Positions 1 through 64,000 of a stretch of DNA of 64,000 nucleotides are shown piece after piece. The DNA is from Chthonomonadales bacterium. GTDB taxonomy: Bacteria; Armatimonadota; Chthonomonadetes; Chthonomonadales; CAJBBX01. The stretch spans positions 130,817 to 194,816 of the forward strand of contig DAIDHP010000005.1 of the NCBI GenBank assembly GCA_027459625.1. The letters are read 5' to 3'. The translations under genes and the position numbers were made by a program. The notes beneath the pieces were generated by a model. That model made no database searches. It saw only the letters and a program-made list of their open reading frames with translations, and was not told the DNA's origin. Numbering within the stretch: the stretch's first letter is position 1; every line of letters begins with the position of its first letter.

Positions 1-344
1 AAGGAGATGCGAAACGCTGTGACCTCGGAATTGTGCAAACGTCACTTATGGTAGAATACTTTGAAGTGTCCTTGAACCCATCAGAAGACACCCCATGATT
101 CATATTCAGTTGTGGAGGGAGGTGAAAACGTGGGATAATTGGAGGCAAGCGAGATGCTTTTTCACTTAATATGACGATAGTTCGTGGAACCCTCCTATCA
201 CATTTCAAATATAATTACGGACATCGCAGATCCTGACACCTTCGACCTTTTGATGCACGGATTGCTCCTTGCGAATTCCATGAAGGGAATGCGTTTGGAC
301 GAGAAATAAATCGGAACGCCTTTATTTCATCAAAGGATAAGAGT

Positions 345-2114
345 ATGATTATTAAAAAATATCCGCATGCGCTTGCCTTGTTGACGACACTTTTGTTTAT
401 CCTTATGATCGGGGGTGCGGTCTCGGCGCAAACCATGGCTAATCCAAAAACACGTGATCTGATGAGCGACACTTGGGACGCGACTGACGCGCTTGGGAGA
501 ACTTTGCCGGGGTACAAGGAGTGCGGTCCTCCGCGCCCTGATAAGTATGTGGGAATCTTTTATTTCCTCTGGGAGACAGGCAAGGATTCACCGCTCTATG
601 ATATCTCAAAGTTGTTGAAAGCCGATCCCTCCAATCCGCAATACGGTCCGCTTTACGCATTTCATTGGTGGGGAGAGCCTTATCTGGGATATTATTTGTC
701 CGATGATCCTTTTGTCATCCGAAAGCACGCTCAAATGCTGGCGAACGCAGGTGTGGATGTGCTGATTTTTGATGTGACCAACGCGCTCACCTATGATCCT
801 GAATATACGGAGATATGCAAAGTGCTGGAGAGCATGAGGGCCGTAGGCGAGAAAACCCCGCAAATCACGTTTATCACTCACTCCAAGTCCGCAGAGGTCG
901 TCCAACACCTTTATGATGTCTTCTATTCCAAAAACCTCTATCCCGACCTCTGGTTTCGCTGGAAGGGCAAACCATTGATCATCTCTTCCCAGGAAGGCTT
1001 GGATCAAAAGATAAAGGATTTCTTTACTTTTCGGGAATCCTGGGCGTGGACCAAAGGCCAGCAATGGTTCGGTGACGGAAAGGATAAATGGCCTTGGATC
1101 GACAATTACCCCCAAAACCCCGGATGGGACACAAATCCGGATATACCGGAGGAGATAAGCGTGTGCGTGGCGCAACATCCCGTCTCCAATATCGGCAGGA
1201 GCTTTCATGATGGTCACGAGCCACCGCCCTCGGAACAAACACCCGCGCTTGGGCTTTGTTTTGCGGAACAATGGAAGCGCGCCTTGCAAGTTGATCCGGA
1301 GTTCGTCTTCGTAACCGGATGGAATGAATGGATAGCGCAGCGCTTCGTCAATAACGGCGGTATCAATTTTCTTGGGAAGCCTTTACCCAAGGGGGGCACC
1401 TTTTTTGTGGATGAATATGACGAGGAGTATAGTCGCGATATAGAACCGATGCGCGGAGGTTTCAGAGACGATTACTATTATCAACTGGTGGCGAATATTC
1501 GACGATACAAGGGAGTGCGCCAGGTTCCCTCTCCTAGCCCGCAGCGCACCATCATCATAGGGAATAATTTCTCTCAATGGGATACGGTCAAGCCTGTATA
1601 TCTTGATGACATCGGGGACACCGCCCACCGTGACCATGACGGATGGGGCGGGAAACATTATGTGAACGATTCCGGGCGCAACGATTTCGACACAATGAAA
1701 GTCGCAAGAGATCGATTATATCTCTATTTCTATGTTCGAACCGTGAATCCCATCACCGCTCCCAAAGGTGATAAATGGATGCTTCTTTTTATAAACACGG
1801 ACGACAATCCCAAAACCGGATGGGAGGGGTACGACTACATCATCAACAGGGACGGGCCCGGGGTGATCGAAAAGAACGTGGCTGACAAGTGGGAATGGAA
1901 ACCCATCGGTCACGTGCGCTATGCGATCAAGGGGAATCAGATGCAAATCGCCGTTCCCAGAAGTTTGATCGGCTTGTCGGAATCCTCCGGAAAGCTGCGA
2001 TTCGACTTTAAATGGGCGGACAACGCCCCAGTGAACGGAGACATACTCTCCTTCATTGACCAAGGGGACACCGCGCCTGATGACAGATTCAGTTATCGGT
2101 ACGAGGAGCGTTAA
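345..2114 (+). CDS. Secreted glycoside hydrolase-like protein (GH71/GH99-like TIM barrel plus C-terminal beta domain)
   Basis: 589 aa ORF with signal peptide (…GGAVSA-QT). Motifs VGIFYFLW, HWWGEPYLGYY, HAQMLANAGVDVLIFDVTN, GWNEW and DEYDEEYSRDIEP are typical of GH71/99-like proteins. Substrate unknown. Confidence 0.65.
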   Translation: MIIKKYPHALALLTTLLFILMIGGAVSAQTMANPKTRDLMSDTWDATDALGRTLPGYKECGPPRPDKYVGIFYFLWETGKDSPLYDISKLLKADPSNPQYGPLYAFHWWGEPYLGYYLSDDPFVIRKHAQMLANAGVDVLIFDVTNALTYDPEYTEICKVLESMRAVGEKTPQITFITHSKSAEVVQHLYDVFYSKNLYPDLWFRWKGKPLIISSQEGLDQKIKDFFTFRESWAWTKGQQWFGDGKDKWPWIDNYPQNPGWDTNPDIPEEISVCVAQHPVSNIGRSFHDGHEPPPSEQTPALGLCFAEQWKRALQVDPEFVFVTGWNEWIAQRFVNNGGINFLGKPLPKGGTFFVDEYDEEYSRDIEPMRGGFRDDYYYQLVANIRRYKGVRQVPSPSPQRTIIIGNNFSQWDTVKPVYLDDIGDTAHRDHDGWGGKHYVNDSGRNDFDTMKVARDRLYLYFYVRTVNPITAPKGDKWMLLFINTDDNPKTGWEGYDYIINRDGPGVIEKNVADKWEWKPIGHVRYAIKGNQMQIAVPRSLIGLSESSGKLRFDFKWADNAPVNGDILSFIDQGDTAPDDRFSYRYEER

Positions 2115-2119
2115 ATGGA

Positions 2120-2152
2120 AAGGGCGTTCGCCTTGGTGCGGTGAACGCCCTT
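2120..2152. terminator. Likely bidirectional intrinsic terminator between convergent genes
   Basis: 13-bp stem AAGGGCGTTCGCC / GGTGAACGCCCTT (one G-U) with a 7-nt loop, 5 nt after the stop of 345..2114. Confidence 0.7.
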
Positions 2153-2172
2153 CTTATTCGAATCGATCTTGT

Positions 2173-3030
2173 TCAGAGGTACTTGCGTAGGTGTTTTTTT
2201 GCTCGAAGGAGTCCCAGCGATTCCTTCTCCCAGGTTTTCCAATATCGGAAATCCTCCAGTTCCACGCTTACCATGCCGTCGAACCCTTTGGTATCCAATA
2301 TCGCGCCAATCTTAGCCCAGTCCGCCAAGCCCTCCCCAGGTATGCAATACCTCCACCAGTCTTCTCCGAAGCCCTTGGTGCGGCAAAAAGTTTTGCCCAG
2401 TGATCCGTGCAGATACATCGCCTCCTGATCGAAGACCGTATCCTTTCCATGGCAATGGATGACTCTTTCTCCGAACTCCTCCAGGAAACGGATATAGTCC
2501 ACGCCAATCCGTATCAGATGGCTTGGATCGAAGTTGATCCCAAGCGCCGGAGAGGGAAACGCCTTAAAGATCGCTCGAAGCATTTCGGGGGTTACACCAA
2601 GAGCGGCGTAGTGCGGAGGTCCCCCAGGATATCCCTCCATTCCGATCCTGGCGCCTTTCTCCTCTGCGTATTGAAGCAAAGGAGCGAAGGTATCCTTCAA
2701 TCGTTCAAAATTCGCCGCTCTGCCTTTGCTTCCGTCGGGGGGCATCAAAACAACGAAGTACTTGAAACACCCCAGAGATGTTGCGGCGTCAATGAAATTC
2801 TTCGAGTCCGCCAATGCCTTTTCCGCGTCAGCATCCGAGCCGAAAAAGCCTCCAAGGGAATGGATGTCCACCGTGCCGACCTCCAACCCCGCCTGACGCA
2901 CCGTTTGCACGGCGTTTGGATCAGTACCGCCCAAGTCAACTCCGTCAAACCCGTTCTCCTTGCACCAAGCGCAAAAATCCTGGAAAGGCATCTGTCTCGC
3001 TGTTCCGGGAATCCTCAAACCTATTTTCAT
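2173..3030 (-). CDS. Sugar phosphate isomerase/epimerase (xylose isomerase-like TIM barrel)
   Basis: Metal-binding motifs IGMEG, NFDPSH, HCHGKD, PGEG and SVELED. Confidence 0.85.
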   Translation of the reverse strand: MKIGLRIPGTARQMPFQDFCAWCKENGFDGVDLGGTDPNAVQTVRQAGLEVGTVDIHSLGGFFGSDADAEKALADSKNFIDAATSLGCFKYFVVLMPPDGSKGRAANFERLKDTFAPLLQYAEEKGARIGMEGYPGGPPHYAALGVTPEMLRAIFKAFPSPALGINFDPSHLIRIGVDYIRFLEEFGERVIHCHGKDTVFDQEAMYLHGSLGKTFCRTKGFGEDWWRYCIPGEGLADWAKIGAILDTKGFDGMVSVELEDFRYWKTWEKESLGLLRAKKHLRKYL

Positions 3031-3118
3031 GTGTTAGCTCCTGTTGATATGTGATATTCAGTGATTGGCTTAGTTCACAAACGATCGCCGTCCATGCATC
3101 CACCATCCGAGAAATTCC

Positions 3119-5851
3119 TTAGCCAGTGTTTCGCAATCCCGACGCGATACCGCTGATAGTGACGTCAATCACCTCTCGTAACTCCTCCGCTTCCGGTGCA
3201 TTCGGATCCGGCAGGGAGCGCAATCGGCGAAGAATCTCCACCTGCAGATAGTTTAAAGGGTCCACATAAGGGTTACGGAGTTTTATGGACCTCTGGATGA
3301 TGGGATCGGAATCCATCAACTCCTCGTGGCTGGTGATTGCAAGGATGGAATCCCTGGTTCTGTCATATTCGTTTTGAATGGAGGTGAAAATCCGATTTGC
3401 CAACTCCTTGTCCGGCGTCAAATCCGAGTAAAGCTGGGCTATTTCCATATCGGCTTTGAGGATGGCCATCTCCGCATTGTCCAGCAAAGCCTTGAAAAAC
3501 GGCCACTCCTCGTATATCTCCTTCAATCGTATTGGATCCTCCTCGGCAAGTCCGGAACCCAAACCGTACCAGCCCGGGAAATTATAACGAGATTGCATCC
3601 AAGAAAAGACCCACGGTATAGCGCGAATTTTCGTTACCTGAGGATTAGACCCCCCGCGCGATGAGGGGCGAGACCCTATGCTGAGTCGATTGATTTCATC
3701 TATGGGTGTGGCGGACCGCCAATAATCCGTGAACCCGGGTGTTTCGTACACCAATTTGCGATACGCGGCGAGTGAAGCGGCGGATATTTTCTCCATTACA
3801 TTGCGCCAAACGAGCATATTCTTATGGGTTTTTCCATTAATAGACGGGTATTCGTCCTTTGCGCTCGCCAAAATGACCGCATTGGCGATCTGTTCCAAAT
3901 GGCGATGTGCGAGATCGAAATTGGAATATCTTGAGGCTATGTTCTCTCCCTGCTCCGTTAGTCGAAACCTTCCATGAAGCGTTCCCGGAGGCTGGGCTCG
4001 GATGGCTCTGTTCGCAGGTCCGCCCCCTCTCGCCACGGATCCTCCGCGTCCATGAAACAGAGTGAGACGAATGTTATTTTTGCCGCAAACCTCCGCGATC
4101 TCCTCTTGGGATTGATATAACGCCCAGTTCGCTGCGAGAAATCCACCATCCTTGTTGCTATCCGAATAACCAATCATTACCATCTGTTCCCACCCGCAAG
4201 TGGATAGGTGTTCATGGTAGGCGTCTGTGGTAAACAGATTTTCAAGGATATCCGAGGCGTTGTGCAAATCATCCATCGTTTCGAACAGCGGCACGATGGA
4301 AAATCCGTCGGCGCATCCTGACCATTTCGCGAGGAGCAAGACGGTTAGCACATCCGCCGCTCCGCGGCACATCGAGATGATGAACGTTTTTAGCAAATCG
4401 CCCCCGTATACGTTATGCACTCGGGAGATGAGCCGGAAAAGCGACCATGTTTCCGCCGACGCCGAGGTCACCCCCGGGGTTCGCGCTAGTAGGTTGGGTC
4501 GTTCCGGATGCTCCCGCAATAATTTTATAAGAACCTCCAAACGCCCTTTCTCATCTTTTGACTCGAAATTGGTGTCAAATCCTATCGCTAGCAAAATCTC
4601 CCCCAATGCGGAGCGCAAACGGCTGGAATCCTCCCTTAAGTCCAAATGTGCGCAATGCAATCCGAAAATATCCAGATGATACTGCACCGATTTCAGTTTC
4701 GTATTCGTTAATCTTGTTGGAAGGGCGGATGCGATCATATCCAAAGGTCCCCGCAGATCCTCCACATTCAGACTCGCCTTGTGCGGTGTGTCGCTTAATA
4801 AGTAGTGGGTTACATTTTCTTGCGACGCCTCCTCCAAATCGGATACAAGCAGAGCGACCGCATGACGATAGGGTTCGTTTGCGTATCTCCCCTCGAGGTA
4901 TGCCACATGTTCCGGCCAAGGTCGTCTCGAATCGAGCCATTGCGTTAATTTCTCAGGCGACGGCACCCTTTGCCCGTTAATGCTTAGACGTCTGGATAGA
5001 TCCTGCAATAACCTTCGGTGTCTCTCCACAGCCAGCCCTCGGTGCAGTCTAAGAGTCTCCGCAGTGACTTCGGCCGTTACATTGGGATTTCCATCTCTGT
5101 CCCCACCGATCCACGACGCGATGGTTAACCACCCCGTTGGAGAGGTGATGTCGGGATAGTATTTCGTCAATGCGGCGTCAAGGCTCTCATAAATCATGGG
5201 AAGGGCGTCCCAGAAAACCTCGTCCACAAAATAGAGACCGGTGCGCACTTCATCCGTAACGGCGGGCTTGTTCGTTCGGAATCTGCGCGTTAGCCATAAA
5301 ACGGAAAGTTCGGAAAGCATCATGCTCTCAAATTCAGAGCGTTCCCTCGGCAATGGCTCGGATTCATAAAAAACCTTGACGATATCCGATATTCTTTTGA
5401 GGCTGGAGAGTATCGTTCGGCGTTTCGCTTCCGTTGGGTGCGCAGTGATCACCAATTCGATATGCAGCTTTCGAAGCAGACTATCCACTTGACTTGAGGT
5501 CAGTCCCTTCTGCTTGAGTATAAGGATGGCTTCGGCTATGGAATCATCCACCGGCATGGGATCTCCCATGCGTTCCCTTTCGCGAAGGATGTGAACTCGC
5601 TGCGCCTCCTCCGCAAGATTTGCGATGTCAAAATAGAGGGTGAACGCTGTTGCAATTCCTCGCGCCATATCCGCTGTGAGTTGCGAGGCTTCGTACGCCA
5701 ATCTTTCCGCAGCGTAAGTGTCTCCTCCTCGGCGTGCTTTTGCGAGAGCGCGAATACGCTCCTCCGTTTCAAACAACAAGGGGGATTCCTGCTCGCTTAT
5801 GACTCGTCCGAGCATATCCCCCATATAGTGTATGATGGTTGCCAGTTCCAT
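3119..5851 (-). CDS. ppc: Phosphoenolpyruvate carboxylase
   Basis: 910 aa with TAHPTEAKRRT, SWIGGDRDGNP, MIGYSDSNKDGG, FHGRGGSVARGG, RAIPWVFSW and C-terminal RNTG. Confidence 0.98.
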   Translation of the reverse strand: MELATIIHYMGDMLGRVISEQESPLLFETEERIRALAKARRGGDTYAAERLAYEASQLTADMARGIATAFTLYFDIANLAEEAQRVHILRERERMGDPMPVDDSIAEAILILKQKGLTSSQVDSLLRKLHIELVITAHPTEAKRRTILSSLKRISDIVKVFYESEPLPRERSEFESMMLSELSVLWLTRRFRTNKPAVTDEVRTGLYFVDEVFWDALPMIYESLDAALTKYYPDITSPTGWLTIASWIGGDRDGNPNVTAEVTAETLRLHRGLAVERHRRLLQDLSRRLSINGQRVPSPEKLTQWLDSRRPWPEHVAYLEGRYANEPYRHAVALLVSDLEEASQENVTHYLLSDTPHKASLNVEDLRGPLDMIASALPTRLTNTKLKSVQYHLDIFGLHCAHLDLREDSSRLRSALGEILLAIGFDTNFESKDEKGRLEVLIKLLREHPERPNLLARTPGVTSASAETWSLFRLISRVHNVYGGDLLKTFIISMCRGAADVLTVLLLAKWSGCADGFSIVPLFETMDDLHNASDILENLFTTDAYHEHLSTCGWEQMVMIGYSDSNKDGGFLAANWALYQSQEEIAEVCGKNNIRLTLFHGRGGSVARGGGPANRAIRAQPPGTLHGRFRLTEQGENIASRYSNFDLAHRHLEQIANAVILASAKDEYPSINGKTHKNMLVWRNVMEKISAASLAAYRKLVYETPGFTDYWRSATPIDEINRLSIGSRPSSRGGSNPQVTKIRAIPWVFSWMQSRYNFPGWYGLGSGLAEEDPIRLKEIYEEWPFFKALLDNAEMAILKADMEIAQLYSDLTPDKELANRIFTSIQNEYDRTRDSILAITSHEELMDSDPIIQRSIKLRNPYVDPLNYLQVEILRRLRSLPDPNAPEAEELREVIDVTISGIASGLRNTG

Positions 5852-6115
5852 ATGTAAATTATCCTGTCATGAAAGACGACGCATTATCGGATGGTTATTA
5901 GTTATACACGACGAACCGATTAAAAAAACTCCATATCCTTCCTCTGTGTCTGTTCCATGATTACATTTCGGCGGCGCCTTTGCGGAGGATATTCAGTTTA
6001 CAATCGCGTCAGGAGAGGTAATTGCGCAAATCAGAAAAAAAGGATTAGGATCCTTTATCTCAAACTTGGTGAAGCACTTGAAAAGAGATATTGGCAATTA
6101 CCCGGTACTTGACGC

Positions 6116-6685
6116 TTATTCTAGGCTACTTAAAGCCTCCATCCAGATATCCTTGTAGTCGCTTCTCCAAACCCATATTGCCACTTCCTCAGGGGATGTG
6201 GCGGCTTTTCGAACGCCTTGCAGTATCGCCATCGCCACAGGCTTGCAAATGGCTTTTCGCTCCTCTAACGAAAGCCATTGCGGCTGACGCATAAGATCAT
6301 CAGTCATGTCCGCGACCAGGCAGCTATGCGCATGGCGTTCCGCTGCGAGGCGCAGTGCGCTCTGAACAGACTTTTCGATCCATTCCGCAGTGTATCGCTT
6401 TGTCTCATCCATCACTACCGCGACGATGGCGTGTTGAAAACGATATTTCCCGCCTGATCCCGCGAAAGCGTCGCCGGGCGCCAGAGGCGCTGCACGCTCC
6501 GCCTCTATTTGGAATTTGCCCGCCGTGGCGTCCCGCACCCACTTCGCAATTCCATATGACATCTTTAAATTCGGAGCCACCGGCACGATCACGCTCTCCG
6601 CCACCCGTGGAAAACGCCTTTCGCTCACTAAAATATCCACCACCTTGCCATCCCATTTCACCTGTTGAATCGGCTTAACACCCAT
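6116..6685 (-). CDS. Degenerate macrodomain-like protein
   Basis: Aligns by eye to the macro fold (…L.PGDA..GSGGKYRFQHAIVAV…SVQSALRLAAE), but the GDI, NAAN, GGG and GIFG motifs are all replaced. Starts 12 nt after the NAPRTase stop. Confidence 0.65.
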   Translation of the reverse strand: MGVKPIQQVKWDGKVVDILVSERRFPRVAESVIVPVAPNLKMSYGIAKWVRDATAGKFQIEAERAAPLAPGDAFAGSGGKYRFQHAIVAVVMDETKRYTAEWIEKSVQSALRLAAERHAHSCLVADMTDDLMRQPQWLSLEERKAICKPVAMAILQGVRKAATSPEEVAIWVWRSDYKDIWMEALSSLE

Positions 6686-6697
6686 AGTCCTCTCTCC

Positions 6698-8050
6698 TCA
6701 TATCCTTTCCAGATTTGGATTATCGCACGCCTCTCTTCCCACTTTGGCGAGATCATACCACTCTCCCTCCAATTTAACCCGCACCACGTCCGCAGTGTAA
6801 TCGTTGTTCGTTCCGCAAACGGAACAGTTGGAGTAAAGGTAAGAGCCGACGCCATAGACATCCGCAGGCACGCATTGCGATTCGAACTGTCTAATACGCT
6901 CCGGCGTGAAACCTCCCGTTACGATGATCTTAACATTCATGCACCACGCAAATGCGGCGTCCCTCCATTTGCCGGGTATATCCCATCTTTCGAAAGCCTT
7001 CTCCATGGCGTTGCGCAGAATGAAGCACAACCTAGGGTTCACACCGTTATCCAGTTTTGTGTCTCCCAAGGGCTCCACGCTCACATCCCTAAGGTTGCCG
7101 CTAGTGTCCGGTCTCACTCCGAAGAGAACGAATTTACGCGCCTCTTCGGTCCTGCCTTCGTCCGTTAACTCCATGTATCGGCGGAACATGCTTTCCATCA
7201 CCAATAGCGAATCTCCGACGCAATCGTTATGGAAATCCACCAAAGCGATCCGCGGAATCGAGGCGGGAAGAATGGAGGAAAACGCCATCATTGTCTCCGC
7301 AGTGTCCCCTAGAAAGCAGGCGATACCCGCATGCGCCACCGTGCCGCCTCCCGCGCCACCCCACCATTCTCCCTGTTCATCGGTGGAAACAATGGAGTGA
7401 GAGGAGTGGGAATGGGTATGGTTAAAATACTGAACGGCGATGTGATAGGCGTATCCGTCCCCGGCTTGAATCTCATGAGCATCGAAGCGCGCCGGGAAGA
7501 AAAGTACATCCTTGCCATTTGCAGCCTCCAATACATTGTACACGTTGGTCGCCACTCTCGTGCACCGTGTTAACGCACCTAGGGTTGGGGTCTCGAGCAT
7601 CGCGAAGTCCCGATACCTCCCTCTCACCTTGAGGACTGGAGCGACTTTGCGCGGATCCCCTCCGTACGGGGCGAGCGTGCCATCCTGTACCGCGAACACC
7701 TCTAATTTGTCATAGGTGTCCTTCCATTCTCCCCGAATGTCATAATAACCGGTGCAGGTTTGAAGCATCGCGAGGCATTTATCCACTCCCACCACCAGCG
7801 AAAACGGTTTGCGCCGTGTGAACCACTGCATCTCAACTTCGATCTCGCCTATGTTAACGGTCGAAAGATCGATGTTCATGTCCGAGAGGTCGGCGTGGGT
7901 TCCCCCGAAGCGATAGCCTCTCTTCGCCAGTTCGGTGAGAAGGATTACGATATTGTTGAAATACTTGTCGGAATACCATCCCTCCCGCATTCTTCCAACA
8001 TCCAGTTTGAAACTGGCGACCGGTATCCTTTTGTCGTCAAATACGCTCAA
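6698..8050 (-). CDS. Nicotinate phosphoribosyltransferase-family protein (type II PRTase)
   Basis: GWYSDKYF, FFPARFD, GTVAHA (conserved His), ALVDFHND, GVRPDTSG, IIVTGGF and YGVGS motifs. Confidence 0.85.
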   Translation of the reverse strand: MSVFDDKRIPVASFKLDVGRMREGWYSDKYFNNIVILLTELAKRGYRFGGTHADLSDMNIDLSTVNIGEIEVEMQWFTRRKPFSLVVGVDKCLAMLQTCTGYYDIRGEWKDTYDKLEVFAVQDGTLAPYGGDPRKVAPVLKVRGRYRDFAMLETPTLGALTRCTRVATNVYNVLEAANGKDVLFFPARFDAHEIQAGDGYAYHIAVQYFNHTHSHSSHSIVSTDEQGEWWGGAGGGTVAHAGIACFLGDTAETMMAFSSILPASIPRIALVDFHNDCVGDSLLVMESMFRRYMELTDEGRTEEARKFVLFGVRPDTSGNLRDVSVEPLGDTKLDNGVNPRLCFILRNAMEKAFERWDIPGKWRDAAFAWCMNVKIIVTGGFTPERIRQFESQCVPADVYGVGSYLYSNCSVCGTNNDYTADVVRVKLEGEWYDLAKVGREACDNPNLERI

Positions 8051-8071
8051 TCCCGTCTCCTGTTCTCATCA

Positions 8072-8671
8072 TCACATCTCTCTGCGCCATGTCAATGCGG
8101 ATACGAGCGTCGCCTGATCGGCGTAATCCAAATCCCCGCCTGCCGGGAGACCATGAGCGATCCGTGTGACTTTCATTCCCATGGGCTTCAATAAACGGGC
8201 TAGATAGAAAGCGGTCGCCTCGCCCTCGACGGTGGGATTTGTGGCGATGATGATCTCCTTTACTGGCAATTTGGAAAGACGGGAAAGCAGTTCACGGATC
8301 CTCAGCATGTCCGGGAGAACACCCTCCTGCGGAGAGATAACCCCTTGCAAAACATGATAGAGACCGTAAAACTCATTGGTCTTTTCCATGGCGATGAGAT
8401 CTCTCGGCTCCGCCACCACACAGATGCTGGAAGGATCCCGTTTGGGATTTCTGCAGATATCGCAAAGCTCCTGATCGGTGAAGTTGAAGCACTCCGTGCA
8501 GAAGCGTATTTTCTCCTTCATGTCCAGGATGGCATCCGCCAAGGCGCGAGCCTCCTCCGGCGGTGTACGCAAAAGGTGAAAAGCCATGCGTTGCGCCGAT
8601 TTTGGACCTATTCCCGGGAGTTTCTCGAACTCGGCGACAAGTCTGGCGAGGGGTTTGGCGTAATGCTGCAT
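8072..8671 (-). CDS. recR: Recombination protein RecR
   Basis: LPGIGPKSAQR HhH, C4 zinc finger (CTEC…CDIC), Toprim IATNPTVEGEAT and TRIAHGLPAGGDLDYAD. Confidence 0.98.
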   Translation of the reverse strand: MQHYAKPLARLVAEFEKLPGIGPKSAQRMAFHLLRTPPEEARALADAILDMKEKIRFCTECFNFTDQELCDICRNPKRDPSSICVVAEPRDLIAMEKTNEFYGLYHVLQGVISPQEGVLPDMLRIRELLSRLSKLPVKEIIIATNPTVEGEATAFYLARLLKPMGMKVTRIAHGLPAGGDLDYADQATLVSALTWRREM

Positions 8672-8690
8672 GATATACCGTTCAGGCTCC

Positions 8691-9320
8691 TTAGTGTTCC
8701 GTTATGTTGTCATTCAGATCGGAGAGGTCTCGGACATCCTCGCTTCCATAGGGTATATCCACAAAAAGATGCCTCTCCCCTATGCCGGAAAGGCAGAACA
8801 TCGCCCCGCTGGACCAAGCCACTTCTGCGTCCATCGGGTCAATAATAACACGTGCGCGGAAAAAGAGGGGCAGTTGATCCTTGCGAAACGACCCGTGTGT
8901 TATGATTGACGGGCGATTCTCCGCGCCTCTTCGCCTGATCTGGCGCACATACACTTCTCGTTCATCGATAATACCTTTGCGCGAATAAAGAGCGAAGAAG
9001 CCGAACTCGCGAATGTTTGCATTGAGTTCAGCCTGTTTCTCCAAGCGTCTAATATAGGTAAGCTTGTTCATTGCCGTTTCCGTGGTGATAAATCGACGTT
9101 TGATGTCATCCCCGGTACCGCCGGTGAATTCAAACGGCAGGTCTATGCACTCCGCCCATGCGCCGTTTTTGGAATAGACGGCGCGCGCGACGGTGTTGGC
9201 GTATGACTCCCCTTCGCCAACGGTCGATTTGATGAGATTCACTGCCGCACCGTGGCGTTTTCCGTACTCCTCCGCCAGAGCGTCAAGTTGTATTTTTTGC
9301 GCGGGATTGATGTCATCCAT
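8691..9320 (-). CDS. Hypothetical protein (about 209 aa)
   Basis: Open frame co-oriented with recR, ending 19 nt before it. ATG at 9320 follows an AGAGG SD-like motif. No recognisable motif. Confidence 0.6.
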   Translation of the reverse strand: MDDINPAQKIQLDALAEEYGKRHGAAVNLIKSTVGEGESYANTVARAVYSKNGAWAECIDLPFEFTGGTGDDIKRRFITTETAMNKLTYIRRLEKQAELNANIREFGFFALYSRKGIIDEREVYVRQIRRRGAENRPSIITHGSFRKDQLPLFFRARVIIDPMDAEVAWSSGAMFCLSGIGERHLFVDIPYGSEDVRDLSDLNDNITEH

Positions 9321-9455
9321 ATTAATAAAACCTCTGGGTGTGCGGGAAATTGCAAAATTCACTTTCAGGTTATTTTCCCGAGAGTGAAATGTTCGATATT
9401 CGCATTTCGTCTCGGATTTTTGCCATTACCTCGGTGTAAGTTAAAAATATGGGCG

Positions 9456-10058
9456 TTATGAAAACTGGGATAAAACAGCCTGACGAAGCACCCATATCCG
9501 AGCGGAGCCCTCAATTCTCTCCAACACATCGAAGGCGTAATCCACATCCGTTCCCGCCACCGTAACGCCATGACGCGGAAGAATGCAGGCCACGGGGTGG
9601 TCGGCTATCTCCTCTCTCCGCTTCGCCAAGGTCTCCGCAACGGTTCTGGCTAGGTCAGGAGAGTGAGACGGGTGTTTTTCGCACAGCCCTGTCACGCCAA
9701 TGATGTCCGTCTGCTCCAATGCGGGCGGGATCGGCAGTTCCAGATGGGCGAAGATCAGAGAGTAAGGCGGGTGAGCATGCACGATACCGCCGACCTCCGG
9801 GAGCGTTTGGTATATCCGAAGATGCATGGCGTACTCTCGGGAGAGTTCCCCCTCGCCCTCCAATTTCTCGCCGTCCATGTTTGTCACTACGATTTGCTCC
9901 GGGCGAAGTTTCCATTGGGAGTAGGTTCCGGCGTATTTGGGAGTGCAGAAGATTCGATCCCCATCCCGAATACTCATATTCCCGCCCGCGCTATCCGTCA
10001 AAAAACGCGTGTATGTTAAATGAGCGATGTGACAAAGATGCTCCTTGGGGCTATTCAT
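9456..10058 (-). CDS. Class II aldolase/adducin family protein (fuculose-1-phosphate aldolase-like)
   Basis: GGNMSIR, SREYAMH, VHAHPPYS and LPRHGV zinc-ligand motifs. ATG at 10058 preferred to the ORF-track start at 10226. Confidence 0.88.
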   Translation of the reverse strand: MNSPKEHLCHIAHLTYTRFLTDSAGGNMSIRDGDRIFCTPKYAGTYSQWKLRPEQIVVTNMDGEKLEGEGELSREYAMHLRIYQTLPEVGGIVHAHPPYSLIFAHLELPIPPALEQTDIIGVTGLCEKHPSHSPDLARTVAETLAKRREEIADHPVACILPRHGVTVAGTDVDYAFDVLERIEGSARIWVLRQAVLSQFS

Positions 10059-11016
10059 GATTTCAAATTCCGAAAGTATTGGTTTATGCTTATGGAAATT
10101 ATGACAGAAACAAGGGGGTTTCGGCATCATCGCTGAGGTGTTGGGGGATATCGAATCGCCCGGAGGGGGGATGGGCTCCCCCTGCCGGACGTCGAACACC
10201 CACTGTGTAAAAAATGCAGGTGGCACTTATAGTATCGGAACAAAGGGCTGCGTTTTGAAGAGGGAAAAGTTTTGATGTCCGATGATTTGCATAATGCGGG
10301 AGGATCCTTTTTGGCATTGTCCGGTATTGTTGATGCGATCCTGCTCACCCTCGCGACCTCCTCATCTTCAACCGTTGTTAACGCGTGTCGTCTAACTCGT
10401 TCTTGTACAATCGCTGTTCATTTAAAAAGTTTACTATTTAATATGTATGAATAATGTTCCTTAAAGATGTAAAGCCGTCAAAACGTACGGATTCCAAGAC
10501 ACGGGAATTATTTTTCAGACTTTTTTTAGACCACCCGTTATGTTTTTGGAATTTGAATCGTTGTATATTATAGGAGTGGAAAAACAGCATCGAACAACCA
10601 TGGATAAAGTTATCTTTCGCTGACGATTCCGTATGGCGTCTCGTTGAAATGCATTCCGGACAGGCGTTAGATCGTTTACAATGAAAACCGGCTGTGTTCG
10701 TACCACTACATCGTTAGCGGTACGAACACATGAAGATAAAACATGTTCTCGAAGAAGGCGGAATGATGTTGCAGTACTGTTTTATTTAGCCTGCAAGCAT
10801 ATTCGGACTTTGTTCCGGAAAACTTATATTCTTTGGAATATTAGACCCTGATTGCCTGAGAAGGTAATTACAATCCTAGTTCTCTCTGATAATCATTTCC
10901 TTAGGGAAAGAATCATGAATGTTGCTTTATGCTGATCATTTCATTGCTATGAGTTTCACATTAGATTGCATATTTTTTAAAATACGTTAGGAAATTGCAA
11001 AAATAATAATACTGTT

Positions 11017-12316
11017 GGCTCTATGGGGAAGTTTGTGGAAACCCCCGGGAATTATCCATAATGATACATTATGAAAGATACCGAACTCTACACACAAATA
11101 TTGGGAATATCTTCTCCCTGGTATGTCGCCAGCATCGAAATGAAAATGGAGGAGGAGTCGATTTTCGTTCATCTGGCGTATGACCCCCTTGTCACCCAAT
11201 GGTCTTGTCCGGAATGCGGTTCACCTTGCAAGACCTACGACACTCGGGAGCGTCGGACGTGGCGTCATCTGGACAGTTGCCAACTTAAAACATTCATAAC
11301 GGCGTCTTCTCCCCGTGTGTCCTGCAAGGATCATGGCGTTCTGACGGTTAGGGTTCCGTGGAGCGAACCGAATTCTCGCTTCACGATTCAATTCGAGCAA
11401 ATGGCCATACTGATGCTTCGGTCCACCCAGGTTCAGAGCAAGGCCGCAACCCTGCTTCGTCTAAGTGCGGGACAGGTGCACGACATCATGCATCGAGCGG
11501 TTTCCCGCGGATTGTCCCGCAGAGACGCTGGGGAGGGGATAACCCACTTGTCCCTGGATGAAAAGAGCTTCAGGAAAGGCCATCGTTATGTGAGCGTTCT
11601 CGGGGATCCGAATGGCAAGCGTGTTCTTGACATTATCGAGAAACGCACTCTGGAGGTTGCCGAAAAACTTCTCGTGGAAAGTTTGACCCCTTCTCAAAGG
11701 TTAAAAGTGAAATCCGTCTCCATGGATATGTGGCCTGCGTACATGCAGGCTGTGAACACAAAGCTCCCCTCCGCTGACATAGTGCATGATCGCTTCCATG
11801 TAATCAAGTATCTCAACCTCGCCGTTGACGACACCAGACGCTCGGAGAGCCGAAGACTCGCCAAAAGCGAGGATGGCACACTGAAAAGATCAAAGTATCT
11901 CTGGCTTCGAGCCCCGGAGAGGATGACCGAGAAGCAATGCAAGGCGTTCGAACGACTAAGGAATCTCGATCTTGACACGGCGAAGGCTTGGGCTTTCAAG
12001 GAGAGTTTCCGACGGTTCTTTCAATGCGCAACAGTGATCGAGGCGCAAACATTCTTTTACGATTGGTATGAAGCCGCCCTGCTGTTGAAAAACGCTCACC
12101 TGTCCAAGGTGGCTCAAATGCTCAACCGGCATATCGAGGGTCTTTTGGCTTATGTCAGGCACAAAGTTACGAACGCGTCAGCCGAGGGGTTGAATTCACT
12201 AATCCAGCAAATAAAGTCCAACGCCAAAGGCTTCAGAAGATTCGATAATTTCAGGGTCGCAGTCTTGTTTTTTCTGGGAAAGCTTGATCTCAGTCCACAA
12301 ACTTCCCCATAGAGCC
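11017..12316 (+). mobile_element. ISL3-family insertion sequence, 1300 bp, apparently intact
   Basis: Perfect 23-bp terminal inverted repeats GGCTCTATGGGGAAGTTTGTGGA (11017-11039) and TCCACAAACTTCCCCATAGAGCC (12294-12316) flank one transposase ORF. No target-site duplication. Confidence 0.95.
11071..12312 (+). CDS. ISL3-family transposase
   Basis: 413 aa with zinc finger CPECG…C, WRHLD, LSLDEKSF, SMDMW, DRFHV and NASAEGLNS. The stop codon lies inside the right IR. Confidence 0.95.
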   Translation: MKDTELYTQILGISSPWYVASIEMKMEEESIFVHLAYDPLVTQWSCPECGSPCKTYDTRERRTWRHLDSCQLKTFITASSPRVSCKDHGVLTVRVPWSEPNSRFTIQFEQMAILMLRSTQVQSKAATLLRLSAGQVHDIMHRAVSRGLSRRDAGEGITHLSLDEKSFRKGHRYVSVLGDPNGKRVLDIIEKRTLEVAEKLLVESLTPSQRLKVKSVSMDMWPAYMQAVNTKLPSADIVHDRFHVIKYLNLAVDDTRRSESRRLAKSEDGTLKRSKYLWLRAPERMTEKQCKAFERLRNLDLDTAKAWAFKESFRRFFQCATVIEAQTFFYDWYEAALLLKNAHLSKVAQMLNRHIEGLLAYVRHKVTNASAEGLNSLIQQIKSNAKGFRRFDNFRVAVLFFLGKLDLSPQTSP

Positions 12317-12343
12317 TTAATTTGAATAACGGAACACCATATC

Positions 12344-12952
12344 GGGACGGGCCTAGGCTACGACGCCTCCGGGAACCTGACATCCCTGAACGGGGAGACG
12401 CTCTCCTGGGTCGCGTGGGGCGAGCTGAGCGGGGTGACGGGGACGCCCTCCGGGAACGTGAGCTATGCGTACGACGCCTTCGGCAGGCGGATGTCCAAAA
12501 CCGTCGGCTCAAGTACGACCTACTACCTGTACGACGGCGACGCCCTGATAGCGGAGGTTGACGCCTCCACCGACCAGGTCACCACCGCCTACACCTGGGG
12601 CGCGGACGGTTTGGTGAGCGACCATGCGGGGACGCAGAGCCGGTTTTACCTCTTCGACGCGCTCGGGAACGCGCGAAGTTTGATGGATTCGAATGGGAAT
12701 CTCCTCGCCACGGCGGCGTACACCGCTTACGGAACGCCTATCGGAACGCCGCTTCCCTCAACCCCCTTCGGGTGGCATGGGGAGGCGGGATGCCGCACGG
12801 ATTCCGAGACCGGGCTGGTCTTCATGGAGGCGCGGTATTACTCTCCCGCGCTGGGGAGGTTCGTCAGCAGGGATCCGATAGGCTTCGACGGCGGGATAAA
12901 CCTGTACGCGTATTGTTACGGGGATCCGATAAATTACATCGATCCCGGTGGT
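12344..12952 (+). repeat. RHS core repeat copy 1 (609 bp)
   Basis: Collinear and highly similar to 14567-15175; the two diverge right after the DPxG codons. Confidence 0.92.
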
Positions 12953-13591
12953 ATGGATGGTAGCCCCTACTTGGTATTTGACGCCCAGGACACACTTATG
13001 GGAGTCAAAATGGGGTTCGCCGCATTAGGATACGCATTCTCCTTCACCTTGTGGAAGCCCGGTGAGGAGTACACGTCCGCTCCTGGATGGGACGCCAGCA
13101 AGTATTGCGCAGGGGTTGGTGCGGGAGCCACCTACGCGGCCGCAGCGCTGGCGGCGCCTGGAATTATTGCGAAGGCATCTCCGTATGTGACGAGATTTCT
13201 GAATCCCGTTACAGCCACCACTCTGTCCACTTTAGCCGCAAAAGATGCCGAGAATCCGGCGGCGGAAGAGGAGACGATTGAGCAGGATGGAACCAATTGC
13301 CTGAATGCGATCGAGGAGGAACTTCAAAATGCTGAAAAGAGAATCACAGTTTCGCGCTGGGGTAGACCGGGATTGCAACCGGGTGACTGGGTGATGAAGG
13401 GAAAGGCGAATTATTGGAATTATGTTAGAAGTGGCAAATGGGATCCCTTCAAATGGAATCAATTCGCTCCGTTTAGTAGTGGTCAAGAATATGAAGTGCC
13501 AGTATCTTCAATAAAATGGCCTACCGGATTGGGAATTGATGGATGGTGGAAAGGGCTTATTTATGGTCAAAGAATCTATAATCCTGATTAA
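12344..13591 (+). CDS. Orphan (5'-truncated) RHS core plus C-terminal toxin 1 of unknown family
   Basis: RHS homology starts at 12344 (GTGLGYDASGNL) and the first usable start is GTG 12434. YD repeats, then GRFVSRDPIG…NLYAYCYGDPINYIDPGG, then a unique extension. Confidence 0.85.
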   Translation, partial: GTGLGYDASGNLTSLNGETLSWVAWGELSGVTGTPSGNVSYAYDAFGRRMSKTVGSSTTYYLYDGDALIAEVDASTDQVTTAYTWGADGLVSDHAGTQSRFYLFDALGNARSLMDSNGNLLATAAYTAYGTPIGTPLPSTPFGWHGEAGCRTDSETGLVFMEARYYSPALGRFVSRDPIGFDGGINLYAYCYGDPINYIDPGGMDGSPYLVFDAQDTLMGVKMGFAALGYAFSFTLWKPGEEYTSAPGWDASKYCAGVGAGATYAAAALAAPGIIAKASPYVTRFLNPVTATTLSTLAAKDAENPAAEEETIEQDGTNCLNAIEEELQNAEKRITVSRWGRPGLQPGDWVMKGKANYWNYVRSGKWDPFKWNQFAPFSSGQEYEVPVSSIKWPTGLGIDGWWKGLIYGQRIYNPD

Positions 13592-13606
13592 ATTATAAGG
13601 TGAGCA

Positions 13607-13888
13607 ATGAAAATTATAGAATATGTTATAGAGATTATATTATTATTATTTTCCATTCATATAATTTCAATAAATCTGATTATATTAATAATATGGCTCA
13701 TACGTAAAAAACCTATATCATCCATGGCGCCTTTCTTTGGCGGAATACTTTGTAGTATAATAATATTAATTCAACCGATTCATATTGTAAAATTTTATTG
13801 GTGGATACCAATAATAATAGATCCATCAAATTATAGCATTGCATATTTTATTTTTTATAACTTATTTCATATGCGTTTATATAAGTAA
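13607..13888 (+). CDS. Putative immunity protein for RHS toxin 1 (small membrane protein)
   Basis: 93 aa, very AT-rich and hydrophobic, 15 nt after the toxin stop, with an AAGGTGAG SD-like motif upstream. Confidence 0.7.
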   Translation: MKIIEYVIEIILLLFSIHIISINLIILIIWLIRKKPISSMAPFFGGILCSIIILIQPIHIVKFYWWIPIIIDPSNYSIAYFIFYNLFHMRLYK

Positions 13889-14029
13889 TACTTTTATCTT
13901 GTATAATTTGACGTATATCGGTTCACAAAATCAAAGAATCTCATAATATTCAAGCGGCTGACGAGCGTCACCACCGTCATCGGCACCTACTCCTACACCG
14001 TTTCGTACACTTATTCCGGGGATGGTCAT

Positions 14030-15817
14030 GTGGCATCCATGACCTCGCCGGTCGGCGTGACCACCTACGGCTACGACGCCGACGGCAGGCTCGTCTCGAT
14101 GACAAACCCCTTCGGCGAGACGACGACCTGGGCCTACGATCACTCGGGAAGGATGACCTCGCAGTCCGTCGCGACATCCGCCGGAGCGACCATCGGCACG
14201 AATTATTCCTACGGTTCGAGCGGGCAGCAAGGAGACACATCCTCCGCGCCGTTCTACCTGAGTGGGGCGAGCGAGACGGTGAACGGCGCTCCGTTCGAGA
14301 GCTACGCTCTCACGCACTCCTACCTGGATCAGGTGACGGGTCAGAGCGAGACAGGTCCCTCCTCCGGGACGGACGCCTACCAGTATGATTCACGGGGACG
14401 CCTCTCATCGGAATCCGAGAATCTCCAGGTGAACGGCCAGCCCGAAACGAACTCGGCGTCCTTCACTTTCGATCTCGCGAACAATCTGGAGGCGGGAGGC
14501 GGCGGATGGGGCTATAATAACAACGATCAGGTGACGACCGCCCCGGGGGTCGCCGGTCTCGCCGGCGGGACGGGACTTGGTTACGACGCCTCCGGGAACC
14601 TGACCTCGCTGAACGGGGAGACGCTCTCATGGGACGCGTGGGGCGAGCTGAGCGGGGTGACGGGGACGCCCTCCGGAAACGTGAGCTATGCGTACGACGC
14701 CTTCGGCAGGCGGATGTCCAAAACCGTCGGCTCGCAGACCACCTATTACCTATACGACGGCGACGCCCTGATAGCGGAGGTGGACGCCTCCAGTGGTCAG
14801 GTAACCAGGTCGTACACTTGGGGCGCGGACGGTCTGGTGAGCGACCATGCGGGGACGCAGAGCCGGTTTTATCTCTTCGACGCGCTCGGGAACGCGCGAA
14901 GTTTGCTGGACCCGAATGGGAGCCTTCTAGCTTCAGCCGCATACACCGCTTACGGGACTCCCATCGGGACGCCGCTTCCGTCCACGCCCTACGGATGGCA
15001 GGGGCAGGTGGGATGCCGCACGGACTCCGAGACCAGGCTGGTCTATATGCAGGCGCGGTATTATGCGCCGGGTCTGGGCAGATTCGTCAGCAGGGATCCG
15101 ATCGGGTTCGCCGGCGGGATAAACCTCTACGCCTACTGCGACGGGGATCCTGTAAATTATTGGGATCCTGATGGTACGACGGAGTTCACAAAGGATTACT
15201 TCAAGGAATTACTCAGGAAAGGTATTGATACATTCCTTGATATAGGACCATGGCAGGATGTCTGGGGCATATTGGAAAGTTTCCATGTTCCTCGTTATGA
15301 CAAGTTGGGTGAGAATAAGCTTCTACCAATAAAAGACGACGAGGATGCGAAGGATGCGGATACCGATTTCATCATAGGCACCATGGGGATGGGATCGTTC
15401 CTATCGATAGATGAGGCGCCGGCAATTGAAGCGGATGATCCTATCGCCGCAGCGGATGCTGCGAATGAGGAGAAATTATGCCCGATTACCGGAGAGCCGG
15501 TTCATGATAATGAAAACGAACGCATTGATCCCCCAACTGATCGTACCCTGTTAAGAAGGAATATGGGCGAACCGCCGGATGAGGGATATCATGCGCATCA
15601 TATGTTGCCATGGAAATTCCGAAAGTTTTTCGCGCAAGCGGGTTTGGATGTGAATGACCCTGAATACGGATTGTGGGTCAAAGCGGAGAGGCACTTGTCA
15701 TTCGGCTATAAATACAATACGGCATGGAGGGTTTTTTTCATAGCTAATAAAAACGCAAGTAAAGCCGATATTCTGAATAAATTGCTGGAACTGAACAAGA
15801 CGGGACTCTATAAATAA
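14030..15817 (+). CDS. Orphan (5'-truncated) RHS core plus C-terminal AHH/DUF2380-like HNH nuclease toxin
   Basis: YD repeats (homology begins about 13947), NLYAYCDGDPVNYWDPDG boundary, and CT motif LRRNMG…HAHHMLP…F…G.DVNDP.YG.W…H…YN..W..F. Confidence 0.85.
   Translation: MASMTSPVGVTTYGYDADGRLVSMTNPFGETTTWAYDHSGRMTSQSVATSAGATIGTNYSYGSSGQQGDTSSAPFYLSGASETVNGAPFESYALTHSYLDQVTGQSETGPSSGTDAYQYDSRGRLSSESENLQVNGQPETNSASFTFDLANNLEAGGGGWGYNNNDQVTTAPGVAGLAGGTGLGYDASGNLTSLNGETLSWDAWGELSGVTGTPSGNVSYAYDAFGRRMSKTVGSQTTYYLYDGDALIAEVDASSGQVTRSYTWGADGLVSDHAGTQSRFYLFDALGNARSLLDPNGSLLASAAYTAYGTPIGTPLPSTPYGWQGQVGCRTDSETRLVYMQARYYAPGLGRFVSRDPIGFAGGINLYAYCDGDPVNYWDPDGTTEFTKDYFKELLRKGIDTFLDIGPWQDVWGILESFHVPRYDKLGENKLLPIKDDEDAKDADTDFIIGTMGMGSFLSIDEAPAIEADDPIAAADAANEEKLCPITGEPVHDNENERIDPPTDRTLLRRNMGEPPDEGYHAHHMLPWKFRKFFAQAGLDVNDPEYGLWVKAERHLSFGYKYNTAWRVFFIANKNASKADILNKLLELNKTGLYK
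14567..15175 (+). repeat. RHS core repeat copy 2 (609 bp)
   Basis: Collinear and highly similar to 12344-12952. Confidence 0.92.
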
Positions 15818-15835
15818 AAAGAGGGAAAAATACAC

Positions 15836-16531
15836 ATGATTTTTTATGATTTCGGTGACAACTCATTTTGCACAAGAGGATATACCTGGGCTTGGTCCTT
15901 GAAGCCTCGTCCTCCGGAACTGCTGTTGCGATGTAAAAAATGCACGGCCGGCATGTCGACATATCCCAAACACCCATTAGGTCTTTCCGTGGAGGGGGGA
16001 GTGAAATACCCTGACATCCTTGGATGCGGAGGATACCCGCTTCTTATCGTATCGCAAAACGTGATCGATGACTGGGAGAAATTCGGGATAACCGGATATG
16101 AGAAGTATGAGGCGAACATAGTGGAGGCGAACGGGAAGCGGATAAGGGATTTGAAGCCACCGCAGTATTATCATATCAATATCACCGGAAGAGCCCAGTA
16201 TGATATGGACGCGATGGGTTTCAGATGCGAAGTTGTGTGCAATTACTGCGGTCACACGAGATTCGTTGATTCAAACAATAACATGGATATTCCGAGTCCC
16301 ACGATAATCAAGGATGGATCGTGGGACGGTTCGGATATATTTGCAGCGGATATAACCCCAAGGAGATCGTTTTGCACGGAAAAAATACTTTTTCTGGCGG
16401 GAATGAATGAAAGAACAAACTGCAGATTCGTTCCCTTGGATGACAAAGATCCTGTGAGCAACAAAGGACTGGATTACAAGGCGATCGCGAAAAGGATGCT
16501 GCGTGAAACGCGAAACCCATTCGAAAAATAA
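15836..16531 (+). CDS. Putative immunity protein with two CxxC motifs (double-CXXCG/Imm43-like)
   Basis: 231 aa, 18 nt after the toxin stop with an AGAGGG SD. Contains CKKC, CNYCG and PDILG…LLIVSQNVID…GITG. Confidence 0.72.
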   Translation: MIFYDFGDNSFCTRGYTWAWSLKPRPPELLLRCKKCTAGMSTYPKHPLGLSVEGGVKYPDILGCGGYPLLIVSQNVIDDWEKFGITGYEKYEANIVEANGKRIRDLKPPQYYHINITGRAQYDMDAMGFRCEVVCNYCGHTRFVDSNNNMDIPSPTIIKDGSWDGSDIFAADITPRRSFCTEKILFLAGMNERTNCRFVPLDDKDPVSNKGLDYKAIAKRMLRETRNPFEK

Positions 16532-16668
16532 TCTCACTCCTCTTTCTCCCCTTCCGCTCGAGGAGTAAGGCGAAAAGGATTTTTTTATCCAACTAAACGG
16601 AGGATGGCGGACTTTACTTGCGCCTTATGTAGTGTATATTTAACTATCTGATGCGTTTGAATGCGCAT

Positions 16669-16937
16669 ACGCCTCCGGGAACCTAACCTCGCTGAACGGG
16701 GAGACGCTCTCATGGGACGCGTGGGGCGAGCTGAGCGGGGTGACGGGGGCGCCCTCCGGAAACGTGAGCTATGCGTACGACGCCTTCGGCAGGCGGATGT
16801 CCAAAACCGTCGGCTCGCAGACCACCTATTACCTGTACGACGGCGACGCCCTGATAGCGGAGGTGGACGCCTCCGGGAACCAGGTCACCAGGTCGTACAC
16901 GTGGGGCGCGGACGGCTTGGTGAGCGACCGCGCGGGA
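16669..16937 (+). pseudogene. Third RHS core fragment, truncated at both ends (repeat copy 3)
   Basis: About 270 bp near-identical to 14586-14854 (ACGCCTCCGGGAACC…GGTGAGCGACC). Breaks off before the core end and carries no toxin. Confidence 0.88.
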
Positions 16938-17110
16938 AGCGCCTTTTCCACCCTTTTCTTGATGCTGGATAATCCCATCAGAATGTCGTTAAATCATGAG
17001 ATTCCATACGCGTCGTGATATATTTTCCGCTTGCATTGACGAATTCGCACGAACGTCGTAGAATATTTATGTTCGCTAACAATCTATTGGGGGTGGAAAA
17101 AAGGCTACCC

Positions 17111-18292
17111 ATGGAAAAGCAAAGCCTATTCTCCCGCGATGTCCACCTAATCTCCTTCTCGGCGTTCTTCGCCGACCTGGGGTATCAGGGCGTCACCACA
17201 CTCTTTCCCCTCGTCATCATACTGCACCTGCGTGCAGCGGTGTATATCTTTATGGATTAATCACAGCCATCAGCTTCGGGGTGGGTTCGTTTTTCGCCTT
17301 CATCGGAGGCAAGACCGGTGACCGCTACGACCGTAAGACCATCGCGATCCTTGGCAACCTTTTCATCCCTTTTATGTCGCTGATCGGTCTCTTCGGGAGC
17401 CTTTGTCTCTGCGGCGGTCTCTATGTTCTCGGCTGGTGAGCGCGTTACTTCCGCACCCTGCGCGAAGGGCGCTCCTCGTTCAGGTCTCCCCCTCGGATAT
17501 GCGCTCCAAGGCGTTCGGGTTCCTTCACGCGCTCGATATAGGCGGCGACGCCTTCTCGGCTCTGTTTGCAATCCTCTTCGTTTTATATTTTCACTAGCCT
17601 ATCGGAAGGTTCATTCTGCTCTCGACGTTTCCGCTTATCATCTCGATCATGTTTCTCGTCTTTATCCAACGCGATAAGCTCTATCCCATTGAACCCCCTG
17701 CGGCAAACGTGTCGGGCGAATCGCAACCATCCGATCTATCCAGACGGAACGCACTGTTACCGCTCTGCTCATCGCCGCCACCTTCTACGGATTCAGCTTC
17801 TATAACGCCGGTTTCCCGGTACTCACGGCGGCGATGTCGCACAACTCGGGCTATGTACTTGGTCTGCTCGCTTATCTCATCTACCTCGGCGTTTCCGCCA
17901 TTATCGGTTACGCTCTCGGCTCCCGCAAGCTTCGACCGATCCTCGCGCTCTGGCTTTTGGGCTACCTTCCCTCCGCAATTGCCTCGCTGTTAATCGGCGT
18001 TAGCGTGGAGATGAATCTCCCCTCCCTCGCGTTTTACCTTTTCGTCGCGGGACTTGGTTTGGGCATGGGGGTGGTGGAGACGTTCGAACCGGTCGCCGTC
18101 TCCGTACTGGTGAAGCCGGAGAACCTCTCCGGAGGGATGGGATGGCTGAGCGTCTCCGGAAGTGTTGGTCATGTCATCTCGAATCTGGTCATGGGGGTGA
18201 TTTTTACCTTCAGACAGTCGTTCGCATACGGTTAGGCCTTTGTCGCCTCGCTTATGGCGACCGCCGGGCTCGCCATGGCGGATGGGGGTTGA
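17111..18292 (+). pseudogene. MFS transporter pseudogene
   Basis: Pieces ISFSAFFADLGYQ, GGKTGDRYDRK (motif A-like), PARRALL, FGFLHALDIGG and ETFEPVAVS…GMGWLSV span several frames. Frameshifts near 17250 and 17456; stops at 17437 (TGA), 17595 (TAG) and 18233 (TAG). Confidence 0.8.
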
Positions 18293-18437
18293 AAGACGAT
18301 GTTAACGAAAAAAAGATATGTAAATGGTGATCATATTACATTTTCTTCGGCAACAATAAATTGAAACCTTCCTGTTCAAAATGATGATTGGTAGAGGTAA
18401 TTGCAAATTTCGGGAAAGACGACTAACAACGCTATTT

Positions 18438-18842
18438 TCAAGCTCGATAAAACACCGAAAATCGAATTTTACAATTACCTGTGGTAGTCAAAGCTTCATT
18501 GATATCCCGCTCTTTCATTAAAATGAAACTTACCGCATCACAAAGGGAGTAATTCTTTTCAGCCCTTTCTTCCAAGAGAATCATCGCCGACGTTTGGATT
18601 TCCTGTGTGATCCACACAACCTCAATATTCTTTTAATTTGTAAGATCCTTCAAATATACCATTGCATCGTGGCGATTTACATTTGGACGGTTCGTGCACA
18701 AAGCAATTAATTCAGCAAGGATATAATTATGTATGAGCATATGTTGTTCTGACTTAAGATGCTTCACCGCCTCTTGATGACTATGATCCCCCTTGTCAAG
18801 GCAACAAAAAAGACCTGATGTATCAAGAAAAAAATCCTTCAT
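18438..18842 (-). pseudogene. VapC/PIN-domain toxin pseudogene
   Basis: FLDTSG…HQEA…YILAE, then in-frame TAA at 18633-18635, then KNYSLCDAVSFILMKERDINEALTT. The final PIN Asp (TTDxHF) is missing. Confidence 0.8.
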
Positions 18843-18846
18843 TAAA

Positions 18847-19074
18847 TCAAATCTCGTTGTAAATTATCCGCGCAAGATCGTCATCGATTTTCTCATTATC
18901 AGCGGAGTTTGGATTCCCACTATCCGCGGAACCGAAATGACGATATAAACGTTGGTGAGGATTCTCAGCGTCCTCCGCAGAGATTGCAATTGGCTTTTGT
19001 GCGACACTGGCCTTGAAACGGGCTATATATTCTTCCGAAGTCCCGCCGAGACGATTTGCCATTCTGTCCGCCAT
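18847..19074 (-). CDS. Putative antitoxin upstream of the PIN pseudogene
   Basis: 75 aa ending 4 nt before the PIN start. Acidic C-terminus (G..DSG.PNSADNEKIDDDLAR) of the kind seen upstream of vapC genes. Confidence 0.55.
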   Translation of the reverse strand: MADRMANRLGGTSEEYIARFKASVAQKPIAISAEDAENPHQRLYRHFGSADSGNPNSADNEKIDDDLARIIYNEI

Positions 19075-19572
19075 CTTTCATAATATATCCTCATAATCCG
19101 AATTCGACCTGTGTAACGAGCATGGGGATGAAACTCTCCGATCCGATGCAAATGGAATCTCTGATTAGCTTTGCGCACCGTTATGAAGCTGACGCATCAA
19201 ACATTCCATTGCCCACTCACGAAGCTCTCTCCCCTCTGCGTGCGCAGTGTGAATGAGATTTTCATACATGATATCATCTAATTCAAGTGTGAGATTTTTG
19301 CACATTTCTCGGCTCCGGCTAAAATCCTGCCAACGTGTCTTATCTCATAAATACGATAACTAAAGATTTATCCTCAAGCTGTATGTGCATTCTCGCGTGC
19401 AATACATGCATGTGATGTACCCTCTTTGATAATGATGGACATATTCCTTTCGTTATGATACAACACTCCTTCAAAAGGTTCCAATTGAACATTATTCCAA
19501 GGGGCATGCCCTACAAATTCCAACTGTTCATTACGCCATTCTTTAAGCAAGTAATTGAATACTTTGCATCTT

Positions 19573-20178
19573 CTATCTTATCCTCGCAAAATACTCCACG
19601 CTCCCCCACGCCATCTCCAATGCGAAGTAAACGAACATCAGGGCGAATAGCTTGAACGCCATAGGAACGACCCTGGGGTTGGAGAGAGCCTTGCGAAAAG
19701 TGGAGAAAACCGCCGCGACGCCCACCGTGGAAGCCAGCCACCCTATCTCCACGAGCGCGAGGAAAAGATACTGGCCCATGAATATCCTTTTATCCAACAC
19801 GACCGCTCTGGGGACGCACACGGTGATCCAGAAGGTCCACAACACCCCGTTCGCCAAAATCATCGAAACGATCTTCCCAGGGGTGAAATTCACCTTCTCC
19901 CTCGAATCGATCTCCCTGACCCTCCATATCAGCGAGGCGATCCAAATCAGCACCCCCGCCCCCACGAACGAAAGCCCCGCGAAAAACGCATATGGAAGAT
20001 GCATGGATGTCAGAACGCTCATACTGAACAGTGCAACCGTTGTCTCCGTGAGCATTGCAAGGAGGATAATCCGAAGACACCTCAAGAATCCGCTCTGCAG
20101 GATCTCCGTGAAAGTCGCGGCAAGCGCCGGCCCCGGCACCACCCCTCCAATCAAACCAAGCAAAAAAGCTGCGATCAT
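19573..20178 (-). CDS. LysE/RhtB-family transporter-like membrane protein
   Basis: 201 aa hydrophobic protein with N-terminal G…GVVPGP and central ANG…W.FW motifs. Confidence 0.7.
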   Translation of the reverse strand: MIAAFLLGLIGGVVPGPALAATFTEILQSGFLRCLRIILLAMLTETTVALFSMSVLTSMHLPYAFFAGLSFVGAGVLIWIASLIWRVREIDSREKVNFTPGKIVSMILANGVLWTFWITVCVPRAVVLDKRIFMGQYLFLALVEIGWLASTVGVAAVFSTFRKALSNPRVVPMAFKLFALMFVYFALEMAWGSVEYFARIR

Positions 20179-20676
20179 CGTTTCCTATTACCCGGGAATA
20201 TTGTAAAAACTCTCATCTTCTATCGATTATAGATTCTACCCTTGCCATAGACTGATCCCTACACATGCCCTTCATTCTCGAATATCTCCGAACCTGGAGA
20301 TAAATCCCCGAGTTGAGGCTTACGGATTTCCCTGTATGTCCTTTGGAGGGGTAATGGCATAGGGAGAATATCGCCTTCCGATGAAAAGTTAAAATCAACC
20401 TCCGTATGGTTCCATTGACTGTCCATCCGGTATTCAATCTCCATATCATATTCCTTCTGCACACCCTCACCCAGTCTTTGAGGGAGATCATAATTCCCCA
20501 CCCGAAACTTTTCCACCTATTCATCGTCTATTTCATCGTGCATACTGTTCATTAGCATCCTTTGCCTGCAATGACGATGGTATCCACTTCAAGCGATAAA
20601 TAAAGCCATTATTTCACTCAGTCCTATCTCTTTTTTTTTCATCAGACCCTAATAAACTGCTTTTAAGGAGTTACCA

Positions 20677-22506
20677 ATGAGGGCGTCCATGCTCATCCTT
20701 GCCGCTTTCTTGTTTATAGTTCTAGCCTTTGTCCCGCCATCTTTCGCCGCGATCCAGATTGATGACACCGGCGCAACGTTACGAATATCCAACGGCGCCT
20801 TGATACTCGACATCACCAAGAATAACGGAAAGATCGTCTCCCTTCGCCGTGTTGGCGGTCCGAAGGTGTTAGGTCCCAATCGGCCGATCTACTTCGACGC
20901 TAACGGGCACGGCTCCCTGCATCCGCGAAAAGACTACTGGGGATTCTCAGACGCCGTCTATCGCCTTGTTCGCCGCACGCCACATATGCTTGAGATATCC
21001 TTTGAGCAGGATGGCGGCGACTACTTTCCTTTTCTAATCCGCCTGCACTATATTCTTTTCGAGAACGATCCCGGTATCTACTGTTATGTCACCTATCGTC
21101 ACGATGTTAAAGGTCCAATTGGGACGATCGGTCAGACCCGAATGGTGATCAAATGCAAGGAGGACTACTTCACGCATTACTATGTGAACCGTCAGGAGCA
21201 AGGAGAATATCCGCCGTTCCTAAAGCCCGGACAACATCTTGTGAAGGTAACCGACGCCACCTATCGTTTCCCCAATGGCAGAATCGCAACCAAATACAAC
21301 CTAGCCGATTTCGAGGATCATCAGCATTTCCACGGTCTGATGGGTCCGGATGCCGGTGTTTGGATCATCAATGCAAGCAATGAATACGTGAACGGCGGTC
21401 CGACGAAGCAGGAGTTGATGGTGCATGAGGATGACCCCATCATTCTGGAGATGTTTCATGGCGGGCATTTCCTTGACTATCACGATATGGACACGAACGT
21501 TTCCGGAAAGTGGGAGAAGTGTTACGGACCTTATCTGATCTATCTCAATTCCGGACCCACTCCCCAGGCGATGATTGCGGACGCCCAGCGCAGAGCGGAG
21601 CAAGAGGAGCGGGAATGGCCCTACAAATGGATGGAAAGCCCGCTCTATCCGATCCGAAGAGGCGGGTTAAAGGGTTCTCTTGATATCACGGATGGTAGCT
21701 CCCCGGCGAACGCCACGGTAATCCTCGCCGCGCCAACTCCCGACTGGCAACTGCAATGGAGGGGATACATCTTTTGGAGTCATGCCAAACGGAACGGCTC
21801 TTTTAAGATACCTGCGGTGCGTCCCGGCAAATACACACTCTACGCATTCACATCAGGGGTCGTCGGGGAGTATCGCAAGGACAACGTCATTATCCGCAAG
21901 GGCGAAATAACATCCGTTGGAAAACTTAACTGGACTCCTCCGATGCATGGCGTCCGTTTATGGCAGGTGGGAATACCGAATCGATCCGCAGAGGAGTTCC
22001 GATACGGCAATCTGCCAAGGCAATTCGGGCTGTGGAACCGGTATCCGACGGATTTCCCGCATGATGTTCATTTCGTTATCGGAAAGAGTTCCGATCGAAA
22101 GGACTGGAACTATTGCGAGCCTGTCGTTCAGCGATCCGACGGTTCCTATCATGCGCCAACTTGGCACGTTCTCTTCCAACTCCCACATGCGGAAACCGGT
22201 ACGGCATATCTAACAATTGGCATCTCGGGGGCGGTGCATAATCCGGATCTATTGGTATCGGCGAACGGAGTGAAGGTGGCTCAATATCACTTCGGCAACG
22301 ACGCCAGTGTCTATCGGGACGCCAACAAAGCCGGGGAGTATCGACTGAAGCTTGCAATGTTTCATGCATCGTTACTGAAAAAGGGCGAGAACGATATCAG
22401 CCTGAAAATCGTGGCGGAGTTACCCCGTCCAAGCGCTTATAATCCCCAAGCTTTACCACGACAGGCGATCATGTACGATTTCCTGAGATTGGAAATTGGG
22501 CGCTGA
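20677..22506 (+). CDS. Secreted rhamnogalacturonan lyase (polysaccharide lyase family 4)
   Basis: Signal peptide; VTDATY, TKYN…D, NEYVNGGPTKQEL…H, YGPYLIYLN, VRPGKYTLYA, LWQVGIPNR.A.EF and C-terminal IMYDFLRLE. Confidence 0.85.
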   Translation: MRASMLILAAFLFIVLAFVPPSFAAIQIDDTGATLRISNGALILDITKNNGKIVSLRRVGGPKVLGPNRPIYFDANGHGSLHPRKDYWGFSDAVYRLVRRTPHMLEISFEQDGGDYFPFLIRLHYILFENDPGIYCYVTYRHDVKGPIGTIGQTRMVIKCKEDYFTHYYVNRQEQGEYPPFLKPGQHLVKVTDATYRFPNGRIATKYNLADFEDHQHFHGLMGPDAGVWIINASNEYVNGGPTKQELMVHEDDPIILEMFHGGHFLDYHDMDTNVSGKWEKCYGPYLIYLNSGPTPQAMIADAQRRAEQEEREWPYKWMESPLYPIRRGGLKGSLDITDGSSPANATVILAAPTPDWQLQWRGYIFWSHAKRNGSFKIPAVRPGKYTLYAFTSGVVGEYRKDNVIIRKGEITSVGKLNWTPPMHGVRLWQVGIPNRSAEEFRYGNLPRQFGLWNRYPTDFPHDVHFVIGKSSDRKDWNYCEPVVQRSDGSYHAPTWHVLFQLPHAETGTAYLTIGISGAVHNPDLLVSANGVKVAQYHFGNDASVYRDANKAGEYRLKLAMFHASLLKKGENDISLKIVAELPRPSAYNPQALPRQAIMYDFLRLEIGR

Positions 22507-22542
22507 GATAAAAGAAGCTAAATTATCCATATCGGCCGATAT

Positions 22543-24552
22543 TTAACGAATCAACACGGCCTCAACCTGTTTCGCGGGGACGGTAACTGTAAAGGATAGA
22601 TATCCGTCCCGCCTCGTTATCTTCAGATTTCTATCCGATGCCAGCGCTTGCGCGCTGGATGGAAAACCTTTCCAATTCAGTTGAGACGTCTCCAGTCGTA
22701 CATCGAAATCCTGAGAAGCATCGTTATTATTCATCACCGTTATGACCACTTGGTCCTTATATCGAAACCAATGCACCTCCGTTTGAGGGAAAGAGCTTAA
22801 ACCGATATCATCCATGAACTCGCCATGCCAGAAGATTGAAGAAGCCGCATCGTCAATCTTCTTCGCACGCTGGATATCCGTCGGACACCAAAAGGGCACT
22901 CCCCCCATTCGAGCGTCGCCGAACATCGGATCCTGGGGAATGGTGTAATGGTACATCTGTGGGAAATAGATGGCGCCATGCATAGCCTGCCAAAAACCAC
23001 CCTGTGATAGATCGACGTATTGCCCGGCCCCCTCCCACGCCCCTTCGATCCAATCCCAAAAGTCAGGATTGATTTTTCGAGCGGCGGAACGAACACCGGT
23101 AAGCATCTCGGTGTATCCCTGCGCCCACGCCGTAGCGGGAGTGGAATGACCATGAGCGCGATCGAAACAGAGAAAAGACTGAGCGGCTCCAACCTGATCC
23201 AGTTGCACGCCGTCTCCGTGGTAATCCTTAGCGATACGCTTAACCGTATCGATGATATCCCTTTGAAAACCCTTCGCGGCGGGACAAAGCACGTTGAAAG
23301 TCTCGCCGTAAGTCTCCGTCACACGCTGACCATCCGCCAATTTCACCGCCCATCCTGGATGCGCGAGATAGGTCGGATCGGTTACGTTGCCAAGGCGAGC
23401 ATTCAGGTAGAAAGTCGCAAGCATGTGCATTGCGTGCATTCCATCCACCAAGGCGACAAGCTCTTTTTCGCCACCCATACGCGTGGTTGGATAGTAATCA
23501 GGGTAAGTGGAATCGTGCCCTTGGCCGAACCATCCCACAAGATGCGCCCCCTGAAATCCCGCTTCATGGAGCTGCCTGGCTTTCTCCAATGCGGCGGCGT
23601 AGGTTCCGGTCTCCATATCCTTGGTGACATCATTCAAATTGGGGTCCTTCACCGGTCTTGCAAGCACCACGATTCCTCCCATCACGGGATCTTTACGCAC
23701 CTCCGGGGATATTCGAGGTGTCTTCGCCCACGAGTCATACCACGCGCGATATCTCCGAGCCGCGACATGCCAATCTCCGCGCAAGGACTGCCAGAGAACA
23801 TCAGGCGAAACCCACTTGTGTCCTGGCGGTATGAACGGATAAAGCGTAGCAGCGAACTCCCGATCCCTGCCGCCGAATTCGAACACCTTATAACTCATAC
23901 TCTTATCGAGTACGTCGAACGCAACGCCCTCATCACGCCCAGCATAAATCAAGTACTGCATGGAGGCTGGAACAGGATACCCTAATTGAAACGGGGCTGA
24001 TGCAAGCTTACCCCAAGGGTCTTTCAACATCTGTCCGGGTCTATCCGGGAAATAGAGGCTTCCATCCGGAATATCCTCAATCCCGAGCATCGGAGGAACA
24101 GTTAGCCCCACCACCGTGCCCTTGGTGTGATTCCACAATGTGATACTCCAAACAATTTCGCGGGTTCTTTGGTTTGGGGTCGCCGTCACTAAGCCTTGAA
24201 TAGGCTTCCCGCCAAATGAGTGAATATAAATGAGGATGGATTTCTTATTTCGAGTGATTTTCACGGAGTGTGGGATCAATTTCACCCATGTACGGGCTTT
24301 CCAGATATCGGGTTCATCCGAGTAATAGACGTCAATCACGGGGATAGTTGGGGATTGGGATAAAATATGCGCTCCGTCACGCCATATCAACCCCTCTTCG
24401 CTAATGCTCAATCGCATGTATCCGGTTCTCGCCTTGGCATGCGCATTGTTAAACACGGGCATCATCAGGACAAACCCGAGAAGAAAAGTCAAAACATAAC
24501 CGCGGAGTGTATTTGGTTCGTCTTTGACGGACATATAGCGATAAATTGACAT
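22543..24552 (-). CDS. Secreted/membrane-anchored DUF6259-like putative glycoside hydrolase
   Basis: N-terminal hydrophobic segment; GDWHVAARRYRAW, VGW…GHDSTYPDY, YLNAR, GVQLDQVG and WIEG motifs of a GH-D-like barrel. Confidence 0.6.
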   Translation of the reverse strand: MSIYRYMSVKDEPNTLRGYVLTFLLGFVLMMPVFNNAHAKARTGYMRLSISEEGLIWRDGAHILSQSPTIPVIDVYYSDEPDIWKARTWVKLIPHSVKITRNKKSILIYIHSFGGKPIQGLVTATPNQRTREIVWSITLWNHTKGTVVGLTVPPMLGIEDIPDGSLYFPDRPGQMLKDPWGKLASAPFQLGYPVPASMQYLIYAGRDEGVAFDVLDKSMSYKVFEFGGRDREFAATLYPFIPPGHKWVSPDVLWQSLRGDWHVAARRYRAWYDSWAKTPRISPEVRKDPVMGGIVVLARPVKDPNLNDVTKDMETGTYAAALEKARQLHEAGFQGAHLVGWFGQGHDSTYPDYYPTTRMGGEKELVALVDGMHAMHMLATFYLNARLGNVTDPTYLAHPGWAVKLADGQRVTETYGETFNVLCPAAKGFQRDIIDTVKRIAKDYHGDGVQLDQVGAAQSFLCFDRAHGHSTPATAWAQGYTEMLTGVRSAARKINPDFWDWIEGAWEGAGQYVDLSQGGFWQAMHGAIYFPQMYHYTIPQDPMFGDARMGGVPFWCPTDIQRAKKIDDAASSIFWHGEFMDDIGLSSFPQTEVHWFRYKDQVVITVMNNNDASQDFDVRLETSQLNWKGFPSSAQALASDRNLKITRRDGYLSFTVTVPAKQVEAVLIR

Positions 24553-24721
24553 ACGCGAATTCCTCTATGATCAAATTGGCTTTTTCTTATTCTTGATTCT
24601 ACCCCTATGCGCCAATATGGTCATCATAGTGATGATAAAACGTAAGTGGCATGAATTTCGCAATAGACAAGGATAGATTACGCTTATTTCTGCTTACTGA
24701 GAAAATCGAAGAGGATGAGGC

Positions 24722-26140
24722 ATGATTTCCAATGCGTCTAGACGCGCATTCACCAACACCTCCGCATGCGTCATCGGAGGCGTCCTTCAAAAAGGTTGCG
24801 GGTTGTGGTTGCTACACATCACCGTTTCCGGCATGGAAAGCATACGCCACGGCATGTTCGGTGAGTGGAGCGTCGTTCTCACCTTGCTGGGATACGCGGG
24901 AGCGTTGGCGGATTTTCAGCTCGATCTGATTCTCCTCACTGAGTTCAGCAAGGAAATAATCCCCCCGTCAAGAGTTCTCGGCAATGGTATCTTCATCAAG
25001 CTCCTGCTCTCGATTGTCGCTTGTACGGGCTTAATGATTTTTCTTTCTTTCACACCCTATTCTTTCGGGATGAAAATCGCCGTCATCTTCGGATCATTCT
25101 CCCTTTTCGGCGGAGTATTGGGTGTTTTCCGGGTGTACTGTCAATCAAGACTCGAATCGCTTTTCATCAACGTCATTCAACTTTTGAGCGCTTTTTTGCT
25201 CCTGACCGGGTTCGCCCTACTGATTGCGCGTCATGCCAACCTGATTGCGTTTATAATGGTGCAAGTTCTCGCCACAATCCCAGGGGATATGTACATCGCA
25301 TATCGCGTCTTAAAGTCGGTTAGACCCGATTTCACCCCGAATATCTTTCTGATGCGTTCTTTTTTGACTCAAACGCTCATTCCTGGCTTAGGTTCCTTCA
25401 TCACGATCATCGCATATCGTTACGATGTTATTCTTCTCTCCCTATTCCGTAGTTCGAAGGAAGTCGGCATGTACGCCGCATCGTTTCGGCTCACAGAGGC
25501 TTTCAGCTTCATTCCCGGCGCGGTAATCAAATCCATTTATCCGTTGCTCTGCCGCGTCAAGGATCCATCGGAAGCGTACCCCATCCTTTTACGCTGGATG
25601 ATGATCCCGGGAGCGGCCATACTTGTGTTATTTCTCTCCTGCGGGGATGCAATCCTTTCCCTAATGTACGGCGAGGAGATGATGGAGGCGAGCGGGGTGA
25701 TCCGATGGCTGGGAGCGGCGGAATGCATCATGTTCCTCTCTCCCCTCCCTTTCTTCATTTTGATTGCTTCTGGAAAAAGAAAGGAGTTTATCGTTTCAGT
25801 TTGCGTGTTTGTATCGGTAAATATCCTATCCAACAGCCTTTTCACACCTAAATACGGCGTCGTTATTGCGGCAATCTGTACAACTATCACGGAATTAACC
25901 GCCTTCACGATTGGCAGCATCATGCTTCTTAGAAGTTCCAAATTCCGTTATCCCGGGAGAACGTCCCCTATTTTCATAGGCTGTATCGCAACCATGATAA
26001 TAATGAAGCAATTGGGGCGTTTGCATCCATTGCTCAGGATTGTATTATGCCTTGGAACTTACGGTATCGCGCAAATCATTACGAGAGGGGTTAATCGAGA
26101 GGATGTTCGATTATTGAGAATGGTGCTTTTACGTGAATGA
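24722..26140 (+). CDS. Wzx-like flippase/oligosaccharide exporter (MOP superfamily)
   Basis: 472 aa with many TM helices; RYDVILLS…EVGMYAASFRL…FIPGA…SIYP and PKYGVVIAA motifs. Confidence 0.8.
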   Translation: MISNASRRAFTNTSACVIGGVLQKGCGLWLLHITVSGMESIRHGMFGEWSVVLTLLGYAGALADFQLDLILLTEFSKEIIPPSRVLGNGIFIKLLLSIVACTGLMIFLSFTPYSFGMKIAVIFGSFSLFGGVLGVFRVYCQSRLESLFINVIQLLSAFLLLTGFALLIARHANLIAFIMVQVLATIPGDMYIAYRVLKSVRPDFTPNIFLMRSFLTQTLIPGLGSFITIIAYRYDVILLSLFRSSKEVGMYAASFRLTEAFSFIPGAVIKSIYPLLCRVKDPSEAYPILLRWMMIPGAAILVLFLSCGDAILSLMYGEEMMEASGVIRWLGAAECIMFLSPLPFFILIASGKRKEFIVSVCVFVSVNILSNSLFTPKYGVVIAAICTTITELTAFTIGSIMLLRSSKFRYPGRTSPIFIGCIATMIIMKQLGRLHPLLRIVLCLGTYGIAQIITRGVNREDVRLLRMVLLRE

Positions 26141-27007
26141 GACGGATCCATCGGAGAGGAGTTCCAAATGACATATGCCATCGTATACAAATTCAGCCGG
26201 TCCACGCATCATCAATTCCCCGTTAACCAGATGTTTTACATGTAAATCACCGCCCTTGCTGCTAACGCGCACTTCATCGCAATCCGGGTTCTTACGAAAC
26301 AGTTCCGCAGCGACGGCGCAAGCCCCCGTCCCGCAGCCAAGGGTCTCGCCTGCTCCGCGCTCCCAAATTCGTATCCCGACATGATTGCAGTCCTGCAGCT
26401 TGACCCACATCAGGCTGATCCGCTCTGGAAACAAGGGATGGTTCTCAACTTGAGAGCTTATCTTTTGAAAAGTGTCGTCATCGGGCAAGCAATCCGTGAA
26501 GGTGATCGCATGTGCCGATCCCGTGGATAGCGCGGATATGGTTAGTCGGACTCCGCTATCGGGAAGTTCCAACGTATAATCCAACAACTCTTCAGAGGAT
26601 AGAGCTGGAATTGCCTTCGGATGGAAATTCGGCACGCTCATCCCAACCGTCACATCGCGTTCATGTATGATCGCCTGCCGGACACCCGCCTTGGTGGCAA
26701 TGGAGATATAACGATCCTTTTCATCATTCATAGGAAGCATCCCTCTTTCCAAAGCGTAACGCGCGGAGCACCGCAATCCATTGCCGCAAAAATCATACGT
26801 GCCGTCAGGGTTCAGCATGATCATCCGCAAGTCGGCGGATTCCGGACGCGAAAGAAGCAGAATGCCGTCGGAACCGATCCCGAATCTTCTGTCGCATAAT
26901 TTTGTCGCCAGCAAAGACCAATTCAATTCCGGATAATGCGGTTCCTCCAGAACGATAAAATCATTCCCTACGCCTTGCATCTTTGTGAAACGAATTTCGT
27001 GTACCAT
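26129..27007 (-). CDS. dapF: Diaminopimelate epimerase
   Basis: FTKMQGVGNDF, RRFGIGSDG, FCGNGLRC, RIWERGAGETLGCGTG. ATG at 27007 preferred. Confidence 0.95.
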   Translation of the reverse strand: MVHEIRFTKMQGVGNDFIVLEEPHYPELNWSLLATKLCDRRFGIGSDGILLLSRPESADLRMIMLNPDGTYDFCGNGLRCSARYALERGMLPMNDEKDRYISIATKAGVRQAIIHERDVTVGMSVPNFHPKAIPALSSEELLDYTLELPDSGVRLTISALSTGSAHAITFTDCLPDDDTFQKISSQVENHPLFPERISLMWVKLQDCNHVGIRIWERGAGETLGCGTGACAVAAELFRKNPDCDEVRVSSKGGDLHVKHLVNGELMMRGPAEFVYDGICHLELLSDGSVSFT

Positions 27008-27117
27008 GTTATCTTTTATCGTTACGATCGATATTCCTTTCGCATAGCACATAGTTGATTACGACCAAGCAACCACCTTATGTACGATACGATTCTTAAT
27101 TCTCAATCATTTGCGGT

Positions 27118-27504
27118 TCAAAGCAATTCCGCCAATGTCGTGGAGCGAAAGGCGTTCTCAGTCGCCTCCAAAACGGAATCCAACCTTCGGTGAAGCGGAC
27201 AGAGGTTTTTTCCATGAGAAGTATTTTTCAGAGGACAGCTCTCGATTCTCTTCATTGGGTCGACGGCATTGATCACATCGTATACTGTGATATCCTCGGG
27301 AGGCTTTACAAGCGAAAATCCCCCCTTCAACCCTCTATGGGAATGGATCACCCCCGCCTTTGTCAGCGACTGTAGTACTTTTGACAAATAAGCGATGGGA
27401 ACTTCGGTCGCGTCTGCGATCTGACGCGTGGACAGGGATGATTCCCGGCATTTCGCCATATGTATGACGGCTCGTAACGCGTATTCAGCGGTTTGTGAAA
27501 TCAT
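27118..27504 (-). CDS. Rrf2-family transcriptional regulator (NsrR-like role)
   Basis: SQTAEYALRA, YLSKVLQSL, SHRGLKGGFSL and C-terminal CPL…LCPLH. Divergent from qNor. Confidence 0.9.
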   Translation of the reverse strand: MISQTAEYALRAVIHMAKCRESSLSTRQIADATEVPIAYLSKVLQSLTKAGVIHSHRGLKGGFSLVKPPEDITVYDVINAVDPMKRIESCPLKNTSHGKNLCPLHRRLDSVLEATENAFRSTTLAELL

Positions 27505-27618
27505 GAAGGCTCCTTTATATCCTTGATGCATCCTTGTTGACGGCTATCATGGATGTTAATCAACGAAAAACCCCGTATGGACCCGAACTATTTGACATGG
27601 CTAAAAAATTTTCAAATC

Positions 27619-27634
27619 TGGATATTGACATCCA
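27619..27634. promoter_or_regulatory. Putative Rrf2 operator 1 (TGGATAT-TG-ACATCCA)
   Basis: 7-2-7 near-perfect palindrome that overlaps the TTGACA -35 box. Confidence 0.7.
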
Positions 27635-27654
27635 GTATACCTCGTATGTATAAT
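27625..27654 (+). promoter_or_regulatory. Sigma-70 promoter of the qNor operon
   Basis: TTGACA (27625-27630), 18-bp spacer, TATAAT (27649-27654), 84 nt before the qNor ATG. Confidence 0.75.
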
Positions 27655-27664
27655 TGAATAAATC

Positions 27665-27680
27665 TGGATATGCATATCCA
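27665..27680. promoter_or_regulatory. Putative Rrf2 operator 2 (TGGATAT-GC-ATATCCA)
   Basis: Perfect 16-bp palindrome just downstream of the predicted +1. Shares the AAATCTGGATAT prefix with operator 1. Confidence 0.72.
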
Positions 27681-27738
27681 ATTTTAATACGCATTCAAAG
27701 CCTGTGATATCTCAATACAAACGATTTGGAGGAAATGA

Positions 27739-30027
27739 ATGAAAAACTTGCGATTATGGATAGTCCTAGGCATAGTCGTTACATTCTCTTTTGCCGTGCT
27801 GGGGTATTTCGGAAGGGAGATATACGTTGAAGCCCCACCAATTCCGAACCGGGTTGTGACGCAGGATGGACAAACCCTCTTCACAGGCAAGGAGATAAGA
27901 AACGGACAAAATGCATGGGAGTCCATGGGTGGTCAGGAAGTAGGCACGGTATGGGGGCATGGCGCCTACGTCGCTCCGGACTGGTCCGCGGATTGGCTGC
28001 ATAGGGAAGCGATCTGGATACTTAATGACTGGGCTAAGGAGCAGGGTTTTCCAAGTTATCAATTTTTAACGGATGAGCAAAAAGCGGCATTGCGGGCTAG
28101 GCTGAGCGATGAATTACGTAAAAACACCTATGACTCCTTGACCGGTAATGTTGTTGTATCCCATACTATCGCGCAAGCGATTCAAGCGGTCTCGGCTCAT
28201 TATATCGCGTTGTTCGGTTCCGATCCATCGATGAATCAATTGAGAAAGGATTACGCGATTCCGGACAATCCGCTCCCAAGCCTGCAGAGAAGGAAGGAGT
28301 TATGTGGATTCTTCTTCTGGGTGGCTTGGGCGTGCATGACCAACCGTCCCGGGTCCAACATCACCTACACGAATAACTGGCCGCCTGAGCGTTTAATTGA
28401 CAACGCTCCCACTGGATCGCTTATCCTTTGGTCCATAATCAGCGTCGTTTTGTTAATCGCCGGCATAGGTGCCCTTTCCTGGTATTTTGCCGTTCGTCGA
28501 AAAGAGGAGCCCGATGAGAAAGTCATCATTCCGGAAAAGGATCCATTGCTCAATCTCAAGCCTACTCCATCCATGCTGGCGACTTTAAAGTATTTTTGGG
28601 TGGTATTGGCGATGTTGCTGGTTCAGATTGCGATGGGAATCATCACCGCTCATTATGGCGTGGAAGGCGAGGGTTTGTATGGCATTCCGCTTGCAAAATG
28701 GTTACCCTACGCAATCACGCGCACCTGGCACTTGCAACTCGGAATATTCTGGATTGCCACGGCATGGCTTGCGACGGGGCTTTTCGTGGCTCCTGCGGTA
28801 TCAGGATATGAACCGAAGTGGCAGAAAGCGGGTGTAAACTTCCTATTTGTCTGTCTGTTAATTATCGTATCAGGTTCGATGGTCGGTGAATGGCTTGGAG
28901 TTCAGCAGAAGCTAGGGTTGGATGTTAACTTCTGGTTTGGTCATCAGGGCTATGAATATCTGGATCTTGGAAGATTCTGGCAGATATTCCTATTCGTGGG
29001 ATTGCTTCTTTGGCTGGGGTTAATGACCGGAGCCCTTTGGCCTGCTCTTAGAAAAGCCGGGGAGAACAAACAACTCCTCAGTATTTTCATCATATCCGCC
29101 GCTGCGATCGCCCTTTTTTACGGCGCAGGGTTGATGTATGGACGCCAGACAAATCTGGCGATCGCGGAGTATTGGCGATGGTGGGTGGTGCACCTGTGGG
29201 TGGAGGGGTTTTTCGAGGTGTTTTCCACGGTCGTGATTGCATTCCTTTTCACCAGAATGGGTTTGTTGAAGAGCGCGACCGCAGCCAGCTCGATACTGTT
29301 CTCGTCGATCATATTCCTGGGGGGAGGAATCATCGGCACATTCCATCATCTCTACTTCACCGGCACACCAACCTCCATTCTCGCTCTTGGAGCCTCATTC
29401 AGTGCATTGGAGGTTGTGCCGCTCTCTCTCGTGGGATTCGAAGCGTATGGAAACTTGAAAATCAGCCATTCAAAGCCTTGGATCCAGGCGTATAAATGGC
29501 CGATATACTATTTCGTGGCAGTTGGCTTTTGGAATCTAGTGGGTGCGGGACTTTTCGGCTTTCTCATCAACCCGCCCATTAACCTTTATTACATGCAAGG
29601 GTTAAACACCACTCCCGTACACGCACACACCGCCTTGTTCGGGGTATATGGTATGCTTGGTTTGGGCTTGATGCTCTTCTGCCTAAAAGGAATGGACGCG
29701 CATAAGACTTGGAAGGACAAGCCGTTGGCGTTTGCATTCTGGGCGACCAACATTGGACTTGTTTTGATGGTGGCGCTGTCGCTTTTACCGGTGGGTCTAC
29801 TACAGGCATTCGCAAGCATGACGCATGGCATGTGGTATGCTAGGTCGGCCGGATTTCTTCAGAAACCGATCATGGTTCATTTGAGATGGATGAGAATATT
29901 CGGCGATACTCTCTTCGCATTAGGTATTTTCGCTTTTTGTTGGTTCGTGGCGGGGCTGAAAACTAGATGGTCCGTAGAGCAAGACACGGCTGACAAATCT
30001 TTGGATGACTTAATCAACGCCAAATAG
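27739..30027 (+). CDS. norB: Quinol-dependent nitric oxide reductase (qNor)
   Basis: 762 aa; GTVWGHGAYVAPDWSADWLH, RTWHLQ, GYEYLDLGR, VVHLWVEGFFE, GTFHHLYF and HAHTALFGVYG. Confidence 0.95.
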   Translation: MKNLRLWIVLGIVVTFSFAVLGYFGREIYVEAPPIPNRVVTQDGQTLFTGKEIRNGQNAWESMGGQEVGTVWGHGAYVAPDWSADWLHREAIWILNDWAKEQGFPSYQFLTDEQKAALRARLSDELRKNTYDSLTGNVVVSHTIAQAIQAVSAHYIALFGSDPSMNQLRKDYAIPDNPLPSLQRRKELCGFFFWVAWACMTNRPGSNITYTNNWPPERLIDNAPTGSLILWSIISVVLLIAGIGALSWYFAVRRKEEPDEKVIIPEKDPLLNLKPTPSMLATLKYFWVVLAMLLVQIAMGIITAHYGVEGEGLYGIPLAKWLPYAITRTWHLQLGIFWIATAWLATGLFVAPAVSGYEPKWQKAGVNFLFVCLLIIVSGSMVGEWLGVQQKLGLDVNFWFGHQGYEYLDLGRFWQIFLFVGLLLWLGLMTGALWPALRKAGENKQLLSIFIISAAAIALFYGAGLMYGRQTNLAIAEYWRWWVVHLWVEGFFEVFSTVVIAFLFTRMGLLKSATAASSILFSSIIFLGGGIIGTFHHLYFTGTPTSILALGASFSALEVVPLSLVGFEAYGNLKISHSKPWIQAYKWPIYYFVAVGFWNLVGAGLFGFLINPPINLYYMQGLNTTPVHAHTALFGVYGMLGLGLMLFCLKGMDAHKTWKDKPLAFAFWATNIGLVLMVALSLLPVGLLQAFASMTHGMWYARSAGFLQKPIMVHLRWMRIFGDTLFALGIFAFCWFVAGLKTRWSVEQDTADKSLDDLINAK

Positions 30028-30079
30028 TTCGCCCGTTTTCATTCGTCCTAACGCTCTATGAACAGGAAAGGATAAAAAA

Positions 30080-30400
30080 ATGAATAACCAATACCGCTTC
30101 TTTGCAAATCTCGTAGATGAAGTGAGCATAGCCAATGAGAGTATTGTCAGTAGAACGCTTAATAACGATACAGGAGGAAAAACGATACTTTTTGGATTCG
30201 ACACCGGACAGGAGCTTTCCGAACATACCGCCTCCGTTCCGGCAACACTGCACATATTAAAAGGCGAGGGTTCGCTCACGCTAAGCGAAGAAACGTATGA
30301 TATAAGAGAGGGGGCGTTTGCTATCATGCAGGCGAACGTATCTCACAGTATCGTCGCCAAGACACCAATGATAATGCTTTTGTACATGCATGGCAAGTAA
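30080..30400 (+). CDS. Cupin-domain protein
   Basis: FGFDTGQELSEHTA…LHILKGEG…ANVSHSIVA. Confidence 0.85.
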   Translation: MNNQYRFFANLVDEVSIANESIVSRTLNNDTGGKTILFGFDTGQELSEHTASVPATLHILKGEGSLTLSEETYDIREGAFAIMQANVSHSIVAKTPMIMLLYMHGK

Positions 30401-30438
30401 CACTGTCGTAATCAACTAATCATGAAAGGATTAATGAG

Positions 30439-31152
30439 ATGTTAAAAATATCACCGGAAACAACGGTTGCGGAGATTGTCTCCGCGAAGATTAGCAGATC
30501 AAAGGTTTTCGAAAACAACGGAATTGACTTTTGTTGCGGAGGGGATATCCCATTGTCGGATATCTGTCGAATGCAGGGATTGAAGGTGGAGAAGGTGCTT
30601 CAGGAGTTAGATGCCAACGACATAGAGCATCCTGAATCGGAAAGAGATTGGAATACGGCTCCCTTGCACGAGTTATGCGATGACATCGTGGCTGTGCATC
30701 ATGAAAATTTGCGCAGAGAGATGCCAAGGATCAAAAAAATGATCGAAAAACTCGCGGAAGTGCACAAAGTCAACCATCCAGAACTGCGAGACTTACTGGC
30801 TGTGTTCAGTTCGTTTGAGGAGGAGATAACATCGCATTTGATGAAGGAGGAGCATATTCTCTTCCCTATGATCAAACAATTGGAGACAGCGTCCGCATCG
30901 CCGGAATTTCACTGTTACACCGTCGCCAACCCAATTCATGTCATGATGAGCGAGCATGAGTCCGCAGGCGAGGCGTTGGACAAGATGCGAACAATCACCA
31001 AGGACTACATACCTCCGGAGGATGCATGCAACACCTATAAAGCGATGCTGGATGCTCTTCACGAATTGGAAAGCGACACCCATCGTCACATCCACCGAGA
31101 AAACCATATCCTCTTTCCGAGAGCGCAATCGCGGGAGAGTGAGTTAAAGTAA
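30439..31152 (+). CDS. ric: Iron-sulfur cluster repair di-iron protein (Ric/YtfE/ScdA)
   Basis: GIDFCCGG, HHENLR, HLMKEEHILFP, EHESAG and HIHRENHILFP hemerythrin motifs. Confidence 0.95.
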   Translation: MLKISPETTVAEIVSAKISRSKVFENNGIDFCCGGDIPLSDICRMQGLKVEKVLQELDANDIEHPESERDWNTAPLHELCDDIVAVHHENLRREMPRIKKMIEKLAEVHKVNHPELRDLLAVFSSFEEEITSHLMKEEHILFPMIKQLETASASPEFHCYTVANPIHVMMSEHESAGEALDKMRTITKDYIPPEDACNTYKAMLDALHELESDTHRHIHRENHILFPRAQSRESELK

Positions 31153-31160
31153 GTGAAAGT

Positions 31161-32000
31161 TTGGGGGTGAGACAAATGAGCGCGACAACTACGAATGGGA
31201 AGAATAAGGCGATAGACATTCCCTTGCCTCGCGAGCACGGAGCGTGGGTAATGCTGTACGCCCCGGTAATCATTGCGGCGTTTCGTGTCGGCTCCGTGCC
31301 TTTCATCCCCTTTTCCCTACTGTTGTTCGCAATCACCGGAGCCTTTCTCAGTCGTCACGCCGCCGAGTTAGTGTTAAGAGGAAAAGGATCCGGCAAAACT
31401 AAAATCTGGCTATTTTTCCACCTGCTGATCACGTTCGTTTCGGCGGGCTTCCTTTTGATTAGAGACGACGCCTTGGGGATTGCGATGATATTCCTTGCGG
31501 TATTGATGCTATTCGCCTTGCACGCATGGCTGTCCGTCATTCCCTCCAGGAAGCGGTTGGATCGAACCGTTTGGGGGGAGCTGCTGGGAATAGCCGCCCT
31601 ATGTCTCACGGGCCCGGCGACTTGGATCGTATGCACCTCGCACGCTCCGTTCGAATCGTGGCTGGAATGGGGAGCCTGCCTGATGTTTTTCGGAAGCGGG
31701 ATATTCCATGTCAAAATGCTGCTGGAAAGCGGCAAGCTTGCCAAAGTAAACACTCCTGAAATGTATCAACGTATCGTGGGTCCAAGCCGCTTCTATCATC
31801 TCCTGGTCATACCCCTCGCTCTTCTGCCCGCCTGCCTACTCGGCATGCGCGGATTATGGATTGCCCTAGCCTTCCTGCCGATTACGTATCGAGCCTGGAG
31901 AGGAATATTGCATCCGCCATGTACAATTCCTCCACTCAGAAAAGTCGGTTACATGGAAACTTTATATTCCGTCTGGTTTATATGTTGCATAATTATATAA
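31161..32000 (+). CDS. YwiC-like membrane protein
   Basis: PREHGAWVML N-terminal motif, multiple TM helices and C-terminal KVGYME. Confidence 0.85.
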   Translation: MGVRQMSATTTNGKNKAIDIPLPREHGAWVMLYAPVIIAAFRVGSVPFIPFSLLLFAITGAFLSRHAAELVLRGKGSGKTKIWLFFHLLITFVSAGFLLIRDDALGIAMIFLAVLMLFALHAWLSVIPSRKRLDRTVWGELLGIAALCLTGPATWIVCTSHAPFESWLEWGACLMFFGSGIFHVKMLLESGKLAKVNTPEMYQRIVGPSRFYHLLVIPLALLPACLLGMRGLWIALAFLPITYRAWRGILHPPCTIPPLRKVGYMETLYSVWFICCIII

Positions 32001-32219
32001 TTCTCACTTTTAACATTCAATATGAGTCTTTATAGGGTAAGATTACTTCATCGTGTGTGGGAATAAAGTATAATATCAGGTGAATAACATTTCCAAGAAG
32101 TAAATTGCAAAATTTATATCTTTACCCTATTGAGATTATCCCCCCCTCAATTTCCGCGTAGACGATTAGTTTTTGCAATTACTATACAAAAAAAACAAAC
32201 GGGTTAAGAAGGAGGAAAA

Positions 32220-33044
32220 ATGGCATCCTATTCAGCAAATTCCCGTGAAGAGGGTCGCGCACCTCTCCCAATGGAAAATCGTGAGCTGGACTGGTGGTTA
32301 ATGCCACTGTTGACTGTCGTAGTGCTCACACTCTTCGGTGTTTATACCACGTTCCGAGCATTTGAGAACAATTACTACCTCTATACGAAAAACGGGGCGA
32401 ATTATCTCTCACCGTTCTACTCGCCGCTTTTGCCGATCGCATGGTCTCTTCACCTTCCCCTATTTGGTTTGAAAATGGTATCCCCTGCGATCTACATTTT
32501 GATCTTTCCCTTGGCGTTCAGGCTCACCTGCTATTATTACCGAAAGGCTTATTACAGGTCTTTCTTTTGGGATCCACCGGCGTGCGCAGTTGCGGAGCCG
32601 AGGGCGGATGCTCGTATGAAATACACCGGTGAGCGTAAATTTCCATTCATCCTTCAGAATTTGCATCGTTACGCCTTTTACGCCGCCGTGGTCATTGTGA
32701 TCATCCTCTGGAAGGATACAGTGGACGCTTTCATATGGACCGGTCCTGATGGTTCTCACCATTTCGGCATCGGCGTGGGATCAATCGTGTTTCTAGTTAA
32801 CATTATTCTCCTTTCGCTCTATACATTCTCATGCCACTCATGGAGACATCTCATTGGAGGCAAACATAACTGCTACTCCTGCTCCTGCGTCACGCGCTCC
32901 TCGTATGGAATATGGAAAAAGGTTAGTTTTCTAAACCATAATCATGCGCTTTGGGCTTGGGTGAGCATGTTGTCTGTATGGTTCACCGATTTTTACGTTA
33001 TGGCGGTTGCTTCCGGAATGTTCAAGGACATAAGGATACTGTAA
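32220..33044 (+). CDS. Succinate dehydrogenase membrane anchor, mycobacterial Sdh1 (Rv0249c)-like
   Basis: YLSPFYSP, FRLTCYYYRKAYYRSF…PPACAV.EP, YTGE.KFP.ILQNLHRY, SCHSWRH and HALWAWVS. Abuts sdhA. Confidence 0.85.
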   Translation: MASYSANSREEGRAPLPMENRELDWWLMPLLTVVVLTLFGVYTTFRAFENNYYLYTKNGANYLSPFYSPLLPIAWSLHLPLFGLKMVSPAIYILIFPLAFRLTCYYYRKAYYRSFFWDPPACAVAEPRADARMKYTGERKFPFILQNLHRYAFYAAVVIVIILWKDTVDAFIWTGPDGSHHFGIGVGSIVFLVNIILLSLYTFSCHSWRHLIGGKHNCYSCSCVTRSSYGIWKKVSFLNHNHALWAWVSMLSVWFTDFYVMAVASGMFKDIRIL

Positions 33045-34841
33045 ATGGAAAAATACACTACATATGATCAGGATGTCCTGGTGGTCGGTGCGGGCGGCTC
33101 CGGTTTGAGAGCGGCGATATCCATATGCCAAGCTGGTTTGTCTTGCGGAATCGTAACGAAGTCCCTACTGGGAAAGGCTCACACGGTGATGGCCGAAGGA
33201 GGCGCCGCGGCGGCTCTTGGAAACATGGGCGAACCGGACAATTGGAAGGTTCATTTTAAGGATACGATGAAGGGCGGGAGATTTATCAACAATCCGCGGA
33301 TCGTGGAAATATTCGCCAAAGAGGCTCCCGATCGAGTGCGCGAATTGGAGGAATACGGCGCGGTGTTTGATAGAACGCCTGATGGTCTCATTTCGCAGCG
33401 CCCCTTCGGCGGTCATACCTATCGTCGTTTAAATCACGTTGGAGATCGTACCGGGTTGGAACTTATCCGCACGCTGCAGGACAAGGTTGTTTCTTACAAA
33501 CCCACCGTCTACATGGAACACACTCTTACCAGGCTTCTCATGGATGGCGACAGAGCGGTCGGAGCTATCGGATATAACCGACAAACAGGAGAATTCGTCG
33601 TATTCAAAGCCAAAGCCATTGTATTCGCCACCGGAGGATGGGGACGAATGTACAAGTTCACCTCTAATTCATGGGAATCAACCGGCGACGGTGCGGGCAT
33701 GGCATATGAGGCGGGGGCTGAACTCATGGATATGGAAATGGTTCAGTTTCATCCGACCGGCATGCTATGGCCTCCGGGTGTGCGGGGAATCCTTGTAACG
33801 GAAGCGGTTCGCGGAGATGGTGGCATCCTGAAGAACAACAAGGGTGAACGCTTCATGTTCAATCCCGAATACATGCCTGAACTCTACAAGGGGCAATACG
33901 CCGATACGGAAGAGGAGGGCTACCGTTGGCTTACCGATAAAGCCAACAATCGCCGTCCTCCGGAACTTCTCCCGCGTGACGTAGTTTCACGCGCCATTTA
34001 CAAAGAGGTGTTAGCGGGTCGGGGAAGCGAACACGGCGGAATATACCTTGACGTATCGCAGATGGGTGCGGAGTTTATCAAACGTAGACTACCCAGCATG
34101 TGGGAACAGTTCTACTCATTGGGCGGCATCGACATCACCAAGCAACCGATGGAAATTTATCCCACCATACATTACACCATGGGTGGCATATGGACTGAAG
34201 CGGAAACCTGCTCCACATCCATCAAGGGGCTGTTCGCCGCAGGGGAGTCGGCTGCGGGTCTGCATGGAGCGAACCGCTTGGGCGGTAACTCCCTGACGGA
34301 TATTCTGGTATTCGGCAAACGAGCGGGCGATCATGCCTCCGAATTTGCCAAAAATGCGGATTTCGGAAAAATCGATTCGTCTCAAATAGAGGATGAAATC
34401 AATACACTCCTCGCGCCATTCACCAATCCGGGAAAAGAGAACCCATTCAAACTCACCCAGGAACTGCAGGAAGCGATGCAGGAGGGCGCTATGATCGCCC
34501 GAACGGAGGAGAGCCTTACCAAAGCTTTGAACACGGTAATGGAGTTGCAGGAGCGAGCGAAATCCATTCACGTGGAGGGCGATCGAGTCTACAATCCTGG
34601 TTGGCATACCGCGAGAGATATTCGGTTCATGTTGAAAACATCCGAAATTATCTGCAGATGCGCCTTGGAACGAAAGGAGAGCAGAGGCGCGCAATGGAGG
34701 TTGGATTACACGGATGCAAACGAGGAATGGGGCAAGATAAATCTCATTGCACAGAGAGACGTGGACGCGGTAAAGTTAATACATAGGCCCGTTCCGGCAA
34801 TGGCTCCCGAGTTGGCGGCGATGTTTGAGGAGATAAAATAA
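33045..34841 (+). CDS. sdhA: Succinate dehydrogenase/fumarate reductase flavoprotein
   Basis: GAGGSG, KAHTVMAEGG (FAD-His), QFHPTG, RDVVSR, HYTMGG and HGANRLGGNSL. Confidence 0.95.
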   Translation: MEKYTTYDQDVLVVGAGGSGLRAAISICQAGLSCGIVTKSLLGKAHTVMAEGGAAAALGNMGEPDNWKVHFKDTMKGGRFINNPRIVEIFAKEAPDRVRELEEYGAVFDRTPDGLISQRPFGGHTYRRLNHVGDRTGLELIRTLQDKVVSYKPTVYMEHTLTRLLMDGDRAVGAIGYNRQTGEFVVFKAKAIVFATGGWGRMYKFTSNSWESTGDGAGMAYEAGAELMDMEMVQFHPTGMLWPPGVRGILVTEAVRGDGGILKNNKGERFMFNPEYMPELYKGQYADTEEEGYRWLTDKANNRRPPELLPRDVVSRAIYKEVLAGRGSEHGGIYLDVSQMGAEFIKRRLPSMWEQFYSLGGIDITKQPMEIYPTIHYTMGGIWTEAETCSTSIKGLFAAGESAAGLHGANRLGGNSLTDILVFGKRAGDHASEFAKNADFGKIDSSQIEDEINTLLAPFTNPGKENPFKLTQELQEAMQEGAMIARTEESLTKALNTVMELQERAKSIHVEGDRVYNPGWHTARDIRFMLKTSEIICRCALERKESRGAQWRLDYTDANEEWGKINLIAQRDVDAVKLIHRPVPAMAPELAAMFEEIK

Positions 34842-35593
34842 TGCGTGACAAAGTGACAATACGCCTCTTCAGAGGAAATGCAAATGGCGGCACGGAGACT
34901 GATTACGAAGTAACCACGTTTCCGGGCATGGTGGTGCTCGACGCCATACACCAAATACAGGGAACCCAGGATAGTACTGTCGCATGTCGCTGGAACTGCA
35001 AAGCCGCGAAATGCGGCTCTTGCAGTGCAGAGATCAACGGAAGACCTAGACTGATGTGCAAAAGCCATGTGGAGGATTTCGCCGACTCCAACGGATTGAT
35101 TCGCGTCCATCCTCTTAAGACCTTTCCCCTAATCAAGGACTTGGTTACGGATGTATCCATCAATTACAGAACTGCGGAAAAGATACCTCCCCTCACGGTC
35201 TCCGAGGATATTCCCCGTCCGTTCAAAATGCAACAGATAGACGTGGAGCGCATCCAGGAGTTTCGTAAGTGTATCGAATGTTTCCTGTGCCAGGATGTTT
35301 GTCACGTGCTCCGGGATCATAACCGAAAGGACGGTTATTTCGGTCCTCGGTTCATGATCAAGATCGCCGCGCTCAGCATGCATCCCTTGGACACAGGGAA
35401 TCGGTTGCGACAGCTTAAGGAGGAAGGCGGCATAGGGTATTGCAATATCACGAAATGCTGCGAGGAGGTATGTCCAGAACATATCCATCTTACGGATAAC
35501 GGCATCATCCCACTCAAGGAACGAGTGGCGGATTACTATTACGATCCCTTGAAAATCCTGATTCGAAAGATTGTCGGTCCAAAAAAGAAATAA
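34841..35593 (+). CDS. sdhB: Succinate dehydrogenase iron-sulfur subunit
   Basis: CRWNCKAAKCGSC, CIECFLCQDVC and CNITKCC..VCP. 1-nt overlap with sdhA. Confidence 0.95.
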   Translation: MRDKVTIRLFRGNANGGTETDYEVTTFPGMVVLDAIHQIQGTQDSTVACRWNCKAAKCGSCSAEINGRPRLMCKSHVEDFADSNGLIRVHPLKTFPLIKDLVTDVSINYRTAEKIPPLTVSEDIPRPFKMQQIDVERIQEFRKCIECFLCQDVCHVLRDHNRKDGYFGPRFMIKIAALSMHPLDTGNRLRQLKEEGGIGYCNITKCCEEVCPEHIHLTDNGIIPLKERVADYYYDPLKILIRKIVGPKKK

Positions 35594-35603
35594 TCTCCGT
35601 AAA

Positions 35604-35649
35604 ATCCCGCGTCGGAATTGCCCTTTTTTCGATGCTTTCGACGCGGGAT
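35604..35649 (+). terminator. Stem-loop after the sdh operon
   Basis: 11-bp perfect IR ATCCCGCGTCG / CGACGCGGGAT, 10 nt after the sdhB stop. Large loop and no U-tract. Confidence 0.45.
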
Positions 35650-35662
35650 AACAAATATTTCC

Positions 35663-35691
35663 TTGACAACCCCCAAAACCCTTGCTACACT
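35663..35691 (+). promoter_or_regulatory. Sigma-70 promoter upstream of the ECF sigma gene
   Basis: TTGACA, 17-bp spacer, TACACT preceded by TG-C (extended -10). Confidence 0.7.
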
Positions 35692-35768
35692 TTTAATAGG
35701 AGCGGTAATTGCGAAATTCATAATATGAAACTGAGATCGCTCGTTTTAGGCAAACGAAAAGGCTTAAT

Positions 35769-36440
35769 TTGCGAGCTCTGCAATTACCTGAAATCATTAA
35801 TCATCACCTCATACAGAGGATCAATTTCTTGAACAAGGGCTCTTTTCCTGGTGCGTTATCCTATCCATTCCCATCAAATATCGAACAGCATGAGAAACTT
35901 TCCAATGACCAACTGTTCGAATGGTTGATGGATATTCATTATAAAAGGATATACAACTATATTTACCGCATGATCCGGAACGAACAGGATGCCGCAGACA
36001 TTACCCAGGAAACCTTTGTGCGTATCTACAAGGCTCTCCCGCGTCTGCGCAATCGAGATTCCTTGCCATTCTGGATACGTCGAATCGCCACAAATTTATG
36101 CCTCGATCATCTTCACAAGCGGATGAATTCTCCAGAGATCATGGAACTTGACAAAGAAGGCGAGGATGGATCCCCATCGCCAATTCAATTTCTTCAAGCC
36201 GATCCCGCCCAGGAACCCATGAAGATACTTCACACTACGGAACGGGCGCAAGTGCTTCTGCAAGCAATAGACACTCTTCCGGACGAATACAGAACGGTTA
36301 TTCTTTTGCACCACATTGACGGGCAACCTTTGGATGAGATAGCGAGGATACTGCATGTGCCTGTGGGAACCGTCAAATCCAGACTGAGTCGAGCCAGATT
36401 CGAATTAAGGCGAAGGACCGCTTTCTACTTCGAACCTTAG
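35769..36440 (+). CDS. ECF (group 4) RNA polymerase sigma factor
   Basis: Region 2 IYNYIYRMI…DAADITQETF…WIRRIATNLCLD and region 4 LPDEYR…EIARIL.VPVGTVKSRLSRAR. Exact start uncertain. Confidence 0.92.
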   Translation: MRALQLPEIINHHLIQRINFLNKGSFPGALSYPFPSNIEQHEKLSNDQLFEWLMDIHYKRIYNYIYRMIRNEQDAADITQETFVRIYKALPRLRNRDSLPFWIRRIATNLCLDHLHKRMNSPEIMELDKEGEDGSPSPIQFLQADPAQEPMKILHTTERAQVLLQAIDTLPDEYRTVILLHHIDGQPLDEIARILHVPVGTVKSRLSRARFELRRRTAFYFEP

Positions 36441-36483
36441 TTCATGCTACAGACCCTTCTGCATTAGCCTTATCTTTTTAATC

Positions 36484-37599
36484 TCACGCGATCTGTCGCT
36501 GAAGATACCCCCTTATCGGTTTTGCCGCATCCTCCGGATTGCACGGTATCGAGAAGAGGAATCCCTGCATCAGAGAGATGCCGGCGCGAAGAGCGACCCG
36601 CATCTGATCAATTGTTTCGATACCCTCCCCTATCAATGTGGCTCTAACACTTTGCGCTGACATGCAGATTCGATCCATTTCCAGCCGTGCATTTGCGTTA
36701 GTCACCGCTACGGCGATCAATGTTGCATCCATTTTGGCGTAATCCGGGTTCAATTTTTCAATCAATTCGACTGCAATGCGGCCTCTGCCAAGATTGTCCA
36801 ATGCGAACTTTGCCCCCATCGCGTGGATGTACCTTGCTATGTCACGCAGTATCTCCAAGCTCATGGCGCTCTCCGCTTCAACCGCTTCGAAAACCAATCT
36901 TTCTGGTTTCAATCCTATCTCTTTCGCATCCTCAAAAGTGCATTTCAGTGCGCTGTCAGGATCGCCAATGGCGTTTGGAAGAAAGTTGATGAATATCAGC
37001 GCATCGGACTGATCCACCTGAGCGGCCGAGCGAATGGCGCACTGACGCGCCATTCCATCCAACTGATCCATAAGGTTCAGCCTTCCGCAAGCGTGCAGGA
37101 GTTCGCCTGCGAATATCACTTCGCCTGTGAAGGGATGATGCGCCCGCACCAAAGCCTCGTACGCCACAACCCTCATCGTTCTGGCGTCCAAAATGGGATG
37201 AAACACGCTATACAAAGAGCCTATGTTAAGTATCCGCCTAGCCCATTCAACTTCAGTCTGTTCGAAAAAGACTGGGAGAGGTTCCGCCTGAAGGAAATCC
37301 CGATACGTGAATTGACGCCGATTAGCATCACTAATGAATATCCCTTTGATGCGAGAATGAAGCAAGGAAGGTATGCCGGTCCATAAGGCGGATTTCAATT
37401 CACTCATTCGTTGAAGCGGAAAATCCAGTAACACGGAGCAACCAAGCGATATGAAAGGGATTTTCGATTTCGCTATGGATCGCTTTAGTTCAGATTCCGA
37501 TATCCGATCCATGGGCGTCAGTAACACGTTGTATCTTGGATCTATCGCTTTCCAATTCAGGCAAGGACATTCGACGCACTTTCTATTGTCGCAATCCAT
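36484..37599 (-). CDS. EAL-domain protein (c-di-GMP phosphodiesterase-like)
   Basis: FHPI, YEALVR, INF, FEAVE, ALDNLG (canonical DDFG), YAKMD, EGIE and QG. ATG at 37599 has a GGAGG SD. Cys-rich N-terminus. Confidence 0.85.
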   Translation of the reverse strand: MDCDNRKCVECPCLNWKAIDPRYNVLLTPMDRISESELKRSIAKSKIPFISLGCSVLLDFPLQRMSELKSALWTGIPSLLHSRIKGIFISDANRRQFTYRDFLQAEPLPVFFEQTEVEWARRILNIGSLYSVFHPILDARTMRVVAYEALVRAHHPFTGEVIFAGELLHACGRLNLMDQLDGMARQCAIRSAAQVDQSDALIFINFLPNAIGDPDSALKCTFEDAKEIGLKPERLVFEAVEAESAMSLEILRDIARYIHAMGAKFALDNLGRGRIAVELIEKLNPDYAKMDATLIAVAVTNANARLEMDRICMSAQSVRATLIGEGIETIDQMRVALRAGISLMQGFLFSIPCNPEDAAKPIRGYLQRQIA

Positions 37600-37888
37600 C
37601 TCTTCGCCTCCCCCTTGAACTACCATCTCTAAATGGATTTTCGGCGTTTATGCGAAATATCTTCATTGAAGTGACGTCGATTTGGAAATAATAATAAAAG
37701 GAGGTTTTTTTCAAAAGGAGATATTGGAATATCTTTTGAGGTGATTGTAAATTCAAAATCTAACGCTATGATCGCTCATTTCACACTCCCCTAATCACAT
37801 GGAATGCGAATGTCGCCATTTTTGTGGTTTATATGGTTTTAAACGGGTTTGAAGTATGTTGTTGTCCATGCCTCTTGAAGAAAACCCT

Positions 37889-40800
37889 TTATGTCCGGGA
37901 GCAAATCAATCTAAACGCACATATGCGACACTCATAACCAGGATTGGTTGAGGAGCAGCCTTCCCCCAAGCTTTTTATGATGCCCCTATATTTTTCAATT
38001 CTCCGAAGTTCTCGGGGAGTGTCCATGTCCACTTTCATCGTTTCATTGTCGTACAGCGAATAGAGAGTGATTTCAAATTCAATTTCCGGTAGGGATTCCA
38101 TCACCGCCTTCCTTAGAAGCGCGATTTCCGGCAAGTTCTTATCCTCCCTCCTTATCGGATCCAACAAAAAAATGTATATAATCCAATGATTCCTCTCGCA
38201 TTCCGAAATGTAATCCGTGGGTATTCTGATGGTTCCGTAATCCAGCGAGAGGACGATATTAGTAGGGGGGATAGGTTTTTCGCGGAGGGTCAATTCCCTG
38301 TAGTTTTCCAACAACCTCCTCCCGTAATTCTTTAACCTAATCGAATACTGATTATCTGGCACACCCGGTGCATTCCACTCCTCTTCGTATTTGAAGATAT
38401 CCTCTTCACGAGATATCACCGCCCCGTTTATACTTCTATCCCGCATATCACGAATTCGCGACATGACAAGATGTTGAAACCAACCGTAATGCCTTCGATT
38501 GAAAATGGTCGGAAAGCCAAACTGTGTCAAATAATGATATCTTCTCGGACATTTTTCAAATTGCTGCAATCCCTGCCAAGTCACATCCGGTTTATGATCT
38601 TGCAAGGTTCCCGCTGAAATCAATGAATCCTTGTCGATTAGCGGGTTAACGTCCAAATTTGGTTCCTTATAATAAACGGAGGGGGGGATGACGTTGTTTA
38701 TGAGGTCAATAAAATCATTCGCGGATTTATTCAAGTCGGTATGCAATAAAGTAAGACGGTCCATGGCGCGGCTTACCCCGACGAAATATAACCGCATCTC
38801 CTCCTTATCTGAATCCGGATTATAAAATGGCAGCAACGATTGCAACGTCCCTCGTCTTCTGGTTTTCATCTCCTCCAAAAACGGAATGATAACGGAGGGG
38901 AATTCAAGGCCCTTTGACTTGTGAAGAGTCATCACACGCACGGCATTTACATAATCCATGTGCTCGGATGCGTTGATTTTCCCACCCATATCCAAGTTCT
39001 CCACCAATGCCACCCAATCTAGAAATTCACCGATTCCGGGGGAATCGCCGTCGATATGCCGATTGGCATGTGAATGCAAAAGAAAAAGAAACTGGTTGAG
39101 TACAATCCTCTCCTGCAACGCCTCAACGCTATTCTCCAGCAATAGACGACGAAGATAACCGGAAAGCGTGTAAAGATAGTGCGTGAGCAACTTGAAGGGA
39201 TTTTCGATCCGGCACAGTGTGTCCATGTGGCTTTCAAAAAGGCTCGTATCTGTTTCGTCGTTCGAACTCTCTGATTGCCCCCCTTTCCCTCGATACTCCG
39301 CAAATTGCAGGATGCGATCCTTTGAGACCGCATCGCCATTCCTGCAATAGCTTAAAATAGCGAGCATATCCTTTACACTGTTCCGATCCGTTAAACTTCC
39401 AAGAAACAACGTCGGAACTCGATTGGATTCCATGTATCCCGACACAGTTTCCGCTTGGTCATATGTCCTGCATAAAATAACCTGAGAGGAATAAGGAACC
39501 CCTTGGCTCTTGTCCTCGTTTATTATTTGAACCATTGCGGATAGTTGATCATTCTTATCATTCGCAGCGATATTACGGATTGTCGCCTGTTCGTTTTTTC
39601 GATGAGGAAGCCACCTTTCCCGTTTCACCCCGTTATTCTCATGGGTTGCAATTTGATTGAGCATATCTACGATAACAGGCTGTGAGCGATAATTTCTCCG
39701 TAGATTCATCACTTTGGCGTCGTGATAACGATTGGAAAACTCACGAAAATTCTCCCCATACGCCCCCCTGAAACCATAAATAGCCTGTCGGTTATCCCCG
39801 ACCGCCCATAGACCCCTGCCATCTCCGGAAAGCAATTCAATCAACACCGTTGTCGCTCGATTGATATCCTGATATTCATCCACGAGAATGTGAGGAAATT
39901 CTGTTCGGATTTGCAAAAGCGCCTCGGGGAAGGATTGAAGGATTCTCACCGGTTGCGCGATCAAATCGCCGAAATCCATCCGCCCCTCCTCTCGAAGGAT
40001 CCGATCCCACTCCTCGTAGACCTGCGAGAATTTGAGAACACGATCTCTCTTCTCCGATTCATTGATCTCCCCCTTGATTTCGGAGGAATAATCAGGAAGG
40101 TTGTCCGGATATAACAGTTCGTCCTTGCATCTGGAAATGGTGTAATAGATGTTTCTAAAATACCTTATGGGATCTTTCAAACTGCAAGCGACATAAGGGG
40201 ATAGGTCCAACCTTTCGAGATATCGCTCCATGAGGGGTATGGCGTCCACTTCATCAATCAGCGTCGCGTTTTGAGAGAAATTGATAAGGTTTCCGAATCG
40301 TCTAATGAGTTCGAGACCAAAGGAGTGAAACGTCCCAATCCATATCCGCTCCGCCGCATCGGGGTAGGACTCCTCCACGCGATGATACAGTTCCTCCGTT
40401 GCGTTATTGCTGAAAGTCAGGATAAGTATGTTTTCCGGATGCACCCCATTGCTCAACAGGTATTCCGCATGAGAGATCAACGAGGTCGTTTTACCGGTGC
40501 CGGGTCCTGCCAACACCAATGTCGCGCCATCCTCGCATGCAATCGCTCGCCTCTGTGAAATGTCCGCTTGTCCTTTGCGCTTCAGCACAGGCGTTTCCAT
40601 GGGGATGTCCGGCAGCAAAGCCTCTATCAACTGAGTGTGAATCAACTCAGGAGCGATTCCAACATGTTCACTAATCTCCTTGGCGTCCATACCATTCATG
40701 AATAAATCGCGCGCAACGGGTATCGGCAGAAGGAACTCGACGGCGAAAACACTCGCCTCCATCTCCCGTCTCTCTTTGAGGGAGTATCCAAGCCTCTCGC

Positions 40801-41161
40801 TCCATACGGACGATGCAGCTTTTGGATGAGGCAGGGATGGCATGAATTCGGGCAAGCACACGGTGATGTGTCTTCGAAGATGAAGATGCGCCAATTCATG
40901 GGCGAGATAAAACGGAAGCATCGAGGGATTTGCATCTTTGGAGTACCAGATGGATTGCGCCCCCCTGTCAAGAACGGAAATGGCGCCGTATAAGAGGGGA
41001 TCATTCGGGGGAAGAGCGTATTTGGAGTAATCTTCCAGTTCCAGCGCGACACTCAGAAGATCATCCGAGAAAGGAAGAGATGACGATAGTCCCGATTTGG
41101 AGGATAGAACCGTTTCCCTATACTCGCGTGCACGCTGGCGAATGAGACGCCATCTATTCAT
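37889..41161 (-). CDS. IrrE/ImmA (DUF955) metalloprotease - UvrD/PcrA SF1A helicase - Fe-S PD-(D/E)XK-like fusion protein
   Basis: HELAH (aa 88-92, nt 40886-40900) and EMEASVFAVEFLLP. Helicase motifs GPGTGKT, LTFSN, GTFHSF, VDEYQD, VGDNRQAIYGFRGA, NYRS, TLHKSKGLEF, EEMRLYFVGVSRA. C-terminal CPRRY plus CRICAFRLIC. Confidence 0.88.
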   Translation of the reverse strand: MNRWRLIRQRAREYRETVLSSKSGLSSSLPFSDDLLSVALELEDYSKYALPPNDPLLYGAISVLDRGAQSIWYSKDANPSMLPFYLAHELAHLHLRRHITVCLPEFMPSLPHPKAASSVWSERLGYSLKERREMEASVFAVEFLLPIPVARDLFMNGMDAKEISEHVGIAPELIHTQLIEALLPDIPMETPVLKRKGQADISQRRAIACEDGATLVLAGPGTGKTTSLISHAEYLLSNGVHPENILILTFSNNATEELYHRVEESYPDAAERIWIGTFHSFGLELIRRFGNLINFSQNATLIDEVDAIPLMERYLERLDLSPYVACSLKDPIRYFRNIYYTISRCKDELLYPDNLPDYSSEIKGEINESEKRDRVLKFSQVYEEWDRILREEGRMDFGDLIAQPVRILQSFPEALLQIRTEFPHILVDEYQDINRATTVLIELLSGDGRGLWAVGDNRQAIYGFRGAYGENFREFSNRYHDAKVMNLRRNYRSQPVIVDMLNQIATHENNGVKRERWLPHRKNEQATIRNIAANDKNDQLSAMVQIINEDKSQGVPYSSQVILCRTYDQAETVSGYMESNRVPTLFLGSLTDRNSVKDMLAILSYCRNGDAVSKDRILQFAEYRGKGGQSESSNDETDTSLFESHMDTLCRIENPFKLLTHYLYTLSGYLRRLLLENSVEALQERIVLNQFLFLLHSHANRHIDGDSPGIGEFLDWVALVENLDMGGKINASEHMDYVNAVRVMTLHKSKGLEFPSVIIPFLEEMKTRRRGTLQSLLPFYNPDSDKEEMRLYFVGVSRAMDRLTLLHTDLNKSANDFIDLINNVIPPSVYYKEPNLDVNPLIDKDSLISAGTLQDHKPDVTWQGLQQFEKCPRRYHYLTQFGFPTIFNRRHYGWFQHLVMSRIRDMRDRSINGAVISREEDIFKYEEEWNAPGVPDNQYSIRLKNYGRRLLENYRELTLREKPIPPTNIVLSLDYGTIRIPTDYISECERNHWIIYIFLLDPIRREDKNLPEIALLRKAVMESLPEIEFEITLYSLYDNETMKVDMDTPRELRRIEKYRGIIKSLGEGCSSTNPGYECRICAFRLICSRT

Positions 41162-41843
41162 GATCTTTAATCGAGGTATCCTCGGATAATATTTTCAGCC
41201 AATTCGACTTCTCTTCATCAGACATATCCTCGCACTCCTTAATCGCCGACGAGAATGAAACGAGGGATTTTGAATGCGGTTTTGACTGCGAGTAAAACTC
41301 GATTGAATATTTTCTCGGGGGCTCGAATAACTCATCAAAAACTGACTTTGGCTCATTACCTAATCTTGGAGGAGCATAGCAGACAATTCCCATAAAGCCT
41401 AATTTAAACATACCTTCCGGTATATTAATCTCTCTATAGAGCATTCTCCAAAAACGACGCGGGATGCTGGACGCTTCCAACAAACCGTGATCCAGCTTCG
41501 CAAGGACGGAGAACCCAACCTTCAAGGATCTCGCAACATCCTCCGGGCGCTTGTTTTTCCTACGAATCAATGAGAATAGCGAAGCGTCGTTAACCGAACC
41601 TTGCTCCTCCCTGTTTCCAAGAGCATTTTGCAAAATTTGGTTTGCTCGCACGGAATAAAAGTCGTATTGAGGATCGCCTGCAGGTTCCGTTTCCAAGAAG
41701 AGTTCATTATGCTTAAGTATGGCGTACTCTATTATCTCCTCGCGGTACGAGGGATACTTATCGATCCATCGTAGCAGATCAATACTTCCGCCTGGCTTCG
41801 AATAGCTCTCTATCTCCGCTATGATATCCGTTATGTCCGTCAT
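41154..41843 (-). CDS. Hypothetical protein with central XRE-like HTH; candidate repressor/anti-sigma
   Basis: 229 aa. Segment PEDVARSLKVGFSVLAKLDHG…IPRRF resembles an XRE HTH. Stop overlaps the helicase start by 8 nt. Confidence 0.6.
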   Translation of the reverse strand: MTDITDIIAEIESYSKPGGSIDLLRWIDKYPSYREEIIEYAILKHNELFLETEPAGDPQYDFYSVRANQILQNALGNREEQGSVNDASLFSLIRRKNKRPEDVARSLKVGFSVLAKLDHGLLEASSIPRRFWRMLYREINIPEGMFKLGFMGIVCYAPPRLGNEPKSVFDELFEPPRKYSIEFYSQSKPHSKSLVSFSSAIKECEDMSDEEKSNWLKILSEDTSIKDHE

Positions 41844-41999
41844 TATATTTCCATCCTACCGGGTGTTTGCAAAATCATTCAACAGGCACTCCCCAGCCAT
41901 CGCATGATGTTCCGAATAAAAGTTGAATGAGGCAATTGACGGCTATTAAAAAAGGTTTGATGAAACAACCGGTTTTCTCCTATTTCGAGTATATCACAC

Positions 42000-42713
42000 T
42001 TATTTTTGCATCAATGTCCGAATTGATTTAATATAATTCCTGACTGTCCTGGAGGAACATCCAATTATTGTCGCGATCTCCTCCTGAGTATAACCCTCTT
42101 CAAGCAAAAAGACTATTAAGGAATGAGGAAATGTGAGCTTATCGTATTGAATTTTCGTTAACACTATATCCTCGGGATTCCTATCATCCCGCAACCCATC
42201 CTCCAAACTCCCATTTCCTTCATCGTCATCATACTGATTCGGATGAGTCTCCATTTTCCACCTTTTAACGCTTGACCCGATTTTGGTTGATATCAGCTTG
42301 TGAACGCAGGATATGAAATTGACCTCCCAAAACTCATGCTTCTCCGTCAAATCCATCACATTTACAATCAAATCGTGGAGGACATCATACGCGACATCCT
42401 CAATGTGACTATGATTCAAGGTGCAGTGATGTTTGAGAGTGTTCCAAACAATGATCTTTCCTCGATTAAACACCTCCGTCAGCAGTATGTCCTTGGCGGC
42501 ATTGTCCTCGTATTTTATGGCGCGTCGCGTGAAGTGTATGAGAGTCTCCATGCGAGGATAATTGCAATTATCCCTATCCTTAATCGTGGCGTAATAGAGC
42601 AACTCCTTTTTGGAGAGCTTGATCCATGAGCAAATCTGTTCCTCAACGAGCGGATCACGCTTATAACCTCTGGATAATACACACGGCTCGGATTGATGCC
42701 ACTCATAACCCAT
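42000..42713 (-). CDS. Divergent sigma-70-like factor
   Basis: Region 4 HTH EGYTQEEIATIIGCSSRTVRNYI, a region 2-like segment IEDVAYDVLHDL…FWEVNF, and an N-terminal extension. ATG at 42713 preferred to the ORF-track start at 42767. Confidence 0.65.
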   Translation of the reverse strand: MGYEWHQSEPCVLSRGYKRDPLVEEQICSWIKLSKKELLYYATIKDRDNCNYPRMETLIHFTRRAIKYEDNAAKDILLTEVFNRGKIIVWNTLKHHCTLNHSHIEDVAYDVLHDLIVNVMDLTEKHEFWEVNFISCVHKLISTKIGSSVKRWKMETHPNQYDDDEGNGSLEDGLRDDRNPEDIVLTKIQYDKLTFPHSLIVFLLEEGYTQEEIATIIGCSSRTVRNYIKSIRTLMQK

Positions 42714-43003
42714 TGTGAATATCTCTCTATAAGATATATCTGTTAAGATAAGGAAATGCGGAAACACGATTTAACACAGATATTTTAACGCAAAAAAAAT
42801 TCATAGTCAATCATTTTGAATAAACCCATCCGTCTCGGATGGACAAATGAATGAACGGACTTGGTTTTTCGGAGGCAGGAAAACTTTTCCCTGCCATCCA
42901 TATTATCACACAGCACTCATTGCCCGATCGTTTAAATATCGTGGAAGCGACATAATTGTCCTCGCATGACCTTTGCCGCGAACCACACCATTCATCCATC
43001 CAT

Positions 43004-46000
43004 TTATTCCGCATTTGATCGCTTAATTATCGTCTCAACGGAAGGCTTGGACAAACGAATCTCCGGCTCTCCCCAAGACCCCCAGTCGGCGGTGGAGTTA
43101 TTATTTGGACCCACGTCGCCTTTCAGCATGATACGCATAGTTTTCCCTTCGAAAGGGCTTAGGTCGGCTTGAAAATCCTTCCATTCATGCTGCACTGCGG
43201 TGATCTCCCCAATTTTCACCCTTTGATCCTTGTTGGTAATCACGTATACGGTGAACCATACCCCGTCACTAGGATCTCCTCCATCCTTAATTCCTGCGTA
43301 ACAGTGAAACTCGCAAGGATCCGGGGGAAGCTGAATGGGATCGGAGATTGCCCATGTATAACCAACCCCCTCAGAGTATGGTGGATGCATGAAAATACCT
43401 CGTTTGACCAGGCCACCAACCGATAAATCCTCGCCGGGATCGAATATCGCCCCTGTATTCCCCTCGTTTGGCACCTCCTGACCTCCCCTGAGACAGATTC
43501 CCCATGAATAAGGGATATTGGAAAGGTTTCGGATCTCCGTTTTTTGATATTCCCGAACCAGTTGAAAGTCCTCCTGCACTGTTTGCGGCAACCCTACCAA
43601 ACGTACGGTAAGGCGTCCCGTCTCTCCCGCCGCCAATGAGGAATAGACCCTGAATTGCAATTTACGAGGCGGATTCGACGATGAGAAGGAGTAGGATGCG
43701 GGGGAAACACGCCACCCCCTGGAGGTTGTGAGAGCCACCCTCATCTTCACCTTGGTCACACCCGCCAGTCTCCATTTTGGAGTGAGCGTCAGCACTGTTT
43801 CCTCGGTTTTGGCTTTGAAACTCCAATCCCATCGTACCGGGGGACAAATGAATAGGCGCGTCGTTCGTATATCTACGCCCGATTTTGCCTGAATATCAAT
43901 CCAGTCTCCGATTTTCGCGTTAGACGGTATAACAAGCTCTCCGTTATCAATTGTCCCCTCGCTGCTATGCCATTGGTACGTTTTTCCGTTGGTCGTCACC
44001 AAGCGAACCTTGCCTCCCGGAACGGTTTCGGCATGCTCGGGGTGGATGCTCCAAGCAACCTTTCCGGAAAACCGCAGGACATATTTCAGTGCGTTTTGCA
44101 CGGGTGTGATCCACGTCTGATCGCCGCTATCCTTGAATTTGGCGTCTTGCAAGCGTTGTCCATTCACGTCATACGTCTTGCATTCCAATGCAGCACCCTT
44201 CATACCGTAGGGTCGGGCGATCATAAAATCGCCGGTTCCTGTTATATGGGTGATTCCGAGTATGTTTCGGGATTTTTTCTCAATCGCCAACGCTCCATTC
44301 GACCCCGCATCGAAAGTCATATACCAATGACCCCTTCCATCCTGGTAGATGTACGCGTTGGAATGCAGATAGTCCACCTTGGATCCATCATGAAGCTCTG
44401 AAAAGCTGAGAAGGGGCCCCCTATCGCTATTTGGCTGAAACACCGCCCATCCGGCTGGCGGAAGGATGTGGATATTCTTGCCGATTCGCACTTTCCAATG
44501 ATCGTGGGGACTGTCGTTCAGCCAGAGCCGAAGCCCTCCCGGATATTCGACATAGAGTTGCCGCCGACTGCCGGGCAATCCCTCCTCCACCGACTTCGAC
44601 ACCCCGACCAACTTGGAGCCATCCCAATAAGCGATCCGGAGCGGTTTCTTTAATCCGTAACGAGCCTGAACCTGTTGCAGCATGTAGTAAGACCTGCAAG
44701 TTCGCTCGATGCCGTATTGCTCCTCCACCAACCATCCGATATGCCCATACGCCATGGTTGTCAGGATGAAGCGATCTATCGCATTGTCTATATTTTGAGG
44801 GTCTTGCCAATTCGGTATCGCGTCGCAATAGGAGGTGGTCCAACTGACACCGATATCGCACTCCTTGGTGTGGATCTGATTAAGGTCAAACACGGGCAAT
44901 AAAGGCTCGGTAGCAAGCGGCCGATTATTATATGTGTGACCATAATTTCCATCCGGTAAACCTGCGTAGAAACACTGATAGGTGCCTTCTGAAAAGATCG
45001 GACCGTGATACACCCGAGAGTCGTTTCGAAGGAGTTGGCCGTATGCGTAAAAAGTCTGAGCGAAAGTGCCGGCGCCTGGAACGCGAGAATCGTAATCGGT
45101 GCGCCCCCATGGGGGAACCGCAGTCATAACATCGGTATACGCCGAGTCGGATCGGTATCTTTCCTCAATTCGAGGTGCGATCTCCGCATCAAACTGAACC
45201 GCTGCCAATGGTTTCAACGCCCAACAACGGTACCATGCCCCTCCCCATGTTCCGTCAGGATTTAGTATCACCTTGTCTTGCGTCCAGTGTCGATTGATGG
45301 GGGCGTAATCACTATAGTTGGAGTACAGACCGCTAAGCCATCCAAGCGATTCTTGGTGTGCGACGTATTTCTCCAACGCCTTATCGCCTCCACCCACCAC
45401 CGGTTCTCCGTCCACAATTTGGGAACCTCCTCGTATCGGGGCTGCGTGGGTTCTCAAGGTGAAACTCTCCCCATGGTCTCGCCATGATATCTCATGATTG
45501 CATTGAATCAGCCGTTTGATCCCATATGCGCGTAACATCGCACTGCGTTTCTCCTCCGTAGCATAGTTATCAGGGCCCCAGGATTCCTGCCATAAGCGAT
45601 TTACCGCCAGTTTCGCATGCAAACCAACCGGATTGGCGATTGTGGGCAACGTTTCCTCCAAGGAAGGCGAAACCGTGATGAACAACCTTTCATACATGGG
45701 GTTCAGTACGCCATTCGTCAGTGGGGTGTATGTCACCGCGCCATTGATACGCGCGATTTTTCCGTTCGCATAATTAGCGGCGGAAAGTTGACTGCCGTTG
45801 GAACGATACCAATCCGGCCAGATGGAGGTGTACACCCATTTGGCGCCGGCCTTGCTGAGCAACACCCCGGGATCGTTTCCTCCTCCGTATGTCAAAAAGG
45901 GTATATATAATACACGAGGATCCGTTAATCCCGATAACTCTCCGTATTCAAGAGCCGTGGCGCGTCGAGTTGTATTCCTCACATCCAGCACGAGGGATTT

Positions 46001-47131
46001 TTGCCATATGCGAAGGGTTAGGACTGTGTCGTCCGTATATTTCGCAGTCACAATCCCATCCTTTACATGTGAGGATTTTAACTGAGTGGTCTGATTGTCA
46101 TTTCCTTGAAGTCGAACGGTACCCCCATCCATCAAACGTCCAAGATATTTCCCGTCCACCTTGGCGTCAAGTCCGGACAAATATTTATTCGCGTCAAATT
46201 CGTAGGATACCGTGCAATCCTTTCCCTTATAATCGAAAACGTATCGATTGGCGGAGATTCTTTTCACATCGTCATGATATTTTTTCGTCAAATTGACGGG
46301 TAGTATTGTCTGTTCGCGCGTTGGAAATGACAGTTTGCCTTTCCCTGTGTTGGCTCCAGGGGATTGGCCAGGGAAAAGAGTCAGATTGCGTTTCGGCAGG
46401 GGAGGAAAATGCAGCGGCGAAAATTGCTGATGGTAGAATTTGATAGATTCGAAATAGATATCCCGCCACCCGGATTGCCATCCGCCATTGATCTCCATCC
46501 CCGTCAATTGCAGGGGTCTTTTCAGCGCTTTCGGCGCCAATGCGTGCAGAAGAAACCATTGCGGCCAGTCTATATGAGCGATTGCTATGGAGGAGGATTG
46601 GCCATTGGCATCGCGTATCAGCAGTGTTACGGATACGGACGGAGTGGATTCAATCGAAGGGGAATCGGGGAACGCAGATCCGAATGTCCATCGATTCCCG
46701 TAAATCCACATATTCACCGCGTCCGCATCATCGGGTATGGTTATCGGTTGAGGAGGTGTTAGGAGGATTTGGGCATTCGAGCCGTTTTTACCGTCACCAT
46801 GGTAGCGCAACTCTCCCACCGGACGCCCATATAGGGTCTGCGCCAAACTCGGTTCGAAAGTCGCCTCCGCACCTCCGTAAACTTGCATTGTCCATCCGTC
46901 CAAGTTCTCGAATGTGACAGTGGGAGGCAATGTCTCCTTGCGGTGAGCCCACACCATCTCATATGGGCGCACTCCAACCTTTTGGTTGGGGTCAACCGTC
47001 GGTATCACTGTTTGCGCCATGGCGACTCCGCTCCATAATATTTGAGTCAAACCCAATAGGATAACTCCGGTTTTCATTCTTGCGAACATATCGCCGCCCC
47101 CTTGTAAGGACTTCAGGTCGGTATTTAACAC
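43004..47131 (-). CDS. Large secreted multidomain putative glycoside hydrolase (GH-D-like barrel, C-terminal NPCBM-like module)
   Basis: 1375 aa with signal peptide (…GVAMA-QT). Central GLYSNYSD…AYTDV…IFSEG and C-terminal IFMHPPY…GIKDG…SDGV.F…D…WGEP. Confidence 0.55.
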   Translation of the reverse strand: MLNTDLKSLQGGGDMFARMKTGVILLGLTQILWSGVAMAQTVIPTVDPNQKVGVRPYEMVWAHRKETLPPTVTFENLDGWTMQVYGGAEATFEPSLAQTLYGRPVGELRYHGDGKNGSNAQILLTPPQPITIPDDADAVNMWIYGNRWTFGSAFPDSPSIESTPSVSVTLLIRDANGQSSSIAIAHIDWPQWFLLHALAPKALKRPLQLTGMEINGGWQSGWRDIYFESIKFYHQQFSPLHFPPLPKRNLTLFPGQSPGANTGKGKLSFPTREQTILPVNLTKKYHDDVKRISANRYVFDYKGKDCTVSYEFDANKYLSGLDAKVDGKYLGRLMDGGTVRLQGNDNQTTQLKSSHVKDGIVTAKYTDDTVLTLRIWQKSLVLDVRNTTRRATALEYGELSGLTDPRVLYIPFLTYGGGNDPGVLLSKAGAKWVYTSIWPDWYRSNGSQLSAANYANGKIARINGAVTYTPLTNGVLNPMYERLFITVSPSLEETLPTIANPVGLHAKLAVNRLWQESWGPDNYATEEKRSAMLRAYGIKRLIQCNHEISWRDHGESFTLRTHAAPIRGGSQIVDGEPVVGGGDKALEKYVAHQESLGWLSGLYSNYSDYAPINRHWTQDKVILNPDGTWGGAWYRCWALKPLAAVQFDAEIAPRIEERYRSDSAYTDVMTAVPPWGRTDYDSRVPGAGTFAQTFYAYGQLLRNDSRVYHGPIFSEGTYQCFYAGLPDGNYGHTYNNRPLATEPLLPVFDLNQIHTKECDIGVSWTTSYCDAIPNWQDPQNIDNAIDRFILTTMAYGHIGWLVEEQYGIERTCRSYYMLQQVQARYGLKKPLRIAYWDGSKLVGVSKSVEEGLPGSRRQLYVEYPGGLRLWLNDSPHDHWKVRIGKNIHILPPAGWAVFQPNSDRGPLLSFSELHDGSKVDYLHSNAYIYQDGRGHWYMTFDAGSNGALAIEKKSRNILGITHITGTGDFMIARPYGMKGAALECKTYDVNGQRLQDAKFKDSGDQTWITPVQNALKYVLRFSGKVAWSIHPEHAETVPGGKVRLVTTNGKTYQWHSSEGTIDNGELVIPSNAKIGDWIDIQAKSGVDIRTTRLFICPPVRWDWSFKAKTEETVLTLTPKWRLAGVTKVKMRVALTTSRGWRVSPASYSFSSSNPPRKLQFRVYSSLAAGETGRLTVRLVGLPQTVQEDFQLVREYQKTEIRNLSNIPYSWGICLRGGQEVPNEGNTGAIFDPGEDLSVGGLVKRGIFMHPPYSEGVGYTWAISDPIQLPPDPCEFHCYAGIKDGGDPSDGVWFTVYVITNKDQRVKIGEITAVQHEWKDFQADLSPFEGKTMRIMLKGDVGPNNNSTADWGSWGEPEIRLSKPSVETIIKRSNAE

Positions 47132-47350
47132 AAAGAAAAGTTACAAAAAACGCTTTCTTCCGTTTACCTCTAATGATATATGGGAATGGGTTGCCGACAT
47201 GAAGGGGGGGGTTAGGGTGATCCACTTGGAGCCTAAGTCCTGACTCACCATTGACGCCGTCATTCTCTCCCCGAAGCATCGCTTTTTGCATTATACACCT
47301 AATGGGAAAATAAGGGTACTCCGTTTGAGCTTCAAAAGTGTCAATCCCTT

Positions 47351-48379
47351 TCATTTTGCGGAGGCGCGCCTTAATCGATCCCTAACCGCCATCCACTCCT
47401 CTCCATCAGGAGGCATCTCAACGTAAATTTTCAACACTCCCGCCTCATCCAATGTATGCAACGCCGCATAGAGCCTTGATGCATATTTCCGAGCGCTCCC
47501 AGGCATCTCGATGCATACGACATCATCTCGGGAAATGGGCGTGTAAGATTGATACTTCAGTATCCCAATTCTCTCTCCCTGATGCAATTGCAATATCTCT
47601 TTTATGTCGAGTTCCCCCTCCACGCAATCCAAAGGCGCTTGAGGGGAATAGTGTTTTTTCATCATGCCCGGAGACTTCATCGCGCCATCTTTAGCCTGAT
47701 CCCCTGACCCCAAAAGTGCAATCGAACCTATGACACTCTCTATCTCATTGGGGGTTATTACGCCCGGCCTCAATAAAACCGCCGGGTTTCGAGACAAATC
47801 TATCACCGTGGATTCCACGCCCACCAGAGTCGGTCCCCCGTCTATAATCATATCTATTCTTCCGCCGAGGCTCTTCCTAACGTGATCCGCAGTGGTGGGA
47901 GAAAGCCTCATGGATCGATTCGCACTAGGAGCCGCAACAGGGACTTTGGACGCCAAAATCAAGTCATGCGCCACTTGGTGCGAAGGTAATCGAACCGCCA
48001 CGGTTGATCCGCCGCCAGTGACGTTTTCGGGCACGATATCTCTCTTCGGTAAAACCATCGTTAAAGGACCGGGCCAGAATCGCCGGGACAGAAGTTCCGC
48101 CTCATCGCTCCAAGACGCAACGATTTTCTTCGCATCCTCGACGGTCGCCACATGCACGATGAGCGGATTGTTGGAGGGGCGTCCCTTGGCGAGAAATATC
48201 TTCTCAACGGCGTCGATATCCAACGCATTCGCTCCAAGCCCGTAAACCGTCTCGGTGGGGAACGCGACAAGCCCGCCCGACCGTAAAATCTCACTCGCTC
48301 TCGTGATCACCACGGGGTCGGGGTTATCCTTGTTTACTTTTATAATTTCCGTTTTCATCACTTTTTCACTTGGGGACAT
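47351..48379 (-). CDS. sua5: L-threonylcarbamoyladenylate synthase (Sua5/TsaC2)
   Basis: FPTETVYGLGA, KGRPSNNPLIVH, FWPGPLT, AAPSANRS, GVESTV, LRPG, SPGMMKKHYSP plus a Sua5 C-terminal domain. Confidence 0.95.
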   Translation of the reverse strand: MSPSEKVMKTEIIKVNKDNPDPVVITRASEILRSGGLVAFPTETVYGLGANALDIDAVEKIFLAKGRPSNNPLIVHVATVEDAKKIVASWSDEAELLSRRFWPGPLTMVLPKRDIVPENVTGGGSTVAVRLPSHQVAHDLILASKVPVAAPSANRSMRLSPTTADHVRKSLGGRIDMIIDGGPTLVGVESTVIDLSRNPAVLLRPGVITPNEIESVIGSIALLGSGDQAKDGAMKSPGMMKKHYSPQAPLDCVEGELDIKEILQLHQGERIGILKYQSYTPISRDDVVCIEMPGSARKYASRLYAALHTLDEAGVLKIYVEMPPDGEEWMAVRDRLRRASAK

Positions 48380-48570
48380 ATGGAAATTCCGGAACTCCGG
48401 ATCGGGCGTATTTCACTCTCTCCCATCTTCCATAGGCGCATGTCTCTTATGATATAGCTAATATCCGTGACAAGAACGCAGGGATGTTTTTACAAACGCT
48501 CCATGCCGCTTCAATAAATGATTCAATACAGGTAACATTGTATGCATGAGGTCGCAATGAAATAAATCCA

Positions 48571-49662
48571 ATGCCCATCAATCAATCTTGGAGGCGTAAA
48601 CTCATGCAGAAAAAAATCTATCGTTACGGCATCATTGGCACAGGACGAAAACACCGTTCCGAAGGAAGCACCGGTTTTGGAATGGCGCACGAACACATAC
48701 GCGGTTATCAAAGAACCGAAAGGGTGGTTCTTGCAGCCATAGCGGATATCGATCCGGAGGCGGCTAATCTCTTCGTTGCGGAATACTCCCCTCAAAAAGT
48801 ATACTCCGATTACAAGGAGATGCTCGCAAAGGAGAACCTTGATATCGTCAGTGTGACAACTTGGCCGCATCTCCACTCCGAAATGGTGATCGAAGCCGCC
48901 AACGCAGGGGTGAGAGCGATTCACTGCGAAAAGCCGATGGCTGTAACGTGGGGTGAATGCAAACGCATGTACGCATCATGCAAGGAGAAAGGGGTCAACT
49001 TAATCTTCGATCATCAAAGACGTTACCTTGAGCCATTTCAGAGAGCCAGAGAACTGATTCACGAAGGAGCGATAGGGGATTTGGTGCGTTTGGAGGCGAA
49101 TACAGGAGACATGTTTGACTGGGGCACCCATTGGCTGAATATGATGTTTTTTTTCAACAACGAAGTCCCCGCCAGATGGGTGCTGGCGCAGATCGATAGC
49201 CACACAGGCAGAAGAATTTACGGCGCCCCTGCGGAGGATCAGGCCATATGCCAATTCCAATTCGAAAACGGGGTTCGTGGATTGATGATAACCGGCGCTG
49301 ATTCGGATATCGGTTGCGCCATACGAGCCGTAGGTTCCAACGGGATGCTGGAGATTGTATGGGGCGACCCGTCCCTTCGATACATCCGTCGAGGGGATGC
49401 CAATTGGATCGTCGTGCCCACATCCGAAGGAATACACGGCGGAGAGGCAATCTCGCGCGCTGCGGCGGACATGATCAAAAGCATGGATATAGGGGGTTCC
49501 ACCATTTTGTCAGCGGACAGTGTGATTCACTCCACGGAAATCATATTCGCCTGCTATGAATCCAGCCGACGAAGAGGCAGGGTGAATCTGCCGCTTGACA
49601 TAGACGACTCCCCCATTCAGGATATGCTTGATAAGAAATTGATAGGCCCCGAGAGGGCGTGA
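48571..49662 (+). CDS. Gfo/Idh/MocA-family oxidoreductase
   Basis: GIIGTG, DIVSV.T…H, HCEKPMA and DWGTHW. Likely start at ATG 48604. Confidence 0.9.
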   Translation: MPINQSWRRKLMQKKIYRYGIIGTGRKHRSEGSTGFGMAHEHIRGYQRTERVVLAAIADIDPEAANLFVAEYSPQKVYSDYKEMLAKENLDIVSVTTWPHLHSEMVIEAANAGVRAIHCEKPMAVTWGECKRMYASCKEKGVNLIFDHQRRYLEPFQRARELIHEGAIGDLVRLEANTGDMFDWGTHWLNMMFFFNNEVPARWVLAQIDSHTGRRIYGAPAEDQAICQFQFENGVRGLMITGADSDIGCAIRAVGSNGMLEIVWGDPSLRYIRRGDANWIVVPTSEGIHGGEAISRAAADMIKSMDIGGSTILSADSVIHSTEIIFACYESSRRRGRVNLPLDIDDSPIQDMLDKKLIGPERA

Positions 49663-49822
49663 ACATTCGTTTATTTACGATTTATCAGAGTTTATTTTCG
49701 TTTCCTTTCTATTTATGGCGATACGCTTCTCCTTCAGTGTATAATCATATGGAATTGTAAATCATACGCTTGGGTTGAATTGAGAAAAGATATCGCAAGT
49801 ACCGAATGGAGATAAGGAAATA

Positions 49823-51208
49823 ATGGCTGAATATTTCAAAATGCCCATGCTGGGTCAAACAATGGAGGAAGGCACCATTTTGCAATGGTTCAAAAAGGAG
49901 GGGGATGCCGTCAATAAGGGCGAACCTCTGCTTGAGATAACCACCGACAAGGCGAATATCGAGGTTGAGTCGCCTATGGATGGCATATTAAGGAAAATCC
50001 TTCACCCGGTGGATGCCACTGTATCCATCCAAACTCCAATCGCCATCTTAGGAGACGCCGGCGAACCGATTGATGCGCTCATTTCCGGCGAACAAACTTC
50101 AAATATATCCCCCACCCCCTCGGTGACGACGGAAAAAACGTCGACAGTAACATCCAATGTGACCGAATCTGCAGCATCCGCCCCTTCCTCCTCCGCCACG
50201 ATGGCGATATCACCGCGCGCCCAGCGCAGAGCACGCGAGGCGGGTATTGATATCGCCGCGATGGGAATACTCGGATCGGGTCCGCAGGGACGCATCATAG
50301 AGAGAGATATCGTCGCTTTTCTATCCCAGCCTGCAACCGCCGCGCAAGTCCGAATATCTCCTTTGGCGGCTAAAATGGCGGAGGAAAGCAAGGTGAATAT
50401 CGCCGAACTTGCTGCAACAACGGGAGGGCGCAGGATAATGTCGGATGACATCCGGCAAGCCGCCGTGCAAGCGCCCCAAATTCAGCCCGCTCCCGTTCAA
50501 GTGTCTCCAGGTTTAACTGTGGCTTCCGTGATCCCATACAAGGGTATGAAGCGAATCGGAGGTGAAACAGTCTCCAAATCCCGCTCCATTGCCCCGCATG
50601 TCACCGTCTCCATGGAGGCGGATATGACGGAGGCTTCCGCATTCCTGGAGAAAATCCGACCGAATATACAGCGGGAATATAACACTAAGCTCACCTACAC
50701 GGATTTACTCATCATGTGCGTTGCCAAGACGTTGTGGCGTCACCCGTTATGCAACGCCTCGTTAAACGATAAGGAGATTCTCGTTTACGAGGAAAAGAAT
50801 ATAGGTGTGGCGGTGGCGCTGGAGGACGGTCTTATTGTTCCAGTAATCAAACACGCGGATAGGAAAACCCTCGGTCAGATATCCGTCGAATTGAAGGAAC
50901 TTGCCAACCGGTGTCGCACGGGAAAGCAAACCACGGAAGACCTCTCGGATGGAACATTCACGATCACGAATCTAGGCGCGTTCGGTGTTGAGGAGTTCGA
51001 TCCCATCATCGTTCCTCCGCAATCCTGTATCTTAGGCGTTTGCAAAATCCAGAAAAAACCGGTGGTGATAGACGATCAGGTGGCGATACGCCCCATGATG
51101 AATCTATGTCTCTCCTTCGATCACAGAGTTCTGGACGGCGTACCCGCTGCTAAGTTCCTGCAATCCTTGAAGGATACACTGGAATATCCCGTGAGGTTAC
51201 TTATATAA
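49823..51208 (+). CDS. Dihydrolipoamide acyltransferase (E2 of a 2-oxoacid dehydrogenase)
   Basis: Lipoyl domain TTDKANIEV, two peripheral-subunit-binding repeats (ISPRAQR…GSGPQGRI; ISPLAAK…) and catalytic DHRVLDG. Confidence 0.92.
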   Translation: MAEYFKMPMLGQTMEEGTILQWFKKEGDAVNKGEPLLEITTDKANIEVESPMDGILRKILHPVDATVSIQTPIAILGDAGEPIDALISGEQTSNISPTPSVTTEKTSTVTSNVTESAASAPSSSATMAISPRAQRRAREAGIDIAAMGILGSGPQGRIIERDIVAFLSQPATAAQVRISPLAAKMAEESKVNIAELAATTGGRRIMSDDIRQAAVQAPQIQPAPVQVSPGLTVASVIPYKGMKRIGGETVSKSRSIAPHVTVSMEADMTEASAFLEKIRPNIQREYNTKLTYTDLLIMCVAKTLWRHPLCNASLNDKEILVYEEKNIGVAVALEDGLIVPVIKHADRKTLGQISVELKELANRCRTGKQTTEDLSDGTFTITNLGAFGVEEFDPIIVPPQSCILGVCKIQKKPVVIDDQVAIRPMMNLCLSFDHRVLDGVPAAKFLQSLKDTLEYPVRLLI

Positions 51209-51324
51209 CCTTAGATGACATTTCATCAATCAGAGCGATATGGGAAGCTAATTTCGCTGGTGGAAATACCTGATTTTCTAAAATACTAATGTTTTGAGAT
51301 GTTTGCTCCGATAATTCTTGCAAG

Positions 51325-52536
51325 ATGGGAGGAATCAGCATGAAAGAGCAATTATCACAAAATCACATTCAGTTTCCCATATCATCCCTTGGGATGAGCC
51401 TAACGTCCTCCAACGGCATCCGTTTGGTGCAAAAGGAATATCATCCATTATTGTGGTTAACATCGCGAGAGCGCTGTTTCCGCAAAGACGCCATTTATCG
51501 CCATGCGATTAAACTCCAAAAACTTCATCATCCTCTATTCGCCCAAGTGATAGATGTTCGCGAGAAGGAAGATGCGGTTATTGTAATACGAGAGTGGGTG
51601 GAGGGCGAGTCCTATCGCCAATGGATGAATAAGAGAGCGTTTATTAATATCAACGACATAAAGCCGATCCTTTTGGACCTTGCTGACGCGATGAAAGCGG
51701 CGGCGGAATATGAACTGCCCTTTACTCGTATTAGACCCGAAGATATCATTCTTGATCGCGAAGGCAGGGCGATTCTTGTGAATTACGGCTTTGATCGATC
51801 CGCCGGATCATTCCGCGTGAGCAATCTCAACGCGCATTTGACACCTCACCGTTATTCTGATGGTGTTCAATCACTCGCTCTGTTCGCGTATGAATCGCTA
51901 ACTGGATTCATTACAGAGGACACTCCGCTATGCTCCATTCAGACGGAGTATCTGCCCGCCAGAATCAAATACGCGATAGATCAAACCAAACACATGAGTC
52001 ATCCCTCGCCAAAAGCGGTGAATCTATTCGTCGAAAGCCTTTACCCCCCAACTCATCTTGCGCTGTTTCGGATGGCTTGGAAACCCGCAACGGCAATTGG
52101 TTTGTTCGGCGCGTTAGCCACAGTGGGAGGATACGCTTTCTCACAACGAGATACACCACCCCCGCCTCAGCCCATTGTGATTTCTCAACCTGCTCCCTTA
52201 GGTGCGAACTTAAGCCAGGAGGATATCGCATTGCTTCAACTCGCCATACGAAGACAAGGCGTCGCCGCAATGCTTCATCCTGCCATCGCCAATATCTTTC
52301 AACTGTCCCAGGATCAGTATACTGTTATTGAGGAGAGTCTGGCGGCGCAGAGAGATCAAACAGTATACATGATCAATAGTGCGGCATCCGGACAAAACAT
52401 TGATGTAACTAATGAAATGAAAGTGCAGCGGGAGGAGTTGCAAACTCGTATATTAATGATTATGACCCCAAGTCAACGCGCATTATGGGAATCTCTCAGT
52501 TCAGAATCATCCAACGGTGAGGTTCCACCACTATAA
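51325..52536 (+). CDS. Membrane-anchored Ser/Thr pseudokinase
   Basis: Hanks-fold remnants KLHHP.FAQVIDV…IREWVEGES and SLALFAYESLTG, but HRDxKPxN reads FTRIRPED and DFG reads NYG. One TM helix and a helical C-terminal domain. Confidence 0.75.
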   Translation: MGGISMKEQLSQNHIQFPISSLGMSLTSSNGIRLVQKEYHPLLWLTSRERCFRKDAIYRHAIKLQKLHHPLFAQVIDVREKEDAVIVIREWVEGESYRQWMNKRAFININDIKPILLDLADAMKAAAEYELPFTRIRPEDIILDREGRAILVNYGFDRSAGSFRVSNLNAHLTPHRYSDGVQSLALFAYESLTGFITEDTPLCSIQTEYLPARIKYAIDQTKHMSHPSPKAVNLFVESLYPPTHLALFRMAWKPATAIGLFGALATVGGYAFSQRDTPPPPQPIVISQPAPLGANLSQEDIALLQLAIRRQGVAAMLHPAIANIFQLSQDQYTVIEESLAAQRDQTVYMINSAASGQNIDVTNEMKVQREELQTRILMIMTPSQRALWESLSSESSNGEVPPL

Positions 52537-52567
52537 TCCTCAAAAACAGTCATGAAGGGAGCATGAA

Positions 52568-53149
52568 ATGAATCAAGATGAAAATCATTTGTCTGTGGAA
52601 TTTCCTCGCACGGTGCGAGGATACTCAACCACCTCGGTCGATGAATTTGTCAAAGACATGGGGAATAGATTATCCGCATTGCAAGAGGAATTGAACAAAC
52701 GGGATCAGGCATGTGAAAAAATACAATGCGAATTGAATGATACTCGCAAACAATTGGATGATTACAAGTTCAAGGAAGGCGCCATAGCCAATGCAATGGT
52801 GGCTTTACAGCAACAACGCATATCCATGGAATCGGATATGGATCACCTTCGAAAGTGCGCCGATCAAGATGCGGAGCAGGTCCGGTCTGCGGCGCGAACC
52901 GAAGCGGACTCAATGCTTGCCGATGTTGAAAGAAAAGCCGAGGAGATGGTGTTGCAGGCGAAGGCGAAATGTGACGAACAAGAAGAGAAATATCGTCAAT
53001 TATGCGACAGTTTCATGATCACCGCCAATAGAATTCGCAAAACATTGGAGGCTCAAATGGCGCTTCTGCCTGACAGCAATTCGGAATTGCCTGAATTTGG
53101 AATTTCCGCCATCGCCTCGGATGTGGAATCCATCAACCAAGCGGCGTGA
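52568..53149 (+). CDS. DivIVA-domain protein
   Basis: N-terminal EFPRTVRGYSTTSVDEFV followed by long coiled coils. Confidence 0.85.
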   Translation: MNQDENHLSVEFPRTVRGYSTTSVDEFVKDMGNRLSALQEELNKRDQACEKIQCELNDTRKQLDDYKFKEGAIANAMVALQQQRISMESDMDHLRKCADQDAEQVRSAARTEADSMLADVERKAEEMVLQAKAKCDEQEEKYRQLCDSFMITANRIRKTLEAQMALLPDSNSELPEFGISAIASDVESINQAA

Positions 53150-53188
53150 ATGCTCTTTTGAACCACCTCATGATGGCTTCATGTTTCA

Positions 53189-53221
53189 AGGGACGCTTAC
53201 TAATGATAAGAGAGCGTCCCT
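53189..53221. terminator. Stem-loop between the convergent DivIVA and copA genes
   Basis: 9-bp IR AGGGACGCT / AGCGTCCCT. Confidence 0.5.
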
Positions 53222-53229
53222 GATATTGT

Positions 53230-55398
53230 TTATTCTCGGAATTTTTTTAATCTCAGAGAATTTGTCACAACCGATACGGAAGAGAAAGCCATGGCGGCGG
53301 CGGCTATCATAGGATTCAACTTGCCCGTCGCGGCAAGGGGAATCCCGATCACGTTGTATATGAACGCCCAGAACAGATTCATTTTCACCGTGCGTAGAGT
53401 CGCCCGTGAGAGTTTCACTGCGGACGGAACTCCTCTTAAATCCGAACGGAGCAGTGTGATATCCGCAGTCTCTATGGCGATATCCGTCCCCGATCCGATC
53501 GCAATGCCAAGATCGGATTGCGCCAGAGCCGGCGCATCGTTGATTCCATCCCCCACCATTGCAATCACATGCCCTGCGGATTGATACTTCTCAACCAATT
53601 TCACCTTGTCACTCGGCAAAACTTTCGCGGCAACCTCTGTAATGCCCGCCTTTTGGGCGATCGCCTCTGCGGTAATTCTATTATCACCGGTTGCCATCAC
53701 GACATTCAATCCCATTCTTTTCAAGCTCTCAATCGCCACAGAGCTATTTGGGACTATGGTATCCGCCACCGCCAATACGCCAATGCACGCATCGTTCCTC
53801 GACACACACATTATCGTTTTGCCTTGCTCCTCCCACATTTGTTTTCGCTCCAACAAGGGGGCGGAAATGGAAACATGAGCTTCCTTCATCATCTCTTCGT
53901 TGCCGACCAATATCATCTCGCCAGACACACATCCTTGAATGCCCATGCCAACACGCGCTTGAATATTTTCCGCCGGTAATAAATTCAGTTTGCGCTTCTC
54001 AACCTCTCGGATCAACGCCTGACTCAGTGGATGCTCGGATTGCTTCTCAACCGATCCGGCGTATTTCATGAGATCATCCTCGCTCACCAGCGGCGTCGTG
54101 TAAACGTCCGTGATTGATGGTTCTCCTTTGGTGATCGTGCCGGTCTTATCAAAAAGGATCGTATCGATTCTCCCCGCCTGTTCAAGTACTGCGCCATCTT
54201 TAATCAGGATGCCCAATTCCGCACCGCGCCCCGTTCCAGCCATGATAGCGGTGGGCGTAGCTAGTCCCATGGCGCAGGGACAGGCGATCACCAATGTGGA
54301 TATGGTCGGCATCATGGCGTTTGTGATATCTACGCCAAAAATGTATTTCCAAATAACAAAGGTAAGGGCGGCGAGCGCCAGCACTACGGGAACAAAAACA
54401 GACGCCACCTTATCCGCCAAGCGCTGCACGGGAGCCTTCGACCCCTGCGCTCTCTCCACCATTTGCACGATTTGAGCGAGCACTGTTTCATTCCCAATAT
54501 GAGTGGCGCGATAAATAATTGAGCCCATCTGATTGATAGTGGCGCCATAGACCGTATCGCCCGGCTTTCTTGTTACAGGCATGCTCTCCCCTGTAAGCAT
54601 ACTTTCATCAATCGATGTCAGCCCCTCGATAATCTGTCCGTCAGTGGCGATTCGCTCTCCCGGACGCGCAATCACTTCATCCCCAATTCGAATATCCTTG
54701 GTTTCAATCTCCGTTTCAACTCCATCTCTACGCACCAATGCCTTATCCGGGGCGAGCTTCATTAACTTTCTTATCGCATCCGAAGCACTGGATCTAGCTC
54801 CCGCCTCCAGATACTTACCAACTAGAATAAGTGTAATGATGCTTGCAGAGGATTCGAACCAAACCTCATTCACACCACGAAGAATATTGACAAGGCTGTA
54901 GAAGAACGCTGCGCTGGATCCCAAAGCTACAAGGGTGTTCATATCCGCTGAGCCATGTCGTAAAGTTTTCCAAGTTCCTCTGTAAAAAGTGGCTCCCGCC
55001 CAGAACTGCACAGGGATGGCAAGAAGCAGGAGAAGAATATTCACTTCGGAAGGGTGCGGCATCCAAAACATATTTATAGCGACAATCGGTATGGACAGGA
55101 TCACCGCCACCTGTAATCGTTTTTTGAAATCCTCCATCCGATGTTTTGTTTCCAATTCGGTTTGAGCGAACTCCTCCTCCTTAAATTCACTCGCATCATA
55201 TCCGGCGATATCCACAGCGTCGAGCAAACTGGATAAATCCGCCGTTGAGGGATCATACATCACCGTCGCACGTTCCGTGGCGAGGTTTACATTGGCGTTA
55301 GTCACCCCCGGTACTCTCTTCAAAGCGTTTTCCACTCGCGCCACGCAAGAGGCGCAAGTCATTCCTCTTATGTTAAGTTCGGTTCTCTGCTTACTCAT
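53230..55398 (-). CDS. copA: Copper-translocating P1B-type ATPase
   Basis: GMTCASC HMA domain, TGES, CPC, DKTGT, HP, GDGIND, YN and MAFSS. Confidence 0.93.
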
Positions 55399-55536
55399 TG
55401 TGATATTTTCCTAACCCTTTAACCGCGCATACAAATAAAAAGGAATACGCCGCCGCAGCGAATGGCAAGGATGTGATAAGCGGTAAACGAAACATTCCCG
55501 CACACGCATGGGCATATTAACAGTCTGTGTGATATC

Positions 55537-56016
55537 CTAGTTTTTCGCATACTCTTCGGCTATGGTGAATACACTCTCGATGAGTGCGTCCCACATCCAG
55601 TAGAGCCTCCGCACATTTTCGAGCGGACACTGGATGGTCCCCAAAGATTCGCTTCCCTCAGGAACATCCCCATAATTCGTCAATTTGACAAAATAGGTTG
55701 GGACCGTCGCGTAATCTCCGGATTCCTCTCGCACAAGGTAATACCCCATGTATCGTAGATCCTCCGGAAGAATGCGAGCCCCTATTTCCTCCCACGTTTC
55801 GCGCACCGCCGTGTCATCAGGCGTTTCGCCAGCCTCTATTCTCCCGCTTGGCACTGTCCACCCTCTACGGGGTATATTTGCCAATATATATTCACTCCCT
55901 AATTTCGCGAAAACAATTACCGCCCAGGCTCGATAAGGAGTGGCTGAATAGGTCTCTTTGTGAAAGGAGGGATGCATTATTTCCCAGTCCTCAATCGATT
56001 CGATTCCAGTCTTCAT
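55537..56016 (-). CDS. Nudix hydrolase
   Basis: Nudix box G.IEAGETPDDTAVRETWEEIG. Confidence 0.9.
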   Translation of the reverse strand: MKTGIESIEDWEIMHPSFHKETYSATPYRAWAVIVFAKLGSEYILANIPRRGWTVPSGRIEAGETPDDTAVRETWEEIGARILPEDLRYMGYYLVREESGDYATVPTYFVKLTNYGDVPEGSESLGTIQCPLENVRRLYWMWDALIESVFTIAEEYAKN

Positions 56017-56460
56017 GAATTACACCCATAATATGGAAAGATACATCATCAGGATGCATCATACAGATAGAAAGGATACCATCTCAGGAATGTGCTCTCC
56101 AAACCTCCATCCGTTTTTTATTCCGGCTGGAACACATCTCACTGAAGGATCGTATCAATGCTATTGCATCTCAAAAGCATGTGTTATTTTCACGCCAATC
56201 CAAAACGATATAAAATGAATGAATCTTTCCATTCGTTTACTTATACATACGTTTTTTTTGTTATCTGAAAATCCGCATGTTATTCGATAATAGTTGGTAT
56301 ACTGTATGCAAAGGAAATTAACTATACCCATCCTATAATCTAGGGTGGCTTCGCATTCAAGTGAGCGGGTTTCTGCCTTGACGTAAGATACGCCCTGCTG
56401 GACTACAGCATGCTTAACTCTTCTTCGCATGGCAGCGCCCCGTTGGAGGTAAATTCAATC

Positions 56461-57972
56461 ATGCGTCTTTATGGCTCCTCTCCCTTGCACAATTATGTCG
56501 AACTGATCTTTCGTTGTAAGAGATTGTTCATCGTTTCCATTGTTCTTGGAACAGTTCTTACCAGTTTGATCGTGGCATTGCGCGCCAATAAATACGAGGC
56601 TTCCATCATAGTCGCCCTCACAGGCAACCCGGAATTAAGCCAAGACCTAACGAACCCCAAACAGGAGGTTCAACTCCAGGACAACGTGAAACGCAAAGCC
56701 AATCGTCTCACCCTCTGGGTGGAGGAGACCCCCGATTTCCTCCAAGAGGTGATACGGAACGCCAACATAGACCGCGACCATCCCAACGTGCCTATGGACA
56801 CACTCATCAAAGAGGTCCGCGCCGCGATCACTCCTCCAACCCTCCTGAATGATCAATACATGAAGGTTTCCATCATTTGGGATAACCAACAAGAAGCGAA
56901 CGCCATCATGCAGGCTCTCTATAGCCGCTTCGCGGATCGCACCGTCGCCACTGAAACGATGGCGATCACCGATAAGCGCCAAGTGTTGGAGGAGGAATAC
57001 AAACGATTCGACGCCGACGCCAACAAAAAAGCGGAGTTGCGGATGGAATATTTGCGCGACCACTATTGGCAAATGCCTACATTGCTAACGAGCGAAATGA
57101 CCAGCCTTGATGACACACAACGCCAAATCGCATCCTTAAACGTGGACATATCCGAAACCCAAGTACGGCTTCAGGATATCAATCGCCAATTGGCGCAAAC
57201 CCCTCGTAACATCGTGGAGAGCACATCCGTAACATCGCATCAAACGGATCCCGCGCTGGCTCTCGTGGCGCAAAAGCAGGATTTGGAAATTCAGCTAAAG
57301 CAATTGGAAAACATATACAGTCCATTGCACCCCAAAGTTCAAGCAATGCTGAAAAACATCGCAGCTATTGATCAGCAGATCAAGGAGGCGAGACAGAAGC
57401 CCGCTCGCGCAACGGAGGTTTCCAACACCACTCAAAATACCATCAACCCTGTCTGGAGCGATCTGCAGCAGCAAAAAAGTACGTTGAATATCCAGATGAT
57501 GGCGGAACGGCAGCGATTGGCGGATTTGAATAATCAGATCGTAGTGCACGAAGACAGAGTCAAACAGATGCCGGTTGAGGAGGTCGCATACGATAAGATT
57601 GAACGCGATTACATGCTGGCGAACAATATCCGAAACAACACCCAGGCGGAATTGAAAGCCGCACAAATCGATGAAGAGCGTGACCGCATCACATCATCTC
57701 AATCCGTTAATCTCATCGTGAAACCCAGCGCCACAGCGGTTGATTCCAAAAGCAAAAAGGTATTGCTCTATATTTTGGGGCCAATTATTGGACTCCTCGT
57801 CGGCTTTTGCTTCTCACTAGCCTTGGAGGCTATGGATCATTCATTGCGCACACCCGTTGAAGTGGAGAGTTATCTCGGAAAACCAGTGCTTGCAGTCATA
57901 CCGAAAATACAGGAATCAAAAGAGTCCATTAAGCGGATTGGAGGTGCATCCAATCAACAGCTTCCCTCCTGA
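56461..57972 (+). CDS. Polysaccharide co-polymerase (Wzc/GumC membrane part)
   Basis: Two TM helices flank a long coiled coil; YSPLHPKV and C-terminal DHSLRTPVEVESYLGKPVLAVIP. ATG at 56461 preferred. Confidence 0.88.
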   Translation: MRLYGSSPLHNYVELIFRCKRLFIVSIVLGTVLTSLIVALRANKYEASIIVALTGNPELSQDLTNPKQEVQLQDNVKRKANRLTLWVEETPDFLQEVIRNANIDRDHPNVPMDTLIKEVRAAITPPTLLNDQYMKVSIIWDNQQEANAIMQALYSRFADRTVATETMAITDKRQVLEEEYKRFDADANKKAELRMEYLRDHYWQMPTLLTSEMTSLDDTQRQIASLNVDISETQVRLQDINRQLAQTPRNIVESTSVTSHQTDPALALVAQKQDLEIQLKQLENIYSPLHPKVQAMLKNIAAIDQQIKEARQKPARATEVSNTTQNTINPVWSDLQQQKSTLNIQMMAERQRLADLNNQIVVHEDRVKQMPVEEVAYDKIERDYMLANNIRNNTQAELKAAQIDEERDRITSSQSVNLIVKPSATAVDSKSKKVLLYILGPIIGLLVGFCFSLALEAMDHSLRTPVEVESYLGKPVLAVIPKIQESKESIKRIGGASNQQLPS

Positions 57973-58039
57973 AAGAAGAGAAGCCAATCATCATGATTTA
58001 TCCTGATGAAAGTATAGGAGAAGGGTCATAATACATATT

Positions 58040-58765
58040 ATGAATGAATCCAACGTCAGCAAATCGGAACACTTGGTACAATTCGCACCGAACGGCGCAA
58101 ACCAAAACCATAACGGGCATTCGGGCATGGACGGACTCTCACTCATCCCGGAGGAATACGCCCGCCTGCATGCGGATATCGAACGAGCCGCAAGTCCGTC
58201 TCGATGTTTTGTTGTGGGCGTCACTTCCGCCGTTTACGGGGAGGGTAAAACCACTGTCGCACTAAACTTGGCGGGAACCATGGCGCAAAACTCCGAGGCT
58301 CGGGTAACCCTAATTGACTTCAATTTGCGCAATTGGGATATGCAAACGCGTCTCAATCTCGAGTCGGTGAAGGGTCTGGTCGACATATTGGAGGGCGCCG
58401 AGGATGACATCACCAACATTCTTCACAAGACAGACTTGGATAACCTATCCTTCATTCCAGCGGGAAGAGCCGCCGCGAATCCCTCGCGCTTAATGAGATC
58501 ATCCCGTCTTCCGGAGGTTATCGATGCGTTAAAGATGAGCAGTGACTTTATCGTGGTCGATATGGCTCCCGTCCTTCCTGTCGCAGATACGAAAGTAATG
58601 GCACGCTTGTTAGATGGCGTGGTCATGGTGGTGCGGTCGGGAGTGACGCCAAGGGAAATAGTCAATCGCGCCATTGAAACGATTGGCTCGGATAAGGTAC
58701 TCGGTGTGGTGTTGAATGGTGTTGAAACGGCGATGCCAAAATGGCTTCAACGATATTTTTCCTAA
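58040..58765 (+). CDS. CpsD/CapB-family BY-kinase domain
   Basis: TSAVYGEGKTT, LIDFNLR, VVDMAPV and DGVVMVVR. No C-terminal Tyr cluster. Confidence 0.88.
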   Translation: MNESNVSKSEHLVQFAPNGANQNHNGHSGMDGLSLIPEEYARLHADIERAASPSRCFVVGVTSAVYGEGKTTVALNLAGTMAQNSEARVTLIDFNLRNWDMQTRLNLESVKGLVDILEGAEDDITNILHKTDLDNLSFIPAGRAAANPSRLMRSSRLPEVIDALKMSSDFIVVDMAPVLPVADTKVMARLLDGVVMVVRSGVTPREIVNRAIETIGSDKVLGVVLNGVETAMPKWLQRYFS

Positions 58766-58779
58766 ATGTCGGATTAAGA

Positions 58780-60000
58780 ATGGTTCTAACACCCCTCATC
58801 GCAGCCATTATCGCGATCTGGCTGGTATTCGTCATATATCAACTTTTTCTGGTATTGTGCGCAACTTTGCCTCACCGCAGCATTGCAAATATCTCAGATA
58901 TCCACCACTTCCACCTGATCATCCCAGCCCATAACGAAGAGATGCTGTTGCGTGAGGTATTGCATCGTCTGAAGGAATTGGAATATGATAATCATCTTTA
59001 TGATATCATTGTCATAGCCGATAATTGCATTGACGCTACTGCATCCATTGCCAAACAATGCGATGTCCGATGTCTGGAACGATTTGAAGAGGATCGAAAA
59101 GGAAAAGGATACGCGTTGGCATGGGCGTTGGATATGCTATTAGCGGAAAGAATTGACACCCTTGACGCATATGTGATTTTGGACGCGGATTCCATCTTGT
59201 CGCAGAATTTCCTAGCCGAGATGAACCGTCTTCTCAATCAAGGTGCAAAAGTTATCCAAGCTCGATATGTTGTGCTCAACACGAATGACAGTTGGCGCAC
59301 ACGTCTTATGGCGTGCGCATTAGATTTGGCGCACCATGCAAAACCTTTAGGCAGACGCAACATCGGTCTTTCAGATGGATTAAAGGGAAATGGGATGTGC
59401 TTTCACGGCGAAATCCTGAGAAATGTTCCTTGGTCTGGCGAAAGTATCACGGAGGATATCGATTACGCCTTAAGACTAAACGAGCGAAGAATTCGTATTG
59501 TCTATTGTCCCGCCGCCACGGTTTCGGCTCAGATGCCAGTGGATTCCAAGCAGGCGGAAACACAAAGAGAGCGTTGGGAGGGTGGCAGGTACGGTTTAAT
59601 GAAACGCGCTTTACCCATATTCATCAAATCTGTTTACAATAACAACATCCTTTTGGCGGATAGAGCTCTGGATATCCTTATCCCCCCTTTCGCGGAGCTT
59701 TTTTCTCTTCCAATTGTTTTGTTGGCCATCCTTGGAGGGCTAAAACTCATTGGTTTTCATCTCCCTTATACAAATTGGTTATTAATTGGGATTTCATTCG
59801 TAATTCTGCTTGAGATTGTTTATCTCATTGCAGGTTTGATCATAGCGAAAACACCTTTGCGCACTGCCCTTTCGCTCTTGCAGGCACCTTTTTACATATT
59901 GTGGAAATTCGGCCTTTACGCGCGGATGATCGCTTCCGGTGGTGTTCGTAACTGGAACCGCACCGAGAGGCAAGATTTTGGATCGATGGCGAAAAAATAA
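58780..60000 (+). CDS. Glycosyltransferase family 2
   Basis: IIPAHNEE, ADNC.D, KGYAL, DAD, GNGM, TEDIDY and QRERWEGG. ATG at 58780 preferred. Confidence 0.92.
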   Translation: MVLTPLIAAIIAIWLVFVIYQLFLVLCATLPHRSIANISDIHHFHLIIPAHNEEMLLREVLHRLKELEYDNHLYDIIVIADNCIDATASIAKQCDVRCLERFEEDRKGKGYALAWALDMLLAERIDTLDAYVILDADSILSQNFLAEMNRLLNQGAKVIQARYVVLNTNDSWRTRLMACALDLAHHAKPLGRRNIGLSDGLKGNGMCFHGEILRNVPWSGESITEDIDYALRLNERRIRIVYCPAATVSAQMPVDSKQAETQRERWEGGRYGLMKRALPIFIKSVYNNNILLADRALDILIPPFAELFSLPIVLLAILGGLKLIGFHLPYTNWLLIGISFVILLEIVYLIAGLIIAKTPLRTALSLLQAPFYILWKFGLYARMIASGGVRNWNRTERQDFGSMAKK

Positions 60001-61460
60001 TGCGTTCCACCGTTGCGATATTTGGAATTCCCATAGACAACCTGAATACCGAACAGACTTTGGAGAGAATTGAGGAATTCATCCAAACGGGTCGGTTCCA
60101 TCAAATCGCCACCGCTAATACAGATTTTCTCATCAAAGCCTATTCGGATCCTGAATTAAAAGCCATTCTTAGAGAAGCGGATCTGGTAGCTCCCGATGGC
60201 ATGCCGGTGGTGCTCGCTTCAAAACTATTAGGGGCTTCGCTGAAGGAGCGAGTAACAGGTGCGGATATAGTTCCTCAATTAGCTGAGTTGGCTGAGAAAA
60301 AAGGCTATCGTATCTTTATGCTTGGAGCCCGTCCCGAGGTAGCGTTGGCAGCGAAGGAGGCTTTGGAAAAGCGACACCCGCATTTGCAGATAGTGGGATG
60401 CATCTCCCCCCCAAACACCCATATAATCGATATGGACAGCCAAATAATTCTTGAACGTTTGGAAGCGGCAGCGCCGGATATCCTGTTGGTTGCCTTCGGT
60501 TGCCCCAAGCAGGAGAAATGGATTCATATGCATCGACACCGCCTTAAGGTGCCCGCATGCATAGGAGTTGGCGGAACCTTTGATTTTATTGCTGGTTCGA
60601 CACCACGCGCCCCTATATGGATGCGGAATTCAGGTCTGGAATGGTTTCATCGGCTGATTTCAGATCCAAGACGGCTCTGGAAACGCTACGCACATGATTT
60701 GTTCAGCTTCACACATTTCATGGCTCTGCATCTCTGGGTGATGAGACGCTCGGCTAATAGTATCGAATCTCGAATTGCCGTATCCCAAATGGGCTCGATT
60801 ACAGTCCTCTCCCTCGTAGGTTCGATGAACGAATCCATTCTTTTGCAGTTTCAAACCCTTTCGGAAGCGGCGTTAAAATCCAATCAGCATCTGGTCATGG
60901 ATTTTCTTTCAACAACGGATATCGACAGCGCTTTTCTGGGGACGTTGATTAATTTGGCGAAACGAGCAAGATATGTATCAAGGGACATTCGGTTGATTGC
61001 AATCTCCGACAGAGTAAGACATGCATTGCAAATATCCGGGGTCCTCGATATTCTTCCGGAATACACAACGTTTACCGATGCCTTCAATGGTCACTTGTCA
61101 GAATCTTTTGAAATTCTCCTTCAAAAAACCGATAATTCATTGAACGTAAGAATGATGGGGAGCATGGACGGAAGTCATCTCACACAAATTGAGGATGTTT
61201 ACAACAACCTGAAATACGGCATGGAGTCAGTGCAAATCGACCTAACACCTGTCACCTATTTAGATTGCGCTGCGATCAAGGCGCTTAACGATCTCGTTCG
61301 TCGGCTTAGTTCAGAAAGGATACGGGTATCGCTTGTGTTTGGTAAAACTGTGAGAGATACATTCAAGAGAGAGAATATATCGAATCTATTCAATATCACC
61401 ATAAACGATACCGCATCGGATAAGTTCATCCAGGAGATATCCCTCTCCAAACAGACGTAA
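60000..61460 (+). CDS. WecB/TagA/CpsF glycosyltransferase fused to two STAS domains
   Basis: TANTDF, PDGMPV, ERVTGAD, AFGCPKQEKW, GVGGTFDF.AG and GLEWFHRL.SDPRRLWKRY, then STAS1 (DIDSAFLG) and STAS2 (YLDCAAI). Confidence 0.88.
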   Translation: MRSTVAIFGIPIDNLNTEQTLERIEEFIQTGRFHQIATANTDFLIKAYSDPELKAILREADLVAPDGMPVVLASKLLGASLKERVTGADIVPQLAELAEKKGYRIFMLGARPEVALAAKEALEKRHPHLQIVGCISPPNTHIIDMDSQIILERLEAAAPDILLVAFGCPKQEKWIHMHRHRLKVPACIGVGGTFDFIAGSTPRAPIWMRNSGLEWFHRLISDPRRLWKRYAHDLFSFTHFMALHLWVMRRSANSIESRIAVSQMGSITVLSLVGSMNESILLQFQTLSEAALKSNQHLVMDFLSTTDIDSAFLGTLINLAKRARYVSRDIRLIAISDRVRHALQISGVLDILPEYTTFTDAFNGHLSESFEILLQKTDNSLNVRMMGSMDGSHLTQIEDVYNNLKYGMESVQIDLTPVTYLDCAAIKALNDLVRRLSSERIRVSLVFGKTVRDTFKRENISNLFNITINDTASDKFIQEISLSKQT

Positions 61461-61601
61461 TTTTTACAGACTGACGAATATGCAACATCGGTATTGTGGA
61501 GTATGAGAATCGAAGACTTACTTCATATCCATTTGAAAAAACATTGGGTATCATGACAATTCATATATTATAGTTACAAGCCTTGGGAGTGTTAAATATC
61601 C

Positions 61602-61862
61602 ATGAAATACGAACTTCAAATCTTTTTCTTTTTCATCTTCATGGGAATCATTGTGAAGAAAATGACTGCCAGCGGTTGGTTTTTCACGATACTTGCGGTA
61701 TTCTCTTGGATCATGGTCAACTGGAAAAAAAACGGGCTTACCGAGGCGTTGGCCGTGTTTTGTTTCCTTTGTCTGTTCGCATGGATATTCTTTAACAAAT
61801 TGAACGAAAAAGATCCCCTTCTGAACCGTCAGAAACGATCCGAGGTGATAAAACATATCTGA
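61602..61862 (+). CDS. Small hypothetical membrane protein
   Basis: 86 aa hydrophobic ORF co-oriented within the EPS cluster, with GGGAG upstream. Confidence 0.4.
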   Translation: MKYELQIFFFFIFMGIIVKKMTASGWFFTILAVFSWIMVNWKKNGLTEALAVFCFLCLFAWIFFNKLNEKDPLLNRQKRSEVIKHI

Positions 61863-61954
61863 AAACCAGGCAGTGTTATTTTCCTTGATTGTCTAAAGTC
61901 ATTAGATAATTTCAATTCAACGTTTTCGGAACTAATTTATTTAACGGCATTCAT

Positions 61955-62539
61955 ATGATGAAATACAGGTTTAAAATTTTCCAGACATTCAAAAGCGAGG
62001 TTTCCCAACTGCATCTTTCACTGCGAATATTAAACCTGATTCTTTTCTTTATGCCTCACTTTTGCTTTAATCGCCTTAGAACCGCGTTTTATCGAATGTA
62101 TGGAATACCTATCGGAAAGGGAACGCTAATTCTTGGCTCCATCGATATTAACTGGGATGGACGCCTCAATCAAAAACTAAAAATTGGCGAGAATTGCCTT
62201 ATTACATGCCCTCTTTATCTGGATGCGAATGCAGAAATAATCATAGGTGATCACGTGGCGATAGGACATCACACCATTATTATCACCACCGATCATGCAT
62301 ATAACTCCACCGGAAGAAGATGCGGTATATCACTCTGCCGACAAATTGTCGTGGAGGATGGTTCTTGGATCGGCGCACGCGCAACCATTTTACCGGGTGT
62401 CACAATTGGAAAAGGAAGCGTTGTGGCGGCGGGATCGGTGGTGACCAAGGATGTGGCGCCAAACACATTGGTGGGCGGAACGCCCGCCAGGATCATTAGA
62501 AATCTAGAAAAATGCCCGGATGCAAGAGATTTCATGTGA
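61955..62539 (+). CDS. Hexapeptide-repeat O-acyltransferase (LacA/Maa-like)
   Basis: IIIGDHVAIG, IVVEDGSWIGARATILPGVTIGKGSVVAAGSVVTKDV and GGTPAR. Confidence 0.92.
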   Translation: MMKYRFKIFQTFKSEVSQLHLSLRILNLILFFMPHFCFNRLRTAFYRMYGIPIGKGTLILGSIDINWDGRLNQKLKIGENCLITCPLYLDANAEIIIGDHVAIGHHTIIITTDHAYNSTGRRCGISLCRQIVVEDGSWIGARATILPGVTIGKGSVVAAGSVVTKDVAPNTLVGGTPARIIRNLEKCPDARDFM

Positions 62540-62548
62540 TAGATCAAA

Positions 62549-64000
62549 ATGACGAAACTACGCAAACCAGTTGCATATGGCTTCCTTCTTTCGATATTTA
62601 TAATCGGAGGGATGGTTGCTTATAATTCTTTATTATCCGGCACAGTATCCAGCGCGGAATACAATATCAATGTATACACTCAAGGGAAGCTGGTCTCCGG
62701 ATGGCAGGATTGGTCCTGGGCAGCCCATGACATGTCATCAACAGACAGAGATTTTCAAAATTTCCCGTCTCTGAGAGCCGACCTATCCGCATGGAAAGGC
62801 GTTTTCTTATATCATGCGCCTTTTTTGACCAATGGATGCAATGCACTTTCATTTTGGATCAATGGCGGGCTCTCCGGCGGACAAAAGATCACAGTAAATC
62901 TCGTGGATGTACGTAAAAAGTTTCTTCCGAATGTGAACCTGTCCAAGTATGTCACGGATGGTTTTGTGCATGCGGGCAAATGGGATTACGTAGTGATTCC
63001 TTTGACATCCTTGCATGGATATCGTCAGTCAATCTCCGGTGTGGTTTTTCAGGCGAATACTGCCGCGAAACAATACCCTGTTTACTTCGCAGACATTCGG
63101 TTTGTAGGCCCGGGGGCACAGGTGTCCAAAGGATGCACGGTTGTTATCAATACATCGGAGGATCGGCATCAGATCAGCCCTTATGTTTACGGGATGGCAA
63201 GCGCACCTGCGGAATATTTACAAGATTTGAAGCTTGGTTCCAATAGATGGGGCGGAAATCCATCGAGTACTTACAACTGGGCGAAGGGTAATTGTTGGAA
63301 CGCCGGAAGGGATTGGGGATTTCGCAATGGAAATTACGGTCATAATTCACCTGCCGACAGACGTCCATCGGGAGTTGCCGATAAATTCATCTCAACGAAT
63401 AAGGTTTGGGGGGTGGCAACCGTTCTAACCATTCCCACCATTGGATACGTGGCGCGGGATGACAATAACAATACCCGCTCAATCGATGTGCCTGCGCAGG
63501 GCGGGGTGCCAATAAGTTCGGGAAGTGACGCGATTAAAGGGTATGATCCTTCATACAATCAAATGAAAGTATATGTGCGATCTTACCCTCGCAAAAACGG
63601 TCCATTTCAGTTTCCACCGGATTTATCCGATAATGCAGTATATCAGGATGAATGGGTGGCCCATTTGGTTCATACTTTCGGAAACGCCGCGCATGGTGGA
63701 GTGAAATTTTATGAAATGGATAATGAACCCGATCTCTGGGACGTCACTCATACGGATATCCATCCGGTAAGAGTGGGATATGACGATCTGCTATCCAATT
63801 TTCTCGCATACGCCACGGCGATAAAGAATGTTGACCCTTCTTGCATGGTGACAGGACCGGTTTCATGGGGATGGACAGGTTATTTCTATTCCGCTAGGGA
63901 CAGAAATAATTGGGTTGCCCGCCCTGATCGCAAGGCGCACGGGGATATGCCGTTGATCCCATGGTTTTTGCAGGCGGTTCACAAGCACGACATGCAGATG
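62549..64000 (+). CDS. Glycoside hydrolase family 44 with N-terminal carbohydrate-binding-like domain (3'-partial)
   Basis: Not in the ORF track because it runs off the window. ATG at 62549 is open to 64000 with an N-terminal TM/signal, ISPYVYG, RWGGN.SSTYNW, YQDEWV, FYEMDNEPDLW..TH and GPVSWGW. Confidence 0.88.
   Translation, partial: MTKLRKPVAYGFLLSIFIIGGMVAYNSLLSGTVSSAEYNINVYTQGKLVSGWQDWSWAAHDMSSTDRDFQNFPSLRADLSAWKGVFLYHAPFLTNGCNALSFWINGGLSGGQKITVNLVDVRKKFLPNVNLSKYVTDGFVHAGKWDYVVIPLTSLHGYRQSISGVVFQANTAAKQYPVYFADIRFVGPGAQVSKGCTVVINTSEDRHQISPYVYGMASAPAEYLQDLKLGSNRWGGNPSSTYNWAKGNCWNAGRDWGFRNGNYGHNSPADRRPSGVADKFISTNKVWGVATVLTIPTIGYVARDDNNNTRSIDVPAQGGVPISSGSDAIKGYDPSYNQMKVYVRSYPRKNGPFQFPPDLSDNAVYQDEWVAHLVHTFGNAAHGGVKFYEMDNEPDLWDVTHTDIHPVRVGYDDLLSNFLAYATAIKNVDPSCMVTGPVSWGWTGYFYSARDRNNWVARPDRKAHGDMPLIPWFLQAVHKHDMQM

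Follow-up and report, generated by a model that had tools for sequence, protein, structure and literature searches.

What does the tip of an Rhs protein do to a neighbouring cell if it resembles no described toxin and is followed by a gene for a membrane protein? This question is raised by a short Rhs fragment in a 64-kb stretch of DNA (hereafter the window) from a Chthonomonadales bacterium. Rhs and related polymorphic toxins are a main source of new antibacterial activities. Most of those characterised stem from Proteobacteria with type VI secretion, a route that would not be expected in the host of the window.

The orphan cassette and its neighbourhood

The Rhs fragment is located at 12343-13591 on the + strand and is truncated at its 5' end. 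It is composed of three parts: the end of an Rhs core, a 125 aa linker and an 85 aa terminal domain. The translation of its ORF (12434-13591, +) agrees with the sequence quoted in a first-pass annotation of the same DNA. The core remnant (12343-12952, +) comprises the last ~200 aa of the shell and ends in a DPIG...DPGG junction motif. Searches with NCBIfam profiles assigned aa 96-174 to Rhs_assc_core (TIGR03696, E=1.7e-22), and Rhs, Tc/TcC and teneurin chains from the PDB align from aa ~4, mostly to query aa ~174-180. The first codon past the core is 12953, where DPINYIDPGG is followed by MDGSPYL. The DPxG ... DPxG motif present at this border between core and toxin (RDPIGFDGGINLYAYCYGDPINYIDPGG followed by M) is used for C-terminal self-cleavage of Rhs proteins.

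The full YD-repeat shell and an N-terminal delivery or secretion domain are absent from the fragment. Since only ~200 aa of the core are left and the reading frame is open from about 12322, right behind an insertion sequence (IS), this is an orphan fragment and no complete toxin. Because the N-terminal delivery part is missing, the cassette is probably silent, a stored spare and no active weapon. The gene behind it has its own ribosome-binding site, a Shine-Dalgarno-like AAGGTGA 5 nt upstream of the ATG, and may still protect the cell.

The insertion sequence (11017-12316, +) belongs to the ISL3 family. Its transposase ORF (11071-12312) matches Pfam DDE_Tnp_ISL3 with E=1.3e-72 as well as Zn_ribbon_ISL3 and HTH_Tnp_ISL3, and its ends are perfect 23-nt terminal inverted repeats (11017-11039 and 12294-12316). 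A comparison of the 8-mers on both flanks revealed no target-site duplication, as they are unlike each other (ATACTGTT vs TTAATTTG).

The cassette is the first of three in a tandem array marked by a 300-nt direct repeat derived from the core, with copies at 12343 (100%), 14566 (91%) and 16649 (83%). The second orphan Rhs fragment (13950-15817, +; ORF 14030-15817, 595 aa) carries a different C-terminal domain with an HAHHMLPW motif. Pfam recognises RHS_repeat in it (E=8.6e-24), and weak matches were obtained to AHH (E=0.034) and DUF2380 (E=0.01) of Pfam and to SitA6 (E=0.018) of NCBIfam. Directly behind it, a presumed immunity gene (15836-16531, +) encodes a soluble protein of 231 aa, for which no Pfam or NCBIfam family was found. 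The third core fragment (16649-17018, +; ORF 16740-17018, 92 aa), which represents the 83% copy of the repeat, is cut short. The same order of cassettes is found in a 92%-identical relative (L011). There, the toxin-immunity pair of the first cassette is intact, and the toxin codons differ from those in the window by 12 synonymous and 9 non-synonymous exchanges.

Orphan cassettes of an Rhs C-terminal part and an immunity gene are known downstream of rhs genes in Enterobacteriaceae and Serratia. The cassette in the window is built alike: a short core piece precedes a variable C-terminal toxin, an immunity gene comes next, the units are arranged in tandem and share a homology anchor, and the GC content falls sharply in the variable part, from 0.64 in the core remnant to 0.42 in the segment for the terminal domain and 0.22 in the immunity gene. 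In contrast to these systems, no full-length parent rhs gene is found within the 64-kb window, and the ISL3 element is located 26 nt upstream of the fragment. Exchangeable Rhs toxin-immunity pairs have been described (PMC10539506). For this genome, the unit is an ordinary orphan-array cassette beside an insertion element. The segment 12343-13888 is almost certainly an orphan Rhs C-terminal cassette that comprises the shell end with its junction, a linker, a toxin domain of an undescribed family and a dedicated three-helix immunity protein.

The terminal domain and its immunity partner

The terminal domain (13328-13591, +; 87 aa plus stop) belongs to an unnamed family that can be recognised by SRWG...GQRxYxP and is called SRWG here. 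The first-pass annotation had described the last ~85 aa as rich in Trp, Gly and Pro, and counting yielded 8, 11 and 7 of these residues in the 87 aa stretch. The domain in the window has a pI of 9.7 and contains neither His nor Cys. Across the family, the pI is about 9.9 and the Trp content about 7.5%, and no His, Cys or Glu is conserved. An alignment of 38 sequences of the 87 aa domain was used for both conservation analysis and AlphaFold2. It contains 15 invariant positions (V8, R10, W11, G12, G15, L16, W21, G25, S35, K37, N44, G52, P65, Q81 and P86) as well as the near-invariant polar residues D20, K75, R82 and Y84. With this alignment, AlphaFold2 predicts a compact polar alpha/beta domain with the order b-b-a-b-a-b (pLDDT 87.5, pTM 0.75), whereas a single-sequence prediction of the whole 212 aa C-terminal region was unusable (pLDDT 40).

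Foldseek searches with this model returned no neighbour in the PDB or BFVD (best E-values 2.0 and 0.66). With the C-terminal region, sequence and profile searches of the PDB gave chance-level matches only, and a comparison with Pfam and NCBIfam yielded nothing better than E=0.09 (DUF4410, far below its cut-off), hence no toxin family. When the 38 alignment members were scanned with Pfam at E<=10, no family was common to more than 2 of the 38. The motif words do not occur in one supplementary file on the PT1-9 toxins (Nachmias et al., 10.1101/2021.10.19.465003). Judged by these comparisons, the SRWG domain belongs to no described toxin family. This upholds the first-pass annotation, which had called it an RHS toxin domain of no recognised family and had named a profile search against Pfam toxin families and Foldseek on a predicted structure as checks.

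The domain is widespread. In a library of 1.84 billion proteins it was detected in 365 clusters (50% identity, E<=1e-3). Among the 150 matches listed, it is almost always located at or near the C-terminus, and those from across the phyla are mostly 50-68% identical to the query domain. When one genome per species was scanned, the domain turned up in about eight phyla; the family spans Acidobacteriota, Planctomycetota, Verrucomicrobiota, Myxococcota, Bacteroidota, Chloroflexota, Proteobacteria and Firmicutes. Each of the 12 long carriers that were scanned is an Rhs/YD, TcB/TcC-like or teneurin-like protein. In Firmicutes genomes, the domain is borne by helical, non-Rhs carriers that look LXG-like by eye. 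Some copies have a Sec-type signal peptide (P0149, P0047).

The cognate immunity gene (13607-13888, +) encodes a protein of 93 aa with three predicted transmembrane spans, the N-terminus outside and the C-terminus inside. The ~3 spans given in the first-pass annotation correspond to two clear stretches (residues ~1-31 and 37-59, averaging about 1.6-2.6 in hydrophobicity) and a third, weaker one (residues about 64-86), which reaches only about 1.0. Both loop 1 with its RKK and the C-terminus are positively charged. The family comprises 41 distinct sequences, and the GC contents of their source genomes lie at 32-66%. Its members have three hydrophobic helices connected by very short loops and share the motif N (helix 1)...S-x-I-P-x-x-G-G (helix 2)...P...W-W-x-P-x-x-x-D (helix 3). 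An ORF of this family is located behind the toxin on the same strand in 31 of 40 species-representative loci and also in every locus fetched by protein look-up, as expected from the pairing with a downstream membrane protein that had been proposed from the window alone. It starts between -38 and +248 nt relative to the toxin end. In the six-frame ORFs of these loci, no further match was found elsewhere except one near a contig end (L032).

Since the domain occurs in 365 clusters and the downstream family accompanies it in 31 of 40 independent loci, the pairing is beyond chance. The SRWG domain and the three-helix ORF are a real toxin-immunity family, and the presence of a gene for self-protection implies that the target of the toxin is bacterial. 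One could argue that the terminal domain is no toxin but a module for binding or folding within Rhs proteins, and that the small hydrophobic ORF is unrelated or spurious. This would agree with one protein (L037) that does not end with the domain but continues for 228 residues behind it, and with the extreme AT-richness of the immunity gene. However, in arrays whose cassettes are alternatives to each other, the domain fills the variable toxin slot past the Rhs junction, the motif of the small ORF is conserved across all 41 sequences despite their broad range of GC contents, and the ORF is found beside the domain and essentially nowhere else. Therefore, we consider a non-toxin role very improbable.

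Two further candidates were rejected. The immunity protein in the window shows a likeness to undecaprenyl/polyprenyl-phosphate transporters (E about 0.03), which is absent from six other members and most likely compositional. In two loci (L026 and L040), a soluble ORF of about 155 aa occupies the immunity position, but as a second immunity family it is not sustained: none of its 18 metagenome relatives has the toxin upstream.

The linker and the possible mode of action

The linker or pre-toxin module (12953-13327, +; 125 aa) matches no Pfam family. It contains two moderately hydrophobic segments rich in small residues, which comprise residues 15-33 (mean 1.33) and 55-73 (mean 1.49) of the C-terminal region (Kyte-Doolittle, 19-residue window). 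In related proteins, the linker precedes three different C-terminal domains (P0028, P0007 and P0087), two of which, those of P0007 and P0087, are unrelated to the SRWG domain and are fused to the same linker in this lineage. The first-pass annotation had placed two hydrophobic stretches ahead of the domain. They do exist but, because the linker is also fused to these two unrelated domains, they belong to a separate module and not to the toxin domain. The immunity ORF, in turn, tracks the terminal domain and not the linker, since P0007, with the same linker and another terminal domain, is followed by a gene for a soluble 364 aa protein without a match to the immunity model.

A segment with a hydrophobicity of at least 1.2 is found in 69% of the linkers, but in only 2% of Rhs-core controls of the same length, and GxxxGxxxG in 26% vs 3%. 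As the control was the Rhs shell and not the linkers of other toxins, this enrichment may be general to Rhs C-terminal regions. In Firmicutes genomes, strongly hydrophobic segments are located directly upstream of the SRWG domain on the carriers.

These features can be combined in a model for a full-length carrier. Its C-terminal region would be freed from the Rhs shell and delivered to a neighbouring bacterium. The linker, hydrophobic and rich in small residues, would insert into the cytoplasmic membrane there and hold the terminal domain, which is basic and rich in Trp, on the membrane surface. From this position, the domain might harm the membrane barrier or the membrane potential, through binding and not through conventional catalysis. 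The immunity protein, almost wholly buried in the bilayer, would recognise and block it at or within the membrane. Its conserved residues are an Asn in the first helix, the Ser-x-x-Pro-x-x-Gly-Gly of helix 2 and an Asp in the third helix.

An action directed at the membrane, or at a lipid or cell-wall precursor, is the most reasonable inference, given an immunity protein that is all-membrane, a basic composition rich in Trp and the lack of conserved His, Cys and Glu. Toxins that depolarise membranes, such as Tse5 with Tsi5 (PMC9637101), EsxX (PMC12744356) and the CDI ionophores (PMC11630599), come with small integral-membrane immunity proteins, and immunity proteins in the membrane or the periplasm have been read as stopping a toxin either in the membrane or while it is still outside the cell (PMC12419801). 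Further support comes from the enrichment of hydrophobicity and GxxxGxxxG in the linkers, the hydrophobic segments in Firmicutes, the Sec signal peptides on some copies and the fact that phyla with one membrane and phyla with two share the domain and its immunity family.

Several points speak against a membrane-damaging domain. First, Foldseek revealed no neighbour that would tie it to membranes, and its predicted compact polar alpha/beta fold would be unlike the helical bundle or amphipathic hairpin of known pore formers; an all-helical bundle that spans the bilayer, as in the colicin E1/A type or the CDI ionophores, is not predicted for it. Second, the very high conservation and the invariant polar residues look, at the level of sequence, more like an active or ligand site. 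Third, both linker segments in the window are below 1.6, the usual cut-off for a membrane helix, and about a third of the linkers have no hydrophobic segment. Fourth, by analogy, hydrophobic or glycine-zipper regions can merely carry a cytoplasmic enzyme across the membrane. The mechanism as a whole, a membrane-held terminal domain that damages barrier or potential and is blocked by an intramembrane immunity protein, is tentative, and we consider its chance to be somewhat less than even.

A rival idea is that the 85 aa domain is a cytoplasmic enzyme with a new fold, e.g. a His-independent RNase that employs Arg, Lys, Tyr and Gln, or a Ser-Lys hydrolase. The linker would then be a carrier, and the immunity protein would block entry or sequester the toxin at the inner face of the membrane. 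The invariant R10, S35, K37, N44 and Q81 together with the near-invariant polar residues would suggest an active site, and very high conservation over about eight phyla as well as a basic pI suited to nucleic-acid binding would fit. According to the positive-inside rule, the majority of the conserved residues of the immunity protein (the Asn in helix 1 and S-x-x-P-x-x-G-G in helix 2) would be near the cytoplasmic leaflet. A precedent is the glycine-zipper translocation module of the nuclease Tde1 from Agrobacterium (PMC10240207), where a hydrophobic, glycine-zipper-like segment likewise adjoins the toxin domain, so that the SRWG linker could be a carrier, too. However, the Tde1 module lies N-terminal to a DNase with a soluble immunity protein, whereas the SRWG domain has no nuclease motif and its immunity protein is embedded in the membrane. 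Immunity proteins of cytoplasmic enzymes are usually soluble, and no soluble protein is consistently linked to the SRWG domain, as elsewhere the ORF family of L026 and L040 is found apart from the toxin. Moreover, the solved folds of nucleases and other toxins provide no structural match in Foldseek, and the Sec signal peptides on some copies speak against it. A cytoplasmic enzyme is hence unlikely.

Alternatively, the domain might work from the outer side of the cytoplasmic membrane and bind or cleave a lipid-linked precursor of the envelope (undecaprenyl phosphate, lipid II) or a conserved membrane enzyme. This would halt wall synthesis instead of depolarising the cell, while the immunity protein would shield the target or compete for it within the membrane. 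A small, basic, Trp/Gly-rich domain without classic catalytic residues, an immunity protein predicted to sit within the membrane and Sec signal peptides on some copies would all be in line with this, and high conservation would fit an invariant small-molecule target. The pair in both single- and double-membrane bacteria would indicate a universal envelope target. On the other hand, the searches revealed no resemblance to colicin M, lactococcin 972 or lipocone toxins, and the match of the immunity protein to polyprenyl-phosphate transporters, being most likely compositional, lends no help. We assign this reading a small chance.

Related toxins and significance of the family

Among known systems, Tse5 (RhsP1)/Tsi5 of Pseudomonas aeruginosa (PMC9637101, PMC10684867), where an Rhs toxin forms pores and the immunity protein is integral to the membrane, is alike in several respects: a C-terminal region with hydrophobic segments and no recognisable enzyme motif is delivered by an Rhs protein, and the immunity protein is small and located in the cytoplasmic membrane, which in the case of SRWG is predicted. 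The two differ in that Tse5-CT itself spans the membrane, whereas the SRWG unit is a polar 85 aa domain with a predicted alpha/beta fold, and in that Tsi5 has two predicted helices instead of three. The Tse5 chain 8cp6_B matches the query at core aa 71-174 only, in a PDB set that perhaps lacks the Tse5-CT chain. The depolarising glycine-zipper toxins of type VII and CDI systems, EsxX (PMC12744356) and the CDI ionophores (PMC11630599), also have a region rich in hydrophobic or small residues before the C-terminus and a small polytopic membrane immunity protein, but they consist of helical bundles or zippers that lack a conserved globular tail. For the CDI ionophore domains, bundles of five helices are predicted, in contrast to the mixed order of strands and helices predicted for SRWG.

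A more specific proposal is that SRWG is an antibacterial effector with a new fold that acts on a target conserved in bacteria with one membrane as well as with two, e.g. a lipid carrier or a universal membrane machine, and is neutralised in the bilayer by its three-helix partner through the conserved intramembrane Asn and Asp. In our view, this is unlikely. If true, the mode of action and the way in which the immunity protein recognises the toxin would both be new. With a toxin of only 85 aa and an immunity protein of about 90 aa, the pair is easy to test. The SRWG family is unusually widespread and, for the tip of a toxin, unusually conserved. This conservation points to an invariant, essential target that can be reached from the envelope, and such targets are of interest for antibacterial discovery.

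An orphan Rhs cassette array behind an insertion sequence

On the plus strand, positions 11017-17018 contain an ISL3 insertion sequence and, downstream of it, three cassettes of Rhs origin. The element (11017-12316, plus strand) encodes a transposase with the Pfam domain DDE_Tnp_ISL3 (E=1.3e-72) and has perfect inverted ends of 23 nt. Since the 8-mers flanking it are unlike (ATACTGTT vs TTAATTTG), this is a rearranged junction and not a simple insertion site. It was probably made by IS-mediated rearrangement, which may account for the absence of an upstream parent rhs gene. Rhs homology begins at 12343, 26 nt past the element, and a 300-nt direct repeat at this position recurs at 14566 (91%) and 16649 (83%). 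These repeat copies, together with the lack of a full-length rhs gene within the 64-kb window, identify the unit at 12343 as the first in an array of orphan cassettes rather than a whole toxin gene. The toxin-immunity pair found here is a stored orphan. L011, a contig of a metagenome-assembled genome, carries a 92%-identical cassette followed by the same second cassette.

The second orphan cassette (14030-16531) has a C-terminal domain unlike that of the first, with an HAHHMLPW motif and weak matches to AHH nuclease (E=0.034), DUF2380 (E=0.01) and the SitA6 lipoprotein toxin (E=0.018). The 231-aa soluble gene behind it has no family match.

GC content drops along the first cassette, with values of 0.64 for the core, 0.42 for the SRWG domain and 0.22 for the immunity gene. 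At 22% GC, the latter (13607-13888) lies in a window of 49% and adjoins an Rhs core of 64%. This extreme compositional island is consistent with a cassette acquired from elsewhere. For the phosphoenolpyruvate carboxylase encoded nearby, identity to any protein in the collection does not exceed 70-71%; its best named relative belongs to an Armatimonadetes metagenome-assembled genome, followed by Chloroflexi. Cassette-bearing reads come from mine-tailings and mine-drainage metagenomes.

The SRWG domain and its linker

ORF 12434-13591 can be divided into three. The last portion of an Rhs shell makes up residues 1-173 (TIGR03696, E=1.7e-22); alignments with solved Rhs, TcC and teneurin chains mostly extend no further than about residue 174-180, and the junction between core and C-terminal region reads RDPIGFDGGINLYAYCYGDPINYIDPGG, then M. 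In the linker (residues 174-298), two segments with many small residues are moderately hydrophobic (Kyte-Doolittle means 1.33 and 1.49). Residues 299-385 form the Trp/Gly/Pro-rich SRWG domain described in the first-pass annotation, which had also regarded it as belonging to no recognised family. This holds: Pfam and NCBIfam searches, as well as single-sequence and profile searches against PDB sequences, returned nothing for the C-terminal region.

The first-pass annotation had assigned the hydrophobic stretches to the toxin itself, which proved wrong. In the lineage of the window, one linker module is joined to at least three different C-terminal domains. It precedes the SRWG domain in the window protein and its homologue P0028, a domain with a WHH-like motif in P0007 and a third, unrelated domain in P0087. 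All four share the ~125-aa signature WEALRY.FTFTLWKP...AENPAA[ED]E (12953-13327 in the window), for which there is no Pfam family. Behind the P0007 gene lies one for a soluble 364-aa protein, and no match to the immunity profile occurs on that contig. Linkage to other domains and the missing membrane partner of P0007 mark the hydrophobic stretches as separable: The ~125-aa linker is a constant pre-toxin module in Rhs proteins of this lineage, and the immunity protein tracks the SRWG domain, not the linker. Across the family, linkers vary from 51 to 302 aa (median 111) and are not conserved in sequence. A segment with hydrophobicity ≥1.2 occurs in 69% of linkers vs 2% of same-length Rhs-shell controls, a weak control as the shell is hydrophilic by nature; GxxxGxxxG is present in 26% vs 3%.

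HMMER, run in full against 1.84 billion representative proteins, yielded 365 clusters of homologues at E≤1e-3, 241 of them at E≤1e-10. Matches cover only the ~85 C-terminal residues of the query; in the target proteins, nearly all of the 150 matches listed are located at the C-terminus or close to it. Among twelve long carriers, Rhs/YD proteins of 916-4058 aa (some with DUF6531), SpvB/TcdB-mid/FG-GAP architectures as in fused TcB-TcC proteins and, in one protein, teneurin-type domains were found. Carriers from Firmicutes genomes look helical and non-Rhs, with strongly hydrophobic segments, and a few short SRWG proteins (P0149, P0047) have a Sec-type signal peptide. A scan of one genome per species provided 40 loci from Acidobacteriota, Planctomycetota, Verrucomicrobiota, Myxococcota, Bacteroidota, Chloroflexota, Beta-/Gammaproteobacteria and Firmicutes. 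In an alignment of 38 sequences, V8, R10, W11, G12, G15, L16, W21, G25, S35, K37, N44, G52, P65, Q81 and P86 are invariant, and D20, N31, Y32, W38, K75, R82 and Y84 nearly so. Median pI is 9.9 across the family, and Trp makes up ~7.5% of residues. This is a new family inside the well-known polymorphic toxin-immunity class.

The immunity protein and variant loci

The 93-aa ORF at 13607-13888 (plus strand) has a good ribosome-binding site. It encodes three hydrophobic stretches, the third weaker. As positive charges reside in the first loop (RKK) and at the C-terminus, the N-terminus is predicted outside and the C-terminus inside. A profile built on eight ORFs downstream of homologous toxins was run against every six-frame ORF in all fetched loci. 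In 31 of the 40 species-representative loci, a match on the toxin strand starts -38 to +248 nt from where the toxin domain ends, and the same placement was found in all loci from protein look-up; matches away from an SRWG domain were essentially absent from the fetched loci. Hence, the proposed pairing with a membrane immunity protein is borne out, with the 93-aa ORF as cognate partner. Features common to the 41 distinct immunity sequences are an Asn in helix 1, an S-x-I/V-P-x-x-G-G motif opening helix 2 and a Pro closing it, and W-W-x-P-x-x-x-D in helix 3. Pfam returned no match for this family.

The exceptions comprise contig ends (L032, L038), a divergent immunity member recognisable by eye (L034), a toxin remnant (L049) and other genes downstream (L017, L024, L026, L040). 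In L037 (3001-3939, a Paucimonas metagenome-assembled genome), likewise an exception, the SRWG domain is non-terminal; the 228 residues beyond it match nothing in Pfam, and the locus lacks a membrane immunity gene downstream. L026 (~3344-3844) and L040 (3264-3725) have a soluble ~155-aa ORF in the immunity position (47% identical to each other). In 18 metagenome relatives no SRWG toxin lies upstream of this ORF, which might instead be an orphan conferring immunity to something else.

L012 (861-1437) has one toxin followed by two tandem immunity genes, while L028 (2267-3542) and L043 (3001-3943) contain tandem units, each a toxin remnant plus immunity gene. These layouts suggest local cassette duplication and decay. 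L071 (1-2420) is an array of mini-cassettes, each with a signal-peptide-like N-terminus, a very short Rhs-core end and a toxin domain; one of them has the SRWG domain along with its immunity gene, overlooked by the gene caller. The same domain and immunity family occur in low-GC Firmicutes (Ruminococcus, Lachnospiraceae, Clostridium). There, the carriers of L032 (1189-2196) and L033 (2608-3258) are helical and non-Rhs and contain two to three segments of strong hydrophobicity; an Rhs-type junction is kept in L018 and L042, which have about five and three hydrophobic segments, respectively.

Between window and L011, the toxin part differs by 12 synonymous and 9 non-synonymous changes in 98 codons, the immunity gene by 10 and 18 in 94; both frames are intact in both. 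This rough site count indicates that the toxin domain is under purifying selection and the immunity protein under weaker constraint.

Predicted fold and possible mode of action

AlphaFold2 with the 38-sequence alignment gave a compact model (pLDDT 87.5, pTM 0.75; single-sequence prediction: pLDDT 40) with strands 5-10, 21-24, 53-58 and 81-84 and helices 29-35 and 74-79. In Foldseek searches, neither PDB (best E=2.0) nor BFVD (best E=0.66) yielded a structural neighbour. Judged against these two collections, the domain is provisionally a new fold.

The data show that SRWG domain and immunity protein are a conserved predicted toxin-immunity pair. It is aimed at bacteria, because a self-protection gene is kept; that the domain is no toxin at all is highly improbable. 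We tentatively favour, at somewhat less than even confidence, that the toxin would act at or in the cytoplasmic membrane. The immunity protein is predicted to be almost wholly buried in the bilayer, and small integral-membrane immunity proteins accompany depolarising toxins: Tse5/Tsi5 (PMC9637101), EsxX (PMC12744356) and CDI ionophores (PMC11630599). Where immunity proteins are membrane-bound or periplasmic, they are usually taken to intercept the toxin within the membrane or outside the cell (PMC12419801). Membrane action is also favoured by a basic, Trp-rich toxin devoid of the usual catalytic residues, by common hydrophobic linkers, by occurrence in single- and double-membrane bacteria and by the predicted Sec export of some copies.

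Two points speak against it: The domain is predicted to adopt a compact polar alpha/beta fold, and its conservation pattern seems to resemble an active or ligand-binding site. The catalytic residues of HNH/His-Me nucleases, deaminases, papain-like enzymes and classical ADP-ribosyltransferases are well established, and the lack of any conserved His, Cys or Glu in the SRWG family argues against all of them. A new-fold enzyme acting in the cytoplasm, to which the linker would ferry the domain across the membrane as in Tde1, a precedent for such carriage (PMC10240207), appears unlikely. We hold it similarly doubtful that the domain would bind, or work as an enzyme on, a membrane enzyme or a lipid-linked precursor of the wall. 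The significance of the SRWG family lies in its breadth and conservation, its apparently new fold and an immunity protein predicted to reside within the membrane.

Follow-up and report, generated by a model that had tools for sequence, protein, structure and literature searches.

The window, that is, the whole 64,000-nucleotide stretch of DNA from a Chthonomonadales bacterium that was analysed, contains a three-gene cassette that is conserved across many bacterial phyla and encodes a sigma-like protein (gene 1), a helix-turn-helix (HTH) protein (gene 2), and a protease-helicase fusion (gene 3). We propose, with a probability of roughly 55%, that the three genes together make up a single, self-contained transcription switch built from a private sigma factor, its HTH partner, and a protease-helicase sensor. 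The product of gene 1 would be a private ECF-like sigma factor, and the gene 2 protein would keep that sigma factor, its promoters, or both inactive. The gene 3 product would be sensor and actuator at once, combining an ATP-driven UvrD-like motor, an Fe-S domain, and an M78 zinc protease of the IrrE/ImmA/CapP type. DNA ends or single-stranded DNA, arising from damage or phage replication, would engage the motor and the Fe-S domain, the M78 protease would be turned on, and the gene 2 protein would be cut within its linker, which is disordered. Once released, the sigma factor would take RNA polymerase to a CTTTCCGGTT-N16/17-CGATTA promoter, one copy of which would provide feedback from a position before the cassette's own genes and another of which, immediately downstream of the helicase gene, would direct transcription of a BilABCD or Bub operon. 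We infer sigma binding by the gene 2 protein, its cleavage, activation by DNA, and the direction of regulation from the evidence below.

Gene order, conservation, and inheritance

Three co-oriented open reading frames occupy the minus strand (Table 1), with the middle gene and the 1090-aa gene sharing 8 nt (41154-41161), as the preliminary description had reported. The sigma-like frame is longer when read from a GTG, reaching 42767; the 237 aa are counted from the ATG at 42713, a start that fits the 237-aa orthologues and a 5′ untranslated region (5′UTR) conserved right up to that ATG. The trio had been called visibly AT-richer than its flanks, and its GC content is lower (0.461 versus a window mean of 0.492, the 14th lowest among 237 equal-sized segments), but the difference is only modest. 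The claim that housekeeping neighbours were absent was mistaken, as Sua5/TsaC, succinate dehydrogenase, and 2-oxoacid dehydrogenase adjoin the trio.

Table 1. Features of the cassette and its spacers in the window
Feature	Position	Strand	Remarks
Sigma-like gene (gene 1), 237 aa	42000-42713	(-)	Divergent ECF-type sigma-70 family; N-terminal extension of ~60 aa
Sigma region 4 HTH, residues ~200-237	42003-42116	(-)	Pfam and family profile
Middle gene (gene 2), 229 aa	41154-41843	(-)	N-terminal helical domain, XRE-type HTH, disordered linker, conserved C-terminal helices
XRE-like HTH of middle protein, residues ~88-155	41379-41582	(-)	AF2 pLDDT 91-96, Foldseek, profile
Low-confidence linker, candidate cleavage region	41274-41369	(-)	Conserved (F/Y)-x-x-x-x-K-P motif (FYSQSKP)
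Protease-helicase fusion (gene 3), 1090 aa	37889-41161	(-)	M78 zincin, UvrD-like SF1 helicase, Cas4/AddB-like Fe-S domain
M78/IrrE-type metallopeptidase domain, residues 1-190	40592-41161	(-)	PF06114; HELAH codons 40886-40900
UvrD/PcrA-like SF1 motor, residues ~200-812	38726-40564	(-)	PF00580, PF13361; Walker A 40487-40507
PD-(D/E)XK/Cas4-like domain, residues ~860-1090	37892-38584	(-)	PF12705; four invariant Cys
Housekeeping-type promoter TTGACT-17-TAAAAT before sigma-like gene	42782-42810	(-)	Consensus match 10/12
Palindromic element AGATATATCT (ATATCT-N7-AGATAT) in 5′UTR	42719-42741	(-)	Candidate operator, read from sequence
Inverted repeat in sigma/middle spacer	41867-41935	(-)	Arms TTGC-C-TCATTCAAC / GTTGAATGA-TTT-TGCAA, variable loop

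The preliminary description had left it to be seen whether the genes co-occur elsewhere and whether they match a named system. Of 22 full-length helicase loci, drawn from at least five phyla, 21 have homologues of both upstream genes ahead of the helicase gene, with order and strand preserved, and the 22nd locus (L007) carries variant proteins at both upstream positions. Cassettes occur in Acidobacteriota, Chloroflexota, Armatimonadota, Verrucomicrobiota, and Alpha-, Beta-, and Gammaproteobacteria. A search starting from the middle protein recovered the same gene order in L087, in L088, and on an Acinetobacter baumannii plasmid, as well as a degraded copy of the cassette (L089). Cassette genes abut or overlap, by 4 nt or 8 nt, and the 4-nt overlaps of sigma and middle genes in relatives are typical of stoichiometric pairs. 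Moreover, the three proteins co-evolve, their pairwise-identity matrices being correlated at r = 0.90 to 0.91 (Mantel p <= 5e-4). A name or description of the trio was not found among PADLOC and NCBIfam models or in the accessible Bil/Bub/CapH-CapP literature.

Homologues of the middle protein were found on 72 plasmids, the majority of them mobilizable or conjugative, and L087 adjoins resolvase and ParB genes. Together with the modest AT richness of the trio, these observations would fit an ImmR/ImmA-like switch by which an integrative element or plasmid is induced, with the window copy as a remnant. We regard that origin as quite improbable, however, as no integrase, tRNA, or repeat boundary was found near the window copy, relatives with helicases 80% and just 35% identical show the same chromosomal synteny, and all three genes are under purifying selection. 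The cassette genes have dN/dS values of 0.17 to 0.35, and the regulatory spacers of three genomes are 86 to 91% identical despite dS values of 0.26 to 0.8, so the window copy is predicted to be functional. We conclude that it is intact, under purifying selection, and vertically inherited, and that its site is a syntenic core region rather than a defence island.

The three cassette proteins

The sigma-70-like identity first given to the gene 1 product is supported by both domain and profile searches. The window protein matched Pfam Sigma70_r4_2 at 27.8 bits (cut-off, 25.7), and 16 of 22 family members matched this domain. Pfam matched sigma region 2 in 0 of 22, a region that appears too divergent for Pfam, and this counts against the switch. 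The family profile matched the ECF sigma factor SigL (6dv9_F, E = 7.5e-7) over both sigma2 and sigma4. Foldseek returned ECF sigma/anti-sigma complexes as best matches of the sigma-like model, at E values of ~0.2 from an AF2 model whose weakness (pLDDT 63) also counts against the switch, and the C terminus matches LuxR/GerE HTH domains as well.

The 229-aa middle protein had been described as XRE-HTH-like, a description that stands for the family and the fold but gains nothing from Pfam on the window protein, which had no Pfam, NCBIfam, or PADLOC matches. Its Foldseek matches are mostly XRE/Cro-type HTH domains, among them the N-terminal domain of DdrO, its family profile matched ClgR (E = 0.0037), and HTH_31/HTH_26 matches were obtained for 4 of 22 relatives in a family of 1217 clusters (E <= 1e-10). 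The AF2 model has a pLDDT of 74.6 that falls below 50 at linker residues 159 to 184, and P189 of the linker motif is near-invariant in the family alignment; cleavage would occur within this linker. A recognisable anti-sigma domain was found only in the L007 variant, in which the middle-position gene encodes an N-terminal zf-HC2 (zinc anti-sigma, ZAS) domain and residues 268 to 374 align to positions 100 to 205 of the middle-protein profile (hhalign, 97.9%; E = 3.7e-13). We propose that the middle protein is an anti-sigma factor or repressor and the protease substrate.

An HTH detected by three methods suggests that the middle protein may bind DNA instead of, or besides, a sigma factor, which counts against the switch, as does the restriction of a recognisable anti-sigma domain to the L007 variant. 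It could be a CapH/DdrO/ImmR-like DNA-binding repressor, rather than an anti-sigma factor, that M78 removes from cassette and output operators, with the sigma-like protein merely reading those promoters or acting as a LuxR-like activator, as its C-terminal resemblance would allow. Consistent with repression, palindromes lying downstream of the promoter and ahead of the ATG in the window-clade sigma-like gene are perfectly conserved (100% identity of the 5′UTR element in three genomes) and may act as operators, and 24 CBASS systems pair capH/capP with a sigma-70-family gene (Lau et al. 2022). We nevertheless consider such a repressor unlikely: L007 fuses the middle protein to an anti-sigma domain, the 4-nt overlaps resemble those of stoichiometric pairs, the sigma family profile fits ECF sigma factors over sigma2 and not sigma4 alone, and no shared palindrome was seen on inspection around the promoter motif in loci linked to ubiquitin-like (Ubl) operons.

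The earlier description of gene 3 as an intact HExxH…E zincin joined to an intact UvrD motor was borne out, as H88, E89, and H92 of HExxH, E133, and all SF1 helicase motifs, including Walker A GPGTGKT and DEYQD, are intact and are invariant in a 30-sequence family alignment. What it overlooked was a C-terminal PD-(D/E)XK/Cas4-like Fe-S domain (PF12705, 23.5 bits). The M78 domain matched PF06114 at 24.6 bits (cut-off, 22), and its profile matched CapP (7t5t, E = 5.3e-6) and IrrE (3dte, E = 2.4e-4); the motor matched PF00580 (E = 5e-62) and PF13361. Homologues number in the thousands, and the best 120 are nearly all ~1130 aa long with the same three-part architecture. By analogy, a CapP/IrrE-nearest M78 domain, an XRE HTH partner, and the linker motif support a relationship of protease and substrate.

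The Fe-S cysteines C871, C1078, C1081, and C1087 are invariant in the family, and nuclease motif III is not conserved, the family sequence there being 'V[ERQGIM]RxRTG' and that of the window protein 'IIYIFLLDP'. The nuclease site thus looks dead, and because the cysteines are retained and motif III is not, the fusion is better read as a sensor than as an effector. The helicase would sense DNA and thereby activate the M78 domain. Similarity to UvrD/PcrA in Pfam and NCBIfam is strong, and the neighbourhood belongs to the core genome, so the protein might instead be a housekeeping UvrD/PcrA/AddA-type paralogue with unrelated upstream neighbours. That reading is scarcely credible, as the conserved order of the genes already contradicts it, and co-evolution, the invariant M78 fusion, and the shared promoter motif speak against it too. 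Moreover, NCBIfam equivalog cut-offs for PcrA, UvrD, and Rep lie far above the helicase scores (PcrA, 280 versus 911), and AddA and RecB scores are likewise far under cut-off.

Promoter motif and ubiquitin-like operons

In 15 of the 22 loci scanned and in five fetched later, the cassette immediately precedes a BilABCD or Bub ubiquitin-like conjugation operon, BilABCD being assigned by PADLOC at E values of 1e-52 to 1e-171 and the Bub genes being of types I and II. The defence context anticipated in the preliminary description was therefore found in most loci, as known or putative defence operons adjoin the trio. The bipartite motif is present in 13 helicase-to-Ubl spacers. A weight matrix trained on 9 of the 13 revealed a second copy in most Ubl-linked loci scanned, mostly ~185 nt upstream of the middle gene and otherwise 40 to 67 nt upstream of the sigma gene. 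Three loci outside the training set gave two matches each at the same two places (scores of 19.7 to 22.9), whereas unrelated loci totalling 1.56 Mb yielded one match scoring >=20. The Acinetobacter plasmid and Kluyvera have a variant box, TTACCGACG, common to both sites; the CGG, GCG, and ATT codons of embedded motif copies are kept in 9 of 9 listed; and the weight-matrix scan found the canonical motif absent from a Bil-linked subgroup (L012, L013, and L020). These matches show a putative cassette-specific promoter that is paired at the cassette and the Ubl operon in most Ubl-linked loci.

Bil/Bub genes immediately adjoin the helicase gene on the same strand in those 15 loci, an arrangement that would also be expected if the fusion were a working part of the Ubl defence, being recruited to or acting on phage DNA, being a conjugation target, or processing or deconjugating Ubl through M78, with the two small proteins as local regulators. 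Type II Bub operons do not include a JAB peptidase, and UvrD-like helicases take part in defence systems, Gabija among them (PADLOC GajB matches). We find such an effector role decidedly unlikely, however, as an intact cassette, with HExxH under selection, persists where no Ubl genes are nearby (the window clade, L004, L005, L018, and L082), and three Ubl operon types are linked to the cassette, with or without JAB, as they are to the known regulators CapH/P, CapW, and CapK/S. Degeneration of nuclease motif III and a separate promoter between the helicase and Ubl genes argue in the same direction.

The window holds an orphan version of the cassette, with no Ubl operon and no recognisable motif copy. 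No Ubl gene was found in the window, the best motif score there (17.7) is within the shuffled-sequence range, and no bipartite element common to the three spacers of the window clade was found. The window-clade sigma-like gene has an ordinary sigma-70-type promoter, which, like these absences and the Bil-linked subgroup that lacks the canonical motif, we count against the switch; the promoter is the best consensus match in the region, and both hexamers are identical and most of the spacer is conserved in the window, L001, and L085. The 156-nt sigma/middle spacer is 88 to 91% identical among the three genomes, and its predicted inverted-repeat stem has invariant arms and no covariation. The switch logic of the preliminary description is thus upheld in part. 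A dedicated sigma factor held by an anti-sigma-like partner is supported, because the bipartite promoter occurs twice per locus and the L007 partner is fused to zf-HC2, but no output operon was found for the window copy.

Comparison with known systems

Like AddAB/AdnAB and Cas4-type helicase-nucleases with an Fe-S 'staple', the fusion places a PD-(D/E)XK fold with a C...CxxCx5C cysteine pattern after a UvrD-like motor. In AddB, DNA-end binding requires the Fe-S domain. The fusion differs in being a single polypeptide with an N-terminal protease and in its unconserved nuclease motif III. Resemblance to GajB is generic to the UvrD family; Gabija was rejected, as a GajA/OLD-type partner is absent and the domain fusion and neighbours differ.

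An M78 zincin working with an XRE HTH protein is also found in IrrE(PprI)/DdrO of Deinococcus and in ImmA/ImmR of ICEBs1 and phages. Both pairs achieve RecA/LexA-independent derepression by cleavage, a logic to which we liken the cassette. Both are without helicase, Fe-S domain, and sigma factor, and their substrates differ in architecture; we do not claim membership of the cassette in either orthologous group. CapK/CapS and CapW/BrxR occupy the same niche upstream of Bub and Bil operons and share the presumed signal, DNA damage or single-stranded DNA, but their chemistry is unrelated (kinase/STAS and WYL). The cassette is not listed in Dataset EV1 of the paper on these regulators, the regulator columns of which cover only CapK/CapS and CapW/BrxR.

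CapH/CapP is an HTH repressor and M78 peptidase pair associated with CBASS, Bil, and Bub, in which CapP is activated by single-stranded DNA and DNA damage (Lau et al. 2022). The cassette resembles it in that CapP is the best solved-structure match of the M78 domain, the partner has an XRE-type HTH, and the module stands before Bil and Bub operons. CapP stands alone, however, whereas the cassette protease shares its polypeptide with a complete SF1 helicase and an Fe-S domain, and the cassette HTH occupies the middle of a larger protein that Pfam does not match. In addition, the cassette has a sigma factor as its obligate third gene, it points in the same direction as its output operon whereas the CapH/P layout is divergent, and the output promoters carry a sigma-type bipartite motif.

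The cassette also resembles ECF sigma/anti-sigma pairs controlled by regulated proteolysis, such as sigmaE-RseA and the ZAS-type RsrA/RslA. Shared with them are a two-domain ECF-like sigma factor, a partner gene transcribed with it, a bipartite promoter whose −10 element contains CG, apparent autoregulation, and, in L007, a zf-HC2 partner. The cassette differs in that its partner is cytoplasmic and HTH-bearing, and in that the proposed protease is neither a membrane site-1/site-2 protease nor ClpXP but a DNA-helicase fusion whose gene belongs to the same operon.

Composition and conservation of the cassette

The locus in the window comprises three genes on the minus strand that encode a sigma-like protein, a protein of 229 residues (the middle protein), and a helicase-protease fusion, and the reading frames, including the overlap of the last two, lie where the preliminary description placed them. 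A longer open reading frame for the sigma-like gene starts at a GTG and reaches position 42767; the ATG start at 42713 is favored because the orthologues are 237 residues long and the 5′ untranslated region is conserved as far as that ATG.

Pfam indicated that the fusion protein contains a Peptidase_M78 domain (residues 66 to 174), a complete motor of the UvrD type, and, at the C terminus, a PD-(D/E)XK domain, such that the earlier reading of a zincin joined to a UvrD motor held for the first two domains and had overlooked the third. The M78 match (PF06114) was weak but above the gathering threshold (24.6 bits versus a cutoff of 22), and the domain is precomputed for most members of the helicase-fusion family. 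In an alignment of 30 family sequences at approximately 30% identity, H88, E89, H92, and E133 of the HExxH...E signature were invariant, in agreement with an intact zincin, and the downstream glutamate lies in an E..A..FA..LL.P context. The best solved structures for a profile of the N-terminal domain were CapP (7t5t; E = 5.3e-6), the alignment to which spans both the HExxH and the downstream glutamate motifs, and IrrE (3dte; E = 2.4e-4). By analogy with these proteases, the M78 domain is proposed to cleave the adjacent XRE-like helix-turn-helix (HTH) partner upon a DNA damage signal.

The motor is as complete as first described. PF00580 matched with an E value of 5e-62 over profile positions 4 to 270 of 271, and the SF1 motifs are intact, with Q203, GPGTGKT, K224, DEYQD (residues 428 to 432), R465, and others invariant in the same 30 sequences. 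NCBIfam scores were far under the equivalog cutoffs for PcrA (280 versus 911), Rep (236 versus 951), and UvrD (210 versus 1144), as well as for AddA and RecB, and thus the protein is not an orthologue of a housekeeping helicase. Toward the C terminus, C871, C1078, C1081, and C1087 are invariant, and their pattern, C...CxxCx5C, is that of AddB/Cas4 Fe-S domains. D983 of the catalytic D...(D/E)xK motif is near-invariant, and motif III is variable: where (D/E)xK is expected, the family reads V[ERQGIM]RxRTG and the window protein reads IIYIFLLDP. Because motif III is not conserved and the Fe-S cysteines are kept, the C-terminal domain appears to serve for binding of DNA and not as an active nuclease. 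A homology search with the helicase returned thousands of matches, and nearly all of the best 120, from Chloroflexota, Chthonomonadales, and many metagenomes, were about 1,130 residues long with the same M78, UvrD, and PDDEXK architecture.

A scan of one genome per species yielded 22 full-length helicase loci, distributed among Acidobacteriota, Chloroflexota, Armatimonadota, Verrucomicrobiota, and Proteobacteria (Nitrosomonas, Methylococcaceae, Sphingomonas, Caulobacter, Mesorhizobium, Collimonas, Pseudomonas, Aeromonas sobria, and Kluyvera georgiana). In 21 of the 22, the exception being the variant locus L007, an open reading frame of approximately 260 to 285 codons and then one of approximately 185 to 235 codons lie directly upstream of the helicase on the same strand, and both encode collinear, distant (approximately 20% identical) homologues of the sigma-like and middle proteins of the window. 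Co-occurrence of both upstream genes with the helicase, in the same order, therefore extends well beyond the window. In the reverse direction, loci fetched via the middle protein kept the same gene order, and the middle-protein family comprised 1,217 clusters (50% identity, E ≤ 1e-10) among 1.84 billion representatives. Moreover, pairwise identity matrices of the three proteins were correlated with r = 0.90 to 0.91 (Mantel p ≤ 5e-4). We conclude that the trio moves and diverges as a single unit.

Cultured hosts of the cassette include Acinetobacter plasmids, Kluyvera georgiana ATCC 51603, Aeromonas sobria CECT 4245, and strains of Pseudomonas, Collimonas, and Sphingomonas; megablast with the Kluyvera cassette found no match in Escherichia coli genomes. 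On an Acinetobacter baumannii plasmid the gene order is the same, and PGAP names the products "sigma-70 family RNA polymerase sigma factor," "hypothetical protein," and "UvrD-helicase domain-containing protein." On plasmid pAb-C102_1 of that species (L090), where the cassette locus occupies positions 7105 to 14313 of NZ_CP051863.1, a second, divergent gene annotated with the last of these names lies just upstream of the cassette (positions 3935 to 6673) and adjoins an IS5 transposase and a DUF3800 gene. In locus L087 (positions 1 to 14582), the surroundings of the cassette and its type II Bub operon appear to be mobile, with a serine recombinase and two ParB/RepB genes upstream and a LexA gene nearby; DUF2188 and DUF3375 genes then follow, two families linked to defense neighborhoods. 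Locus L089 (positions 1 to 8335), a low-coverage contig, carries a degraded cassette in which an 831-residue helicase lacks the M78 domain and small open reading frames separate it from the middle gene; the contig retains both copies of the promoter motif described below as well as a type II Bub operon, and a PemK/MazE toxin-antitoxin pair adjoins.

Promoter motif, sigma-like protein, and middle protein

Fifteen of the 22 loci carried genes for ubiquitin-like (Ubl) conjugation on the helicase strand, immediately 3′ of the helicase gene, and the defense context suspected from the window alone is thereby found in known or putative defense operons that adjoin the cassette. The downstream operons were of three types: a multiubiquitin-E2 fusion, a JAB-E1 fusion, and DUF6527/BubE (Bub type I); multiubiquitin, DUF6791-ThiF, and BubE (Bub type II); and BilA-BilB-BilC-BilD (PADLOC E values from 1e-52 to 1e-171). 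Bil is an anti-phage system by experiment, and Bub is a putative one, the known regulators of which, CapW (CapW/BrxR), CapH plus CapP, and CapK plus CapS, together account for about half of the catalogued operons. One main rival to the switch proposed below is that the helicase is a working partner of the Ubl pathway itself; that reading is to be weighed with the adjacency just given and with the stand-alone cassettes treated in the next section.

The spacers between the helicase stop codon and the Ubl genes, 39 to 135 nt long, contained a common bipartite element, CTT(T/A)CCGGTT and CGATT(A/G) separated by 16 to 17 nt, that ended 6 to 86 nt ahead of the first Ubl start codon; in the wider family, the sites were paired as CTTTCCGGTT-N16/17-CGATTA. 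When loci were scanned with a weight matrix trained on nine post-helicase spacer sites, a second site emerged in most of those linked to Ubl genes. The second copy lay either 40 to 67 nt upstream of the sigma-like gene (L006, L009, and L014) or inside the 3′ part of that gene (L008, L010, L011, L016, L017, L019, L021, L022, and L072), the embedded copies preceding the middle gene by about 185 nt in the majority of cases (104 to 188 nt by called reading frames). Three later loci outside the training set each gave two matches at the same two positions with scores of 19.7 to 22.9, and 1.56 Mb of unrelated loci gave one match of at least 20 and four of at least 18. In the Acinetobacter plasmid and in Kluyvera, the two sites of a locus share a variant −35 box (TTACCGACG), and thus both change in concert with their sigma. 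Embedded copies fall on codons for (F/Y)R...AID, and nine of nine use CGG, GCG, and ATT, a constancy that points to selection on the DNA itself. An ECF-type sigma regulon is expected to have such a motif geometry, a −10 box containing CG, and an autoregulatory copy, and these features provide the strongest evidence that the first gene encodes a working, dedicated sigma factor with the Ubl operon as its output.

The protein itself is divergent. Pfam matched the sigma-like protein of the window only to sigma region 4 and related HTH models, with Sigma70_r4_2 at 27.8 bits versus a cutoff of 25.7; the same model matched 16 of 22 family members, and Sigma70_r2 matched none of the 22. A profile of the family, on the other hand, matched the Mycobacterium tuberculosis ECF sigma factor SigL over residues 3 to 172, which include both sigma2 and sigma4 (E = 7.5e-7), as well as AlgU (residues 31 to 187) and SigE, again across sigma2, with E values of up to 2e-4; RpoE was matched too. 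The top Foldseek matches of an AlphaFold2 (AF2) model were ECF sigma/anti-sigma complexes with nonsignificant E values, and the model was too weak (pLDDT 63) to decide the presence of sigma2 by fold.

The 229-residue protein of the window matched nothing in Pfam, NCBIfam, or PADLOC. In its AF2 model (pLDDT 74.6), a helical domain at the N terminus is followed by a central domain of very high confidence (about residues 88 to 155), a low-confidence linker (residues 159 to 184), and confident C-terminal helices. Foldseek matched the central domain mostly to XRE/Cro-type HTH proteins (434 repressor, ClgR, the DdrO N-terminal domain, C.BclI, and HipB) with TM(target) values of 0.6 to 0.69 and E values of 0.3 to 5. 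The family profile matched ClgR (E = 0.0037), and HTH_31 or HTH_26 was matched by 4 of 22 family members, one relative matching HTH_31 with an E value of 8e-8. The linker motif (F/Y)xxxxKP is conserved (FYSQSKP in the window), and P189 is near-invariant. An HTH protein of this kind could act purely as a repressor, a second main rival. Evidence bearing on the choice came from L007, the helicase of which is 36% identical to that of the window and its closest relative among the named genomes in the one-genome-per-species scan. The ZAS motif HxxxCxxC is not in the 229-residue sequence, and zf-HC2 was found only in the L007 variant, where the middle position is taken by a gene for a 385-residue protein with an N-terminal zf-HC2 (ZAS) domain (HLERCTRC; 23.1 bits versus a Pfam cutoff of 22.2). 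Residues 268 to 374 of that protein align with the HTH and C-terminal part of the middle-protein profile (hhalign 97.9%, E = 3.7e-13), and its sigma-position partner, of 357 residues, matches the family in region 4 alone (hhalign 67%). A DNA methylase-like reading frame lies downstream of the L007 helicase. By a Rosetta-stone argument, the zf-HC2 fusion argues that proteins in the middle position control a sigma factor, and it suggests that the HTH and C-terminal part form the module that would talk to the helicase-protease. The HTH may also bind DNA.

The copy in the window and its surroundings

The same three genes are kept in one relative with an 80% identical helicase (L001 to L003), in another (L085/L086), and in L004 (helicase 35% identical), in which even the 8-nt overlap is preserved. 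In all of these the cassette occupies the same chromosomal place, adjoining Sua5, a GFO/IDH oxidoreductase, and a 2-oxoacid dehydrogenase, and therefore it is vertically inherited in the window lineage and is not an island. A third main rival, that the cassette is an immunity module of mobile elements, would agree with the plasmid-borne copies and has to be set against this inheritance. The trio had been reported to lack housekeeping neighbors, which was incorrect: Sua5/TsaC, succinate dehydrogenase, a 2-oxoacid dehydrogenase E2, and an ECF sigma gene surround it. Its AT richness was real and had been overstated, as the GC fraction of 0.461 versus 0.492 is a modest difference that ranks 14th lowest among 237 equal-sized windows. 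Elsewhere in the window, GC falls to 0.41 at 10 to 11 kb and 13 to 14 kb and to 0.39 at 61 to 62 kb and rises to 0.635 at 14 to 15 kb, around a mean of 0.49. When the window was scanned with Rfam and for tRNAs, no RNA genes and no clue to an integration site emerged.

Features of the locus and its surroundings (window coordinates unless another locus is named)
Feature	Position	Strand	Remarks
NorB/COX1-type oxidase with cytochrome c-like domain	27739-30027	plus	synteny kept in relatives
ScdA/hemerythrin gene	30439-31152	plus	synteny kept in relatives
Canonical ECF sigma gene	35769-36440	plus	convergent with EAL gene
EAL-domain (c-di-GMP phosphodiesterase) gene	36484-37626	minus	immediately 3′ of helicase gene in 3 of 3 window-clade genomes
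Helicase-to-EAL spacer with conserved block GAAATGAGCGATCATAG	37627-37888	minus	also L085 13779-14162
Helicase fusion gene	37889-41161	minus	1090 aa
Middle gene	41154-41843	minus	229 aa; 8-nt overlap with helicase gene
Inverted repeat, 9+4 bp, variable loop	41867-41935	minus	sigma/middle spacer; predicted stem with invariant arms
Sigma-like gene	42000-42713	minus	237 aa counted from ATG
Fully conserved palindromes AGATATATCT and ATATCT-N7-AGATAT	42719-42741		upstream of sigma gene
Near-consensus housekeeping promoter TTGACT-17-TAAAAT	42782-42810		upstream of sigma gene
1375-aa ORF	43004-47131	minus	directly upstream of trio; clear N-terminal signal peptide
Variant cassette (357-aa sigma-like + 385-aa fusion)	L007 5696-8004		

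Comparison of the window, L001, and L085 indicated purifying selection on all three genes, with dN/dS of 0.17 to 0.21 for the helicase, 0.26 to 0.28 for the middle gene, and 0.26 to 0.35 for the sigma gene, relative to 0.03 for SdhB and 0.13 to 0.19 for Sua5. The stretch of approximately 150 nt that immediately precedes the sigma gene, together with the 156-nt spacer between the sigma and middle genes, was 86 to 91% identical despite synonymous divergence of 0.26 to 0.8. The inverted repeat in that spacer, which had no covariation among the three sequences available, could be an RNA hairpin, an attenuator, or a split operator.

Ubl operons are absent from this copy: tblastn with proteins of related loci found no Ubl, E1, JAB, or BubE gene in the 64-kb window (best E = 0.13), and the EAL gene of the window clade occupies the position that a Ubl operon holds in other lineages. 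The canonical promoter motif is likewise absent from the window, where the best score, 17.7, was within the shuffled range, and the weight matrix gave no match above shuffled or real background in the window or in the stand-alone loci L001, L004, L005, L018, and L082. A de novo search in the window, L001, L085, and L004 gave no consistent bipartite element common to the spacers upstream of sigma, upstream of the middle gene, and after the helicase. The conserved block GAAATGAGCGATCATAG, duplicated in L085 inside an extra insert of approximately 100 nt, holds a CGATCA that resembles the −10 box of cassettes elsewhere and has no matching −35 box. We conclude that the window cassette is intact but orphan, by reason of the missing Ubl genes, the EAL gene downstream, and the lack of either the promoter motif or an alternative shared element. 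Other stand-alone cassettes are those of L004, L005, L018, and L082.

Two further features of the surroundings were considered. The 1,375-residue product encoded directly upstream of the trio matched no Pfam, NCBIfam, or PADLOC domain; its gene is 86 to 90% identical in L001 and L085, with dN/dS of about 0.11 to 0.14, and is missing from L004. A fourth cassette member was ruled out by the signal peptide, the lack of a Pfam domain, and the absence from L004, which keeps the trio, and the product, a large secreted protein, is probably unrelated to the cassette. The oxidase and hemerythrin genes suggest a nitric oxide stress cluster a few kilobases from the cassette.

Proposed mechanism and relation to known systems

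The trio as a named defense system was rejected, as PADLOC gave only generic GajB/UvrD matches and NCBIfam gave no equivalog; neither PADLOC v2 nor NCBIfam has a model for the two small proteins. Gabija was not found in the window either, the GajB matches being generic only and the neighbors including neither GajA (an OLD-type ATPase/TOPRIM nuclease) nor another PADLOC match of note. The trio is not described in the accessible literature on Bub, Bil, CapH/P, and CapK/S or in that of Iyer 2006, of which coverage was incomplete, and neither Dataset EV1, which lists the regulators of 544 Bub operons, nor the Bil and Bub papers mention a helicase or the cassette sigma. The view that no named system matches thus stands for PADLOC, NCBIfam, and the accessible literature.

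A conserved regulatory cassette with a dedicated sigma factor and promoter, linked to Bil and Bub, is highly probable. The best-supported reading of how it would work, to which we give a probability of roughly 0.55, is a switch that releases sigma by proteolysis. Abnormal DNA would be engaged by the motor and the Fe-S domain, engagement would license the fused M78 protease, and the protease would cut the HTH-bearing partner in its linker. The freed sigma factor would then transcribe from the motif promoters, expressing Bil or Bub where present and the cassette itself. Cleavage, activation by DNA, and sigma binding are all proposed by analogy with CapP/CapH, IrrE/DdrO, and ImmA/ImmR. More tentatively, and with the odds somewhat against it, an SF1 helicase with an Fe-S domain that binds DNA ends would, on engaging aberrant DNA, license its own M78 protease to destroy an HTH anti-sigma and free a private sigma factor. 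Such a motor-gated protease would be an undescribed class of signal transducer and the missing regulator of some Bil and Bub operons, on chromosomes as well as on plasmids of Acinetobacter and rhizobia, and it would have been domesticated in the uncultured lineage of the window as a stand-alone, LexA-independent DNA stress regulon.

The wider question is when bacteria turn on costly or self-harming immune pathways. If the model is true, the cassette is a fourth regulator class besides CapW/BrxR, CapH plus CapP, and CapK plus CapS, with a different logic: a sigma factor is released instead of a repressor being removed, and the sensor is an ATP-driven helicase as opposed to a passive protease that binds single-stranded DNA. 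The concrete promoter motif makes the model testable, and directly so because the cassette is present in cultured hosts. The orphan, vertically inherited copy suggests that the switch has uses beyond Ubl-based defense, which bear on the wiring of DNA damage responses where lineages do not follow the LexA paradigm.

Two kinds of known switch resemble the cassette. In CapH/CapP as described in the literature, a stand-alone peptidase and a small HTH repressor are encoded divergently and share a promoter region with the regulated operon, and Lau et al. found 24 CBASS systems in which capH/capP is paired with a sigma-70-family gene. The cassette would work alike but differs in that its protease is fused to approximately 900 further residues of helicase, in its codirectional orientation with the Ubl operons, and in its obligatory sigma gene. 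It would likewise work as ECF sigma/anti-sigma proteolytic switches do, but in most members the partner is without a canonical anti-sigma domain. We conclude that the cassette is a member of neither group.

Follow-up and report, generated by a model that had tools for sequence, protein, structure and literature searches.

The C-terminal domain of a 1090-aa protein encoded in the window (the whole stretch of 64,000 nucleotides that was analysed, positions 130,817 to 194,816 of contig DAIDHP010000005.1 from a Chthonomonadales bacterium) is predicted to be a pseudo-nuclease, in which the metal-binding and general-base residues for DNA cutting have apparently been lost. It is probably a non-nuclease part of a sensor, with a DNA-handling or scaffolding role, and, with sequence, structural models and analogy taken together, we lean towards an iron-sulfur pseudo-nuclease that would hold or split DNA for a helicase-gated protease. 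No published description of this fusion, or of the gene cassette to which it belongs, was found in the searchable literature.

The gene occupies positions 37889..41161 of the reverse strand, on which all features given below also lie, with the stop codon at 37889-37891; by the ORF list, translation and Pfam domains it is a fusion of an M78 peptidase, a UvrD-type helicase and a Cas4-AdnA-like domain. The M78/IrrE-type metallopeptidase domain (aa 66-174, 40640..40966) matches Pfam PF06114 above the cut-off (E = 2.3e-5), and its HELAH motif (aa 88-92) is at 40886-40900, coordinates that were confirmed by translation. The SF1A UvrD/PcrA-type helicase core follows at aa 202-812 (38726..40558; Pfam UvrD-helicase E = 5e-62, UvrD_C E = 3e-28), with the Walker A sequence GPGTGKT at 40487-40507 and DEYQD at 39866-39880. 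A linker (aa 816-860, 38582..38716), modelled with pLDDT <50 at aa 834-854, connects the helicase to the Cas4/AddB/AdnA-type PD-(D/E)XK-fold domain (aa 861-1090, 37892..38581), which is predicted to be catalytically dead on the basis of Pfam, the AdnA profile match and AlphaFold2/Foldseek. All sequence elements named in the original prediction were found at their positions when the translation was checked, and the majority of genomes from its family and order have a full-length orthologue of the fusion.

The peptidase and motor sites of the fusion protein are intact. The HExxH zinc site and the downstream conserved Glu of M78/IrrE/ImmA/CapP metallopeptidases are present, and H88, E89, H92, E133 and E142 are nearly invariant among 27 full-length relatives (alignment A2). 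The same alignment shows motor motifs I-VI (GPGTGKT, DEYQD, VGDxxQxIYxFRGA, NYRS, TxHxxKGxE and VxxSRA) to be intact in the window protein and invariant, and the full-length model matches UvrD and PcrA in Foldseek with E = 1e-30. In NCBIfam the fusion fell short of the equivalog cut-offs of PcrA, UvrD and Rep, with only sub-threshold matches to PcrA, UvrD, AddA and RecB, and so it is not an orthologue of PcrA, UvrD or Rep. The proposal that the protease is the output of the protein fits this conservation of peptidase and helicase catalytic residues across the family alignment.

By both profile and model comparison the C-terminal domain has a RecB-like PD-(D/E)XK fold, and this assignment is well above chance. 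The isolated domain matches Pfam PDDEXK_1 with 29.7 bits (E = 8e-7); the alignment covers only profile positions 6-109 of 247, so that the catalytic half of the profile is unmatched. The score falls stepwise from 123 bits in a canonical relative, through 37-44 in other family members, to the 29.7 of the window protein, in which half of the profile aligns. A profile built from 37 homologous domains and searched against the PDB aligned residue by residue with the AdnA nuclease domain (E = 2.4e-11). The AlphaFold2 model of the domain (pLDDT 89.2) matched ACE1, AdnA, Cas4, AddB and Dna2 in Foldseek with E-values of 6e-9 to 1e-3 and probability 1.0, the best match being ACE1 (E = 6e-9). The comparison of a structure model with AddB and AdnB had been proposed together with the original prediction, and AddB is among the matches. 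The full-length model (pLDDT 79, pTM 0.79) superposed on AddA, AdnA and RecB with an rmsd of 19-30 Å and did not show the domain in the position, behind or beside the motor, that its counterpart has in AdnA.

Four cysteines mark the domain most clearly. The first predicted cluster ligand, Cys871, opens the sequence CPRRY (aa 871-875, 38537..38551), which aligns with AdnA at its CP(L/R)R helix, while predicted ligands 2-4 are found at the extreme C-terminus in CRICAFRLIC (aa 1078-1087, 37901..37930), as C1078-x2-C1081-x5-C1087, a spacing identical to that of AdnA CANCPVRSSC. C871, C1078, C1081 and C1087 are the sole invariant residues of the domain in an alignment of 37 domains (alignment A1), and together with A1019 they are the sole invariant C-terminal residues in the 27 full-length proteins of A2, which share about 26% identity. 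The AddB/AdnB/Cas4-type staple noticed earlier is therefore both present and family-invariant. By analogy with AddB, AdnA and Cas4, we infer that these cysteines hold an iron-sulfur cluster. Two extra cysteines, C988 and C1069, are found near the site in the window's genus.

The active site tells a different story when its residues are mapped on AdnA, in which H833, D920 and D934 are the metal ligands, K936, K939 and S940 hold phosphates, and the D934A change abolishes the nuclease (PMC8789073). In the HMM alignment, the window protein has Q896/H897 at H833, D983 at D920, I997 at D934, L999 at K936 and P1002 at K939. At the motif I position (Gln896-His897, 38471..38476), column counts give His in 86/127 relatives; the window's genus has Gln there, with His one residue further on. 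Asp983 (38213..38215), within PTDYI (aa 981-985, 38207-38221), is the surviving motif II Asp, as had been suspected, and 89 of the 127 relatives have an acidic residue (Asp or Glu) in this column. The remnant of motif III reads WIIYIFLLD (aa 993-1001, 38159..38185), with Ile997 (38171-38173) at the acid position and Leu999 at the Lys position, which bears out the earlier observation that D/E-x-K is missing. The family consensus RRIRTGR aligns here with AdnA VDLKTGK, and the three nearest relatives read WIIYKFLLD, in which the Lys is at the acid position and not at the Lys position; codon 997 is ATT (Ile) in the window versus AAA (Lys) in same-genus orthologues. Where AdnA has QLAMY, the window has EIALL (38114..38128), so that both Gln and Tyr of QxxxY are missing, and these columns hold Gln in only 6/127 and Tyr in 15/127 relatives.

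The loss is not limited to the window. A word-based homologue search with the C-terminal region returned two close relatives, and an exhaustive representative search returned 39; P0005 (2448 aa) and P0007 (3173 aa), with 10-14 short repeated stretches, were excluded as likely repeat artefacts. Among 127 homologous domains, the acid position is occupied by Arg or Lys in 98 and by Asp or Glu in five, the basic residues are found on both sides of the tree, and D...[D/E]xK is kept in only two. The original prediction had asked whether the loss of Lys is general, and had considered strain-specific decay in the case that homologues keep DxK; the counts point to a general loss. Judged from these alignments, the loss of catalysis is old and family-wide and is not strain decay, although some members may still cut DNA, since the M78-fused relative P0009 retains D...DYK. 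Most relatives also keep basic residues matching the phosphate-contacting K936 and K939 of AdnA (in RRIRTGR). As these are Leu999 and Pro1002 in the window, DNA is less likely to run through the canonical groove here than in the other family members.

In the window's genus the domain is under purifying selection. Compared with the same-genus orthologue, its dN/dS is 0.20, close to the values for the peptidase (0.17) and the helicase (0.17), while the linker evolves nearly neutrally (0.93). Because the basic groove residues are also lost in this genus, the part that is still needed is more likely to be the Fe-S subdomain and the scaffold than the old active-site groove.

The fusion gene is the third in a conserved cassette. 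Immediately upstream is a gene for a 229-aa partner (41154..41843), the presumed protease substrate, whose stop overlaps the start of the fusion gene; a partner homologue stands at position -1 on the same strand in 66/90 loci, and the protein itself gave no match in Pfam (including no Pfam HTH), PADLOC or NCBIfam. The first gene of the cassette (42000..42713) is sigma-70-like with a region 4 HTH (Pfam Sigma70_r4_2, E = 1.9e-6), its start at 42713 having been set by alignment with a same-genus locus, and homologues of it are at position -2 in 63/90 loci. The cassette of sigma-like protein, small partner and fusion is thus co-oriented, running from 42713 to 37889 on the reverse strand of the window, and has the same order in 63-66 of the 90 loci.

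What follows the cassette depends on the lineage. In loci outside Armatimonadota, Multi_ubiq-E2, JAB-E1 and DUF6527 come next, and these make up a Type I Bub operon. In the window an EAL gene is found downstream, with BubAB, BubCD and BubE not directly downstream, and other Armatimonadota loci have housekeeping genes in this place. DUF6527 was absent from the window's genome and from 39 of 40 relatives in a search that matched the control genome; the Prok-E2_E search gave no match in any genome, controls included. As Armatimonadota copies are found without a ubiquitin-like operon in the genome, the switch may be re-usable for another output. PADLOC returned only generic GajB/UvrD-type helicase matches and no specific defence system. 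We also considered the cassette as a replacement of the SOS response and rejected this, since LexA is above the cut-off in 39/41 related genomes, that of the window included.

To hypothesize, the C-terminal domain would be a cap for the 3'-5' helicase that binds DNA ends or forks and splits strands but does not cut, with the AdnA Fe-S subdomain and RecC as precedents. Engagement of DNA by the motor and cap would license the N-terminal M78 peptidase, which would then cut the small partner encoded just upstream (its cleavage being assumed), and this in turn would release or activate the sigma-like protein. In this form the fusion would be an analogue, with a helicase fused in, of the CapP/CapH switch that ssDNA activates. 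The original prediction of a dead cap holds for the retained fold, the four-cysteine staple and the absence of the canonical catalytic set, while its DNA-threading or sensing role stays at the level of a suggestion. A more extended version, which we offer only tentatively, is that the Fe-S pseudo-nuclease serves as the sensing head of a proteolytic switch gated by the motor. The UvrD-type motor would track along abnormal DNA, the cap would recognise an end or fork and leave it uncut, and this would turn on, in the same polypeptide, the M78 peptidase, which would set free a private sigma factor. The Armatimonadota version of the switch may have been uncoupled from mobile Bub ubiquitin-like operons and become a chromosomal cassette, which some three quarters of the searched related genomes carry, and which would work beside LexA and control a regulon.

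Several other readings of the domain have to be weighed against the non-cutting cap. It could still be a nuclease with a non-canonical site, cutting both DNA and (through the peptidase) the partner, because PD-(D/E)XK enzymes can, as is generally known, relocate catalytic residues within the fold, and the charged residues that are near D983 in sequence (E987, E989, D1001, R1004 and R1005), with H897, might rebuild a metal site around it. The survival of D983, the frequent Asp or Glu in its column, the purifying selection on the domain and the single relative with D...DYK are consistent with this. We nevertheless regard it as unlikely, since apart from the cysteines no polar or charged residue is conserved across the family domain, the acid position has become Arg or Lys in most of the 127 domains, the Pfam profile is unaligned over the catalytic half of the window domain, and one substitution at the acid position is enough to inactivate AdnA (PMC8789073). 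Alternatively, the domain could be a scaffold or docking module only, whose metal-stapled fold lends stability to the helicase, or is a binding site for the partner or the sigma-like protein, and does not itself touch DNA: catalytic and phosphate-contacting groove residues are gone in the window's genus (I997, L999, P1002), selection is still strong in spite of this, and the residues conserved family-wide are only the cysteines, A1019, G1068, P872 and R873. What makes this reading doubtful is that in most of the family the former active site has a strand rich in Arg and Lys (RRIRTGR), which is suggestive of phosphate binding, and that the Fe-S subdomain of AddAB reportedly contacts DNA ends or forks, as does that of AdnAB (see below).

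Since only the cysteines are conserved without exception in the domain, and the window's genus has C988 and C1069 as extra cysteines near the site, the cluster itself might be the sensor: a [4Fe-4S] cluster that is oxidised, nitrosylated or lost would change the domain and gate the protease in response to redox state or NO, besides or instead of DNA. However, the intact ATP-driven DNA motor argues for a DNA signal, and in AddB, AdnA and Cas4 cysteines in this pattern serve simply as a structural staple, so we give this idea little credence. Finally, the window protein is the most degenerate member of the family, with the lowest Pfam score and half of the profile aligned, and Ile997 is found in the window alone, with Lys in the three nearest relatives, which could suggest a functionless remnant decaying in this strain. 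This is contradicted by the selection and family data and is highly improbable: the dN/dS of the domain is on a par with that of the catalytic domains and far from that of the linker, every relative carries an unbroken, full-length copy of the domain, its model reaches a pLDDT of 89, and the loss of DxK is old and family-wide. The reading that we keep is the non-cutting cap.

The known DNA-damage-responsive immune regulators CapW, CapH with CapP, and CapK with CapS sense free ssDNA passively. If our reading is true, a protein in which a CapP-type protease is combined with a full ATP-driven DNA motor and with an Fe-S nuclease fold that does not cut would be an active, tracking sensor, and the dead nuclease would be the clearest clue that the fusion protein reads DNA rather than degrading it. 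The family-wide replacement of the metal-binding Asp by Arg or Lys would additionally offer a simple, testable signature by which such sensors could be separated from AddAB/AdnAB-type resection enzymes in genome annotation.

For the working of a dead nuclease in a helicase machine, the precedent is RecC of RecBCD, which is said to carry an inactivated RecB-type nuclease fold that serves as a channel or guide for ssDNA. RecC is a model for the window domain and not a relative; it is a separate subunit with no cysteine cluster, and the comparison made here concerns the fold. The AddB/Cas4 family of Fe-S nucleases, including ACE1 (the Argonaute-associated Cas4 enzyme, PDB 9IAB and 9IAC), shares the RecB-like fold and the four-cysteine staple; unlike the window domain, which keeps the motif II Asp only, these enzymes retain D, (D/E)xK and QxxxY and cut DNA. 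The AdnA nuclease domain of mycobacterial AdnAB (PDB 6PPJ, 6PPU and 7SJR) matches best in sequence of all the solved structures and also matches strongly in fold, and in AdnA, as in the window protein, the C-terminal domain is carried by a UvrD-like SF1 protein and has C...C-x2-C-x5-C ligands. The Fe-S subdomain of AdnA lies at the Y junction, where it contacts the fork and separates the strands (PMC8789073). AdnA differs in being an active nuclease (H833, D920, D934, K936), where the window has Ile for D934 (Arg in most relatives) and Leu for K936, and in being part of a heterodimer for break resection that has no peptidase.

On the peptidase side, IrrE/DdrO of Deinococcus and ImmA/ImmR of ICEBs1 are described (PMC12828697) as pairs in which DNA damage leads an M78 (COG2856) metallopeptidase to cut a repressor; IrrE and ImmA are stand-alone proteins with no motor or nuclease-fold domain, and a sigma factor plays no part in these pairs. 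Closer in arrangement is CapP, an M78 protease that is activated by ssDNA and cleaves CapH, an HTH repressor (PMC13373217); the two regulate CBASS, Bub and other operons, and are found in 31% of Bub operons. CapP and CapH share with the window cassette an M78/IrrE-type peptidase encoded beside a small partner and, with the copies outside Armatimonadota, a place upstream of immune operons. The window cassette differs in that its partner matched no Pfam HTH and no Bub operon was found in the genome, and in that it adds a sigma-like protein; and, unlike CapP, its peptidase forms one protein with a complete UvrD-type motor and a predicted Fe-S pseudo-nuclease.

The fusion gene (37889-41161, minus strand) encodes a protein of 1090 aa, in which Pfam places an M78/IrrE peptidase domain at aa 66-174 (HELAH at aa 88-92), a UvrD-type helicase from aa 202 to approximately 812 (E = 5e-62) and, at aa 864-963, a low-scoring PDDEXK_1 hit restricted to profile positions 6-109 of 247; searches against PADLOC and NCBIfam gave generic UvrD-type matches only. 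The original prediction had proposed an iron-sulfur stapled nuclease domain that seems to have lost catalysis, and translation of the window recovers every motif it had read, all on the minus strand: CPRRY (38537-38551), PTDYI (38207-38221), WIIYIFLLD (38159-38185) and CRICAFRLIC (37901-37930). A profile of 37 homologous domains matched the nuclease domain of mycobacterial AdnA (E = 2.4e-11) and, more weakly, AdnB, ACE1 and Cas4. The AlphaFold2 model of aa 849-1090 (mean pLDDT 89.2) was matched by Foldseek to ACE1 (E = 6e-9) and AdnA (E = 2e-6), as well as to Cas4, AddB, Dna2 and RecB, all with probability 1.0. The AddB/AdnB/Cas4-type domain is therefore borne out by the profile match to AdnA and by structural matches that include AddB and Cas4, and we assign the C-terminus, on profile and model, to the Cas4/AddB/AdnA type. 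The full-length model (pLDDT 79, pTM 0.79) superposes on AddA, AdnA and RecB only with an rmsd of 19-30 Å and does not show an AdnA-like position of this cap.

In AdnA, the metal ligands are His833, Asp920 and Asp934, the D934A mutation inactivates the nuclease, Lys936, Lys939 and Ser940 contact phosphates of the 5' tail, and the iron-sulfur subdomain occupies the Y junction, holding the two unwound strands apart (PMC8789073). The HMM alignment sets AdnA LDRL...VVVDLKTGKS...QLAMYQLA...CANCPVRSSC against the family consensus rPDev...vlRRIRTGR...aallrlA...CprCpfffiC, and places the window's Q896 (with H897 adjoining) at H833, D983 at D920, I997 at D934, L999 at K936, P1002 at K939 and EIALL at QxxxY. 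With D983 opposite D920 the motif II Asp survives, as had been suspected, and the second metal ligand is absent; the missing Lys of the D/E-x-K motif is likewise seen in I997 and L999, and the domain aligns to AdnA without the catalytic Lys, the phosphate-binding Lys or the Q/Y pair. The four proposed Cys ligands are present as C871, C1078, C1081 and C1087, and in an alignment of 27 full-length relatives (~26% identity), chosen by coverage alone, these and A1019 are the only invariant positions of the last 230 residues. The same alignment has H88, E89 and H92 of the peptidase nearly invariant and the helicase motifs invariant; the zinc peptidase and the SF1A motor are intact. Alignment and model together show aa 861-1090 as a predicted nuclease fold that keeps its staple and has no catalytic centre. 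The domain holds two extra Cys, C988 (38198-38200, minus strand), common to the three closest relatives, and C1069 (37955-37957, minus strand), whose column has Cys in only a few of 127 aligned domains and which, nine residues N-terminal of C1078, could be an alternative ligand.

These 127 homologous domains come from whole genomes of the window's relatives, from a GTDB species genome scan and from 1.8 billion representatives, which were searched exhaustively with HMMER. The acid position is Arg or Lys in 98 of them and Asp or Glu in 5, and the complete D...[D/E]xK is kept in only two (L108, truncated N-terminally by the contig end, and the M78-fused P0009), so strain-specific decay is rejected and the loss of DxK is general among homologues. 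The Lys position has a basic residue (Arg or Lys) in 84/127, the motif II position an acidic one (Asp or Glu) in 89/127, and the motif I His is found in 86/127, with Gln (6/127) and Tyr (15/127) rare at the QxxxY positions. The replacement is old: in a tree of 88 full-length proteins, the deepest well-supported split separates two groups, each of which has members with a basic residue at the acid position. The set is partly Cys-selected, as ORFs were chosen by the C-x2-C-x5-C pattern; in the locus lists, this pattern occurs in every M78-fused ORF that no contig end truncates.

Within the window's genus, Nei-Gojobori comparison with the same-genus orthologue (82% identity) gave a dN/dS of 0.17 for the peptidase, 0.17 for the helicase and 0.20 for the C-terminal domain, which contradicts neutral decay of the latter; sequence evidence thus indicates that the domain is still needed. 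The linker at aa 816-860 (38582-38716, minus strand) has a dN/dS of 0.93, evolves almost neutrally, is 51% identical to its orthologue and is modelled as disordered (pLDDT <50). The PDDEXK_1 profile is matched over its whole length by the canonical L108 (123 bits) and by other family members (37-44 bits), and over its N-terminal half only by the window (29.7 bits), whose copy is, judged by sequence, the most degenerate of the family. The genus has a long stem branch (1.7 changes per site), and the window's three nearest relatives read WIIYKFLLD, with Lys at the acid position, whereas Ile occurs in the window alone (ATT vs AAA).

An active domain with a relocated catalytic site is unlikely, because Cys is the only polar residue that the family conserves throughout. 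The cluster could also act as a redox sensor, an idea that found no support here. Most relatives keep at the old active site an Arg/Lys-rich strand, RRIRTGR, which looks like a metal-incapable phosphate-binding groove. As this strand is lost in the window's genus, we weight the iron-sulfur subdomain and a scaffold role above groove threading for the window's protein, for which a purely docking or scaffold domain is the strongest rival.

The fusion gene is accompanied by genes for a sigma-like protein and a small conserved partner and is third in a co-oriented cassette (minus strand), behind a sigma-70-like gene (42000-42713; region 4 HTH, Pfam) and a gene for a 229-aa protein (41154-41843) that has no family match in Pfam, NCBIfam or PADLOC and whose stop overlaps the fusion gene start. 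Homologues of the upstream genes hold the same positions in 63-66 of 90 loci, and the cassette occurs in Armatimonadota, Alphaproteobacteria (some plasmid-borne), Verrucomicrobiota, Acidobacteriota, Myxococcota and others. Directly upstream of the sigma-like gene, a 76-nt block (42752-42827, minus strand) is near-identical to that of the same-genus locus L031 and better conserved than the surrounding coding sequence; it contains a predicted near-consensus sigma-70 promoter (TTGACT, 17-nt spacer, TAAAAT; 42782-42810), and alignment with L031 favours ATG 42713 over GTG 42767 as the gene start. In one related genome, lexA (G030:C5:29199-29810) lies on the other strand, ~100 bp upstream of the cassette region as extracted, which may be coincidence.

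In phyla other than Armatimonadota, three genes come after the cassette (Multi_ubiq + Prok-E2_E, Prok-JAB + ThiF, and DUF6527), exactly the set of the described Type I Bub operon (BubAB, BubCD, BubE), 39% of Bub operons being adjoined by CapW or CapH+CapP, with no helicase mentioned (bioRxiv 10.1101/2024.11.21.623953). Bub-associated fusion proteins form one strongly supported clade in the tree of 88. Several such proteobacterial loci (L036, L057, L068, L070) also have, no more than a few kb from the cassette, a gene for a large SMC/YhaN-like AAA ATPase of 875-1191 aa, and L035 has a 1367-aa protein with a DUF559-like C-terminal tail; these neighbours point to defence-island surroundings. In Armatimonadota, where about 32/40 related genomes have the fusion gene in its sigma / partner cassette, it is followed by housekeeping genes (SDR, rimI, tsaD). 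DUF6527, the Bub marker, is missing in the window's genome and in 39/40 relatives; therefore, the output there is not a ubiquitin-like operon, and this cassette form is Bub-less and largely order-wide. A substitute for SOS was also considered and rejected, since LexA is present in almost all related genomes. The EAL-domain gene directly downstream in the window (36484-37626, minus strand; Pfam E = 1.5e-35) recurs in a same-genus genome (L002, position +1), and it is probably outside the cassette, since other Armatimonadota loci have different neighbours.

CapP, an M78 protease, is activated by ssDNA and cuts the repressor CapH (PMC13373217). For the fusion protein we infer that the motor would load onto ssDNA or a DNA end, and that the C-terminal domain, which an iron-sulfur cluster would staple as it does AddB, AdnA and Cas4, would bind the end or fork or split the strands without cutting. 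This engagement would switch on the peptidase, which would cut the 229-aa partner and free the sigma-like protein. The literature searched gave no description of the fusion, of the Asp-to-Arg/Lys change seen across the family or of the cassette with the sigma-like gene. The components themselves (M78 protease switch, UvrD motor, Fe-S nuclease fold, and inactive nuclease folds within helicase machines) are already known. The iron-sulfur subdomain of AdnA is a precedent for end or fork binding or strand splitting by the C-terminal domain, and RecC, with its dead nuclease-like domain, is a further precedent for a nuclease fold that does not cut.
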